Source: Guillardia theta CCMP2712
Taxonomy: Eukaryota; Protista; Cryptophyta
Length of the DNA stretch: 64,000 nt
Assembly (NCBI RefSeq): GCF_000315625.1
Contig: NW_005434630.1
Location: 310,001 to 374,000, forward strand
Reading direction: 5' to 3'
Below, one piece after another: positions 1 to 64,000 of the stretch (the stretch's first letter is position 1; every line of letters begins with the position of its first letter). The position numbers were made by a program, and so were the translations under genes. The notes under the pieces are model-generated. The model searched no databases. It saw only the letters and a list, made by a program, of their open reading frames with translations, and had not been told where the DNA came from.

Positions 1-914
1 ATAGGGAGATTGTAGTTGCTCGGGTAGTTGTAGGGCGCGTCGGAAAGGCAGACGCCCTTGTCCTGCCAACACTCTAAGTACTTGAAGTTTGAGCTCGCTG
101 ACTGGACCATGAGATGCTCCGCAGCCTGTCTCTGGACACGGTCCATCTCCGCTCGTCTTGCTCCTGGGTTCGGATCCTCTGTGGCCCATCGTAAGTTGCA
201 TGCTGGATCTCCAGGGAATATGGATTGAAACGCCATGGCTTCCTTCGCGAACTCCGCCGCTGCTCTCAGCCTGAAGTCCTTCATCACGAGGAGGAGCATA
301 CGGGTCCCTTCACCTGTACTTGACAAAAGCGCAATTCCGCCCTGCCAGGACTCTCACGCTCTCGATCTGACCAAACTCTGAGAATTGGGCGTGGACGATT
401 TTCTCCGCATCCTCTCTGTTCGTGTTGACACGTCCAACGTAGAGCGTTCTATTCTCCCCTGTGCAAAGTCAGGAGCCAAGGATAGGGCGTCGTAAAGTAC
501 TTGAAAACGACCCAACGCCCCCCATGTCCTCCCTTGAACTTGCGAACCTGTCCCTCCCAAACACGTCCATAGCGGCTCCCAACATGTCCTCATCCTCCTT
601 GTTGGGGATCCTGTGCCAGTAATCACAATTCGGACCTTTGTCGCACCTGACAGTCAGGAGTAGGACGTTAGAGGAGGATACGCATTGCAGGGATCACATG
701 TCAACCTCCCCTGGGCGAAGAACACGCATATCGGATCTCCCTTCCCTGCACGGGTATATCCACTGTCCTTCGCAGGATGACACCGGGTCTCTGCTATCTT
801 GGCTTGCTTCTCATCTTTTCTAGTTGAGCATCCTTTCCACAGATTGTGGACGGCCTTGTCCCGGTTGTCGTCGGCTGGTCGAGCCCTTTGGACCCTTGCA
901 GGATTCTTCATCAT
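1..914 (-). CDS. CWC2: Pre-mRNA splicing factor Cwc2-like (CCCH zinc finger + RRM), multi-exon, runs off the window start
   Basis: Spliced minus-strand translation gives ETRCHPAKDSGYTRAG..PICVFFAQG, CDYWHRIP..DVFGRDRFASSREDMGGVGSF, RVLAGRNCAFVKY, AAAEFAKEAMAFQS..NLRWATEDPNP, which are hallmark Cwc2 motifs. Confidence 0.9.
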
Positions 915-1395
915 CCTCTTCTTTCCTCCCTTCCCAATCTCTGCCTCTCCTTCCTCCCCACTGACTCCCGTCACTCCTTCCTCCCTTCCCACTCTCTGTC
1001 TCTGCTTCCGCTCCTCGTCCTCGCTCGTTCCGCCCTTCACCGTCTCGTCCCTCCCTCCCCCGGCTCCTATTTATCGCCCCTTGACCACCATTGCGACGGT
1101 ATAGTTGAGTAAAATAGTCCACCACATTCCATGGCGGCCGGCTCAAGGCAACAGCGGTATAGCATGGCTTTCTACCTTTCCTGGACCTCCTTCCTGCTGT
1201 TACCTCTCCTGCTCTCTTTCAGCCTCGTCCTCGTCTCCCTTCTCCTTCTTCCTCCCTCTCGCAAGTTGCTCTTGCCTTCCTCGTCCTGACGACAAGGCCC
1301 AGGGCCCCGACTTCGTGGTTAGCCCCACTTTGCGCCATGGCAGGTCGTTTGCATGTTCTGTAGTGCCACATGTCCGCTTGCTCGTGTCACGTATC

Positions 1396-2801
1396 ATGAT
1401 CAGCTGGTTGCTTCGAATGTTCTTCTTGCTCATCGCGACCTTTGCAGCCCTCCTGCATCTCGAAACTGTATCCTGCTTCCTCGCGCCATCGCTGCCGGCT
1501 CGGCTTCAGAGGCATCTCTCCTTCACGCTCTCCCTCGCTACCTGACACCTCTTCTCAGCTGTGCTCCTGCACGCCTTCAGGCTCACATGGGATTGTCCCG
1601 AAGGAGGGAGACGTGCTTGACCGTTAGGATGCAGCTCGATGACGATGACTTCGAGCAAGACGAGGTGGGGAGGAGGCAGACTCTCCTGCTTCAGGGAGGA
1701 GGCTGACATGCTCTCGTTCGTGCTTCTCTCAGGGATCTGCTCCGATGAACAGAGAGCAGAGGCGGCAGATGGTGATCCCTCCCTCCCTCTCCTGCCAGCG
1801 TCTTAACGTTACCATGCAAGAAAAAGTTGGGCAAGAAGGGGAAACCCACGAAGATGGCGAGGGAGGAGATGATGGATGCGGTGGGCCCTGACTAGCGAGA
1901 GATTGTGATGACTCCGTTGCTGCCAGGCATCTGCACAGATCGCTTCCTCCCCGGCATCCACGGACACTGAAGAAGCTCCTTCCCGAGGGTGAGGACAAGG
2001 AGGATGTTTCGACGCTGCTCACCGTCATACGCCAGGGCTCTGGCGTTGGAGGAGATGAGACAAGCTGCCTTGAGAAGCAAGTAGTGCATCCTTCAGACTT
2101 GAACGAGGAGCTGCTTGTTGCTGTTCACTGTGCGATGCAGGGAGGAAAGAGTCCGCAAGGCTGGGCAGCAGCGACAAGCGTCGCTTCCTGGAACTGAAGA
2201 AGTAGGAGGGGGAGGTGTTAGAGTACCTCCTCGATCTAACACTTTCCCTCAGCTGAGGAGAGTAGATCCAAAGGTTCTGTTTGCAGGTGAGTTGTTCAAG
2301 GGAGCTCTGAGGGAACTCACTGGATGGCAGCCGAACGAACCTTGCTCAACGGAGTCCTGGTCTCCGGAGGCATATGGGTGAGTTTCCTCTGTGTGGAGAT
2401 GACAGGACGCTAACTTGTTCGTATGACAGGTGTTCTGCGGCCTATGCGTCGCTGTCGACGCCTATCTCATTGCTACCAAGCAGCAGGTCGGCGGTTGCAA
2501 TCTTTCATGTTCTGGGACTGACCAAGTGCCTTGTCAGGTCCCGCAAGCGCTGGATTCAGCCTTATCAAAGTACATCGAGCCTTACCTCACTCCTGGCCTC
2601 GTCCTCGTCCTCGCCTTCTCTGCCCTCCTCGGTCTCATGCAGGTGAGGGCGTTGAGAGATAGGAACCTGCGGGCTCTGACAGAGGCGAAGGTGTACAAGT
2701 TCGAGGGAGTCAAGGCAGATACCAAGCTGAAGCAGGAAAAGAGCTCAAGGTCTGACAACTCTGAGCTGATGATGACATGTGTCAACAGGCCTCTCAAGTG
2801 A
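1396..2801 (+). CDS. Hypothetical multi-exon protein with a bipartite signal/transit-like leader and a C-terminal hydrophobic segment (possibly plastid-targeted)
   Basis: N-terminus MISWLLRMFFLLIATFAALLHLET, an Arg-rich transit-like stretch, GT-AG short introns and TM-like YLTPGLVLVLAFSALLGLMQ. Confidence 0.5.
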
Positions 2802-2999
2802 AGCGCAAAGTTCAGACGGGTGCAACCAAGTTCCTGAAGTGAGGAGAACCTGTGAGGGAGACGACCGAGTTGTGAACTTTCTACATTACAAACTAGATTA
2901 TATGGCCGGTGTTTCAGACCCTTCTCCCTCTCCCTCCCTTTGTCTGTCCACTAGCGTTGGAGGCGGCGGAGCGCGTCTGATATCGACGTTGTAATGTTC

Positions 3000-4391
3000 C
3001 GCCAGCCTTCGTCCCCTGCACCAACACAATCTCAACATCGTCCAGCTTACACCTTCAACTCACTCCTCGTTTTCTTCGCTCCATCCGACATCGTGGGCAT
3101 CCGTGGGCGACTGGAACATGAAGGGGTTGGAGGGTCCACTCTCCTTCTCTGCTCCCAGCATCACAGCACACTCAAGGCAGCCCTTGCGACTGACCTGCCA
3201 GCATCTCGAAGCGGAGGGGCGTGTGTGCTGTGACATCTGAGACAAGGAGGACAACAGTGTCAACAGCAAGTACATGCAAGAGAGAAACTCCTTGCAGTCA
3301 GGACCTTCAGGTGCTCTTTCTCGATTCTCCGTCAAGACTTTGCTGTTCATGGAAGGTTCACAACAGATCCAGCATGCCAACGTTGCCTCCAACCTCAGGA
3401 CGACGAGCTGCCGTACCGCCATTATCAGGCACAGCATCCCCACAGTCAGGCCAAGAGCTGGAAAACATTCACATCACGAAGCACTGAGAGGGTCTTGCGT
3501 CTTGCCTAAGAGCATCATCTGCACCCAGCTGAAGGACCGCTCGAAGATCACCCTAAAGACCCTTCTCAGCTCGTTGCTCCCCAGCAGGAACATGTCACAC
3601 AACCTCTCCCGGTCTTCGGAGTAGAAACACCCGAAGAAAGAGCCCGGATGCGCATACTGCTGCAAGAACTTGTGCTTGCTCGCTAAAGAAACCAACAGTC
3701 TTTGTCAAAGGGTTGTTTTGAAATGAAGAGGAGCGCACCGAACGAAGGGTTCCCCTCGAACGTCATGTATGCTTTCCCGTGGAACTGCTCGCAATGATCG
3801 CTCGTGTTCCTAACAGGTCAATCAGATTCAACCAACGCGCTTTCAGGGTCACCTGTACTGAGCAAGGCAAGCTGCTGATGAAGGGAAGACGTATATGTCG
3901 ATCTGGTTGCAGTTGCCCAACGTGAGTCGCGAGTCAGGAGGGAGCAGGTCGAACCTGCGCTTGTGATAGAACTGGCGATTCATCTTTTGTTGGCCAAGTC
4001 TGCAAGAGACTTCCGAGGACGAGGCAGCTGGAATATCAGCCGATCACGCGAGAGAAGACAAACAGGAAGGCATCCGATCTCAGCTGAAAGCATCGCTACC
4101 TTGCCTCACGCATCTTCAACTGAGGTATCACGACAACACGCAGCCACCAGTCGGCGTAACCTTTGGGGAAAGGACATTAGCATGAACTCGACGATTGGTT
4201 GCAAGGACGAGGACGAGGACTAATGACGAGGGCAGGAAGACGAGTAGGACTGGAGGAGGCAGTGGTGGTAGAGTTGATCTTTCACCTCCTGTTGCCCCCA
4301 ATGTCATCGATGCCATGATCGTCCACCCAGCGACTCCTCCTGCGGCTCCTCGCCATGTCCTCCCTCCCGTACCCCTCGTCGCTACCGGCAT
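3000..4391 (-). CDS. Hypothetical multi-exon protein (boundaries uncertain)
   Basis: Exon-like open segments (IDIYVFPSSAACLAQYR, NTSDHCEQFHGKAYMTFEGNPSF, LLVSLASKHKFLQQYAHPGSFFGCFY) flanked by GT/AG; no family recognised. Confidence 0.4.
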
Positions 4392-4988
4392 GGCATTCCG
4401 GGTCAGACGAAACCGAGCCGGCCTCAGGAATACAGTGAAGAGTGCTCCTGATTGTCCTCGTACTGATTTTTAACTTAACTTTGAGTAAAGGGCAACAGAC
4501 TGGCAACTGAGGCTGGCAAACCGTGTGTAGGAAACCCGCCCCAGACCTCCCCAGCCCAAGTCAATCGGATCAGTGACCGGGCCTGGTAACCCGGGTGACC
4601 GGGCGTTCCGCGGCAGTGACTCTTTGAACTGCCCGCGGCCATCATCGGATTGCCACTCAATGGGCCCGTGCAGCACATTCAATGAAACTTGCCTCTCAGC
4701 TCAACCGGGCCGCCGAGTCTGCCGCGGCCGCGGCCGGCCGGGCCGGCGGCTGAGTACTACCGGCGTGACCGTGGCATTCAATCCGACTCGGATGATCAGT
4801 GATTGCGGGGGCGGGCCGGCCTGCGGCAAACGGTTGAGCCGTCAAATGATCCCATTTTGAAAAGTTACACAAGGGGGTGGGGATGTTCAAAGTACCGGTG
4901 CTATCAACAGGAATTTGGAGGGGTATGTTTATGCATTTGAATGGAAGTCACGGGTAGGTACAAGGGTCAGTGCTCCAGTGCTCATCAT

Positions 4989-6953
4989 CATGGCTCGGAA
5001 CGCAGCATCGGAGCTCAGAAGACATGAAGGTGAGGAGGAGGAGGAGGAGGAGGAGGAGGAGGAGGAGGAGGAGGACATGTTCAAGCTACCTGATCTGCAA
5101 GAGGCTCGCTCCCTTTGGCGGCTCAAAGTTTGAACAAGAATGCCGTAGGTATCTTAGATCTTCGGAATGTTGAAGAGAGCACTCAGAAGCTGAATGTTGC
5201 AAGGAAGCCGATCCCCAATGAGATCACTTCCTTCGCCTCGTCCAAGAACTTTGTTCTTTCGGCCCTTCAGGTTAGTTCGAGTTGCAAACTCAGGATCACA
5301 GGATTGGTATGACAGGTTGGAAGAAGATTGGAGGAGGTCGATCAACGAAGGTGGGAGGAGTTCCTGTGTAAAAGAAGGATCTGACGTAGAGCAGGATCTT
5401 GCAGTACATCAAGAGACTTGAGGAGGACATCGAGCAGCAGAAGGACGAAAGGGAGAAATTGCAGGAAGAGATCGAGTTAGCCTGCACGGGACTGGAGAAG
5501 GAATGCCTGACATTAAGGAATGAAGGTGAGCGCTGCGCATGCAAGTTACATGTTGCAGACGAGGCCATGTGACGATCTGTTCTCAGTCGCAAGTGCCATG
5601 AAGACCAACAAGGAGTTGCAGGATATCATAGAGAAGGAGAGGAAGAAGAATATGGGGCCATCCGAGAACATCATGAATGAGATGACGAGGTTGAAACAAG
5701 AGCTCGAACGACTCACGCTAGAGAAGCAAGCTGCTGATGAAAGGAACCGAGAGAATCAAGTGGAGATAAAGCGATTACAGGTGAGCATCGGAAGAGGTGG
5801 AGTATGTTGTGGTGATTTTCAAACGCAAGAATCTTTATACCGATGAGATCGAGAAATCAAGCAGCCTGAGGGCGAAACAACTGAGAGAGATTGAAGAGAC
5901 TTTCTCAGAGGCTGTTGCGGGATCGCAACTGCGGGTGGCCGAGCTGAAGGAGGTGAAATGACCTGCTTGTTTCGAGGCGTCAAACTTGTGATGATCATGT
6001 GCTGTTTGCAGCAAGAGAGCAAGTCGAATGAGAAGATCAAAGAGTTGATGTCCAACGTGCAAGATCTCAACTCGGAGCTGCAAGTTCGCCAAGCAACAAT
6101 CGAATTTCAGAAGAAGGTGCTGCGAAGGAATCTGTCAAGTTGTGTGATTATTTTTGAGTAGAGTATTGACAAGCTGAACGCGGAATTGGAGAACATGAAA
6201 GAAAGATTGCATCATGAGAATCTCGACCTGATGCGACGGTACGCAACAGCAATGGCCTTCTGTCACTAAAGTACGCAGAGCGGAATATGCAGAAGATTTG
6301 AATGTTTCCAAGGACCAAGAACTCTCAATGAAAAGAAAAGAAATAGAAACTGTGGGATTCCCACCTTCTGTTCTTGCTAGATGTGTAACGACTCTGTTAG
6401 ATCCTCCAAAGCAACGACCTGCAAGTTAGAAGTTTGAAGGCGGACCTGACAACTTGTCAGCAAAGAATTCTCGTATTGGAGTCCGAAATACAGCGAGCGA
6501 AGGAGGCAAATGAAAACTTGAACCTCCAGCTCACGGTCAGGCTGTTCTGAGCGATATGCTCTCTGACGAGGAGGATGTGTAGGAATGCAGGAGAGAGAAC
6601 GTGAACTTGCTGAACTCTCTGAACGAGGCTAGGCAGCAGCTAGCAGTAACAAGTTTTCATGCCTGGTTCTTGTAGTTCTGACTAGATTGATCGGCAGGAC
6701 GCAGAGAAACAGCTCAAGTTGCATGAGAATCACCTCGTTGCATCTGTACGAGAGGTGGAGGAAGAAGCCGAAGATGTAAGGATGCAAGTCACTTCTTTTC
6801 TACCTCCTCACCTCTGTTCACTGTCTAAACCATCGATCTGCCTTCCCGTTGCTACTCTGCTGATGCATCTCGCAGACTGCAAGACTTTTGGGTATAATCT
6901 CGAAATTCCAGCTCAAAGTTCAATCCAGCCGTGTACAAAATCTCACCGAATAA
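4989..6953 (+). CDS. Coiled-coil protein, multi-exon
   Basis: Heptad-rich E/K/L/Q exons (EQQKDEREKLQEEIE, EMTRLKQELERLTLEKQAADERNRENQVEIKRLQ) separated by ~50-nt introns. Confidence 0.65.
5032..5073 (+). repeat. (GAG)n microsatellite
   Basis: Perfect GAG run. Confidence 0.9.
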
Positions 6954-7231
6954 TTAAAAGAGACATGTCAGAAATCGCTCATGTTTCTCAATCTATTCTG
7001 CTCCATGCATTCTGTTGTAGCTCTTCGATTTCTCCTCCTCACAACTGAGGGACAGGAAGTCCGCAAGTCAGGGGGTGCGACTCACTTGTCATAATAGGAA
7101 GATACTTCATAAAATGTACCAACATGACTATACGGCTCTCGTCTTAGATAAACAATTCGCAAGCCAGGTTAAACACTTTCCTGAGAAACCTTGCAACATT
7201 CCCACCTCTCTCCTCGACATGATGTACAGCA

Positions 7232-7845
7232 TTAACATTGTGGTTTACAGTAGTCTTGATAAATGTGCTGGCAGTATGGGAACTTCTCACGAATCACATC
7301 CGCCTGGAGTCAAGCATCACCTACCCACTCCTCACAGCACTACTCCCTTTACCGTATTGCCATTGATCGGATTGCCGTGGTACCGGCTGGCTCTGTACCC
7401 AAGACCACTCGTGCATACCAAGAACTGATCATAGCAGCTGTCGAGGCAGACCTGGCATAAACGTTGAGTACAGACCCTTCCCTCCTGATCTCTTGCACCT
7501 TTCCCATGGCAAGCGACCGCGCTCTGGGCGCGAGGAAGAGCCCCTGGGTTGGGATCGACATGATGGGATTGAAGTCTTGACTTCCTAGCATCATCGCCTG
7601 GTTCTGCTCAAAGATTGCTCCATGTAAGATGGGCGCGATGGTCAAACATCATGAACATGCACAGCACCTGCAGAGTGAAATGAAGGTGGGGCTGGACTTG
7701 CTGAAGGAATTCTGCAAACATTCAAGTCAATTTCAAGATTGTTCTTTGAAGATCAAGTTCTACCAGAGTGCCTTGGCAAATGTCTGTGTATCAAGTACAA
7801 ACTAGTACACATCAAGCCGATAACACAAGCAGCGAATACATGCAT
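7232..7845 (-). CDS. Small secreted or signal-anchored protein with a Cys-rich C-terminus
   Basis: MHVFAACVIGLMCTSLYLIH leader; spliced C-terminus VCLDSCYDQFLVCTSG...ADVIREKFPYCQHIYQDYCKPQC*. Confidence 0.5.
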
Positions 7846-8254
7846 ACTGCAGCAATCACGTCAGGGTTGTTATCATTGCCCTCACTTGTTGAGAATTCAA
7901 AAGAAGAGTAAAGTGATGTCACAACCAGGGGAAACTTCCCTTCTCCCCCTGCCCCCCATCCTCTCAACTTCCCTTCTCCCACCCTGACCTCCATCCTCCT
8001 CCCCCTTTCTCTTCCTCGTCCTCCCTCATCCCTCTCCCCCTCCTCTCCCTCTCCCCCTTCTCTCCTTCACCTTCTCCTTCATCTTCTCCTTCTCTCCTTC
8101 ACCTTCACCTTCATCTTCTCCTTCTCTCCTTTATCTCTCTCACCTCTGCATTTTTCTCGGCATCTTGTCGCCTCTTCGCAAGTGAGGACGGTTACACACT
8201 CCGTTACATCAAAGGATTTACGGGCAGCGCTCGGCTCGACAGCTAGTAATCGTC

Positions 8255-10260
8255 ATGGCGGAGCTGCCGGCGGGAAGGAAAGCGACGATGAAGGCGCACG
8301 TTGGAGGGGTGAGGGAGAGGATAAGGAGCGAGAGAGATAATTCCATATCGTATCTCAAGTCCATGCTGCTCACTGTGATGGAAGAGATTCAAGCGCGGCC
8401 GATCATGCGGGCATGCAGGTTTTGTTCTTACTCGTGCTGTAGGTGTTGGCCGTTCGCTTCAACAAGGATGGCGCGTATTGCTTGACGTGTGGTCAAGATC
8501 GCGTCCTTAAGCTCTGGAATCCTTATAAGGAAGCGTGCATCAAGTCATACCTCGGGCACGGGCATGAGGTGGCCGGTCGGACGACTGGGATGTAGAGGCT
8601 GAAGATGCATGCAGGTGTACGACGTTGCAGTAGCCGATGACAACAGGTGAGAGAGAGAGAGCGAGATACAGAGAGGGAGAGGGAGAGGGAGAGGGAGAGG
8701 GAGAGGGAGAGGGAGAGGGAGGGAGGGAGGGAGGATCCTCATCATGCTGAGATGGTTCGCAGTCGATTGGCTTCCTGCGGTGGCGACAAGATGGTGTTCT
8801 ATTGGGTGTGTGAATCAAGATCCTGCGGTTGGTTGTTTTGACAAAGATACAAGGATGTAGCAAGTGGAAACATCATCCGAAAGTTCCGAGGACATGAGCT
8901 GAAAGTGAATGCAGTCTCGTTTGCGGGTGACTGTGCACAATGTCTGAATGTATTCGCTGAATCTCACCATTTTCTCCTCAACAGGCGAAGAATCCTCTGT
9001 GTTGATCTCAGCGAGTTACGACAAGACAGTGAGGATTTACGATTGCAGGCACGTCCGGAAGCTCCGGCGTTTCCTCTCTGAGCGTAATTCTCATGGCAGA
9101 TCTCGATCCCTGGATGCGATTCAGACTATGTCGGACTTCACGGACAGTGTGACATCGCTTGCTGTGCGGGAGCATGAGGTACGTCAGGAGCCCTGCCCCG
9201 CTCGACTCTGAAAGAAAGTTGAGATATGCACGGGGTGCGTCGATGGATGGATCAGGATCTACGACATTCGTGAGCGAGGAGCAGCAGCGGGTCTGCAACT
9301 CTGTGACTGCCGGCAGGTCATGGGGAGATGATCTCGGACTGTGTGGGGGAGGCGGTGACGTGCGTGAGGTGAGCTCGTGGAGAGAAGACGATACGTTGAG
9401 GTGTAGTTGATGGCCCTCCGTGTTGACTTGTCTGCAGGTTCACCTACGATGGGAATTGTGTTCTGTGTACTTGTATGGACAACAAGGTGATAGTTGTCGC
9501 TACTATCCAGCCCCTCCCCTCACCACTCCTCGCTCCAGGTTCGTCTCTTCGACAAGTCGAACGGGGAATTGCTCAACACTTACACTGGGCACAAGAATGA
9601 TTCGTACAAGGTGAGATGTGTACGCGTTGACATGGTTGGAAGTTTTTGTTCCTTGACGTCTGAGAGTTTGAAGCGCAAGCATGCTGAACAACCAGTTGTT
9701 GTGGTGAGAGCCACAGTCACACGTGTACAGGTGGAGGCTTGTATGACAAGAGGAGATTCCCATGTCGTCTGCGGTTCGGAGAAAGGTGAGGAGGTCAGGA
9801 GGGTGCTGTTCCGTGACAAAAGGTGCAGGGGACATCTTCTTCTGGGATCTTGTGAGTGGCAAGGAAGTGCACAAGTTGTCAGGGCACAGCAACGTTGTAA
9901 GTTCCATGAAGATCTGAAGACGTTTTGCATGTGGAATGTTGAGAGAGTTGAGGTGTGAGAAGGTGTGATAGTGTGATGTTTCAAAGTGCCGAGATATGTT
10001 GATGTGTCAAGTTGTTGTCTGTGCCTCCTCGAGGGATCTGATCTGATCTGATCTGATCTGATCTGATCTGATATGATATGGTATGATACGTTGTCTGACG
10101 AGACATGCAGGTTTGCTCGCTCGCATACCATCCGTCGGATACTTACCTGCTGTCCGCGTCGGTGGATGGGACGGTCAGAGTTTGTGCGAACCTGCTCCAG
10201 CTCACAGTCCAGCAGGTTTCTCTATGGCAGTGAATGGGGTGAGGGCAGCAAAGAGGGCAG
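8255..10260 (+). CDS. WDR83: WD40-repeat protein WDR83/MORG1, multi-exon (3' end approximate)
   Basis: VLAVRFNKDGAYCLTCGQDRVLKLWNP, GHGHEVYDVAVADDNSRLASCGGDK, RKFRGHELKVNAV, VRLFDKSNGELLNTYTGHKN, DSHVVCGSE. Confidence 0.92.
10034..10075 (+). repeat. (GATCT)n pentamer tandem repeat in a WDR83 intron
   Basis: gatctgatctgatct... about 8 copies. Confidence 0.85.
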
Positions 10261-10501
10261 CGAGGAGGGAGGGAGTGAAGGAGGGCGCGAGGGAGGACCG
10301 AGGGCAGAGAAGGGCAGAGAAGAAGAGAGCGAGGGACGAAAGTGGGTAAGGGGAAAGTTGAAATCGGGAGAAAGTTGTACACGAAGATAGGGAAGGTGGC
10401 CAGAGGCAGAAGAAGTGAAAGTCAATTGCAAGAAACCCGAAAGAACCTTGATATTTATTTCTTCGAACTGTCCTGAGCTACTTACAAACATCCACGTCCT
10501 C

Positions 10502-13500
10502 TCATCGCCCCCCTTTCTGCCCCACCTCCTTCCTCCTCAGCTGTAACTTCCCTCCGTCTGCCGCTTCGCTGGGAACAGGAAAGAGCTCGCACATCACCCG
10601 AGTCCCGTCACGGGGCAGCACGTGAATGGAGGAAGACGCGCTAGCGTTGTGCAGGGCAGCCGCTGGCACGTTGGAGATGACAAGGGCGGGGAGGGAGAGG
10701 TTGCCGCAGTAGAGGGGGAGGAGGCGGAACCTGAAGCGCGTCGGGGGAGGAGGAGAAGAATCTCCCTCCCTCCTCACAGGTACGGCGACTCTGAACTTGG
10801 TCCTACCGACGAGGAACCAGCTGCCGTCCCGAGCCACCAGCTCACACAGCAGCTCACGCCCCAGCTCGTGCCGCCCCCAGCACACCTCTAGCTGCAGCTC
10901 CACCTCGTGGGGCTCGCCGAAGACGCAAGTCTGCCCAGCCGCGAAGGAGTATCGGAGGCTCGGGCGGTCCCATGCGCCCATCCTCACCATCGCCTGCCAG
11001 GTGAGTCTGCTGCGCTCTTGCTTGCCGTGAAGTCTCTTGTAGATCCCCTCCTGCTCCTGCTCCTGGACCTGCTCGTGCTCGTGCTCGTGCTCGTGCTCCA
11101 CGTCAAAGTTGATCTCCAGACGTGCCTCCGCTTCCTCTCCAGCATCTTGTTCTGCGCTGCTCCGAGTGATAGAGTAGACAAGGGAAACCACGTCTCCACG
11201 GGCCATGCAGGTAGGCTGAGTGACATGGCGAGAGGCGGGAGAGGCTTGCAGGCCTGACGGCACTGCGAGATGGTGCGAGAGGAGGCAGCAGGAGTGGATG
11301 GGGATGTTGCATGTCAGGAGGAGCAGCAGAATCTTCTCCTCCTCAGATCTCCACTGCAGCCTGCTGTTGACGGTAAAGGCCTCCTCCTCCTCCAGCCTCA
11401 GCTCCCGTTCGACGCGGAAGAATCGATTCCTTTCCACGGAAGAAGCGAGGCGGACGGTGACAGTCCTGCTGCTCCCGGAGGAGGAGGAGGGGGAAGGGGA
11501 GGAGGAGGAGGAGGAGGACCCGACTTGTCCACCCTCTCCCACCTTCAGCCCGAAGAGGACGAAAGCTGCTTGCCCAGCTCCAAGTGTCGGGATCTCAATG
11601 GCACGACTCGAAGACCATCGCACCTCCTCCCCCCGCTTCGCACACAGCTCATTGAACCTCCGAGAGTTGACCTGCTCCTCCTCCGGGGCCTCGTCGAAGA
11701 CGGAGAGGAGGCAGAGAGGGCCGAGGGACAGCTGGTCCGGCAGCTGAACAGTCAGCTGGGAACGGGCAACCTCCATCTTCTTGGCGGCAATCTGAATGCG
11801 CACGATCGGTTCATGTCCCTTGGTGATGCTGCCGGAGCTCCAGACGCTGAGCTCGGCAGGAGGAGGGAAGAGACGGACGAAGAAGATCTCGTTGCTCGCA
11901 GACTTGTGCGCAAGCCGGAGGTGGCCGAGCAGGAAGACGAAGCAAGAGATCCTGTAGCATCCTTCACTTTGGAAGCTCCCAGTCAGCATCACTCGGTTCT
12001 TGCCTCCCTTGAGAGTTACTGCTCCGTTGCTGCGGAAACACGAGGCATTAGCCTCCCTGCTCCTGCTGAGCATCGGGAACACCATGGAGCCGCTGGGGAG
12101 AATTACGTTCGAGCCGTCCAAGTCTTCGAACAGCATGCTCGCTGGTCTGTTGATGTCTGGAAGGAGCAGAGAGGAGGAGGAAAGAGGTGTAGAGGAGGAG
12201 GAGGAAGGAGGGTCGCGAAGTTGAGTGCCCTCCCCGTCCGGATGATGCTCATCTTGTATCACGTCCATCACCGCGTACATCTCGTCGATCGCGAGCGGGT
12301 CGATCGCAGAGCTGGTAACCTCGACGTCCAGGTTGAACTCTTGTCCCAGTGCCACTTCGAACAACACCGACTTCTCACTCTCCTCCCTCGTTGTCTCACC
12401 AAACCGATGACCACGTTCCTCCTCCGCCTCCTCCTCCCTCACCCTCTTGCTCGTCACTATCAGCCCATCCCCCAAGTCCAGCGTGACGACGTCGTTCAGC
12501 TCCTCGCGCTGACTTGACGACTGCGGCATTAGATCAGGAGTGTCTGACAGCGAAGAGGACCGGCAGTTCTCCACATGCACCAGCTGAGCTGAGAGGAGCG
12601 AGTCGGAGCTGAAAGCAACATCCCTCAGCATCGCTGGCTCGCGGGAGAGCCCTTTCAGATGCTCCTCGGCCCTCTTCCTGTCCTTCCTGGTGATCCCCTT
12701 CGCTCCGAGCAGGACCAGACTCAAGCTTGCCCGCAGTCGAACCATCTGCAGCTGCTCCAGACACTCACCCAGCTCGTGGTAGACGGGAGGAAGCAGGATA
12801 TTCCAGTTGTCCACAAGGAGGAAGAGCAGGCAGCGACGGAGAAGAGAGCTCGCCACCTCCAACTTCCTGCTCCTCCTCATCGCTAGCGCTGTCTCGTACT
12901 GCAGGATAGTGCACATGCGCAATCGTGCCGCTCGCTCGAGGAAGGCGCAGGACGCGACTGTCAGATCATGGCAGAGATCAGCAACTCCTCCCCTCCTGCT
13001 GAGCGCAGCGAGGAGTCTCCCGGAGATCCTCCTCCTCGAGTCCTTGGGGTTCAGCATGGCAAGGAAGTCGTCAAGAGAGAGGGAGAGCTTGAAGACGTCC
13101 TCGAAGATCGAAGTCTCGACCTCAACCGTGTCAACTTGGTGTTGCGGGGACACCATGCCCTCGTTGTTCCGCTCCTTCCCCTCCAGGTGCAGAGGACTTG
13201 AGGTCTTGGGTGTCCGGCGGCGCAGGGAAGGATGGAGGGTGTTTAGCAGGGAGCTTCCCCTGGTGAAATATCCGTTCCTGCTCACCTGAAGGGGGGAAGG
13301 GGTTTCAGGAGGGGCGAAGAATAGATTCAGGTATCAGAAAATACAACCTTGGAAGAGAAATGCAATCGGTTTAGAAACTGCATTGACGAGCTTTTCGGGG
13401 ATCTGGTGGAGGCCTCTCCCTCTTGCGCGGCAATTCTCTCCACCCCTCCTTCCCTCCTGGGAAACGTCTGCTTCTCCTCCTCACAATCAGAAGGAGTTCG

Positions 13501-16122
13501 GGAGGACTGCAAGATCAGTTACAGCAGCAGCAACAAAACCTCTCCCCCTTCCACCAAAAATTCGCCCGTACCGCAAAGATCTGTGGAAAGTCGTCGAGGA
13601 GTGGGCTATCCCGCGACGAGCTTGCTTCCTCCTCCTCCTCGTCTGCATTCAGAGTCCCATCGAATTCAAGGTCTTGTAAGGTCCCCAAGATGCCCTAGAG
13701 CAAGGAAGTCAGGCGAGAGGGCAGGAGGGGGCCGCTACCATAGAGTAGCGTCTTGCGATGAGCAGGAATTCAGAGATGATGCAATTCAGTGCTTTCTCCC
13801 TGCTGTGATAAGAAACATTGACAGCCCCATCGGCCTGTATAGCGAGGAAGGTCGATGCCATGTGGAGACAGACATTGATGGCAAGAGAAGCGATGAAAAG
13901 AGGAGACAAGTGACTCTCCTGCGTCAATTCTTCACATCTCCACCATCCAGTCTTCCTCGAAAGCACCTTGAGTCTGTCTCGAGCTGCTCCCGGCTCGATC
14001 CATGGAGAGAGACATCTTTCGAGAATCCTCTTGACAAGCTTGACTCCTCTTTCACCTGGGAGCCGTCAACTCTCCAGCACAACATCATGTCTTGTCGAGG
14101 GCAGACCTGCCTGAACCGGTTGGGACATGGCGAGGTTCAGCTCGACGTCTCTCCCAAGGAAATAGAGCTGGAGTGAGTGCAAGGAAATGTCTCCCTGAGA
14201 GATCAAGAGGCGATATGGCCGCTAATGGACAGTCAAGTCAGATCTGGACAGGAAGAACTCGATGACAACATGACTCCTGTCGAGGGGGTTCTCGAGGTCC
14301 GATCCTTCAAAATCGTACTTGTAGACCCGCAGAGCAGACGGCACATGTTCGTCTCCGTCCGACGAGTTCAGTCCAAGACAACCCTCGCACTCCTGATACC
14401 TGGCGCAGCCACACGTCAAAATCAAGAGTTCAACGGTCGGAGGCACATGTGAAAGGTATCACTTACTGTTTGAGAGCTTCTTCGCGCACGCCCATGGCTA
14501 GGTAGATGAGAGCGATAGACTCTCTGATCACTAGCTGACCTGCGCCGGGCCATCAGTGGAAGACTAGGACATGGTGCTGCTGTCACGATAGATGTCATTC
14601 GAATGCTGCGACTGCATCAGCTGCTGATAATCCTGGATCCTGCAGAATAGACGGGTCAACATACATCTACGAATGCGGTTCAATCACCTAGAGACGGCAG
14701 AGCTCAACAGCGTGTCCCTTATCTTGTGGAAAGCAGATTGCAGGTCGTCGCTGCTCTGATCTAAGAGGCCCTGCACCATTTGAGGTAAGAAGATTCAAGG
14801 CACAAGGTTCTTTCACTACAGTGCCAGAAGAAATTTGCACAAGCCGATTTCCCAACTGCTGAAATCATAAACACAGTCCACCGATACGCTCGCAACAAAC
14901 ACCTTTAGCTCTGTCCTCAGCTTCTCAACAAACTTGCGGGCACCCTGAATCTGCATTAAAGGGGAGAGGATGACAGATGCAAATCACGGAGCTTGCGGAG
15001 GTAGGCGACATGAATCTCAACCCAACACTTCCACTTCCCTTGGAGCCATTCAGCTCCTCCCTGTTCACGCACAGCAGGAGGCACTCCCCGGATACTGCCG
15101 ACCTGCTCCTGCGATCAGCACAAAATTGAAACCACTGTGATCTTCAACCTTCGGTTTATCCACTGCCTCAATCTGTTGATCAGATCGTGTTGGCTGTCTT
15201 TCTGTGCAGGCCCGTCAACCTCACCGGCCTCAGCAAGCTTCTTCTCGCACATGTACATCGTACTCGAAGACGAATATGTACAGGAAGGGCTTCCTCCACC
15301 TGGAACGCTGAATGATTCCCCATTTCCTCTCTCGCGAATCTAGTTACCAATTCAACGCTTCAGCCAAAGGATCAAAGAGCGGGGAATTTTCTTCCAGGAA
15401 TTCAGCCTTGGGTATCAGAGTGTAAATCCTTTCCGAGATAGTACTAAGCTGACTAAGTCACCTGCAGCTTGTTGATATTAAGAGTTTCTTCTTTCTCCTG
15501 TGCATCCTAATGCTTCAGTCTGGGAGATCGGTCGCTCTCGACGTTCAACACAACCTGCTGGTTGAATTTCCACAAGAATCCGCCAAAGGGTAGATAGTCG
15601 TTCTGTAAAAACTGAAAAGAACCGATCACCATGGAAGATTAGTTACAATTGTCTCACCTGCTCATGTATGTTCTGCCATATCTTCCAGTTCCCCGAGATC
15701 GACACCAACAACTGTGGCAGAGCATGAGATGGAAGTTCAGCGGGAGATGCTACGGTACCTTGTCATCCCCTTTTGAGGATTGCGACTCAGTCATGGGCAG
15801 CTATAGCCCAGAAGAGGAGGAGGAATCGATCTTACGTCAACGGTGAACCAACCTTGTTATGCGCCCATTGCGCATTCTGTGAGAGCTTGAATCTTAGAGC
15901 CATGATTAGGACAACAAGTTCCATTTCCGAATCACGCTTCAAATCATTCATGAGATGACTCTAACCTAGTGTGTTCATCGTTCATGAGAACTCCGAGTCT
16001 CTTCAGGTATCTTAGATACCATCAACAATGTTCTAGTCCCCTGCTCCTGCTCCCGCTCCCGCTCCCGCTCCCGCTCTCACTCCCCTGCTCCCGCTCCTGC
16101 CCACTGAATGAGTCTCTGCCAT
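10502..16122 (-). CDS. TRAPPC10: TRAPP II complex subunit TRAPPC10/Trs130, multi-exon with a ~2.8-kb last exon (start approximate)
   Basis: N-terminal exons WRKPFLYIFV, LVIRESIALIYLAMGVREEALKQ, SLQLYFLGRDVEL; C-terminal WFLVGRTK..FRLLPLYCGNLSLPAL..IHVLP, typical of the TRAPPC10 C-terminal domain. Confidence 0.75.
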
Positions 16123-16453
16123 AGCGTCTTAGCCCAATCCGACTGAAAGCAGTGGTTACAAACGGTTAAACTTATTCTTTACTCAACAATAGTGTCAGTT
16201 CTACTACCCCCTCAGACAACCACCCCTTCATGACCGTCTTTTATCACCCCTCCTTCTGTCCATTTCCTGTCCCACTCTCTAAGTCCATTTCCTGTCCCAC
16301 TCTATTACAGTGACTTCCAGTTAAGTGAAATTAAATTTCATAGTAACAAACTTCCTTTTCATCAATTTTTCAAATTTAGAAGAAATATTCATAAAATACA
16401 TCAACTATTTCGTTTTTTGAAGTTTCCGCGAACTAGAGGGGCACCCAGCAAAA

Positions 16454-19400
16454 ATGGCGCGAGAGAAATGGGGAGTGATCGAAGGGCGGGAGGACATCAT
16501 GGTTATCATTGCTCAGAAGCTCGACGGCCCTTCCTTTGCTCGGCTAGGCATGTGCTGCAAAAACCTCTCGTCCTTTGCTGATCGCGACAGCATCTGGAAG
16601 AGCTTCATGCCGGCCTTTTGGATGGCGACCAAGGTTCAGCCAATAGAGGATACGTTGAACCGCGGTAAGGAGGAGTCTGTGTGCACTCGTTCCTATCTTG
16701 ACGTCTTCCTCTTAGAATGGTTGAAGCCGTACAAGAACTGGAAAAGTCTCTGTATAGCATATTATAGCTACTTGAGAGCTTTGCCGCGGCAATACATTGA
16801 CATGACTTTGCTGTACGACAAATTTCTGTGCCTGAATCAAGCGGTTTTTGCAGATATCATGTTATCGATGGTAAGCTGTTCCTACCGAGACCTTTTGCAT
16901 GACATACACATGTTTGTCAGGCGATGATCACGCGAGCAGAAGATGGACAGTGCTGGCTCCTGCTATCCTGCCTGAACGCGTTTGGTGCGCAATGCCTGTG
17001 CTCGAGACATCTCAACTTAACGTCTCTCTTAATACAGTTATAAGAGATATCCAAAGGGCAATCTATCTGACAGATTATGTCACATCATGGATCTGTGGGC
17101 ACATCAAGAGGAAGGAAACTTGGACTAAATGCAGTAGGGCGTGCACAACAGAGATTTGTTCGCTCGCCGAATTCCTGGCTGTTGTCAGTTTGTCGAAGAT
17201 TCTCAGGGGACATGCAAAATACTTGGATCGTGATTTCTTTCCCAATGTAGAAGAATCAATGGCTCAAAAACAAGGTGGAGTATCAGCAACTGAATACCAG
17301 CAGTGTCAACTGCTGCTGCTTCAATTGGGTGCGGAGCATGAAGCAATGTTCTCTAATCTGTGAGTGATGCTCAGCCATTTATCTTTGTTGGGTCTGACAT
17401 GTGCTATTTCCTGTTTGGTCGGTTCATAGGTTGAGTGGAAGGGCTACTTGTATGATGCACAGCAGGAAGGCAATCCTAGATTTTCAAGGACCGCACTTCG
17501 ATCCAAACAAATACACAGCTCTGGATTGGGATGAGCTTCCCATGATCTACTTCGAATGCTTCTTTGATATGATCGATGTGGCAAGGTATGCCGCCAAGCT
17601 GATCAAAACCGGACAGAAACAAAATGAAGTATTCAAGATGTGCACTCGCGTCCGAGCATTGGAGCCAATCCTCCTAATCATGGCTCCTGAATGCGAGGGA
17701 CATCTGTGGGGAGACCTGGCCTATGTTTGTATGCATTTTGGCAGAGACAGAGATACCATCTGTGAGTAATGTTGCTTCAAGCATATTACACCTGACATAA
17801 ACTCTGCAAGATTGTTGTTCGAGGGCCGAAGAAATATTTTCTGACCTGACAGATCTGGCATTCATGACGTACATGAGGTACACCTTTGATGCTTGAACTT
17901 TAGGTGACTTGTATCGAAGATCAATGAGAGAGTACGACATGGAGTTGTTCCAAGATTTCATGCAAACTACTTCCCGGTGAAATCCCTGACATTTTGAAGT
18001 GTTTGGTCTCAAACTTGCAGGTTTTTGAACTATTGGGACCATCTAAGAAAAAGCAATCAAATAGACGAGGAGCTCAAAAAGAAGGTATTTTGCGTCTCTG
18101 ACAAGAATTATTGGAATAATCCTATCGATGCTTCAGTTCTATAAGGTAGCCGATTTCAGATTCCAAGTAATCAAGGTCATCCATCCGAAACAACCAGATG
18201 TTTGGATAAAGGTAATGCTGATTTTCATTGATAAATTCGGTTGACAAATTATGATATTAGGAGCTTGAAAGTAGGTTGGACGAGATAGACCAAGAAGATC
18301 CTCTATGCATGCAAGGTGCTGCTAATCGCATGAAGGACCACTGTACTTATCTCATTTCCAGCATTCAATCTTCGAGAAACTCACGCCTGTGCTCTGATAA
18401 GTGTGGAAAAATATACCAAAGTTGTTTATCAGAAACTCGTTCTTCGATGTTTGTGATTAATGGAGTCTATGTAGGCTTTGAAGTCTTTCTACATCATGCT
18501 CACACATGCTGTGCGAGTACAGGTAAGCTAGATTTGCTTCAGAAGGTATATGATGCTTCCTCCTTTGTGCACAGGGCATGCATTTAGATGTGGGTGAAGA
18601 CGATATGTTCGACCCTTCGGAGCCGACGACAGTTTACAAAATGTTAGAAACCATCGGCGATTGCTATCTCAAAGAAAATTTCTATTCTGAAGCTGCGATC
18701 GCAATTGAAGTGTGCATGCTTCTGATTTCCGGAGCGGTTCCAATGAAAAAACTCAGGTCCGTGCCTTAAATTCACCATTCCATGAGATCTAATTTATCCC
18801 AGAGAGAGAGCAGAAAACATGAGGTTTTTTTTGGACTCCCGTCCTCCATTGGGACGCAAGTACAACTGGAATTTCAACGACGAATATATTATGAAAATCT
18901 TTCTTGAGCTCACAACACAACATCAATCTGCGCTGACCATTGAGGGATATGTTTCGAATCACAAAAATGGCTACATGCATATGGAATCAGATATTTTGAG
19001 TAACCGGGTAATGACTGTGCATTTTCGTTCTTTCTTGTCAAATTCCAAAACCTTATCCAGGCGCAAGCCTTGTTCCGCATGTGTCGCATAGATGATGCAA
19101 GAGAGAGCTTGAGACTGTCTTTCCATCTTTCAAGTCAAATCATCGCGAATGGTACGATCGAATGTGCGATGTGTAATTTGAAATCACTTGTGGGTAGGGA
19201 GCCCAGAACAGTGGGTAGCGGGAGATTGGGCCATAACAAATCGACTGGTTGCATTAGGGACAATAGCCGACATTTACCTTGCCGTGGGTGATGTCCACCA
19301 AGCGAAGGCAATATACCAAGGGTGCGTCCCTTAGTAAGATGAAATCGCTTATTGACTTGAATCAGATGCATACCACTGTCTAACTTGTCTGAATACTACA

Positions 19401-20595
19401 TTTGTATGTGAATAGTACAAGCTACATTCTATGTCGACTGACTTCGATGCCAGCCCTTCCTGTAGAAGAACGCGAAACTTGTATCAAGGAGCACGTCTTG
19501 CCCAAAGATCCGTTCCTTGGTAAATTCCCTGAGGATAGGAATGCATACGAAGAGATCACAGAAACATTCCTGAAGGCTTACAGAGACAGATATCTCGGAT
19601 CGAATTCCGAACTTCAAGTGTCGAAAGTTGCATTCAACGCAAGTGGCCTAGCCCTTATCACTTGTCTGGGTAAGTCTTTTATCAGAGTTTTCAAAGGATC
19701 TTACCCTGCTGTCCCTGTCAGGCGATGTTGAGCTTCGATTAGAGAACTGGGGAAAAGCATATTCCTATGGCGAGATCGCTCTTGCTGCGGATTCACATAA
19801 GAGAAGTGCGTGCAAAGGAGCATATCTGTGCGGATACTCGTCCATGATGCAAGGAGATTATCTGAAGGCATTCGAATTCTTCAAATCTTGTCTCACTTAT
19901 TGCAAGAATTTCGATTTTGTTGGGAGCAAATCATATCTGGTGGTGGCACTGGGTCAACTCGTTTCGTTGTATCCCGTAAAATTGTCCGAGCTCCTTGAAT
20001 TTGTGGATGAATTGAACAAAGGGGATTGCTGGCTCTGCTACCGCCATCTATGCGAAGAACCGGATCTGAATGACCGTATGATCGTAGCGGCTGGATTCAT
20101 TAAGATGGGCAATTTCATAGCTGAATTTTTGGCGGGAGATGCACATTGCCGTGCTTTCGCAGAACTGCAATTAGGGCTGTTGCAATGCTCTACAAAATTT
20201 CACGAGTGCAAGCGAATAGCTGCTGCTGGCTCAAAGGAGGCATCTGGCGACTGTGAAAAATGTGCAATTGGTCTGGGTTTGATGCACACTGCTGTAAAAA
20301 CAGCAGTTCTTGCTGGAGACAGGATTTGCGAGTTGAACGCATGCGAGGTAACATGAGGATACACAAGAGACCGCAGAATATTGACTTGAGAGTTGGTGAT
20401 AGAGCTTGGCACGATTCTATCTTGAGGAGGGAGACAACGACAATGCACATAAACATCTTGCCAGGTTTGCTACCGAATTTCGCTTAATACTGATTCCTGA
20501 CACTTTCCCGCTGCAGATGTTCGCAGCTGGTTGAGGCGATAGACCACAAGGAAGCCAGGGAAAGAATCAATCGGCTGCTTGCCTCGGCCCAGTGA
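16454..20595 (+). CDS. F-box protein with C-terminal TPR-like helical repeats, multi-exon
   Basis: N-terminal EDIMVIIAQKLDGPSFARLGMCCKNLSSFADRDSIWK is F-box-like; later VYKMLETIGDCYLKENFYSEAAIAIE and AYLCGYSSMMQGDYLKAFEFFKSCL are TPR-like. Confidence 0.6.
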
Positions 20596-21652
20596 AACTC
20601 CGAGTTGTATCTCATGAAATTCAACGTTGGTGTTTTCAAAGTTTGAATGGAGTATTTGCGAGATGAAGGTCGAGGCGGCTGCAAAGGCTTCACTGTCCGC
20701 AGTTTATATATCAGAGCTCAGCAGAGCAGTGGTCGATTCTCCGAGTCTCCGAGCCTGATACTCAGTGAGAAATTGTAGATTTCCAGTGGGTGTTCGTGTA
20801 CAGAACAGAATAAATTGTCCAAAAGATCTTTATTGACTGAAAAAGAAGGACGAACCGGAGCAAACAAAGGAGGGGGAGGATAGAGCCAACAAACCCGCCT
20901 CAATAAAATACTAGGAAACGAAGGAGGCAGCGAAAACCGGCACTCCAACCACGATAATTGATAAAAAAATGTATGGATGGGGAAAAATCCGCCTCAGGTA
21001 TTCGTATAGTGGGAATTGAGAGGCAGCAATGTCGGTCAGTACTGCTGCTTTCCGTTCTCATTTCAATCGTTTTCGTGTTTCTAAATAGTTTTATTCCCCA
21101 TTCTCTGTTTTAAACCGGGGCATTCCTAGTGGGGTACTCACGACACCCCCACCCCCCATTTTATAAGGTTTTCTCTACCATTTGAGTGGGACGTAACTAG
21201 TCCCCCATGACCCACCCCATATAACAGTATTAAAGGATAGAACAGTTTTAAAGGGAATGGTGGATCAGGACAGGGTGGAGGGGAAAGAGGAAGTGGAAGG
21301 GGGGCAGGAGGAGCAGGAGGAGCAGGAGGAGCAGGAACAGGAGGAGCAGGAGCTAGCAGCACTACAAGGAAGGCGAACGAGGAAGGTACCATAGGGCCAA
21401 CATAATTTACAGAATCCAGGAAGTATGCATGGGTGAGCTGCATGGAGCAACAAGTTGGGTATAGCATGACAAACTTGGAGGTTGAGGATTAGGGAGTGAA
21501 CGAACTGCATGCAACAAGGGGTTGTGTTCCTCCACATAACAAGACAGTGGTTTCCTGTGTGCAAGAAGGAGTTGTTTTCTGAGTGTGGGAATGATAACTT
21601 CATATTGGACATGTCTTGAAAGCCGATTTACTTTGTTGACTCTACGTTGCAG

Positions 21653-23662
21653 ATGAAGCATTTCTCTTTTTGGCTGAAGCCTATCCTAGGAATGTCCTTG
21701 CTTGTATTGTCTTCAGCTTTCTTGTTACAAACAGCGAAATCTCCGTCCCCTGTCTACTTGGACAAATGCTTGAGGAGATGTTCAACAAAGTCACCTCGAT
21801 ACGTTGATCTAAAAGCTGCATCTTCAAGAAGAAACTCAAGAAGTTCTTTAGTGCAGACAAACATGTCTGGGGGTGTAGTCGACAGGTTGGAACTCCCTTG
21901 TTTGCTGCTTTGCGATGCTAATCGAGATTCAGTTTCAAGCGCGTTGCCGTGATAGCACTTGCTACGGTAGCGCTTCTTCTTTCACCTGGGGATGCCTTCG
22001 CAGCCAAGAGCGGAGGGAGAGTAGCAGGATCGGGTTTCCGCGCAGGAGCAGCGGCAAGAAGCTCAATGAAGGCGTCAGTGAGGTCTTCGATGAAGTCTTC
22101 TGCGCAGAGACAGATAGGTACGTCACCTCCTTGAGTCGTCCCCGTTTCCTTGTGATGCAGCAGCATCATGACCTTTGCTCATGGCAGGAGGTGGCGTGAT
22201 AGTGGCTCCTCCTCCCCTGTCTCCTCTTGGATATTCCCCCCTAGGTGTTGAAACTCGGCTGGAGGCTCCCGGCATCTTCAACTTGTAACTCTGGCGCAGG
22301 TCTATCTCCCTTTGGCGTGAGGCCGTTCTTCTACGGCCCCCTTCTCACCGACGTCGTTGTCATCGGAGGGGTCGCCTACGCCGGTGCGATGGCGTACAAC
22401 ATGTTTGAGAATGCGCGGCAAGGGAGGACGTCGGGTATCAACATCGCCAAGGTCCAAGTGGCGGTACGAGAAGCCGATGCCTGCCCCGTGCAGGGCTGAT
22501 CGTGACGTTGCGGCCCAGGTGTGCTGTGACAATAGAGGGCCAAATTCTCTCCTGGGTACAGTAGCAAGGCTGGCTCGAGATTGCGACAGCAGATCGCAGG
22601 TTTGCCTCAGAGGAGTCTCCTTAGCCTTCGGGTGCTGACCATGGGCGTCAGAGGAGCATGGCGAGCCTTGTGTCTGATGTGTCGCTCGCGCTCCTCCGGC
22701 GAGAAGTCGATTGGGTGTCAGCAGCCGTTGAGACGTGAGCTGAGATGGTCTGATGAAGTCATTGCCTGACGGGCTTGCGATCGTGTCAGGAAAACCGTCA
22801 AGGATATCACTGAGGGAGAGAACATCTTCTCGCAGGTAGTCTTGGTTCTCCCCGATCCGTGGGTTTGTGTTTAAACTGGCGTCTCAGATGTCCTTCACGG
22901 AGCGTGCAAAGGTGGAGAGGGAGACTTTCAACCTGTAAGGATCTGTTTACCTCCCTCCAGACTTTCGATGAGCCTTCGGTCTCCCTCGCATAATGTTTCT
23001 CCTGCAGGGTTGCGGGGAAGGACAAGTCGGAAGCAAGGAGCTCGGAGACAAAGGTTACTCCTCTTGCTTGTTTTGTCCCCAGCTCTCCATTGCTTGTCCT
23101 TTTTGTCATGCTCCTGCTGGTGATGACACCTTCTCCCTAGCTCGAGGACATCGGCAAGAGCACCATGGCTGTGATCACCATGGTGAGAGCAGTCTGCTGT
23201 TCCGTAGCTACGGTTCGGCTGAGAGCTTGATTCAGGTTGTCGCCATGGAGGGTAAGAAGCTTCCCGAGATCCGGGACAGTAAGAGTCTCAAGGAGGTGAG
23301 CATGCCTTGTCCTCCTGCGTTCCTTCCTCCTCCTCCTCACCCCCAGCACCGCAGGCTCTCATGTCGCTGGGAACAGAAGCTCTGAATGAGGACTCGCTCG
23401 TTGCTGCTGAGGTTATCCTCCCTGCCCCCTTATTCCTGCCGATGTGCCGAAGTTTCGTCTTGTCGCCCCCCGCCTCTGCTCTATTCATCTCCTCCTCGGT
23501 CTCCCTTTTCTCCTCCTCCTCGTCCTCCTCCGCCCACTGCTACCTACATGACGAGGTTGCTGACTTCTCCCGCGGCAGCTGCTCTGGGTGCCGGAGGAGC
23601 CATGGGAGTCGCTCACGGCGGATGACGTCATCCTCGAGTATCCCAACCTGCTGTCGCTCTAG
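21653..23662 (+). CDS. DUF1517 family protein (FLAP1-like), with a bipartite plastid-targeting leader
   Basis: AFAAKSGGRVAGSGFR, IAKVQVA, VSDVSLALLRREVDWVSA, MSFTERAKVERETFN, AAELLWVPEEPWESLTADDVILEYPNLLSL*. Confidence 0.88.
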
Positions 23663-24591
23663 AGGCCTCGCAAGTCACTAAGTGCAGTTCTGTAACCTAG
23701 ACACAAAAGTATAAAGCCATGTGAGCACCATACTACCACACCGGCACCACAGTGACTGACAGTGCTGACAGTGAGCCGGCGGGCCCTTGGCAGGGCCTCC
23801 CGGAGTCCTCCGAGACTCATAGACTGAGTGACTCCGGGGTATACTAACAAATCCGCCTCAACAGAAAACTAGGAGAAACAAAAGGCAGTAAAAACTACTA
23901 CTGCAAGCACACTAGCGTCGGCGACTAGTGGCCGGACTGACGTGTTGGGGTGTACAGCAGTGTAAGTGGTACAGGGGTAGGGGGGGTGAGTATATTTCAG
24001 GTGAAACAAAAATATATGGTATCTTCGTCGAAATTATTTTTAAAAGTTTAAAAATTTCAAAACAGAATATATACATTTGGATCAAATGTTTCGCTGCTGA
24101 CGCCAAGGGGGGTGGGAGAGTGTTGAGACTGGTAGGTCGATGCGCCTTGTGATTAGATTGATTACCAGTGGCAATGGAAGTGACAAGATGCGAGGAGAGG
24201 AAGGAGAGAGAGGAGGTGGGAAGAGGTGGGGAGAGGAGCATGGAAGGAGGATGGAAGAGAAAGAAGTAGGAGGAGGGATGGAGGGATGGAGGAGAGCAGA
24301 GGAGAGCAGGAGGAGAAAGAACACAAAGCACCGTTGGCAGAATCAAAACAAACAAGAGCAGTGGTGCTGCTACCCAGGCTGAATGTGGAGAAAAATATTC
24401 TCGCGCAGAACATGGCGATAATATGAACTGAGTCAAGGAAACGAAGAGTAATTCAGGACAAGTGTATGTCATGGAGTGAAAACTTGAGACGGAATCTGGA
24501 TCTTTCTGGTGTAGGATATCTATGTTGGAATTGTTTTGCTACTATGATATCTTCAGAAATTATCCTCTGTCAAATGACTGCTTATTCACAG

Positions 24592-26128
24592 ATGCGAAAA
24601 AGTTGCATCATTTTGGTCCTCCTCTCATTGTCAGTTGCAAACACCTTTGCATACTGTCCAACTCCCACCATACATTTCAAATCTCTCCGGAGTTCCCTAG
24701 GAAAGCTCACGAAGCAGGAGAGGTGATCTTGCCTTGACCGTTGCGTTTCTCCACGTGTGACGTACACAATCAGCATGTCCAGACCATCGAAGCTTGTCTT
24801 GAGGATGCAAGACAAGCTCGATATGTTCGTGAAGGAGCACAACAAACTGCACCTCGAGTCTCGGCTGAAATATCTCGAGCAGCAAGTGAGTAGTTTTTCC
24901 AGCAGCGCATGTTTGTGGCTCACAACAAGCTGACCTTGCTCGGTGCAGGCTATTGACGATCTCATTCTTGCAGTAGCGAAGTACGAGAATCCCGTGTTCA
25001 CGACCGCGTTGATTGCGGGGGACGACGTCATCTTGCACATCTTGCACAAGGTAGTTCAACCTGCGAATGCGTCGTGCAGGGCACTGAAGTTGTTGCATCA
25101 AAGTCTGGTCTGCTTCCGAAAGTGAAGGTTATTTGTTGCTCTGCTTGTTGTGACTCCGTTCCAATGTTGAGCACCATGAAACAGATTGTCTTCATCGACA
25201 CGTTGCATCTCTTTCCTGAGACGCTCGAATTTCTTGAGAAGGTTGTGAAACCCTCATGTCAGAACATTAGTACTCACACGTGTATTCTTCCAGGTTGAGA
25301 AGTTTTACGGATTCAAGGTTTTGACAGTCTTGATACTTGTGTACGGCATGATGACGCTTGACAGGCTGTGATCTACAAGGCCGAAGGATGCGAAACCCGC
25401 GAGGAGTTTGATGAGAAGGCAAGCCCCAAGTCCTATCACGCTGATGAAGCGCTCACTCTGGCTCAGTACGGGGACGATATCTTCATTGAAGACATCGAGA
25501 CCTACGACAAGTCGTGTCGTCGCTCCGATCAATGTGAGGCTGATTTCTTGCAGGGTAGCGAAGGTCGAGCCTCTCCTTCGGGCTCTGCGAGAGAGTAAGA
25601 CCAAACTCTGGATCAACGGTGAGGAGGCTGCGGAAGCTACCGAGAGCTCATGTCCTGCAGGGCGGAGACGAGATCAAGGCTTCGAACGAGCAGCGCTCGA
25701 GGTCTGGGAGAAGGAGAAGATGAACCCAATCGCTTTCTGGACCTTTGAGGTGTGTCGCGAGCCTGCTGGCTGTTTCGATGGCCTTGGAGTGAGTGCTTGT
25801 CAGGACTGCTGGAAATACATCGAGCAACACAAGGTCCCCTACCATCCCCTCCATGATGATGGCTACCCTTCCTTAGGTGACGTCCCAGCGTCGCATGCGA
25901 TGCTTACAGGACGCGATAGAGGCTGATCCATGTGCAGGAGACATGCACAGCACACTGCGCGTGGAGAAGGAGAAGTGGTTCTTGTACGGTGAGAGGAGGA
26001 GGAGGAGGAGATAGGGTTGGAAAATTCTGATTGAGAGAAAAGGAATGGAACGGGCTGGAAGGTTTCAGAATATGCAGAATCCCGATGGATCGGACAAGAC
26101 AGAGTGCGGGATTCACACAGTCAGGTGA
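24592..26128 (+). CDS. APS/PAPS reductase, Fe-S-less (APR-B/PAPR type), with a plastid-targeting leader
   Basis: IVFIDTLHLFPETLEF, YDKVAKVEPLLRAL, WINGRRRDQG, KMNPIAFWTFEDCWKYI, YHPLHDDGYPSLGDMHST, C-terminal KTECGIH. Confidence 0.92.
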
Positions 26129-26314
26129 GACGACTGGTTTTTGAATTGCCAGCTATCGGCCGCTGCTCGATTCCTTGACTTAATCGGTCGCAGTTCACCT
26201 CTCACAAAATGATTTCTTCGTGTCGAAATTTGGACGTTTGGATACAATATTCTTGTTGTTTCTCCTTAAATCACTTACAAGCATTGCATTCCATATGCTC
26301 TCTTACCCCTTCTC

Positions 26315-27913
26315 TCACTCCCATTCTGACTTTGGCATGAGAGAATCAAAGATTCCACCTCCACCCCCTTTGGGCTTCTTGGCTTGAGCAGATTTGGCGA
26401 CATCTGCTTGCGAGGGAGACTTGAAACCTTTTGGTTTCTCGACCTTCTCTGCAACCTTGCTCTTGCCTCCTTCAACCTTGTTGATCTTAGTCAGAGTGGC
26501 AACAGAAGAATTTTGTTTCATCAGCTGCCATGCGCTTGAGGCGCTCACGACCTTCTTGCTCGTTCCGCTGCTTCCAGTCTTTACTTTGTCTTGCGGTTTT
26601 TCTTTGAGCTTTCCCTGCACTGACGATTTTTCTGCAGATTTTCCTTTAGCTGGAGAATCACGATTACATTTCCCCTCCGTCGGCGCCTCGTCCGTGTCAC
26701 GAACAGGCATCAAAGAATCCAACATATTCTTCTTCTCAGCAGGCTGATTCTTCTTTTGCGATTCAAGCGGCTCTCGCTTCTTTTGTTCCCCACCAAAATC
26801 TTTCGCCTTTGCTTTCTTCCCGACACTCTCAGGTGTGATTTTGGGCTGTTCCATCTCTCTCTTCCTCTTTTTCTTCATATCCGACGCAACATCCTTCGAA
26901 GTCGCTACCTTATCTGGCTTCGGCTTGCTTTCTTTCCCTTTCGCTGTGGTATGTTCTACAGCTGCGCTGAATTCAATAGCGACTCCCTCGTCGTTGTCCG
27001 ACATCTCTTCCACCGATCCTTCTCTACCCTTGCTCTCACCAGCCGCCAGAATATCTTTCTCGTTCGCCTCGGACAGAACTTTGACATCCCGAACCTGACA
27101 AGCAAGGCGTCAACTTTGCCAAGTTACAAGTTGAGTACCTGGCGTTCATTCAGGAGCTCCAGCAGCTGGTTGAGCTGGTCCTCATACTTGGTGGGCCACC
27201 TCGATCCACCAAGAGCCTCCATAATCTCATTCACAGTCTTCCCACTGAACTTCGGGTGTTTGCGGACGCGACTTGTCAATACACTTAGACGAAGATGAGC
27301 CTCGACAAGGTTCGAGCTGTCAGATGGGGTCATGCTACGATCAAGTCGTGAGAAGGAATCACCTGATATCCTTTGCCAGGTAGCGGATGCGAGCAGAGAT
27401 GGCGTAGCATGCGATGGCGAAAGGCATGAAGAGAGCATTCTTGATGAGCTCCTCGCAGGACAAGAATGACATCTCTGCGCGCGCCACCAACCGTAGACTC
27501 AAGACGCCGTTCGACACGCTTCTAGCCATCATGTACTCGATCAGCTCCGTTGACGGGGACTTGCAAGGAGCATCCAGCGACACCACGTCGATCGCTTGAT
27601 TGAGCAACTGCCGGAGACCCCCTGAAATGAGCCGTTCACAAGCCTTCCTCATCTGACTTAGGTTGCGAAGGTGCAGGCTGTTCCTCATCTGACTCTTGTG
27701 CCTGTAGATGATTCGCCTCAGCAACTCCAACTCATCCTCCATCCTCCTGAATGATTCTTCGAAGAGCGATACACAGCCCTCTAGCACAGACTTCACACAG
27801 GAAGCACTTGCTTGATCAGCAGCCACCGGCTCGGCTAGATTTCCTGAGATCTCCTCAGCCTTCCCATTGAAAAAATTATGCCAATCATCAATCAGCCCCA
27901 AGTGATCGGCCAT
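26315..27913 (-). CDS. DUF4477 / NEPRO / Rmp1-like nucleolar protein (RNase MRP-associated family) with a Lys-rich tail
   Basis: ELELLRRIIYRHKSQMRNSLHLRNLSQMRK and FMPFAIACYAISARIRYL match the family pattern; K/E-rich C-terminus. Confidence 0.7.
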
Positions 27914-28088
27914 AACGCTGCGATTTTCACTTGGATTGAGTTTTGTCTCTCTAAAACTCTTTCGTCACTTTCACAAACGCCACCCCCTCCGCCTCCGCTT
28001 CTATCTTTTGTTTGTTTTTCTATTTAAGAATTTGCTGCCCAGATTTCACTTCACGGGAAGCCACTGCCGTACAGGCCGTCCGAGCCTC

Positions 28089-28704
28089 TCAAGCCTTCTC
28101 AGCTGGCGCAGCTTCAGCGGCGCCTCCACCTACCGCTTCTGCTATCTCGGCCTCTGTAGCCTCAGGCTCAACGATGTGCCTGCGACGGTACAGCCAGTGA
28201 TAGAACTGCTGGTCGGTGATCTTGAGGCAGATGGAACGATCGTTTGTCAAGACCGTCCTTACTTCCTCGTGCTGGAGAAGGTCCAGAAACCTCAAACAGT
28301 GAGGGTACACCAGAAACCTGAGCCCTTCAAGTCAATGCTCATCGAATACAAGGAGAGGGAAGGGGGGGGGGGGTGGGGGGGCACCCATGCTGCATCGCTC
28401 GCAAGACATCCCAGGGGAAGGAGGGGGTGCGGGGAATGTGAAAGGAGAGTTGAAGCAGTCAGATCGAAACAGGAGAGACTTCCTCAAGGCTAACGAGGAG
28501 GAGGGCAGAAAGTTCTTACTTGGAGTACTGCGGCTGTTTCCAGTACTGCAGGTAGTCGAGGTATCGGATGAACTTCGGGTCTCTCAGGTACCCCTGGTTG
28601 GCAAGCCAATCGAGATAGTGAGGGCTGGCCAGACACTGGACGAACTCAAGCTCAACGAGGAAGCGGACGCGCTCGGGGGACTCTTCACCGTTGGCAACCT
28701 CCAT
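28089..28704 (-). CDS. MED31: Mediator subunit 31 (Soh1), two exons
   Basis: RFLVELEFVQCLASPHYLDWLANQGYLRDPKFIRYLDYLQYWKQPQYSKFLVYPHCLRFLDLLQ. Confidence 0.97.
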
Positions 28705-30166
28705 AAAGACACCTGCCAACAACCTGGTCAGTTCCTGCACGTGGTGCCTCGAAACGTCTTTGGATTCCCAAGAGTTTCTTCTTTTCCTGCAACATGTAGC
28801 TTCCCTCACATCTCGTCAGATCCCCTTCTCCTCTTACTAATTCATGATCCATCTACATCCTAATAATCCCATCGCACGCTTTTTCTTGACTTTCTCGTTT
28901 CCTCCGCCCAGTAGCTCGAGAATTCTGTCCTCGTCTTCCTCCCCTGGCCCCAGCTCTCTCATTTCCTCTGCATTTCCTTCTTGCTTCTTCCTCTTCCTTC
29001 CCTCTTGTCCTCTCCTCCCTCCTCCTCCTATCTGCCAACTTCCTTTGCCGCCATTGCCCGCGTGACTACCCCTACAGAACATACCCCCACCCCACTTGTA
29101 TGAAATATACCCCTGTATTTCCCTCTTTGAACCCCGTCTTTCTAGATGTTATTTCTCACGACACAGGCAGGGACCTAACAGAAAGTATAAGCCCCTACCT
29201 ACTTTTTTTCCGTGGATAACACCGGTTCGTTGTAAAGCTTACACCCCTCATACCGTACATGTGAAACTACTTGTGTAACGGCTTGATCTACCGGATGAGG
29301 GGTGGAGGGATTTGAAATTCTTTGGTAACCGGTACTTGACACCAGAAACGAACGGGTGTGTGAAAACCCCAAGGGGTGGGGTGAGAACCCTTGGTACCGG
29401 GTGGTTACATACTCAAAAGGGGGGGTGGGAATCTGCCCAATTTCTCTTGAACGCCAACGGTTTTGCTGTCCTCAGTCAACTACCCCACCCCTCCTACCCA
29501 TAGCCGACCCAATATCTCAAGTACCCCTACTTTCTAGTCACACAACCCCCTCTTTCAAAAAATCTAACCATGACCCCCTACCGAGTGGCGATTACATCAA
29601 TCACTAGTCAAAGTACCCCCACCCTCTATTGTCCACATGAGCAACCCACCCTGCATCAATACTTCACCCCTACCCATCAAATTCCTGTTAACTCACCCCG
29701 TCAGTGAAGAGTTCACATACTACCCTACCCACTTTACCCATTGATCACCCCCAACCATCCCCTATCCCTGACATTGAACCCTACCCCCCTGGTTCCGTTG
29801 TCTTACCCCCAACCGACCATGCAGGCGGCTTGCCTGGCTGCAGCCGTTACCATGCGCTCTGCACTCCCTCGGCCTTCTCCTTCACACTTCCCTCCATCGC
29901 TTCACGCCCATCTGCTTGTACTTGCGTGATCCTTCCCCTCTGTTCAATCGCCTCTGCAGGCTCTTCGTCCTCCTACCTTGATTCAGTGTTGATTTCATAA
30001 TGTTCCGAAAATTTCATGGTGATTCGCGGTCATCGCCTGCCTTTTGATCACGCAACGAACTCTTCCAACGTAAACCTTGCCAAGGCAGCTTACTCTCATG
30101 CTCTTGATCCTGATAGATTCGCTATGACCCAGCCTTGAACTTGATATTCCTTGCTAGACCTCAGAC

Positions 30167-32290
30167 ATGCCACCCCTGGGAACATTCATTCGAGGGACTT
30201 TGCGGCTCCTGTTCCTTTACGGACTCTTCCCCATCTCGCAATCAGGACCTATCTCTGTAGTGGGTGATTACCTCACCAGCAGGAGGAGCCTCTTGCAGAC
30301 TTCTGTCTCATCGTTCCTCAGCCTCTGTCAAACCGACGTCTGTGACGCGAAGCGGGTAGACGGAGTCTGCGATCGATGGGCAAGAGGAGAGGATTGCTCT
30401 GAGGAGCAAATCTACCATGTCACAGGAGATCCTGGGACAAACACTAAGGCAGAGATGTTCTTCAACCTTCGAAGCCCCTGGAACGTCTCCTGCAGTCTGG
30501 TAAATGCTTACACTTGCGCAGCGAGTTTATCCTGAAATATCTTGACCAGGGACGTTGCACTCCTGCTCTAGGGGGAGTCTACGATGTCTTTGTCTCTGAG
30601 GGATGTATCCCAGACCTCAACTACATCTCAGAGATGCAGGACGTGTCGAACTCGGTCTCGAAGCAAGTGAAGATTTACCTTAGGAGGTAGGCTGTGATTG
30701 CTGGTTGCAAGGTTCAACTGATCAATTTGATGCGGCAGGAGTGCAGAATTTTACATCAAAGTGAAGCGGAAGGAAGGAATGCTGGGGCAGAGGAACTGCA
30801 GTTATGGCATCACAGTGGGCTCCATAGAAGCCACAGACAGTTCGGCGAAATGTTTGAACTTCCGAAAAGTAACCGCCACCGAAATCGCATATAGCAACAT
30901 ACCTTACTGCAAGGATGTGATGCCCAAGTACAATGCGTACGTGCAAGCCTCCACCACCTCCCAGACTACCTTCATTGCAACCCTGATCGGAGTCGGAGTT
31001 TTGAGTTTGGCTCTAGTGGTCCTACTAATCGTGTTTCTTCGACGGTTGAGACGAAAGAGAGATGAAAAAGGAACCACCTTCGAAGATGAAAGATTGAAGA
31101 CAGGCGAGGCAGGTGGGCTGCCCTTGTCTCCTTCATATGAAGAGGAAGAAGATACAGCCTTCTCCAAGAACGTGAAGGAAGCCGCGGGTGTCTATCCCCC
31201 GGTACTCCCGGAGGATACAGTGAACCCTGAAGCGACAAGGAGCGATGATGGAAAGATCCGGCAGAAGCCAGAAATCAAGGACTGGAGGAGATATGATGAG
31301 TACGATCTCGACGAGAGCGAGGAAGAAGTCGACGAGTCCGCGCCGGGAGGGAAGGCCGGAGTGCTCGATGTGAAGCCAGGGGCGGAACACCACTTCAAGA
31401 GCGGGACGTCGGGAGGGAAACTTATCTTCCAGGGAACAAGCGGTAGGAGCACTCCAGCCTCCATGTCGTCCAGTGGGTCGGCAGTCGACGACCTCTACAG
31501 GAACAGAAGGACTGCACGTGAAGTGTACAGCCGCGGCCCGACTCCCCCGGAACAGGCTCGGCGAGGGTCTGCAAGGCCCTCCATCAAGTCGAGGGGATCG
31601 AGCAGAAGTTCCTTGGTGGGTGCCGACCAGATCGATCTTGAAGACGTCAGCAGGCCTCCGACCTCCTCCTCCTTGTCCTCAGCTGCGAGCTCGGCGGATT
31701 GGGAAGCTCAGCAGGGGATCCGAATCGACGACATCCTCGAGCAAGCAGCTGCCAAGAAGACGCCAGACGGCAACGGCAGCACGAGGAAGGTCCAGCAGGA
31801 AGAGGCGAAAGAGGCAAAGAACTGGAAGGCAGGAGAACGATGGAGCTTGCACCAGCAGGAGCCCACCAGCTCCGGCCATGCGTCCCCGTCGGAGGAGTCG
31901 AAGCTGAGAGACTCTAACACGAGCTCCAGCGACTCGGTCAAGTCTAGTGAGTCCTCGCTCAAGCCAGCCCCTCCTTCCGAGCCCGCCTTCAAGCGCCATG
32001 GCAGGCCCATAGTCGCCCCCAACCTCGCCGCCAGGCTGGGCGTTATCCGTCCGAAGCCGCAGGGAGGCGTTCGCGCCATGGCGTCTCTGACCCCTCAAGT
32101 TGCGCAGAGTCAAAGCACAGAAGCTGCTCCTGCTGCTCCTGCACGGGGAGAAGTCAGGGCCATTACACTCGGCGCCAATCGCGCGCTTCCTCGAGCCGGT
32201 GAGGCTGGGGTTCCTCCTCCTCCTCCAAGACGTCAAGAGCCAGGATGGGGGGAGGAGAAGGGAGAGAGGAAGCCAAAGCCGCTGAGCTGA
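30167..32290 (+). CDS. Type I membrane protein: signal peptide, Cys-containing ectodomain, one TM helix, long disordered S/P/E-rich cytosolic tail
   Basis: Hydrophobic N-terminus; TM FIATLIGVGVLSLALVVLLIVFL followed by RRLRRKR; 509-aa open last exon. Confidence 0.7.
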
Positions 32291-32381
32291 GAGGAGGAAA
32301 GGGACGCCCGTCCAAGGGAAATGTAAAGCTGTACATGTCGAAGGATATTTTATTCATTTCAATCTAAATGTCTTTAAAACC

Positions 32382-32488
32382 AATGAAATGCTTTCACTTG
32401 CTGTAGAGAATGAAATGCTTTCACTTGCTGTAGAGAATGAAATGCTTCACTTGCTGTAGAGAATGAAATGCTTTCACTTGCTGTAGAG
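32382..32488 (+). repeat. Minisatellite, 4 x 27-bp unit AATGAAATGCTTTCACTTGCTGTAGAG (third copy lacks one T)
   Basis: Head-to-tail copies visible, no spacers. Confidence 0.95.
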
Positions 32489-32599
32489 AGTCATAATTGT
32501 CCTCGAATATCCCTTTCCCCTTGCCTCCCTGCCTCCCCCTCCTCCTTCCCACTTCTCTACTTTCCCTGTCCCTCCTCCTTCCGCACTTCCTACCCTCCT

Positions 32600-34977
32600 G
32601 GTCTTTCTTCCTGGTCTTGCCCCGAGCATTCGCCTCCTTGTTCCTCCCGTCGAATGTGAGAAGCAAGTGAGAGTAGAAATCCAACATGAACAAGATCACA
32701 AGATTTTGGGAGCTGTTCATAGGATCTGCCATTAACATCCCTGCGACCAACATGAATAACATTGCAGAGGTCGGAAGCATGAACTTCAATCAATCTAACA
32801 AGTGCTGCTGACTTTATTAATTCTTCGATTGGAAAAGTACAAGACTGCAACAGCTGAGAAACATGACCGAGAGGGATCTCGGGATAGGCTGCAGTGAAAA
32901 TGTGTAGAAAGCACGGAGGTGGAGGAGAAGAGGCAACTTGATGAGAATGAGAGTAACGGCAAGGGGGAAATTCTAGGAGGAAAGAGGAGTGGGGAACTGG
33001 AGGAGAAGAATGTAGCGGGGTATGGACGGGAGGAGGGAGGCTGGAGAGAGGGAGAAGGGAAAGATAGCAGGGGAAAGAGGGAGATATAAACGGAGAGGAA
33101 CAAGAAGAGAAGATGAGCAAGGAGAGTTGCATCGCAGGTTCGTGCTCGTGACGTCTCAGGTCTTGGTTTCCGCCACATGCCGAGCAAGCAGGTGCAGAAT
33201 CAAATCATCCCTTTCCAGCTTGATCCTCGGCTTGCCTGCAAGAGGAGATATACACTCAGAATGGTTGTATACTGAACTCTCCTCTCCTCTCCTCTCCTCT
33301 CCTCTCCTCTCCTCTCCTCTCCTCTCCTCTCCTCTCCTCTCCTCTCCTCTTCTCTTCTCTCCTCTCCTCTCCCCTCCTCTCCCTGCTCTTCCTGCTCTCC
33401 TCGTACCAGCTCCGAACGTTCGCAAGCAGCTTCCGCGATCGTTGATGAGAACGAAGGAGCCGTCAGGTAGCAGCCACATCCTGTTGTGCTCCTCACTCAT
33501 GTGAGACAAGCACATCATCATCGTCCTCCTTGAAGCGCAGCAGCAGCGCTGTACGTCTGTTCATCGGCATGAGTAGGATACGTGGGGCCCTTACCTCTTT
33601 CTTCCCTTCCTCCCCCTCCCTCCTTCCTCCTCACCTCCCCCTCCCTCCTTCCTCCTCTCCTCTCACTCCCTCCCTCATCCTCTCCTCTCCTTACCTTCTT
33701 CCTCCTTCTGGCCTCCGTACTCACGACGAGGACAGAGCCATTGTAGCCTCCACATGCCGAGCTCCTGGCAGCTGTGGGCAGTAGCAAGTCAGCAGGGCGG
33801 CAAGACTGCAAGGAGCCCCCACCTTTCAAGCTCGTGGAACCGGACGAGGTCTTGCTCTACCCCCAGCTGCTCGAGCAGCTTCTCCCTTGCGATCTTCATG
33901 CTGTTCTCCATGGTGATGAGCGACACCTGGACCTCAGCAAGGAGCTTCGTCTCCTCGGAGAGCTTCACTGCTCCCTCCCCCTGCGCGAGCTCCGGACGCC
34001 CTCCCTCCGCTGCCCCCCAGAAGTCGAGGGACTTCCGGAAGTCGGCGATGTAGTCCGGCAGTGTGACCTGCCTCCTCCCCCTCCTCCTGTTCTCCTCCTC
34101 GAAGTCTTGCTCCTCTCGCTCCCTCAGGTTCTGCGCTATCAACGAGTGCCTGCTTTATCTCTCAGCAGCAACCGTCGTCGCCTCTCCTCTCCTCCACCTC
34201 AGGAGCTCGACCGGCCCCTCGCTGAACATGCCTCTTGCCGCCCCATCCTCTCCCGACAGCATGATCCACTCCATCCTCCCATCTCCCTGCAGAGCCCATG
34301 AGCCGAGGAGCAGAGATCTTCCTCCTGTACCATCTGGACGCGCAGGATCGGAAGCTCCCCTTCCTCTTTAAACTGCCCATGACGAGTCAGCGCGAGGAAG
34401 AGGGGGAGGGAGAGCGCAAGCCTGCATGGCGGCCCCACACGTGTGGACCAGGTTGACCAGTGCCCTCTCCTCCCCGAACTTTGTCTCACGGGAGCACGAA
34501 AACCCCCAATTGCGATAGCTTGCTGCAGATAGGCGCCTGGCGGCCTCCTGTAAGAACGAGATCAGTCCCTTCCGTCTCAGGCTCCTCCAATCCCCACCTT
34601 GAGCATGTCCTGCTCCTCCTTGATCATACTCTCGACCTCCTTCTCCGCCTTCTTCTCCGCAAGGCCCTTCCCAAGCAGCCGAAGCGCCTGCATCGCAAGC
34701 GAAGTGTTCAACGGAAAGTCAACCTAGTCAAGTTCTGACAAGAAAAATTGACCAGAACAAAGTGAAGGCAGGCACAAGGCAAGCGGGCAGCGAGAGAAGG
34801 GAAGCGAAGGGGAGAGGAGAGGAGAGGAGAGGAGAGGAGAGGAGAGGAGGGAGGAGGGAGGAGGGAGGAGGGAGGCGTACAAGACTGGTACTTTATGAAA
34901 GAAGAGTGTAGCAACTGCACGAAAACATCTGAGACTGAGAGAATTGGAAGGGGAACAATCCTGTTGGCCCCAGCCAT
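32600..34977 (-). CDS. Hypothetical multi-exon protein with coiled-coil segments (boundaries uncertain)
   Basis: Exons AMQALRLLGKGLAEKKAEKEVESMIKEEQDMLK, IAQNLREREEQDFEEE..KLSEETKLLAEVQVSLITMENSMK; introns filled with (GAGGA)n. Confidence 0.45.
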
Positions 34978-35020
34978 TTCTGTTGTAGCTAGAAGGTAAA
35001 CCTCCAACGCAGTCTAGCTA

Positions 35021-36367
35021 CAAGGCTTGATCATATGCCGCTAGCTTAATGGCTCCAACACGCGGCACGCAGCTCCTGTCTCGGCAACCAGAAGACCTGC
35101 CTTCTCATTCGTGTAGCATCATTTCATGTATCGCAGCAAGCCGCGTCCTTGCTCGAGCTGCCGGGCTCTCGTCCTACATCATCAGTGCGAGCGGCACCTC
35201 GTCCTTGCCTCCACAGGCAGCCTCAGCTTGCTCAGCTCCTGCACCATATCAGCTCTCCCCCGCTACCGCCAGTCGCAAGGCTCTTCACCTGTGGATTGGT
35301 TGTTTCCGAAGTTGGACGCCGCGAGCGGCTCGACGCTCTCACTCGCTGCGTTCTTGGCCTCTCCCCAATATCGCTTGCTGAGAAGCTCGATGAACATTCT
35401 CTCCGGGCACAAGAAACAAGAGCACAATAAACATAAGAAGCGGTCGGAGCAGGCGAGGATTCCTACAGCCGAGTCGATTTTCTGACATTGACATTCATCG
35501 GTGCCATAGCAGCACAGACACTTTCCATTGTTCTTCCAGCAGATCTGGTCGTCGTCCAAGGGAAACTCCAGCCTGCATTCGCTCTGATATCGTGCGCAGC
35601 AGCACTTTCCCGCAGAGCCTTGCCCGACCTCCCCGCGCTCTTTCCTCAAGAAACAGGTACGATCGTCGATGCAATACGATCCGTCGTCTGCACAGAGTTT
35701 CTCGCAGTAGCATGCGCCTTCACTTGTTGTACAACAGAACTTCCCAAGGTTCTTGCAGCAGAGCCCACCATCTCCCAAGAATGGCCCCAACGCCCAAGTG
35801 TTGTATCTTACACAGCAGCAATACGGGCATTGCCTATCTTGACAGTTCCAGCATGCAACAGAGTTATCCTCTCCCTTCTCCCATGAGTCGTAAGGTACGT
35901 ATGCGCATCCATCGCACAGCAAGTAGCAAAGCCAGTCGGTCTTCCAGTCCGCAGGGTTCTTGAGAACGGAAAAGCTCTGCCAAGGTCTTCACTTCAGTTG
36001 AGGAATGGTAGATCTACAGGTCATGGAGTAGGTCTGATCTATGCTCAAAGAAAGAGTGATGCAGCGTTCGTCGAGCTCTTCCTTGTACTGCCTTGGTGCA
36101 ATCAACACCCAAGCGTTCTCTTGCTTTCTCGGTCTTACTCTCCTCGCTTTCTCGTTGCTAATGTCGCAGCTGTACTGTTCTCTAGGCGTCTACATGCACT
36201 CACTCTCCTCCTGGGCTCTCTCATATCTGGGGATCACGATCTCTCTCGTCGCTTCGCTGCTTCATCCTGCTCTCATCCCCGCGCTCTTTCCTTCCTCTCA
36301 TGCCCTCACCGTGTTCGCCTTGGCCATCCGGATGTTCCGATCCAGCTCGCTCCCACTACCCCCACCC
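35021..36367. repeat. Outer inverted-repeat arm A (pairs with 40420-41757)
   Basis: caaggcttgatcatatgccgctagctt at 35021 is the reverse complement of ...aagctagcggcatatgatcaagccttg ending 41757; near identity throughout, with a few SNPs and one 9-bp indel. Confidence 0.97.
35263..36327 (-). CDS. Cys-rich repeat protein A, copy 1 (~243 aa; exon 1 MAKANT, ~330-nt intron, exon 2)
   Basis: ATGGCCAAGGCGAACACG|gtgagg...ttggcag|AGCTTTTCC splices in phase into the 219-aa ORF; about 34 Cys with CCC/CLCC motifs. Confidence 0.8.
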
Positions 36368-36522
36368 TCCCCACCCAACCTGTCACATGATTCCCAGTAG
36401 TAACTTATCTTGGCCAGCGGCCCTTTGGCCCCCCCCTGACTCCACCCCTGGTCTTTAATGGATATTCGGGGTCGGAGTAGGGGGTGGGGGTAGTCTGGGG
36501 TGAGAGGGTTGAGGTTGCGACA

Positions 36523-37548
36523 ATGGCGGTAAGTGGGAGTATAGATCGGGAGGGATGGGTAGGGGCAGCCGTGAAGACAGGAAAGAAAGAGAAAATGCTT
36601 TGTTTAGGAGCGGGCAGAGTCTGATGATGTGCAATGTATGTTGTGGATGTGCAATGTATGTTGTGATCGTTACCATGCACAGAGAAAGAGCGAGAAAAGC
36701 GTTTCTGTTTCTTTGGAAAGGGGGGCAAAGAGAAGATTGGGAGGGTGAGAGAGAAGTTGGACGTAGTCGAAGAGAGTTTCCTTTGGCATGTTGCATGCCA
36801 TCATCCTGATGACCTGCTATCAAAACAGGAGCAAGACCACAAAGAAATCGCGGATTGGGATGTCTGGTGGCTGTGTCATACGTTCTTAGCAGGGATCGCG
36901 GTTTCCCCATATGACTCTTGGGAGCAATCGCACGAGCTGCAGGAGGCCAAGCAGTACGCCACGTCGATCGAGAAGTGTCTTTGCCTCAAGCGTGCAGGAT
37001 ACTGCGAGCTAGGACATGCTATGAAAAAGGATGGACTGTTCTGCAATGCGAGATCCAAATGCTGTTGTCGCCATGGACAGAATCAGTGTTTCCTTGAAGA
37101 CGCGTTTGACACAGACGGCGTGTGTTGGTTGGACGGGCGGAGGGCCTTCTTGCGTATGAAAGAAAAGGAGGCAGGGTGCAACTCCACGTGTAAGTGCTGC
37201 TGCTTGAGGTACAAGTTCGAGGACCGTCTCGAGAAGCCTTGTGAAGAGGGGAAAGTTTTCTGCTTGAACTCGTGCAGGTTCTTTCCTTTGATCTGTGAAG
37301 ACAAGACTGAGCTTGAGGGGATGTCCGGGGAGCATGGCTTCGTATCGTGCATCGAGCGAATATTTTTCCTGGGAGGATCTTGCAGTCTTGTTCCGAAGAA
37401 GTTTTTTGTCGAGTGCTGCGGATCTCGCGTGATGGGATCGCCGAAAGAGGCTCAAGCGCTCCCTCAGCATGAGGCGCATGCTACCGTTGCCTTCAGCGGG
37501 GCGTCATTCGGACATGCTGGCAATCGCGCCATGGAAGGTGAGATCTGA
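36523..37548 (+). CDS. Cys-rich repeat protein B, copy 1 (~241 aa; 6-nt exon 1 MA, intron 36529-36828)
   Basis: ATGGCG|gtaagt...aaaacag|GAGCAAGAC splices in phase to MAEQDHKEIADWDVWWLC...; the same micro-exon and donor are present in copy 2. Confidence 0.8.
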
Positions 37549-37731
37549 CTCGGCCCGGATGTTCCACGACTAACTGACAGTGACGTCGGCTGGCTGACCG
37601 GACTGAGTCTCGCTGTGACAGGAGGAAGAGCCTGTGGGCAAGACCTGGAGGAGGACGAGGATACACCGGCACGAACAACGCATGGGCGAGAGGCGATCCT
37701 AGAGGCGATCCCAACAGCCTTGACGATGTAA
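36772..37731. repeat. Inner inverted-repeat arm B (pairs with 38802-39767)
   Basis: gagagtttcctttggcatg...cttgacgatgtaa is matched in reverse complement by 38802-39767. Confidence 0.97.
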
Positions 37732-37736
37732 ATGTT

Positions 37737-37799
37737 CTCGGACTCGGACTCGGACTCGGACTCGGCCCGGACTCGGACTCGGCCTGGACTCGGACTCGG
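37737..37799 (+). repeat. (CTCGGA)n hexamer tandem repeat at the left edge of the palindrome core
   Basis: ctcggactcggactcgga... about 10 imperfect copies. Confidence 0.85.
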
Positions 37800-37936
37800 T
37801 ATCGTCCGACGGTCCTGCCGGGCCCGGCCGCGCGGCAGCCGCCGCGGCCTTCAGTGATGTCCCTGTGACCACAATGCAAGTTGACCTCAGAAGTTCTACT
37901 AGCGCAAGGGAAGGGGCAGGTCCATTTTAGGCTACA

Positions 37937-38662
37937 ATGACTTTGTTGGTATCCTACGTGAGGTGGGGCACCAATTTCCTACGAGGGGAACACCCGACAT
38001 GGCTGCAGCAAGTGCGATGTAGACAGGGCGACATGAGGGAAGCTGAGGCCGAAGGAGCAAGCAAGTCTGTTCGACTGGGACGTCCCAGACTTACTATCTC
38101 ATCCTCCTCGCACGAACTGATACCATTCAGGGTCCCATGGTCTGTCTTTCCCCACGCTGCGACGCCCAAATCACATCGCAGCGGCACAAGGGTGCAAGAA
38201 TGCACGAGGTCAGCCGGCAACATCGCTGCCATGGAGACATGCTCCCAGCATGGACTTGTATGTCATCACTGGGACGTCCCAGGGGGGCTGCTGGAGGAGG
38301 CTCAATTGATTGAGTGCAGTGAAGAGATTTACACACATTTGCTCGGGTATGCCAGGCTTAGCGCTCTCGCTGATCTTATGTCAACACTGCAGCAGGACAT
38401 CGACGTCTGGATTCGATCGTCGCGGCTGGTGGAGTAACCTCCCATGTTACCCAGCACCTCCTCTGCGAGGACAGCTCGAAGTCAATCTGGGGGTTCCTGT
38501 CTGCAGGCTGAATGGTGTTCAAATTGGGTACCCACAGTTGAAGGGCTTGTCAGGAAAAATGCCAGAGAGCTTTCCGAGAAGCCTACGGATCTGGAGTTCT
38601 TCATTGCCGTGACTAACTACCACAGGATCGTAGGGTATTATCTGCTCTTAGGATATGGATGA
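37937..38662 (+). other. Possible gene or gene remnant in the unique core of the palindrome
   Basis: 166-aa and 72-aa plus-strand ORFs with plausible GT-AG sites; no family recognised and I could not build a consistent spliced model. Confidence 0.3.
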
Positions 38663-38801
38663 GTTGCGCATTGTGTCAAAGTTTCAGCAGTTGTAAATCA
38701 TAAAAATTGCAAGTTTCAACGTCTAAATGAATCAGCCGCAGTCCATGAGTAAGAATAGATCTAATTCTTGCTATCGAAAGCAATCCCAGCAAAGCAGTCT
38801 A

Positions 38802-39767
38802 TTACATCGTCAAGGCTGTTGGGATCGCCTCTCGCCCATGCGTTGTTCGTGCCGGTGTATCCTCGTCCTCCTCCAGGTCTTGCCCACAGGCTCTTCCTCC
38901 TGTCACAGCGAGACTCAGTCAGCCAGCCGACGTTCTGTCAGTTAGTCGTGGAACATCCGGGCCGAGTCAGATCTCACCTTCCATGGCGCGATTGCCAGCA
39001 TGTCCGAATGACGCCCCGCCAAAAGTCACTGTGGCGTTGGCCTCAGGCTGAGCCTCAGGCTGAGGTTCGTTCTGAGGGAGCGCTTGAGCCTCTTTCGGCG
39101 ATCCCATCACGCGAGATCCGCAGCACTCGACAAAAAACTTCTTCGGAACAAGACTGCAAGTGCCAAGAATGCAAAGAGATCGCTCGATACACGATACGAA
39201 GCCATGCTCCCCGGACATCCCCTCAAGCTCAGTCTTGTCTTCACAGATCAAAGGAAAGAACCTGAACGAGTTCAAGCAGAAAACTTTCCCCTCTTCACAA
39301 GGCTTCTCGAGACGGTCCTCGAACTTGTACCTCAAGCAGCAGCACTTACACGTGGAGTTGCACCCTGCCTCCTTTTCTTTCATACGCAAGAAGGCCCTCC
39401 GCCCGTCCAACCAACACACGCCGTCTGTGTCAAACGCGTCTTCAAGGAAACACTGATTCTGTCCATGGCGACAACAGCATTTGGATCTCGCATTGCAGAA
39501 CAGTCCATCCTTTTTCATAGCATGTCCTAGCTCGCAGTATCCTGCACGCTTGAGGCAAAGACACTTCTCGATCGACGTGGCGTACTGCTTGGCCTCCTGC
39601 AGCTCGTGCGATTGCTCCCAAGAGTCATATGGGGAAACCGCGATCCCTGCTAAGAACGTATGACACAGCCACCAGACATCCCAATCCGCGATTTCTTTGT
39701 GGTCTTGCTCCTGTTTTGATAGCAGGTCATCAGGATGATGGCATGCAACATGCCAAAGGAAACTCTC
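38802..39767. repeat. Inner inverted-repeat arm B'
   Basis: Reverse complement of 36772-37731. Confidence 0.97.
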
Positions 39768-39976
39768 GTTCAAAGCGCCTTCCATTCCTTCCACCAGCCT
39801 CCCAATCTTCTCCGATTCCTTCCTCTACTTTCTTTCGACAATTTGCTTCAAATTTCCTGGTTCTTCATGCATGTATGGTACGATCACAAGATAGTCACAT
39901 CGTCACTCTGTTCTTTCTTTCCCTCTTCCCTTGTCTTTTCCTTCCATTCGCACATTCACCTCTTACTTACCGCCAT
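38967..39976 (-). CDS. Cys-rich repeat protein B, copy 2 (~249 aa; intron 39711-39970)
   Basis: Same structure as copy 1; differs in C-terminal patches and an 8-aa PQPEAQPE insertion. Confidence 0.8.
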
Positions 39977-40419
39977 GGCTCCAAAAAAACCAGCTGGATC
40001 TGCGATCACCCTACCCCCCATTTCATCAGCACCCCACCCCAGAAATTCGCTTCTTGACCTTTTTTTTTTGGTTCGAAATAAGACCCCCAACCTCCTCACT
40101 TACTTGAGGAATGACGGGTACTCAGTGGATTTTAAATTGGCTCGAGGAGTCAGCTGGGCAAAGGGGTGGGTATTGTTTACTTTCACGAAAGGGGTGGGTA
40201 CCGATTTCAGCGGGTGGTAGGGGTGGCCAAGCGGGAACAATACCTGTAAGTAGGTCGTAATTCACTTTCAGCACCTCGATGTCTGAAATCGGATGAAGTA
40301 GGGGTGGTAAAGGCCTAATGGCGGAAGGGGATAGAGGGGTAGGGGTTATCTGATTGCATTAATTAGAGGGGTGGGTTACATGGCTACAACGCGGAGCGTG
40401 CTACTTTCTGACACAAGGG

Positions 40420-41757
40420 GGGTGGGGGTAGTGGGAGCGAGCTGGATCGGAACCTCCGGATGGCCAAGGCGAACACGGTGAGGGCATGAGAGGAAGGAAA
40501 GAGCGCGGGGATGAGAGCAGGATGAAGCAGCGAAGCGACGAGAGAGATCGTGATCCCCAGATATGAGAGAGCCCAGGAGGAGAGTGAGTGCGTGTAGACG
40601 CCTAGAGAACAGTACAGCAAAAACGAGAAAGCGAGGAGAGTAAGACCGAGAAAGCAAGAGAACGCTTGGGTGTTGATTGCACCAAGGCAGTACAAGGAAG
40701 AGCTCGACGAACGCTGCATCACTCTTTCTTTGAGCATAGATCAGACCTACTCCATGACCTGTAGATGTACCATTCCTCAACTGATGTGAAGACCTTGGCA
40801 GAGCTTTTCCGTTCTCAAGAACCCTGCGGACTGGAAGACCGACTGGCTTTGCTACTTGCTGTGCGATGGATGCGCATACGTACCTTACGACTCATGGGAG
40901 AAGGGAGAGGATAACTCTGTTGCATGCTGGAACTGTCAAGATAGGCAATGCCCGTATTGCTGCTGTGTAAGATACAACACTTGGGCGTTGGGGCCATTCT
41001 TGGGAGATGGTGGGCTCTGCTGCAAGAACCTGGGGAAGTTCTGTTGTACAACAAGTGAAGGCGCATGCTACTGCGAGAAACTCTGTGCAGACGACGGATC
41101 GTATTGCATCGACGATCGTACCTGTTTCTTGAGGAAAGAGCGCGGGGAGGTCGGGCAAGGCTCTGCGGGAAAGTGCTGCTGCGCACGATATCAGAGCGAA
41201 TGCAGGCTGGAGTTTCCCTTGGACGACGACCAGATCTGCTGGAAGAACAATGGAAAGTGTCTGTGCTGCTATGGCACCGATGAATGTCAATGTCAGAAAA
41301 TCGACTCGGCTGTAGGAATCCTCGCCTGCTCCGACCGCTTCTTATGTTTATTGTGCTCTTGTTTCTTGTGCCCGGAGAGAATGTTCATCGAGCTTCTCAG
41401 CAAGCGATATTGGGGAGAGGCCAAGAACGCAGCGAGTGAGAGCGTCGAGCCGCTCGCGGCGTCCAACTTCGGAAACAACCAATCCACAGGTGAAGAGCCT
41501 TGCGACTGGCGGTAGCGGGGGAGAGCTGATATGGTGCAGGAGCTGAGCAAGCTGAGGCTGCCTGTGGAGGCAAGGACGAGGTGCCGCTCGCACTGATGAT
41601 GTAGGACGAGAGCCCGGCAGCTCGAGCAAGGACGCGGCTTGCTGCGATACATGAAACGATTCTACACGAATGAGAAGGCAGGTCTTCTGGTTGCCGAGAC
41701 AGGAGCTGCGTGCCGCGTGTTGGAGCCATTAAGCTAGCGGCATATGATCAAGCCTTG
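40420..41757. repeat. Outer inverted-repeat arm A'
   Basis: Reverse complement of 35021-36367. Confidence 0.97.
40460..41515 (+). CDS. Cys-rich repeat protein A, copy 2 (exon 1 40460-40477, exon 2 40802-41515)
   Basis: The 219-aa ORF-track translation is identical to copy 1. Confidence 0.8.
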
Positions 41758-42033
41758 AACTTAGGAGAGAAGTTGTCTGCGAAACCCATACCAAGGAAAG
41801 TTTTTCCAATTACCATCATATTTTGCGAATGCATCTCACTCGAAAACTTCGCTCAGTGTTTCCCTATTGACCCCTTTAAATATCCACACTGTAGCTGACG
41901 AGGTCCTGATACCGTCAATAACCAATTCACAATTGACAGAAAGAAATACTCGTACAGTGAATTAAATGTTTCACAAACAACATGAGTTTCGGGGGGGTTT
42001 ATTGAAGATGACATGTACACAGCCAGATCTTCA

Positions 42034-43177
42034 TCATTTCTTTTTGGCTGGAGTTTTCTTGGCTGTTGGCTTTTTCGCTGCTCCTTTTTTTGCTGAGCTT
42101 CCTTTGGGTTTTGGCTTAGACTTTTGCTTGGGCTTCTTCTCCTTTCCTGCTGCCTCTGATTTTGCTTTCTTTCCCTACAGACAAGTAAGTTTTGTTGTGA
42201 CCTTTGTTTGCTACTGAAGAAAGAGAGACCTTCGGCTTCACTTCATCGTCGTCAAATTCGTTGTCATCCTCATCGGAAAGCTCAAGGTCGATGTTGTCGT
42301 CATGTGGGTTCGCGATGGGATGGACCTGCACACAGCAATCAAGTTCTGCGACATCAAGGAAAGTGGGAGGTGCAAACTGGTACCTTCACGAAATCGTTCA
42401 TCACCTAAGAGTGCCAAGAATCATGAGCATGCATCGTATTCACATCATGGCATGTTACCGACTCGATTTTGACTTCGGTAGCGCCCATATCCATGACCAT
42501 CATCGTACAGCAGGGGAGGATGGATCCTTCATAGAGCTGATAGAAGCCTCAGATGTGTTCATAATACACAAAGCAATGTGCACCTGCCCTTTCAGATCAA
42601 GTTCCATGCTTCTTTCCCCAGTCTTGATGGTTCCAATGACTCCAGAATCACCCTCGAAATCCAAGTTTTGGTCCTCGCACTGAACCACGAACATATTCTT
42701 GCAAACCCTTTTGATGTTTGGTACAAGAACAGGCACAGATTTGCTGAATCTGATCTTCGAGGTTTCAATCTTAGCTGTACCGGTCTTGACGTCACTCGTT
42801 TTCTCGTCTGCTTCCTCTGCAACAATCTTGTTTTGCAGAGACGAGGCTGCCTTTGCTGGACTTTTCTTGGCTGGCGATGATTCAGTCTTGAGCATCATCT
42901 TCTTGAATTCAGGACTCGCGTGTTTCTGCATCATCATCAAGAAGCGCTCTTCATCATCTTCTTCTTCTGGGGAGTCGTCCTTCACTTTCTTGGGACTTGC
43001 CTTCACCGTGCCTGGCGACTTTTCCTTGGTGGGCGTGACTCGTTTTCTGTTCGAGGGGGTCTCCTCCTCCTCGTTGCTCTCGTCGCTATCAAGGTTATAC
43101 ACGATCTTCTTCTCGTCTCCCCCTCTCCTGCGCTTCTCCACGTCGACCAGCGGCTCGTCGTCGGACGACTCGGCCAT
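42034..43177 (-). CDS. BIN4: BIN4/MIDGET-like topoisomerase VI accessory protein
   Basis: VPVLVP..FVVQCEDQNLDFEGDSGVIG..MELDLKG..LYEGSILPCCTMMVMDMGATEVKIESVMNDFV parallels the plant BIN4 core (LPLVL..LVECEG..DLSGDMGAVG..LDLKG..Y...I.P....VV..GQTEAKIEAIMNDFI); acidic then Lys-rich tail. Confidence 0.85.
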
Positions 43178-43873
43178 GGTCTGTTGAGGAGTGGATGGCG
43201 GGAAACTGGCAGGAAAGGCTAGCTCGTGTGCCCGGCCTCGCCCGAGCCTCCGGTGGAAAATTTGAGATTGTTTCAAACTCATTATTTTGTACCCTAACTC
43301 AAAACTTGCCCGATTGTCCATTTAGTGATCCCTCCTCGCAAAACTGTTCCATGCGATGAAGATATTCTTCAGTAATTTTGGAATTTTCAGAGTAATTTTC
43401 AAAATGTTTCTGTCATCCAATCTGAAACTTACAATGGATGGAGTAGGTCGTATCGAAATGGTGGGGTCAACCACTCTGAAGTAGGGGTGATTCTGGTATC
43501 ATCTAAGTGGGTAGGGGTAAAATCAAAGTTGATCGGAGGAGGGGTGGGGTGGGGCTGGCCGGTGGACCACCAAAACTAGGACTTGTCAGGGGTGGGTGAA
43601 GAAAGAGTAACATGGGGTAGTCAGAGTAGGGGTATTCTTCATAGCAACATTTCGACAAACAGCAGGGGTGTGACGCTTGAAAGATTGGGTAGGGGTGGGT
43701 ATTTGAATGCTGAACAAGGAGGATGGGTGGGGTAGAGCGTGAGTGAAGACTAGGGACCTCAAAGTTGAATGGCAGCAACGAAGAATGAAGGGGTCAAGGT
43801 AAGGGAGAGGAAGGCGGGAGGGGACGATGGAGAGGCAGAGGATCAAGACAGTGAACGAAGAAGATGTGAAGGG

Positions 43874-46800
43874 ATGGTTAGACAGAACGAACGATGCACA
43901 GAAGATGATGCAATCAGCTCAAGTGGAACGCGAGATGGGTCTTAATTGGGAGCCATGTCACTGAATAGTCAGAAAGCTGTTGAGAAAAATGTTTACGCTG
44001 TGTGTCGTTCCCTTCTAGCTCCAGAAACAGAATGATTGAGTGGTCTCAAAGTGAGAACTGAAGTTGTTGCTATACATTTTTGAGACTCTGGAATGAATTG
44101 CTCGATTTGTACTTCGAGATCTACTATGTAGAAGCGATTGAGGGAGAAGGTTGAAAGATAGGTTCTGTGATACGATCGTAGCTCGAGAATGATCCTAAAG
44201 AATTTTATCACAATCATCGAAACTGAATTCTTTCCCGTTTTCAGCAGACTGTCATTACGCACCAGAGCGGCTGCTCGTGGATTCTTGAAGAGTGGAGTTG
44301 ATGCTGAAGTCAAGGTACAGTAATGCTGTACCATCACCTTCTTCGTTCTATACCGCTCCTTGTACTTCCTTTTGCTGCTGCTGCTGCTGCTGCTGCTAGT
44401 CCTTATCATCCCTTCATTGATGTTGTTGCTCTTCCTCCAATATGCTGCTGGTCGTTGATGAGGTGTATCCATTGACTGTCCATCCAGAAAATCATCAGCC
44501 TCTTCAGGACTCTGACAGGTTTCCAAAGTCTCAACGTCATCTTCGCTATCGTTGGCCTTATCTTCGGCATCCGTGCCAACGAGCTCTGCACCAGGGGATA
44601 TCAACCGACAGAGGAGGAGATCGCGGACGGCTACCCTGATCCGTTCAGCAAGGATCCTTTAGGTTCTGAGTGCCAAGATGTGTATCTCGTCAAGACTGGT
44701 TGTACGATTTTCACAGTTTTTCTTCTCATATGCATGGTTTGGCAATTCCGATATCGGCTGGTCATCTCGAAGTTGAAACATAGCGCCCAGTCAATGCACG
44801 CTCAAGGGGAGTCGATTCGCTTCAACCGCGAGACAAGTGATAGGGAAGAAAGAGTGACGACGATGAACAGGCTTTTGAACTTCTGCGGTCTACATTGGAG
44901 GCTCCTCATATCTTTCGTTTTTGAGTTTGTGGCATGCATGATTCATCCCATTTCCGGGATATCAAGAGATTACAGGAATGAAATGATGGGGAGAGTGGTA
45001 TACTACAGGTTCGAAGCTGTTTGCGTCTCGGTTATGTTCATCCGGCTTTTTCATTTCCTGCGTCTCCTCTCATATTGGCTACAGTATTCGACGTACAAGA
45101 GGTACCTTACAGAAACGTGTGAGAACAAGGGGATGGTTTTCCTCCTCTTGCACGATCCCTCCATCCACCCCGGCTTGTTCATGTTCAAGGAGAACGCGGC
45201 GCAGAACCCTGAGCTATACCTTACTTCGTTCCTTTTCGTTGCAATCTTCTGTGGAGGCTACCTCATTCGCATTGCCGAGGTTGCTGCCAGCCTGGCTCAT
45301 GCAGCGTACGCATGGAACAATTTCTGGCTCGCCCTTCTTGCAATGACTACCTCATACTACGGCGACCTTGCTCCCATCACGCATTATGGAAGGTAGGCAG
45401 GCAGTCCCGTGCAGAAGGTCCTTCCCTGCTGATCCTTGCCCTCTGCAGGTTGATTTGTGCCATTCTGATGATGATCGGGCCGCTTCTTCTTCTTTATTGC
45501 ATTCAATTCCCCTTGGGGTTCTTGGGGAAGACCGAGCAAGAGCAGCGGGTGAAGAAGAGAATCGATGCGGAGATGATGAAGACGGCTCTGAGGACAGCTG
45601 CGGCTCGAGTGCTTCAGTTTCGATACAGGCAAGTGCACCTTCCAATGTTTGCTGGTGAAAGTCTCCATATTGCAACGTGGAAGGACGAGCATTCCTTTGT
45701 TCCATGATCTCTTTGAAGTGGAATTCTTACATCTTCTTTGCAGAGTCAGCCGAGGAAAATTGATAACATCAGGGGGGAGGCGAATTCTAACCCAAAAGCA
45801 GCTCAATGAGCACCAGTCAGCACTGCTTTTGGACCTAAAGAAAGCATCTAATCTCATGATCGACCACCAGTGGATATTCCCTCACTCAGACACGGTAAGA
45901 CTTCCGGAGCAAGGTGTTGGTTTGATTCTTCCTAGCAGAGGCACAAAATGAAAGAGAAGGAACGAGAGAAGCAGGTCCAAACTAAGAAATCAAGGGAGGA
46001 GATGAGCTCTGTCGAGCATCAAAGTCCCTTGTCAAGGTGCACGACGTGCAAGGACTGTCTGTCGATCTTCCACGAGATGAAATTTCTATTCCAAGACATC
46101 AAAGTGATTGGACGATTCTTGCTGATGTTCCTGTTCCATTGAAACATCAACTGCAGGAGGAAAACCGCGAGTCAGTCTCAGAGATCAGGGCACAGATGAC
46201 GGAGTTGAGGAATATGATGATGGAAACGAGGGACAAGGAGACTGATCTCCATGTGAGATTGCGATTGCGATGATTGTAAGTCCTCACTGAAGGACATGCA
46301 GCCAAAGGTATCGGAGGTTCATGTGCAGGACAACACACAGTGGTTGGAGCGAAAAGCTTCTTCCTCTTCGTACAAGAGCACCCTTGAGAAGTTCGAGGCT
46401 CTTGTTCCTTCCTTCGATAGCCTTGAAAAGCCATCTCGCAAGAACGACAAGGAGCCAGGTGGAGAAGCTGCATGCGGTAAAAGCTACCTCTGACTCACTC
46501 GCTACAGTGACGATAAGGAGGGAGGGAGTTGGGATCACGCTGACTGGGTATGAGATCTCCGAAGAAGAATGTGTCGCGATTTTCAACCAGCTGGATGCGT
46601 ACAAGCATGGAGTGAGAGGATGATCGTACGATCTCATAAGGAGCTGACATTTGCCCCAGCGCTTGACCAAGGATCAGGTGGAGCAAGGATTAATTGCGAT
46701 CCCCGAACTGAAGAAGAGGCTTGGAGACATCACATGCATGTTCACTGATAAGAATGGGGATGGGTACTATCCCTGCTTCTTCTTCGCGCATCTCAATCAA

Positions 46801-47659
46801 CTTTCAGGATCTCTGTCAATGACTTCATGGCCTTCTGTGGGCTTGCCAAGTTGTCGGACAAAAAGAAGGAGAAACGAACGTCCTCGGGTACTTCAGACTC
46901 GTCCTCCTCTGCTTTCCGTAAGGCCCTTGCCTTCCTCCGCCACTGCCTTCTCATCTCTCCGCAGGCCTTCCCCAGCGACGCTCAGACGACGAGCGGAAGA
47001 GAGGGCAGCTAACGGAGAGGAGTCGATCAATGTCACATGCCTTCTCCTCCAAGAACGACTCTCCCACCCTTACAGGCAGCAACTTGTTCCCGAGGCTGGA
47101 CCTTCAGAGGGTCCGATCCTCCGACCCGGCACAGGCCACTCCGCGCTCTCGTCCTGGATCTCGACCCATCGAGCCGACGCCGAGGTACTCCGACGGGACG
47201 AGAAGCATTGCTGGGTTGCAGGAAATCAACTACTCGGGGAAGAGACGAGTAAGCCAGGAGGGAGCAAGGAGACTCCTTAGACTAATCCCTTCCTCCCTCG
47301 CAGTCGGCGGAGGATCGGACGTCTCCTACTTCCCCTAGGGGCAGAAGCGATCCTCCGCTAAACTATCGGCCGCTGCACACGTGGGATGCCAAGGCAGCGT
47401 CGATGGCTGAGAAAGACAAGACCTCCCAGGTGAGCCAGTAGAACATGCACAGAGGATGGTGATGAGAGGGAGGGCTGGAGGTGAAGTCTCAGCTGGGCTG
47501 GAGGTGAAGTCTCAGCTGGGCTCTGATCGGTCTTTTCGTCAGATCACTGGGAACTTGACGTACGTGGGGGATGAGGTTGAGCAGAACGCGATTCCTCCAA
47601 AGTTCAGCCTCCGAGAGGTCACGCCTGAGATCATCCATATGAGGTTGACTTGGCGATGA
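43874..47659 (+). CDS. SK/KCNN-like 6TM cation channel with a CaM-binding-like helix, coiled coil and EF-hand pair (start approximate)
   Basis: NVIFAIVGLIFGIRANEL, EFVACMIHP, MFIRLFHFLR, GYLIRIAE, NNFWLALLAMTTSYYGDLAPITHYGRLIC, AAARVLQFRYR; later IFNQLDAYKHGRLTKDQV and FTDKNGDG. Confidence 0.85.
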
Positions 47660-47717
47660 CGATAGCGACGATGATGATGATAACGATAGGAGTGGTGGTG
47701 GTGGTGATAATGATGAT

Positions 47718-49573
47718 CTAGAAGATAGGGGTGGTGGTGGTGGTGATGTTGTTGGTGATGATGATGCCGATGCTGCTAATGATGATGATGTAGAGGAGAA
47801 GAAACGAAATGACCGCTCTCGTGCTAGGAGGGACAATTTCCACACCGGGCACGGCGGTAAATTGACGCCGCGCACTCCAAGGATGAGAGACGTGGATGAG
47901 AAGCTGCTTCTGGACAGCGACTGAGGCGACTGAGGGCGAGTAGCGAGAGGTGGGGCCGAAAATATGGGAGGAGGGAGGGGCGGGAGGAGGGGGGGGCAGG
48001 AGGAGGGAGAGGCAGGATGAAGCCCTCTTTAAAGCTATTCGAATCTCCTCTTCCCCCAGCGGTTGTGAGACCTTGCAATTGATGAGATACGCTTGTTCGA
48101 TCAGCAACCTTCACCTTTCTGAGGATGATCTCGTGTGCTCTCCTTTCCAGCTCCAGCTCCTTCTGCAGATCCTGCACCTTCAAAGAAACAGGAGTGAGGG
48201 CGACGAGCCTCGGAAAGGGGAAGAAGAAGAAGATGTCGATAATGATGTATGGGGAAGAAGAGGAGGAGGGTGACGTTGGTGATGATGATGGAGGGAAACC
48301 TGCAGGATTCTTTCCTCCTCCACTTGCCAGACCTCCTCCATCATCTGCGCTTTCATCTCTGCAAGCCTGCGACGAACTTATGCGCTGAAAGATGACAGGC
48401 AGAAAAGGAGATGGAGGTGGTAGAGGAGATGGAGGTGTAGAGGAGATGAAGATAGCGGAGATAGCAGTGCGAGAGGAAACCTCTTCTCCGACGCCTTCCT
48501 CTCTTCCCTACGGATAGCTTGTACGTGAGCCTAGACGAGCGATGAGGAGCTCGGGAACGACAAACGTCCTCTTGTACCTGCACATCTGCATGCGCTCCTG
48601 CTGCCATCTTCACTCCCTGGGCTTGCGCGTCGGACACCAAGAGCTCTAGGGAGCGGATGCGACGCCTGCTGGTCTCAAGGAGAGCATCAGCATGGATCTT
48701 CGCTGCCTGTGCAAATGTCACGAGTGTACACAATGAAGAGGAGAAGGGAGGGAGGGAGGGAGGGAGGGAGGGAGGGAGAGCTGAAGAAGGAAGACGAGAA
48801 GTGAGGAATGCTGAGGAGCAGAGGATCAATGACAGGGGGAGCAGATCCCCTCACCTGGTGCTCCTTCTCCTTCTTAGACGCTGAGCGCAACAAGTTTCAG
48901 GAAAGGCATCTCCTTCCCTCACAGCCTCACCTTGCTCCAGCTCACGGCGAAGTCTCAGGATGATCGTGTCCTGCAAGCACTGAGAAGAGGAGGAGGAGGG
49001 TCGGTGCATGTTGACCTTGGCGTTGACTCGCCATCTCGAGAACACTGTGGATTTCAAACTCAGTCGCCGCTCTTGATCATGCTTCCTCTCCCAGTAGTTG
49101 GAGATGCGAGTTGCTTGCTCCTGCTTGTTTCTCTCCTCGTTCTGCCAAGGTATCACTCGCGTCTCTCCACGATCCGCTTGTCACCTGCAGCAAGACAAGG
49201 CATCGCTCCAAATCTCGACAATGTCGACGTGCGTCCACCAGCATCGTCGCGACTTCTCCCTCCCTACATCGACCGAGCGCGCCATTGGTCGCATTCAACG
49301 TCTGCAGGAGAGTGAGGGCCTGGGAGGATGCAACAGCTCACGCACCAGGAGCAGGCTCTTCCTCGCTTCCTCCACAACTTCCCCTCGGATTCTTCCTGCT
49401 TCTGAGCAGGTTGATCCTCCTCCTCCCTGTCCTTCGTCCACTCGGCCTACCTTACGGGCGTCACCAGAATCTCCTCCTCTCCCTCCCCCCCATGCATGGC
49501 CGTCTCGTGCCGTCGCGTTCTTCTTCTTCTCGTATGCCTCGGCATCGCGAAGCTCTAACCGCATGTCCAGCAT
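47718..49573 (-). CDS. Hypothetical multi-exon coiled-coil protein (3' end uncertain)
   Basis: Exons SLKSTVFSRWR, LLETSRRRIRSLELLVSDAQAQ, VQDLQKELELERRAHEIILRK. Confidence 0.5.
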
Positions 49574-49705
49574 CGCCAAAATCCACCAGCCTCAACGGAA
49601 ATATCAAAAAAAGAAAAACGTCTAACCTTTTTTAGTTAGCCTTTTAGAGACCCGGCTGGCCCGCCGGGCTCGGCCCGGCCCGGCCCTGTTGAGACTGGTG
49701 ACGGA

Positions 49706-50016
49706 GCACAAGTTTGTTAGACTTGTACTGTGCCAAAGCCATGCAGACATCATATCGACTTTGAGTAAAATCGACCTCAGTTGTAACAAGACAGTTTTCG
49801 CTCTCAAGACCGAGTTTAATGCACACGAAAAACAGAATTGAGGAGCCGCATGACATGATAGATAGACTGTATGCTTGGATGTGATACCCAACTTGCAAGC
49901 ATCCAGGCATGAGAAGACCGTAGTAAGACGAGTAGGAAGATCTCCTGTTCGTCACCGTACTACATTGCCGCCTTGAAACGCGTAAGGGTCGTCTTGGTTT
50001 GCAGGAGAGTTTTTTT
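49706..50016 (+). ncRNA. Candidate structured non-coding RNA of unknown class
   Basis: Several 7-12-bp stems containing G-U pairs on the plus strand, a possible 5'/3' closing stem and a T7 tract at 50010-50016. Confidence 0.4.
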
Positions 50017-50163
50017 AACTCGGGGCTATCTGACTGGCACGGCTGGCATGCGACCTGGGCCCGGCCCATGACTCAGTGACTGGACCACTCACTAGAGCGA
50101 TAGATGTGATGTACTATGTGAAGTCATCGATCTCGACAAACAGCTTATCGGAATCAACCAGGA

Positions 50164-53100
50164 CTATCTTGAACTTGTGAACCTGTTGGATTCATATATC
50201 CGTGGCACCGTTTTTGGAGAGGAGGATATTCCCTCTCGTTCTATCACAGCACCATTCATGGCTGTCACCAAAACTTTATTGTGAGGTTGCTCATATGCAG
50301 CTGAATAGCCACAGAGGAGATGATGAAAGAATAGCTCGAGACGACAGAGAAGCCGAACAACCAGGAGGCATGGAGAGTGGGAAGGAGAAGGTTTACAGCC
50401 CCTGATGACAGATGTCAGCCAAGGGACCTGAAGCAAGAGGATCCTGCCTGTCAGCAAGTTTGACAGCAAGAAGATGGCGAGCAGGTTTCTGTTCAGAGCA
50501 TCGCAGAGCAGCTGAGAAAGTTTGAGAGGAGCCAACACAGCATGTTGGTGTGTGTGATTGGGTGTGTGTTGTTGGGAACCTGGCAAGAAATCTTCTCCAT
50601 CCTCCTCTGCTTGAGGATGGTTCCGTCCTTCGGTCCCTGCAGAAAGTGGACCAGTATCTGCACATCAGGTGATCAAAGGGAAGAGAAGGGAGAAGGGAGG
50701 AAAGAGGAGAGGAGGGAGGAAGGAGGAGAGGAAGAAGGAGGGAGGTGGTGGGAGGATGAACCTCGACGGTCAGAAACTGACACAGCATCAGGCCCTGTCG
50801 CCAACATCAGCAAGGCTTATCATTTCCCAACTGACGCGTCACATTGTACGCGATCGTCCAGCACACGTAGCTCAGGTTGACAAGGCGCCTGCTGGTCTGT
50901 AGACCCATCCCCAGCTAACAGGAACACCGTCAGCTCCTCCTCCTCCTCCCCTTGTGGCCAGTCACCTCAAGGACCTCAACGAGCATAGCGAAGGCCATCG
51001 AGCCAGCAGAGAGACTCGCCCACAGGCCCTGCCAACTCTGCTCCTTCCTCTACGAGGCGCCATCACGTATGGCCTCATGTTCAGCTACTGTACCTGCTCC
51101 GCGAAGATTCGCTTCCCCATGGCCTGCCAGTGGGCAGTCAGCTCCTCGCCTCCTCCACCTCAACCCCAGCTCACCACCCCCGCGAGGAAGAGCGACGTGT
51201 AGCCCACCTGCCATGCCCGATCACGCCAGCGCTGCTAGCGGGGGACCAACTCACGCATCCCATGATCCCTTCCCTGTTCGCGCTGAAGATGCTCGTGCGA
51301 GGAGCCTGCAAGCTCGTGAGGGCTCAGATGGGGACAGGGCGTTTGTGGAAGACTTCGAGGATGTAACTCTGCAGTCCGCTCCTGTGAAGGAGGAGTTCGT
51401 ACCCCGAGCTGATCGCCAGTACAGAGATGGCCGAGAGCTGGAAGTGTCGGTGAGATCGCAAGAGCCCCACAGTCTCTCCTGTACCGTCTCATCCACGGGC
51501 ACGAGACTCCCAAAGATCGAGATGAAGGCGAGAGTGAAGAAAAAGTTCCAGTGAACTCCGTACTCGCTGACCTGCTCCTCCATCAGCTCAGCCACCCACG
51601 TCGCTCGTCGACATGCTCATGGTAGTCTGAAGCTCGGCACGCCAGCAATCGCACACAGCCGATGCCCAGGAGAGGAGAAGCTGAGAGGAGAGCAGCTCGC
51701 TGCCCCAACGTCACCTCCCATCCTCACTTTCCATCCTAAGTACCAGACGCTTAACGGCGCTCATGGTGGGTTTCCTTGCGAGAGGAGAGACCATCGCCTG
51801 TTGTCCTTGCGGTGAGGAGGAGGAAACAGGTCACATCCATCTACCTGCGTAAGAAGAACTGAACCCACACCCGCGTCCATGAGAGACACGCCGAACGTCT
51901 CTGTCTTGGCAAACCTCCTCGGAAAGCTCGGGAAGTCAACTTCATGCCGTATCATTCGAAGCCAAGTGAATGCAGGGCAGGACAACCAGCAAGGATGGCG
52001 ATGCAGGTAGCAAGCATCATGGTTCCTCTGCGGTCAACGAAGAGCAAGCGGATGAGTCAAGCACCAGAAGAGGGGAAGAGGGAGGGGAAGGGGGAGGGGA
52101 GAGGGAGGGGAGGGGAGGGGGAGGGGGAGAGGAAGAGGGGTGGAGATGGGGAGAGAGAGTGAGAGAAAGGGGGATGGGGAGGAGGAGGGGGAGAGAGAGG
52201 GAGAGGGGGTGAGAGCAAGAGAGAGCAGGGGAAGGCAGCTGGTGACGGGAGGGCAAGATCATGGTAACGACGCACCTGTAGCTGGTCACGTAGGCCTTAC
52301 GGGGCTGAGAGGATCTTTCAGTAGGAGGAGGCCCGAATCATGGCGCGCACCTCCCGAAGTGAAACTTGGAGATCCTTGACAGACTCCGAGGCGTCTGGCT
52401 CAGCCGTCAGATTCAGACTCGCCCCTCCACATCGGCATACTTCGGATAGAAAGCCTTCCGAGCACGACAAGGAGGCAAGGAATGGAGAGGAGGATGAGTT
52501 GCAGGGCTGGAGCAATGTCAGCGATGAAGACCCTGCTCGATGTCAAGGTCTCTTACTGATCGCATGTTGAGGGAGTACGAAGGAGGTGTAGAGGGGAAGA
52601 ACGATGACGATGACGTTGAGCAAGAAGTAGAGCGCCTGCAGGTCGTTCATCTCCACCATGATCACACGGAAGAAAGATACTGGAGAATGCTGCGAACCCA
52701 GAAGGCCGAGCTCAATGCACTGCAGATACTGTTAATGTTGCGATGGAGGAATGCGGTCGAGGCGCTGTGAGGTTATGTTGGTGGGTACCTGCTGAGCGAA
52801 GACAGAGATCGGAGCGATGGACGTGATGAGAAAGATTTCCAATGATGTGCCGCCGTCATGGCCTGAAAGACAAGATTACCAAAGTGAAATCTTGAGCGTC
52901 TAGTCGGGAAGATTTGTTGTTCTTGTTGGTTGTGATAATGACGGCGACAACGACGACAAGGACGATGCAGATGATGGAGATGATTATGATGATTAGTATG
53001 AGTATGAGTATGAGTATGAGTATGAGTATGAGGAACAAGACGAGTATGAGTATCAGTATGAGGAAAAAGACGAGTATGAGTACGAGTATGAGGAACAAGA

Positions 53101-53204
53101 CGAGTATGAATACAAGTATGAGTATGAGTATGAGGATGCTGGTGTTCTGCCATATCGCTCACATCACCATGGTAAAACGCCTCCTTCTCTGCCTTGCTAG
53201 CCAT
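50164..53204 (-). CDS. PIGW: GPI inositol acyltransferase PIG-W/GWT1, multi-exon
   Basis: [86 protein letters not shown]. Confidence 0.95.
52995..53135 (+). repeat. (GAGTAT)n compound tandem repeat with ~30-bp higher-order units, in the first PIG-W intron
   Basis: gagtatgagtat runs interrupted three times by gaggaacaagac/gaggaaaaagac. Confidence 0.85.
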
Positions 53205-53272
53205 GGCGATCGACTTCCCAAAAATTCACGCCCGCCTCAGGTCCGTTCAGTCCCTTGCTGCACTGTTGCTTC

Positions 53273-54310
53273 ATGGCAGGGCGAGTGGTGGACGACGCCT
53301 ATCTGCATGCGCTGCTGGACAAGGAGGAGGAAGGTAGGAGGAGAGGAGAGGAGAGGAGAGGAGAGGAGAGGAGAGGAGAGGAGAGGAGGAGGAGGGAGTT
53401 CAAGAGCAGGAAAGGGGAGGGGAGGGGGGAGGAAGAGCGGTGGAGGTGAGAGGGAAAGGAGATCGTGAANNNNNNNNNNNNNNNNNNNNNNNNNNNNNNN
53501 NNNNNNNNNNNNNNNNNNNNNNNNNNNNNNNNNNNNNNNNNNNNNNNNNNNNNNNNNNNNNNNNNNNNNATGGGAGGGGAGGGGAGGGGAGGGGAGGGGA
53601 GGGGAGGGGAGGGGAGGGGAGGGGAGGGGAGGGGAGGGGAGGGGAGAGGAGGGGAGGGGAGGGGAGGGGAGAGGAGAGGAGAGGAGAGGAGAGGAGAGGA
53701 GAGCAGAGCAGAGACAAGGAGAGGAGAGGAGAGGAGAGGAGAGGAGAGGAGGGGTGCATCAGGCTGTTCTAGAGCAGGAGAGGGGAGGGGAGGGGTGAGG
53801 AAGAGCGATGGAGGCGAGAGGGAAATGAGATCATTGAGGAGGAAGAGGAGGAGAGGGGGGAGGAGGAACAGGTGGCATGTGGTGGTGGAGGAGGCAAGAT
53901 CAGGCTAACCCGCGCCATGTCTCGTCGTGCTGATACCTGCTGTCATAGAACCGGACGTCGTCGTATGGACAAGGGAGCAAGTCATGGCTAACCTGCACAA
54001 GCCACTGAGAGACTATGCTCCTCGGGCGACTCCGAGACGCTCGCATGCTGCAGAGGAGGATCAGCAAGGTGGAAGCGAGAGGAGGAGCGAGCGAGTGAGA
54101 CTGGGGTTGCCGGTCCGAGCATCAACAGCTGGATCGGTGAAGGAGGCTCGATGGACGCTGAAGGTTCTTGAATGGAGGGGGAGGGACTGGCTCAGGACCA
54201 TGTCGCTGCTACTCGTGGCAGGCATTTCGCCCAAGTTGGTTTTCACCATCTACAGAGGATTCTTGAATCTCTCTGATGTGTTGGAGAAAACTTACAGGTA
54301 CACAGCATAA
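53273..54310 (+). CDS. Hypothetical protein, head-to-head with PIG-W; its intron contains the assembly gap
   Basis: MAGRVVDDAYLHALLDKEEE|gt..ag|EPDVVVWTREQVMANLHKPLRDY..VLEKTYRYTA*. Confidence 0.5.
53470..53569. other. Assembly gap (100 N) within (GAGGA/GGGGA)n microsatellite
   Basis: Run of n characters. Confidence 0.99.
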
Positions 54311-54357
54311 CTCCAGGAAGACCGGAACCAGATTGAGTTAGAGAGTGAGTGAATTAA

Positions 54358-56619
54358 TTAAGTGCATTCCATTAGATCTTGTAAATAGTTGAACTTTTGC
54401 TTGTTCGTTTTCATCTTCTTCCAATCCCAGTAAGGAACTTCAACCTGCAGGAGAGGGTCAGACAGGCAGAGCAGACAGCCACACCCTGCCAGTTCGATGC
54501 CATGCTGGAGCAGCAGGAACCGCTTCAGCACCGTCCCACCTTCTCATGGACTGCAGGTCAGGACGTGCTGGGAGAAGAGCTGTTGAGCACCGCAGGGCTC
54601 CTGGGAGGGGACGAGGTAGTGCGAGGGCCCGTTCAGCTCAAGCACGTGCATGGCGCTTCCTCTTTCCATCACGACGTCCAAGGAGAGCCCTACATGAGGC
54701 ATGAGAAGAGACGGACCGAACGCCCTCCGGCTACCGCTGCCACCATGGATCTGCTCTTCATACACCTTGAGCTCTTGCGAGCTTGCCTGGGATCTCTTGG
54801 CGATCTCCACGAAACTCGTGTGGAAACGCGACTGGTTGCTGCGCTCCCCTGCTGGCCGTTGAGCTTGCAGCAGGGGGGTAAGAGGCTGCTCACCTTGCTT
54901 ACTGTAGGGCGACTCCTCAAACACAATCCTTGCAAGCCTCCAGAACTCCGGGAAGGAGAAGTCTTCGTCGCGGAACTGCCCGCCCGGAAAGACTCTGCAG
55001 CATTCTCTGAACAGGTGCAGGCGTGTAATCATCGGGCGGTTCCGATCCGCCTTCATCGTCGACAGCTTCCCAGGGACCAGATTCCTGCTGACGAGACCGT
55101 TGAAGCAGGTCAAAATCCATTGAAAGAACTTCCGCATTCGCTGGCAGAAGTCTTTGTCCACGTCGAGCTTCTGCTGATACACTGACTTGCGCCTAACACA
55201 GTGACATGCGAGGACACAAGAGGCTCCCCACGCAAGCTTGCAGACATTTCTGAAGTCCATCTGCCCCGTGCTCACCAACGTCCTCTCAGCCATCTGCAGG
55301 TAGAACTCGAAGTCCTGATAGTTCAAGTAGCCGAAATGATCCCAAAGCTTCGAGGCAGTGCTGGCAGCAAAGTTTATTGACCAGCGGAGTCGGGAAGAGC
55401 AGAGAAGTAGCAGTGGGAACAGCAGTCGTGGGAGTACGAGAAGCAACACGAGGGGGAGGATGAGCAGGGGCGAAGAGGAGGAGCAGGAGGAGCAGGAGGA
55501 CAACAAGGAGAAGGTGGTGGTGGAAGCGGAGGCGGAGGATTGGTTACCTGGAGTTGAACGCAGCTCCTCTTTGCAACAGTCCCGTGCTCCACTCGCTGAT
55601 GATCTGAAGGACGTTTTCTTCCCTCCATCTCAAGTGCACCAGCCTTTCGAGAACCTCCGCCAGCTTCCTCGACCATTGTCAGCCCCACAAAGGCATCGAA
55701 CGACCTCACCGTCTCGAGATCGAAGTCCCTGGGAGGCGTTAAGACAAAACCGTTGGACAAGTGCTTCATTGCCCTGTGTGCGATTGTTGGCGGCAGCCTG
55801 TTTCCACATCCCCTCAGAGGTGTTCTTCCCGGTCGACCAAACTTTTCGATGAAGCTGAAGGATCATTACAAGGATGTCATTCCATGTTTCATCCCTCCCG
55901 CTCGCCTGAAGATTGCAAGGAAGTGCGGTACCATCAACGACTCCGTGTCAAGGTTTGGCAGCTGGCTGACCAGAAAGTTGAACAAGTCCTTCGAGTCCTG
56001 GGGAGATGAGATCAGGAGCACAGAACCTCTCCACAACGAGCGAAACCCACGGGACTGTCCTCCATTCTCTTTTCAAATGCTGACACCAGACGAGAGAAAT
56101 CTTCGGCACTGCCTAGGTTGCCCCTCCTGTTCCTCAAGATCGCGGCTTCTATCTGGATTCGGCGCATCAGATACGGTGGAATGGCGATCTATCGATTGTT
56201 ACCTTCTTCATGAGTGCATCATTGCCCAACTTGCAACCAACCTGTGCCAGAAGCGAGAGCTCTCCCACGCTCCATTCCGTTAAATCCGCTCTGTCCGCAC
56301 ACCGACCAACCTTCGACAGAATCTCTCCATCTACTGGGCGAGGAGAGGAAACCAAGGACGCACATACTTTTCGCAAACTTGAGCTCATTTCTGCCTCACT
56401 CATCGCAATCAACCTCTCGATAGTGAAGCTCTTCAGTTTGCTGCCCCTACACTTCTCCCCGGCGCCTCCTCCCCTGCCTGATCCTCCTCCTCTGCCTGCT
56501 GCTGATGCAGCCGCTGCTACCGCTCCTGAAGTTCTCTCGTCCTCTCGTCCTCCTCCTCCTCCTCCTCCTTGCAGGCTCAGCACCAGCATCATCAGCCACA
56601 CCCGTATGACCAGCCGCAT
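54358..56619 (-). CDS. RAP-domain protein with an N-terminal signal-like leader (probable organellar RNA-processing factor)
   Basis: SRFHTSF..LSLDVV..VLELNGPSHY..GGTVLKRFLLLQHG..VEVPYWDW is the RAP domain signature. Confidence 0.88.
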
Positions 56620-56727
56620 TGAAGCACCATGAACTTGCAGAGGTCTTATATATAATTGATCCTAGAGTAAAACTTCATGTTTGCTATAAAATCTATAATT
56701 TGTCAGATTTCTTTATAATTTACTATA

Positions 56728-58153
56728 ATGCGGTTTGTGGGACCCAGGTGGCCGCTTGACATGTGGAGGAGAACATGTAGGCGGCTGCTGTCCTCCGGAC
56801 AAAATTTCTACCAACCCCAGGTCCTCCTCCTCCTCTGTCTCTGTCTCTGTCTCTGTCTCTGTCTCTGTCTCTTTCTTTCTCCGTCTCTGTCTCTCTGTCT
56901 CTGTCTCGCCCCCCCCCCCCCCTTACCCCCCCTCTCTCTCCCTCTCTCTCTCTGTGTTCAGGCCCTTCTCGTAGCCCTCTTGTCTCTTTCCCACATGGAC
57001 TTCTTTATCCGTGTGCAGCTACCCTTGTTGCTGTTCTTCGCGTCTTCCTCGTATATCCTTCTTGTTTCGTGATGAAAAGCGTCTCCACCTCATCTTTTCA
57101 AGTCTTGACCTGATGAACCATCGCAGCATGTCGTGACGCCTGACAACAGCCGAGTAGTGATAACTCCAGGAGCAGACAGCACAGGAAGGTAAGGCTCGAC
57201 TGCCCCTTCTCCTTGTCTGATACGCTCTGTCAGGCTGCTTCCTCCTGCCAACGCACTCCTCATATTTCTGCATGGGCTAGGCGACAGCGCTCAGGCATGG
57301 TCGGGCGTTTGCTTTCAGCTGGCGATCAAGTATCGGCACGTCAAGTTTGTTCTCCCAAATGCCCCTAAGTGAAGAGAGATGAGAGAAGGGGAGGATGCAA
57401 GTGACTGGGAGGTACAGGATACCTGTGACGGTCAACAAGAAGGAAGTCATGCCTGCATGGTTTGACATAATCGGAAAGCCATCGAGATCAGACGTGAGCT
57501 GATCTGCTCTAGAGCAGCTTCTGACGTGCTTGACGCGCAGGAGCCTTGCGATGGGATCGAAGAGAGCAGGAGCATCCTTCAGAATATGATAGCGAAAGAG
57601 ATCGAGGTGAAGGAGGAGGTCTCAGTCCCATCACCGCTGAGGCAAGTCGTTCTAGTCTGGTATCCCAGCGAGGAGGATCATTCTTGGAGGCTTCTCGCAA
57701 GGTGGAGCACTCGCTCTGTTAGTATCTCCAGCGATCGGAAGCTACACGTGACTTCATCCCTCAGGTACACGGCGATGAAGGAGCAGCAGGGGCTAGGTGG
57801 AGCCATGTCGCTCTCGGGCTACCTCCCCTCCTCCGAGCTCAGAGCCACGGAGCGATCCAAGGACACCCCAAGTAGGATCGCATGCTTGTTTGCATGCTTG
57901 CCGCTGGGTTCTGACTGTAGTGCAGTTCTCATGTGCCATGGCGCTGCCGACCAGGTGGTACCCCTCAAGGAGGCTCTCCTTGCTCGCGATAGGCTCAAGT
58001 CGTCGGGATACTCGGTGAGGTCCCGTCGGAGTGATGGCGGGTGAGATGACGAGGTGAAAGGTGAATTATCGCGAGTTCAAGAATCTTCCGCACGATTTCT
58101 CCATGGAGGAGTACGATGTGATAAGCCGGTGGATAGGAGAGATCGTCCCGTGA
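56728..58153 (+). CDS. Acyl-protein thioesterase / lysophospholipase (APT1/LYPLA family); start uncertain
   Basis: LIFLHGLGDS, KFVLPNAP.IPVTVN..MPAWFDI, RIILGGFSQGGALAL, LSGYLP, MCHGAADQVVP, LPHDFSMEE. Confidence 0.93.
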
Positions 58154-61100
58154 AGGAGTACGGAGTGATAGCTGCGGGATGAACTGGTTCTGGGTGGAGG
58201 AGGGGACAGTGGAGGCTGGCTGGTCATTTCTTGGAGCACATCTCAAGACGGTATCCCCCCCAAGGACCTGCCGACGATGGTCATACGAGGAAAAGCAACG
58301 AGGCAGAGGCTACCGAGAAAGTCCCGGAGCTTGAGGAGGAGGCCCTCTGCGACGACACGATCGTCGGTCTGAGGGTGGAGTGAGGGCAGTGCTCAAACGG
58401 GCAGAGGGTCAGGCACCTGGTTCTTGAGGTAGTTGTAAGGGTCGATACACTCACACTCAAGCTCGAAGTCTGGCTCTGTGTTCATCTGCTGGTTGCGGGC
58501 CTGCATTCCTCATTAGCATGAAACAACCTAGGGAGGGAAGGAGGGGAGGGTCAAGGGAAGGGAGACAAGGAGAAGGGAGGCAGAGAAGGAAGGGGTCGGC
58601 TGGAGATGATGGAGCGGTAGGGCAAGGAGGCTCTTGGTTCTTACTTGGCCCAAGGTCTTCCCCGACCAGACAAGAGTGAAGTCAAAGCGCCAGACTGTTG
58701 GAGTATTAGAAGGACATTCCATGACAGATTAGAGAGACAAAAGAAGGAACAAGAGGAAGAACAGCAGAGCACGATTAGCACTGGGTGAAAGCCGGAAGAC
58801 CCTCAAGGTACCTGGTTTCGCCGCATTGGAGGGAGTGTAGAGAAAGCTCTTCCTCTGCTTTATCCTCACACGAATCTGTGTGCCATTGCGAATGATCGCA
58901 GGATCGCCCTTCAGTATTCGTTCTTCGCTCAGTGCGATGCGAACATCGGAGCTGAGCGCCGTGAGGGGCTGTCCGTCCCCGATGGTCGAGATGTATGCGA
59001 AGTCCTTAATCTGCCAAGTAACGTCTCAGCCCTTCCAGTGAACTTGCTGCAGTCCTCTTGCCTTCAAGATCTTCTTCTGCAGTACCATCTTGGTCGCTTG
59101 TTGAGTATCCTATTGGAGAAAATGAGCGCACAGTCAACTAGAAATGCTCAGGAGGCGGTTAGCACGGATCGAAACAAGAGGAAAGATCAGCGAACGGCAG
59201 AGGGGGCAACATCCAAGGATGCATTCACAATTGTGTTCAACCTCATTGAAAGCGACGGCCACCCTGTACTGGTTTGAACCGACCTTGAGGATGTAGTCAT
59301 GAATCTCTTTCCACTCTCCATGTTCTGTCCAATCATCCCATCCCTCGCACATGCCCAGCACCCTGTCCATAAACTCCCGTGTGACTCCATTGCGAAATCG
59401 GCCGGGTGAGCCGGAAGTCCCCGGAAGCCACTTCCCTAGCCGAGCTTCTAGCTCGTATGAAGTGCTGCCGTCAGCCAGGCTGCCTGAAACATTCTTGAAC
59501 ACGTTGGATCTCAGCGACGCAACCATCGGTATCGTTTCCTCGATCGCATCCTTGATCGACAAGTCACCCGTCACAATGTTCGCTAGCCTCTTGATGGAGT
59601 GAGTGGTCTGGATCGCGCGGAAGAACTTCACTTTCTCCTGCGAGTCACTCCATATCAAATTTCGGTTGATCCCTGAGAGGTCCACAATGTCTATGCAGAG
59701 GACCTTGTCGACATCTGCGCAAGGATCTCCCAAGCTCTCGCTGAAAGGAATGGAAAGCGAGAGAATCCCTTGCTTGACACAGGCTCTGACCTCCTGCGTG
59801 ACATCCGTGCCGACTGTCAGCCACATCCCGTCATCGTCCTCGAGCACTGTCTCCCAGAGATACCGCGGATGGCCATACCATGCTCGGACAACCTCACGGA
59901 GCTTGATTTCCTTCCTTTCCTTCTTGATGCTACCAGATCTGTCTTCCGGCATTGAGTAAACAGTCCCATCCTTGGTGCGGAGAGAGCCTGAGGTCAAGCT
60001 GACGGGATACCTGAGAGAGCAAGAGGGGAGATGTAAGCAGCACGTGATCATTGTGGATAACAAACCTTTTTCCTTGTTCAACAGGTTGCGGTGTTGACTG
60101 CACTGGAGGTTTGGGCATGTTGCTCCGATACCTCTGGAACTTCGATCGCAGATTTACTGTTTTGTTCTTCCCCGTGGCCACTTGGTCCGGCTGATCCTTC
60201 AAAGAATTCTATCCAAACACTGATGAGTATGAAAGATAAAGAAGGGGAAAATTGAACTAAACTCCTCACCTCAATAACATCGAGCAAAGCATCAATCGGA
60301 CGAAACAGAGCATCGACAGCAGGAACAGTCTTCGTCCATTTAGCAAAGCGAACTAAGACCTGGGCTGTTGTTAGAAGTGACAGAGGTCCCAGAGCAAGGG
60401 ATCATACAGCTTCTGGAACCGATTCGTAATACTTCAGATCATCTGAATAGGGCACAGACGAAGAATCGGAGGAGTTCTAGGGCTCAACTTCAGAGTGAAT
60501 CGGCTGTTAGATCAGAATCTACCATCCGTCGGTTCAGCTCAGCCCACCTGTCTCAATGTCAAGGAGAGGAAACAAGACAATGGATGGCTCACCTCGCCTT
60601 CCTTGCACTCAGGATTGCAGCCTGTCGTGCCTGCAACTCGTTTGACAAGAGTCACAGGAATAATGAAGGAACTTACGCGCGAAGCCTCCCGAAACCTGTC
60701 AATCTTTTCTGTGATGTTGGATCTAGGAGCTTCTTGTGACGCCTCAACATCACGCCCCTCCTTATTCCCTCCAGTGCTTGCTGCAGGATGCAAACGAAAC
60801 GCTTCCAGGGCTTTTGGGTCCTCCTCAAATTCTTCGACTAGACGTTTCGACAAGGAGGGTTCTGACGGCACCGACGGAGGACACACGGGCATTACTTTGG
60901 GGGATGGCTGGTCTGATCTCGTCAAGTTTTCAAACAGAAACAGCTCCGGATCCTGTGGGCCCTGGGGACCTGAGCTGCTCCCTCTCCCTCGCCTCCTCCG
61001 CTTGGCATGCAAGCAGAGCCTCGAGGTCACAGAGTGCGATGGAGCCCTGCAGATGTCTGCTACATGCAGGAGACGCCGAGCAGGAGACATGCTCAGCTCT

Positions 61101-61848
61101 GGAACCGCCTGCCTGTCTCTGTTGATGTTGAGAATCTTCACGTTCAACCACTGGAAGGCTGCTGGTTGAGACAGGGGCACGACATGGCCATCAATCTGTC
61201 TGGTCAACACCCCATCGTACGAGCTGATGCCAAGCTCGATGGAGAAGACAAGGAAGAAGAACGTATTGCGGATCATGTCGAAGTGAGGTAGACAATGCTG
61301 CAGCACCCTCAACACACAGATCCCGGTCGAGGTCCACAACTCATCAACAACAAATCAAACCTTCGGCGAGTTAGACCCAGTGATCATGTGCAGCGAGATG
61401 ATCTGCTCATCGCTGGAGAGACACAAATCCGTACGTCTTAAAGGGCGTCTAGATCTGAATCCTGTACAAGTTCCTGTCGGACACAAATCTCAAGACTTAC
61501 TTCCTTGCGGTGATGAGATTGCCCATGGCGTCGATGACCAGCTTACACTTAGCTTGTCGCTGAAGATAGAGCGTACCGATTCTTCATTGGGTTGCATGGA
61601 TTCTTCACGAAGCTTGAGCATATTGATTCAAGCAGCACCACCCGTAACTCGCACTAGAGCCTGGCTGTAATGGCTTCTGCGCCCTCTCACTCTGTCAACC
61701 CTCACAGCGTCTCTCACATTCATACACGGCTCCCTCTCGTCCCCCTCTTCGCTCTCTCCTCCTCACTCCTGTCTCCTGTCTCCTGTCTCCGAAACTCTCT
61801 CTTCTTCCCTTCCTCTTCCTGCGCCTCACTGCCGCAAACTCTCCGCCA
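57995..61848 (-). CDS. Multi-domain protein ending in a CYTH/TTM-type RNA 5'-triphosphatase-like domain, preceded by a DUF3395-like domain (the 5' part may be a separate gene)
   Basis: YELEARLG..FRNGVTREFM..WKEIHDY..DVRIALSEE..RVRIKQRKSF..WRFDFTLV..FELECE; upstream RAWYGHP..DVTQEV..LGDPCADVDKVLCI. Confidence 0.7.
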
Positions 61849-62380
61849 TGGCAATCCTGCTTTTCCACCCACCCCGTTCTTCTCTTAGTAACCCACCTCC
61901 GGATTTTCACCCACCCATCCACCCCTGTATTTATAAACAAAAGTACCCACCATAAACCTTAGTTGGTAACAAGCACCCACAATGGACCCGTGTGTCTCGA
62001 CTACCCCCACCCCCGCTATACATGGGTCACAGGAAGTAGGGAGAGAGGGGTCATCTTGCTATGTTTAAGGGGGGTCATAGGTGTCTGTAGGATGGGTGGC
62101 TTTCAAGAGTATGAGGGCGATGAAGGCACTGACGATGATGAAGCGTCGAGAAGCATCATGGGCCTGAGAACGAGAAAGTAAGGAGGACAAGGACGAGGAC
62201 GAGGAGCAGGACGAGGACGAGGATCAGGACGAGAGGAAAGGAGGTCAGGAGTGACAGCAAAACAGGAACAGGAACGAGAGAAGAGGCAACGAGAGGGCTG
62301 AGGAGGGGGAACCGGGGTGACTCACGGGGACTCGATCTCCCTGTCCCTGTGAGTTCGTAACAAGGGTCTCCACTGCTCAC

Positions 62381-64000
62381 ATGAGGATGCGATGGCTCAG
62401 TGGAGCGACGTTGGGTGCCTGCACCATTGTTTGCCTATGGATGCTGTGCGAACGACCGGGACATGTTGCACTGCTCTCTTCAGCGTCGCAGAAGCTTCAA
62501 CCATCGGGTTCTGGCATTCACATCAAGGGCCTTGCAGAGGAGCAGGAGAAGCTGAGGCTGAAGAGGATGCATGCGCTGCACCCTGGAGCGAGTGCTCTGC
62601 ATGACTTCGAGCACTCACTCGAGGCCCGGTCCGGGTCTCATCGCCCTGCCCGACCTTCTTCGTGGAGGGTCAGGCACATGCAGGCAGCGCTGAAGCGACT
62701 GCAAGCGAAGGGGAGGGACGAAGAGGCGAGGATGGCGAGCATGCGGAAAGAGATAGCGCAGGACAGGGAGGACTACCATGAAGCACGGCAGCTGCTGCGA
62801 CGAGGGATGAAGGACAGGAAGTTGGCAGAGTCGGAGCGGGAGCGGGCGCACACTTTGATCAAGGAGGCGAAGAAGGAGAAGGGGGAGCTGGAGCAGAAGA
62901 AGCTTGCAGACAAGCAGCTGCGGAGAGAAGTTCAGGATAGAGTGCAGAGTCTGAGGATAGCACGGGATGACGACCTTGAGGAGCAGAAGCGCAACCAGGT
63001 GGTGATGGACACCGTCTACTCCATCCAACAGCAGGCGAACGCCGAGAGATCGGAGGCAATGACGTTGCGATCTGACGCCCTGAACTCGCTGGCCGAAGCT
63101 CGAAGGTATGCCCGCGAGGCAAAGAACATGCGGAAGCTAGCTAGGAGCATGGAGAACACAGCCAAACTGGACGGACAGGCTGAGAGCGTCTCCCAGGAGG
63201 CGGAGGCTTCGTCATCGGTCAGCAAGGTTTGGATCTCTTCCTCTGAGAGTCGTTCATAACATTCCTTCCAAGGCCCCGACAGGCAAGGCTTCTTCCTTGT
63301 CCAAGAAGGTGGAAGCAACTGTGTCAAGGTTGAGGAGGGAGGCTGCGAGGTGAGTCGGATGCTGTCAGGAGCGTCTCCCTGACCCCACTAAGGTATCGGC
63401 ACGAGGCCTCCCGGCTCATGATCAAGTCAGAGATGGTTGGCTCCAAGGCTCCGCGCGACCTGGCGGTGGCGAACAAAGTCCTCAAGACGGCCAAGTCGCT
63501 CTACGAGCATGCCGAGAGCGTACAGAATTCCTTGCGAAGTGCAGAGATCCTGCACCAGCAGACGGAGTACCAGCAGATGCCGCAGAGGCAGCAGGAGCTG
63601 GCGAGCAAGGAGGCGGCAGTGCAGCATCTGGCAGCGAACCTAAAGGGGGAGGAGCGGGTGGCAGATCATCTGCAGGAGCTGGTGAGTGGAAGGAGGGGAG
63701 CGCGTGATCCAAGCTTGACGGGCAAGGCAGCAAATTGAAGCCAAGGAGCTGTTCCACAAGGCCGCTGCCGACGTGAGATCGTCCGACCAGGAGGCACGGG
63801 AGGCGAAGATCTCCTTGAAGGCTGCGAGGACGAGTGAGATTGAGGTGAGCCCGATCCTGCACAAGTTGTTTGGCTCAAGGCTGTTGTACAGGACGAGGGA
63901 AGGTTGCAGGCCCTGGAACGAGCATGGAGGGTCTCGCAACAGCAGATGGCATCCCTGAACGATGCAGGACAAGCCAGATAGATAGAGGGGAGCGGGCTGT
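62381..64000 (+). CDS. Signal-anchored coiled-coil protein, runs off the window end
   Basis: MRMRWLSGATLGACTIVCLWML leader followed by long A/E/K/R heptad-rich exons. Confidence 0.7.

Follow-up and report, generated by a model that had tools for sequence, protein, structure and literature searches.

On chromosome XIV of Saccharomyces, a flip/flop inverted repeat consists of two gene pairs from a fast-evolving and poorly known family; its copies are homogenised within strains and diverge between strains and species, and recombination between them can invert the interior. With 4-kb arms around a 24-kb interior of 15 genes, both orientations of this locus have been demonstrated in many strains (Salzberg et al. 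2022, PMC9731477). The palindromes of the human Y and primate X chromosomes (e.g., P6) have gene-bearing arms of tens of kb to Mb around a unique spacer, uniformly homogenised and held at more than 99% identity by conversion, and their resolution as an inversion is rare (Hallast et al. 2013, PMC3723533; Jackson et al. 2021, PMC8327919).

We describe a 6.7-kb palindrome in the nuclear genome of Guillardia theta CCMP2712, with the layout A<- B-> core <-B' A'->, which is of a kind known from yeast and from sex chromosomes and is not rare in the G. theta genome. It has in common with the yeast repeat two gene pairs, a poorly known gene family and, probably, concerted evolution. Unlike the yeast repeat, its interior is a 1-kb non-coding core (or 4 kb, if the B genes and spacers are included), its homogenised tracts form two islands per side with an unconverted promoter spacer between them, and alternative orientations in Guillardia are only hinted at. 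With the sex-chromosome palindromes it shares gene-bearing inverted arms around a unique spacer, whose identity is apparently also held by conversion; however, its arms measure 1-1.35 kb, belong to a unicellular alga, are homogenised in mosaic tracts and have diverged promoters inside. Mating-type switching in methylotrophic yeasts (Ogataea, Komagataella) works by flipping a stretch of chromosome through recombination between inverted repeats; it is induced and shifts MAT genes into or out of silencing chromatin. The G. theta palindrome likewise offers inverted repeats as a possible substrate for a flip, but it has no MAT genes or known silencing context, and switching would be a conjecture. 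Another local inverted duplication in the G. theta genome (L024) also has kb-scale, near-identical, gene-bearing copies a few kb apart; in contrast to duplications of that type, the A/B locus is nested, with two gene pairs, and has old spacers beside homogenised genes. The same scaffold carries similar young duplications, including another palindrome.

Layout of the palindrome and its genes

The window is the whole stretch of DNA that was analysed, 64,000 nucleotides long. Repeats were located by repeat finding and by a BLAST comparison in which the left half was aligned to the reverse-complemented right half, and arm identity was profiled in sliding 100-nt windows along both halves. The locus is composed as follows.

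35021 to 36371, minus strand: left A arm, gene A (repeat finding, BLAST, sliding windows)
36372 to 36771 (404 nt): left spacer, single-copy (sliding windows)
36772 to 37731, plus strand: left B arm, gene B (repeat finding, BLAST, sliding windows)
37732 to 38801 (1070 nt): unique, single-copy core, onto which the 3' ends of B and B' converge
38075 to 38282: core centre block, with a pair of perfect 14-nt palindromes
38802 to 39767, minus strand: right B arm, gene B' (repeat finding, BLAST)
39768 to 40416 (about 650 nt, 652): right spacer, single-copy
40417 to 41757, plus strand: right A arm, gene A' (repeat finding, BLAST)

The A arms (35021-36371 and 41757-40417) are 98.7% identical over 1351 nt and the B arms (36730/36772-37699(37731) and 39812/39767-38822(38802)) 93.5% identical over 1000 nt. 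In the sliding windows, identity is 99-100% across most of the A arm and in 500 nt of the B arm (36849-37348, where B and B' are 100% identical), and it falls to 15-50% in both spacers and in the core. Two inverted, near-alike arms, both physically present, flank a unique spacer. The original prediction, which had proposed such a profile, was right about two pairs of inverted arms around a 1070-nt unique core and about strongly diverged A-B spacers that keep conserved islands, which are present and collinear. Its description of the arms as near-identical holds for A but not uniformly for B, where differences are clustered in two dense patches (37350-37378 and 37462-37495), which are in-frame substitution clusters and not indels, and indels occur at 37596-37600 and 37689-37700. 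No further repeat of at least 150 nt was found in the 64-kb window. The A and B arms occur at no other place in the genome, and both spacers and the core are single-copy in its 87 Mb.

The gene models are distributed over the arms and spacers in the following way.

36327 to 36310, minus strand: gene A (GUITHDRAFT_110260, N-terminal 256-aa part), CDS exon 1
36309 to 35977, minus strand: gene A intron 1 (model read against the sequence, as for the next three)
35976 to 35289, minus strand: gene A exon 2
35288 to 35239, minus strand: gene A intron 2
35238 to 35174, minus strand: gene A exon 3
36523 to 36528, plus strand: gene B exon 1 (ATGGCG)
36529 to 36828, plus strand: gene B intron 1
36829 to the ORF stop at 37548, plus strand: gene B exon 2, followed by 3' sequence
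39976 to 39971, minus strand: gene B' (GUITHDRAFT_153178, partial model), exon 1
39970 to 39711, minus strand: gene B' intron 1
39710 to 38967, minus strand: gene B' exon 2
about 40461 to 41604, plus strand: gene A' (GUITHDRAFT_110264, 256 aa), CDS

The A arm also takes in about 44 nt of 5' leader and 153 nt of 3' UTR of gene A. Gene A' encodes the same protein as gene A. It is distinguished by an intron 1 deletion of 12 nt and some 10 single-base differences, almost all of which are derived with respect to the related strain. The gene structure first proposed for the locus has to be corrected, as the diverged spacer, and not the B arm, holds B exon 1 and the greater part of B intron 1; the arm begins 57 nt upstream of the intron 1 acceptor site. 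A B arm starting exactly at exon 2 was rejected, since a 1-nt indel in both contigs of the relative makes 36775-36828 intronic and exon 2 begin at 36829. Gene B has a possible 5' splice site at 37540.

A and B are paralogous (29% identity, E = 4e-23) and belong to an orphan Cys-rich family that numbers just six loci genome-wide. Purifying selection acts on both of them, with omega values against the relative of 0.03 for A and 0.13 for B', which marks the genes as functional. Pfam contained no domain for A, B, B', the core ORF or the downstream part of the fused model, and for distant family members it gave nothing except a sub-threshold UVR motif in two distant matches. A feature search of the ESM Atlas returned 'hypothetical protein' clusters only, all below 0.9, and the AlphaFold2 model of A, built on a 17-sequence alignment, was unusable (mean pLDDT 31). 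One scan per query of JGI metagenome contigs found no relatives of A or B'. The core had no Pfam, Rfam or tRNA match, Rfam and tRNA scans of 33000-44000 yielded nothing, and a word-based search with the core ORF matched the window's own ORF alone.

Near-identical arms are difficult to assemble, and the reference, a draft of 2012, has a gap at 53470-53569, in another part of the window, so that two haplotypes or a collapsed repeat could be imagined to have been mis-joined as a palindrome. In an independent DNA run (X1), however, contigs end exactly at every arm boundary, and depth is equal and single (51-74) in the two spacers, the core and the right flank, whereas the arms reach twice as much (B arm, 112; A arm, 136); alleles would instead yield spacers at half depth. 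Raw DNA reads cover the locus evenly, and the paralog-specific variants at 41032, 41657 and 41661 appear in them as mixtures. Because of the double depth of the arms, the single depth of spacers, core and flank, and the breaks at the arm edges, we reject an artefact as hardly credible: the palindrome is real, and the two copies are established.

Divergence within the genome and from a related strain

The left spacer contains a 195-nt A/B intergenic region, a putative bidirectional promoter, together with B exon 1 and most of B intron 1; the right spacer contains a 484-nt A'/B' intergenic region, B' exon 1 and most of B' intron 1. One island, ATGGCGGTAAGT, lies at 36523 on the plus strand and at 39976-39965 on the minus strand, and TTGTGATCG..TACCAT and GAGAAGATTGGGAG are further collinear islands. 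The intron 1 parts of the two spacers have a weak but significant similarity (z = 3.8, a value reached by 0 of 300 shuffles), which, with the collinear islands, indicates that the spacers are homologous but old. Their intergenic parts have no detectable homology (alignment z = -0.1), and one of them may therefore have been replaced instead of having diverged. The left and right halves of the core have no detectable kinship (z = 1.5). In the centre block of the core, CTGGGACGTCCCAG, a perfect palindrome of 14 nt, is found at 38075-38088 and again at 38269-38282, with 180 nt between. The B arms have their centre of symmetry (about 38267-38270) at the second copy, and the 87-Mb genome holds only 3 copies.

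The CCMP2712 copies were compared with a related strain represented by metagenome contigs L007, L008 and L009, a three-way comparison of three sequences that, with one related lineage and no outgroup, gives branch lengths only and no rooted trees. An exact look-up of two L008 ORFs for extra contigs of the relative returned L008 alone. Over the 1344 columns of the A arm, A and A' differ at 12, A and the relative at 77, and A' and the relative at 88. The A intron differs by 1.5% between the copies and by about 11% from the relative; in intron 1 (columns 36272-35978) 5 differences separate the copies and about 35 are specific to the relative. In B intron 1, 200 nt away, the copies have diverged by ~45% and the relative by 15%. 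Within the B tract at 36780-37329 there are 0 sites unique to B, 1 unique to B' and 17 unique to the relative, and B intron 1 together with the patches has 109 sites unique to B versus 12 unique to B'. B' is the copy that agrees with the relative at most sites where B and B' differ, and the B patches and indels listed above differ from both. The relative's spacer is of the right type, at 80-85% identity (85% in intron 1 and 80% in the promoter between strains).

The arms are thus closer to each other within the genome than to the one related lineage, as expected for concerted evolution, and divergence is mosaic and far from uniform, with old segments (B intron 1 and several B patches, where the copies stand much further apart than the strains do) beside young homogenised tracts. 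The between-lineage comparison suggested with the original prediction gives good support to its idea of an old duplication homogenised by intrachromosomal recombination, and we consider it probable that the locus is an old inverted duplication with arms kept alike by intrachromosomal gene conversion. An ancestral inverted duplication would have copied a divergently transcribed pair of paralogs, A and B, and later breaks in one arm would have been repaired repeatedly from the other by non-allelic gene conversion. Such conversion would preserve near-identity over most of gene B and over gene A as a whole, from its leader through the introns to the 3' UTR, while the promoter/intron 1 spacers, a few B patches and the core would escape it and diverge. 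We infer this repair mechanism, and also that a rare crossover within an arm would invert the interior. As the two patterns of divergence lie 200 nt apart, a single date of duplication is insufficient to account for both, and conversion after the strain split suffices.

An inverted duplication that arose only after the strain split, with a left spacer and B patches then changed quickly by replacement, indels and local mutation, appears unlikely. The contigs of the relative pass through every arm boundary without a break and have a single type of spacer, B gene and core side, as from a single-copy ancestor, and the relative could carry just one A-B pair; further young duplications of local sequence occur often on the scaffold, and the intergenic spacer parts are wholly unalignable. 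Yet B intron 1, with its islands and residual similarity, has diverged further between the copies (about 45%) than between the strains (15%), and the B patches are clusters of substitutions in frame. Moreover, contig L007 connects the left flank and A with a right-type spacer, which a simple recent copy would not give (by BLAST within the window, the relative's 3' flank matches the left flank at 83% identity over 87 nt; a genome-wide search with that flank, too insensitive at this identity and length to be informative, returned nothing). Metagenome X7 has two A-type variants at equal depth, at 41657 and 41661, a weak hint of two copies in another lineage. The old duplication with gene conversion remains the preferred reading.

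Inversion, mobility and hairpin RNA

Inverted arms of 1-1.35 kb with tracts at 99-100% identity are good substrates for crossovers, which in an active flip-flop locus would invert the core or interior, so that both orientations coexist and coding regions are re-paired with different promoters. Two observations, both environmental, are hints in this direction only. One is the L007 junction of left flank and A with a right-type spacer. The other is the core centre block, bracketed in CCMP2712 by the genome-rare 14-nt palindrome. In L008 this block carries a 106-nt insert and runs opposite to its counterparts in L009 and in the CCMP2712 window, the core centre being seen in both orientations across two environmental samples; the match of one X7 contig ends at 38085. 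However, L007 is possibly a chimeric metagenome contig through a collapsed repeat, and all of its informative sites except the innermost agree with the left A copy, which would force any crossover into the last 35 nt of the arm. In the CCMP2712 DNA, with 38-nt reads and k=31 contigs too short to span an arm, no orientation variant was seen. A flip would have little effect, given that A and A' encode identical proteins; genes for mating type or regulation are absent from the locus, and RNA cover is near zero (6 reads in one run of raw RNA reads). We therefore regard an active flip-flop as improbable, and nothing indicates a regulated switch. The parallel with mating-type switching in yeasts drawn by the original prediction has failed, as A, B and the core ORF have no Pfam domain and A and A' encode one and the same protein.

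A working invertible element, in which the arms and the 14-nt palindromes flip segments at appreciable frequency in Guillardia cultures or populations and exchange promoters between copies, seems to us very improbable. If it existed, unrelated bidirectional promoters would be exchanged between gene copies and between two C-terminal variants of B, and the locus would be a eukaryotic, algal counterpart to phase variation or the yeast flip/flop.

The locus is not mobile: its edges lack a target-site duplication, and both spacers and the core exist in one copy each. Pfam and inspection of the flanks agree with the earlier observation that neither a transposase nor such a duplication is visible. 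A foldback-like transposable element with long TIRs was rejected: the arms are unique in the genome, the spacers and core single-copy, and there is no transposase domain.

The convergent arrangement of B and B', 1.07 kb apart and with roughly 1-kb complementary arms, could in principle allow transcription of B to read through the core into antisense B', giving a long dsRNA that silences the family, and the very low expression (the same 6 reads) would fit. We give this little credence: A and B are under strong purifying selection as proteins, and read-through has no supporting evidence.

Significance for the G. theta genome

Literature searches on Guillardia palindromes, gene conversion and tandem paralogs returned organelle papers only, no paper on PRJEB17505 was found, and none of the searchable papers describes concerted evolution in a cryptophyte nuclear genome. 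The locus provides a clean, small case of it. Conversion tracts of ~1 kb would homogenise entire transcription units and leave the intervening promoters to diverge completely, the outcome being two identical proteins with two different control regions. If both orientations coexist, the palindrome would offer a compact algal model for inverted-repeat-mediated inversion. Together with the near-identical local duplications on the scaffold, the A/B locus suggests that the G. theta genome is commonly shaped by inverted duplication and by non-allelic gene conversion, which matters both for annotation, where gene models may be collapsed or fused, and for the dating of paralogs.

Structure and copy number of the palindrome

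The two nested pairs of inverted arms around a core, as originally predicted, were recovered by a repeat search and by a BLAST comparison of the left half with the reverse-complemented right half, and the presence of a gene-bearing palindrome is confirmed. The A arms (35021-36371 / 41757-40417) are 98.7% identical over 1351 nt, and the B arms (36772-37731 / 39767-38802, aligned at 36730-37699 / 39812-38822) 93.5% over 1000 nt. The sliding-window comparison proposed as a check, made in 100-nt windows, gave 99-100% identity over most of the A arm and over 36849-37348 of B, falling to 15-50% in the spacers (404 and ~650 nt) and the 1070-nt core; the conserved islands reported in the diverged spacers were found, and are collinear between the two sides. 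No other repeats of at least 150 nt occur in the 64-kb window.

Protein searches assign the window to Guillardia theta CCMP2712. In the reference (the 87.1-Mb, 669-contig CCMP2712 assembly, where the window is G000:C44:310001-374000), spacers and core are single-copy. Our search for a target-site duplication at the palindrome found none, in agreement with the original prediction. A mobile element is ruled out by the single-copy spacers and core, together with the missing target-site duplication.

Four public runs were compared with 35860-41850. X1 is a 2021 DNA run whose organism label and study differ from those of the 2011 runs from which the reference was probably built. Contigs assembled from it at k = 31 (like 38-nt reads, too short to bridge a 1-kb arm) stop exactly at each arm boundary. 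Their depth is single on the unique parts (left spacer 51, core 57 and 74, right spacer 56, right flank 62) and double on the arms (B 112, A 136). An artefact of assembly is rejected by this doubling and by the breaks at the arm edges, and heterozygous alleles, which would give spacers of half depth, are ruled out by the single depth found. In X20, raw ChIP-DNA reads give even coverage across the region, with A/A' variants mixed at 41032, 41657 and 41661. In X7, a 2023 run labelled 'freshwater metagenome' although G. theta is a marine alga, at least two kinds of Guillardia-like DNA occur, at identities of 99% or more and of 93-97%; two variants are present at equal depth at 41657 and 41661, in combinations absent from CCMP2712.

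Young local duplications are frequent on the scaffold, C44, with about four in the 200 kb sampled (20 x 10 kb). A second gene-bearing palindrome (G000:C44:260001-270000, 2084-3850 / 5895-4147), ~80 kb upstream, has 1.77-kb arms at 96.5%, a ~300-bp spacer and two long convergent ORFs with helical repeats (568 and 517 aa). In G000:C44:80001-90000 there are direct repeats 1.0 and 1.47 kb long and 99.8% identical (3007-5744 and 5741-8478), and a triple tandem repeat at 84-90% lies in C44:1-10000 (1709-7782). Immediately left of our palindrome, a CT-rich pentanucleotide microsatellite (CTCTC/CTCCT type, 33252-33410) and its GA-rich complement (34768-34875) form an imperfect inverted pair ~1.4 kb apart; a 100-N scaffold gap (53470-53569) is well away.

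Genes of the arms and their family

The A arm holds a whole gene, annotated as GUITHDRAFT_110264 and as the 5' part of 110260, and also takes in ~44 nt before and 153 nt after the coding sequence.

Features of genes A (left copy, gene model read against the sequence) and B, and related loci
36327-36310, reverse strand: gene A exon 1
36309-35977, reverse strand: gene A first intron
35976-35289, reverse strand: gene A exon 2
35288-35239, reverse strand: gene A second intron
up to the stop at 35174, reverse strand: gene A exon 3
36523 (other side 39976): gene B exon 1, 6 nt ATGGCG, then GTAAGT
G000:C14:988600-992160: Cys-rich singleton L003; relative's ortholog P0008 at 89%
G000:C21:831129-834692: Cys-rich singleton L006; relative's ortholog P0007 at 94%

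The relative is a related Guillardia lineage represented by ENA metagenome contigs L007, L008 and L009 (PRJEB17505). A 1-nt indel in both relative contigs places the sequence to 36828 in the intron and the start of B exon 2 at 36829; the B arm therefore begins within intron 1, 57 nt before its acceptor site.

A and B are paralogous members (29% identity, E = 4e-23) of a Cys-rich family with six loci in the genome, namely the four palindrome copies and one singleton each on C14 and C21. In a search with a profile against 1.8 billion proteins, just 22 relatives were found, from metagenomes and, as distant relatives in other protists, from MMETSP transcriptomes, none of them with a name or Pfam domain. 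Against the related strain, A has an omega of 0.03 and B' one of 0.13, so both work as protein genes. The single raw-RNA run placed 6 reads in total on the locus, so expression was very low under that condition. Annotation is inconsistent (GUITHDRAFT_110260, 110264 and 153178; window 35021-36371 and 34000-35020), as a 516-aa model joins the left A copy to the downstream gene, and the right copy, identical to it, is modelled with 256 aa. For B' there is a partial model, which omits ~80 codons, and no complete B gene model was present among the protein-search matches.

Probable old duplication and gene conversion

Synonymous divergence between the relative and CCMP2712 is 0.065-0.09. A three-way alignment of the A arm gave 12 differences for A/A' against 77 for A/relative and 88 for A'/relative, so that identity within the genome exceeds that between lineages, as the original prediction had proposed to check. 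The presumably near-neutral columns of A intron 1 hold ~5 differences between copies and ~35 specific to the relative, and the B tract 36780-37329 has 0 sites unique to B, 1 to B' and 17 to the relative. B intron 1 and the patches 36743-36771, 37350-37378 and 37462-37495, in contrast, have 109 B-unique and 12 B'-unique sites, B being far more diverged from B' than B' is from the relative (between strains, intron 1 is 85% and the promoter 80% identical). The two copies of this intron retain significant similarity (z = 3.8, reached by 0 of 300 shuffles), whereas the intergenic parts of the two spacers have none (z = -0.1). Three sequences yield branch lengths rather than rooted trees; by these counts, two neutral introns of a single duplicated unit, separated by 200 nt, thus give opposite duplication ages.

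A young duplication with rapid local scrambling would account for the similar arms beside dissimilar spacers, but is unlikely, since a single duplication date does not fit both introns. The standard explanation of such a mosaic, an old duplication whose genes would later have been homogenised by non-allelic gene conversion, with tracts ending where homology had already decayed, is supported. The originally predicted homogenisation of its arms by intrachromosomal recombination is likewise supported. Patch 37350-37378 (against 39189-39161) is 29 nt, in frame, with left B unlike B' and the relative at 13 positions, changing SLCILGT to IFFLGGS; it would be a relic that conversion missed or a complex cluster of mutations.

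Core instability and the question of inversion

The perfect 14-nt palindrome CTGGGACGTCCCAG, with three copies in the whole 87-Mb genome, occurs twice in the core (38075-38088 and 38269-38282), 194 nt apart, the second copy located at the point about which the B arms are symmetrical. The GACGTC core of the palindrome is a candidate site of the kind bound by bZIP factors. L008 (sample ERR2281809) carries the block between the copies, together with a 106-nt insert, in the opposite orientation to L009 (ERR2281808) and the window, and the match of an X7 contig ends at 38085, which argues that the core centre is structurally unstable in nature. Palindrome centres tend to such instability.

Regarding the arms, A in L007 has spacer of the right type on its upstream side and, beyond a 62-nt insert on its downstream side, the left flank (34928-35013, at 83% identity), unlike CCMP2712, where these lie on opposite sides of the palindrome. 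This hints that a crossover in the A arms inverted the interior, and a chimeric metagenome contig through a collapsed repeat would equally give it. Only the innermost informative site of L007 departs from the left A copy, and therefore any crossover must have fallen within the final 35 nt of the arm. The contigs of the relative cross all arm boundaries unbroken, and their spacer, B copy (B') and side of the core all correspond to the right half alone, which may reflect just one A-B pair in that lineage. For inversion at the palindrome, the sequences thus offer hints only, and a regulatory role as a flip-flop switch is unlikely. Among the closest described systems are the flip/flop of Saccharomyces chromosome XIV (PMC9731477), whose inverted repeat is likewise built from two homogenised pairs of genes, and the palindromes of Y and X chromosomes (PMC3723533, PMC8327919); the G. 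theta palindrome belongs to an already described kind of locus.
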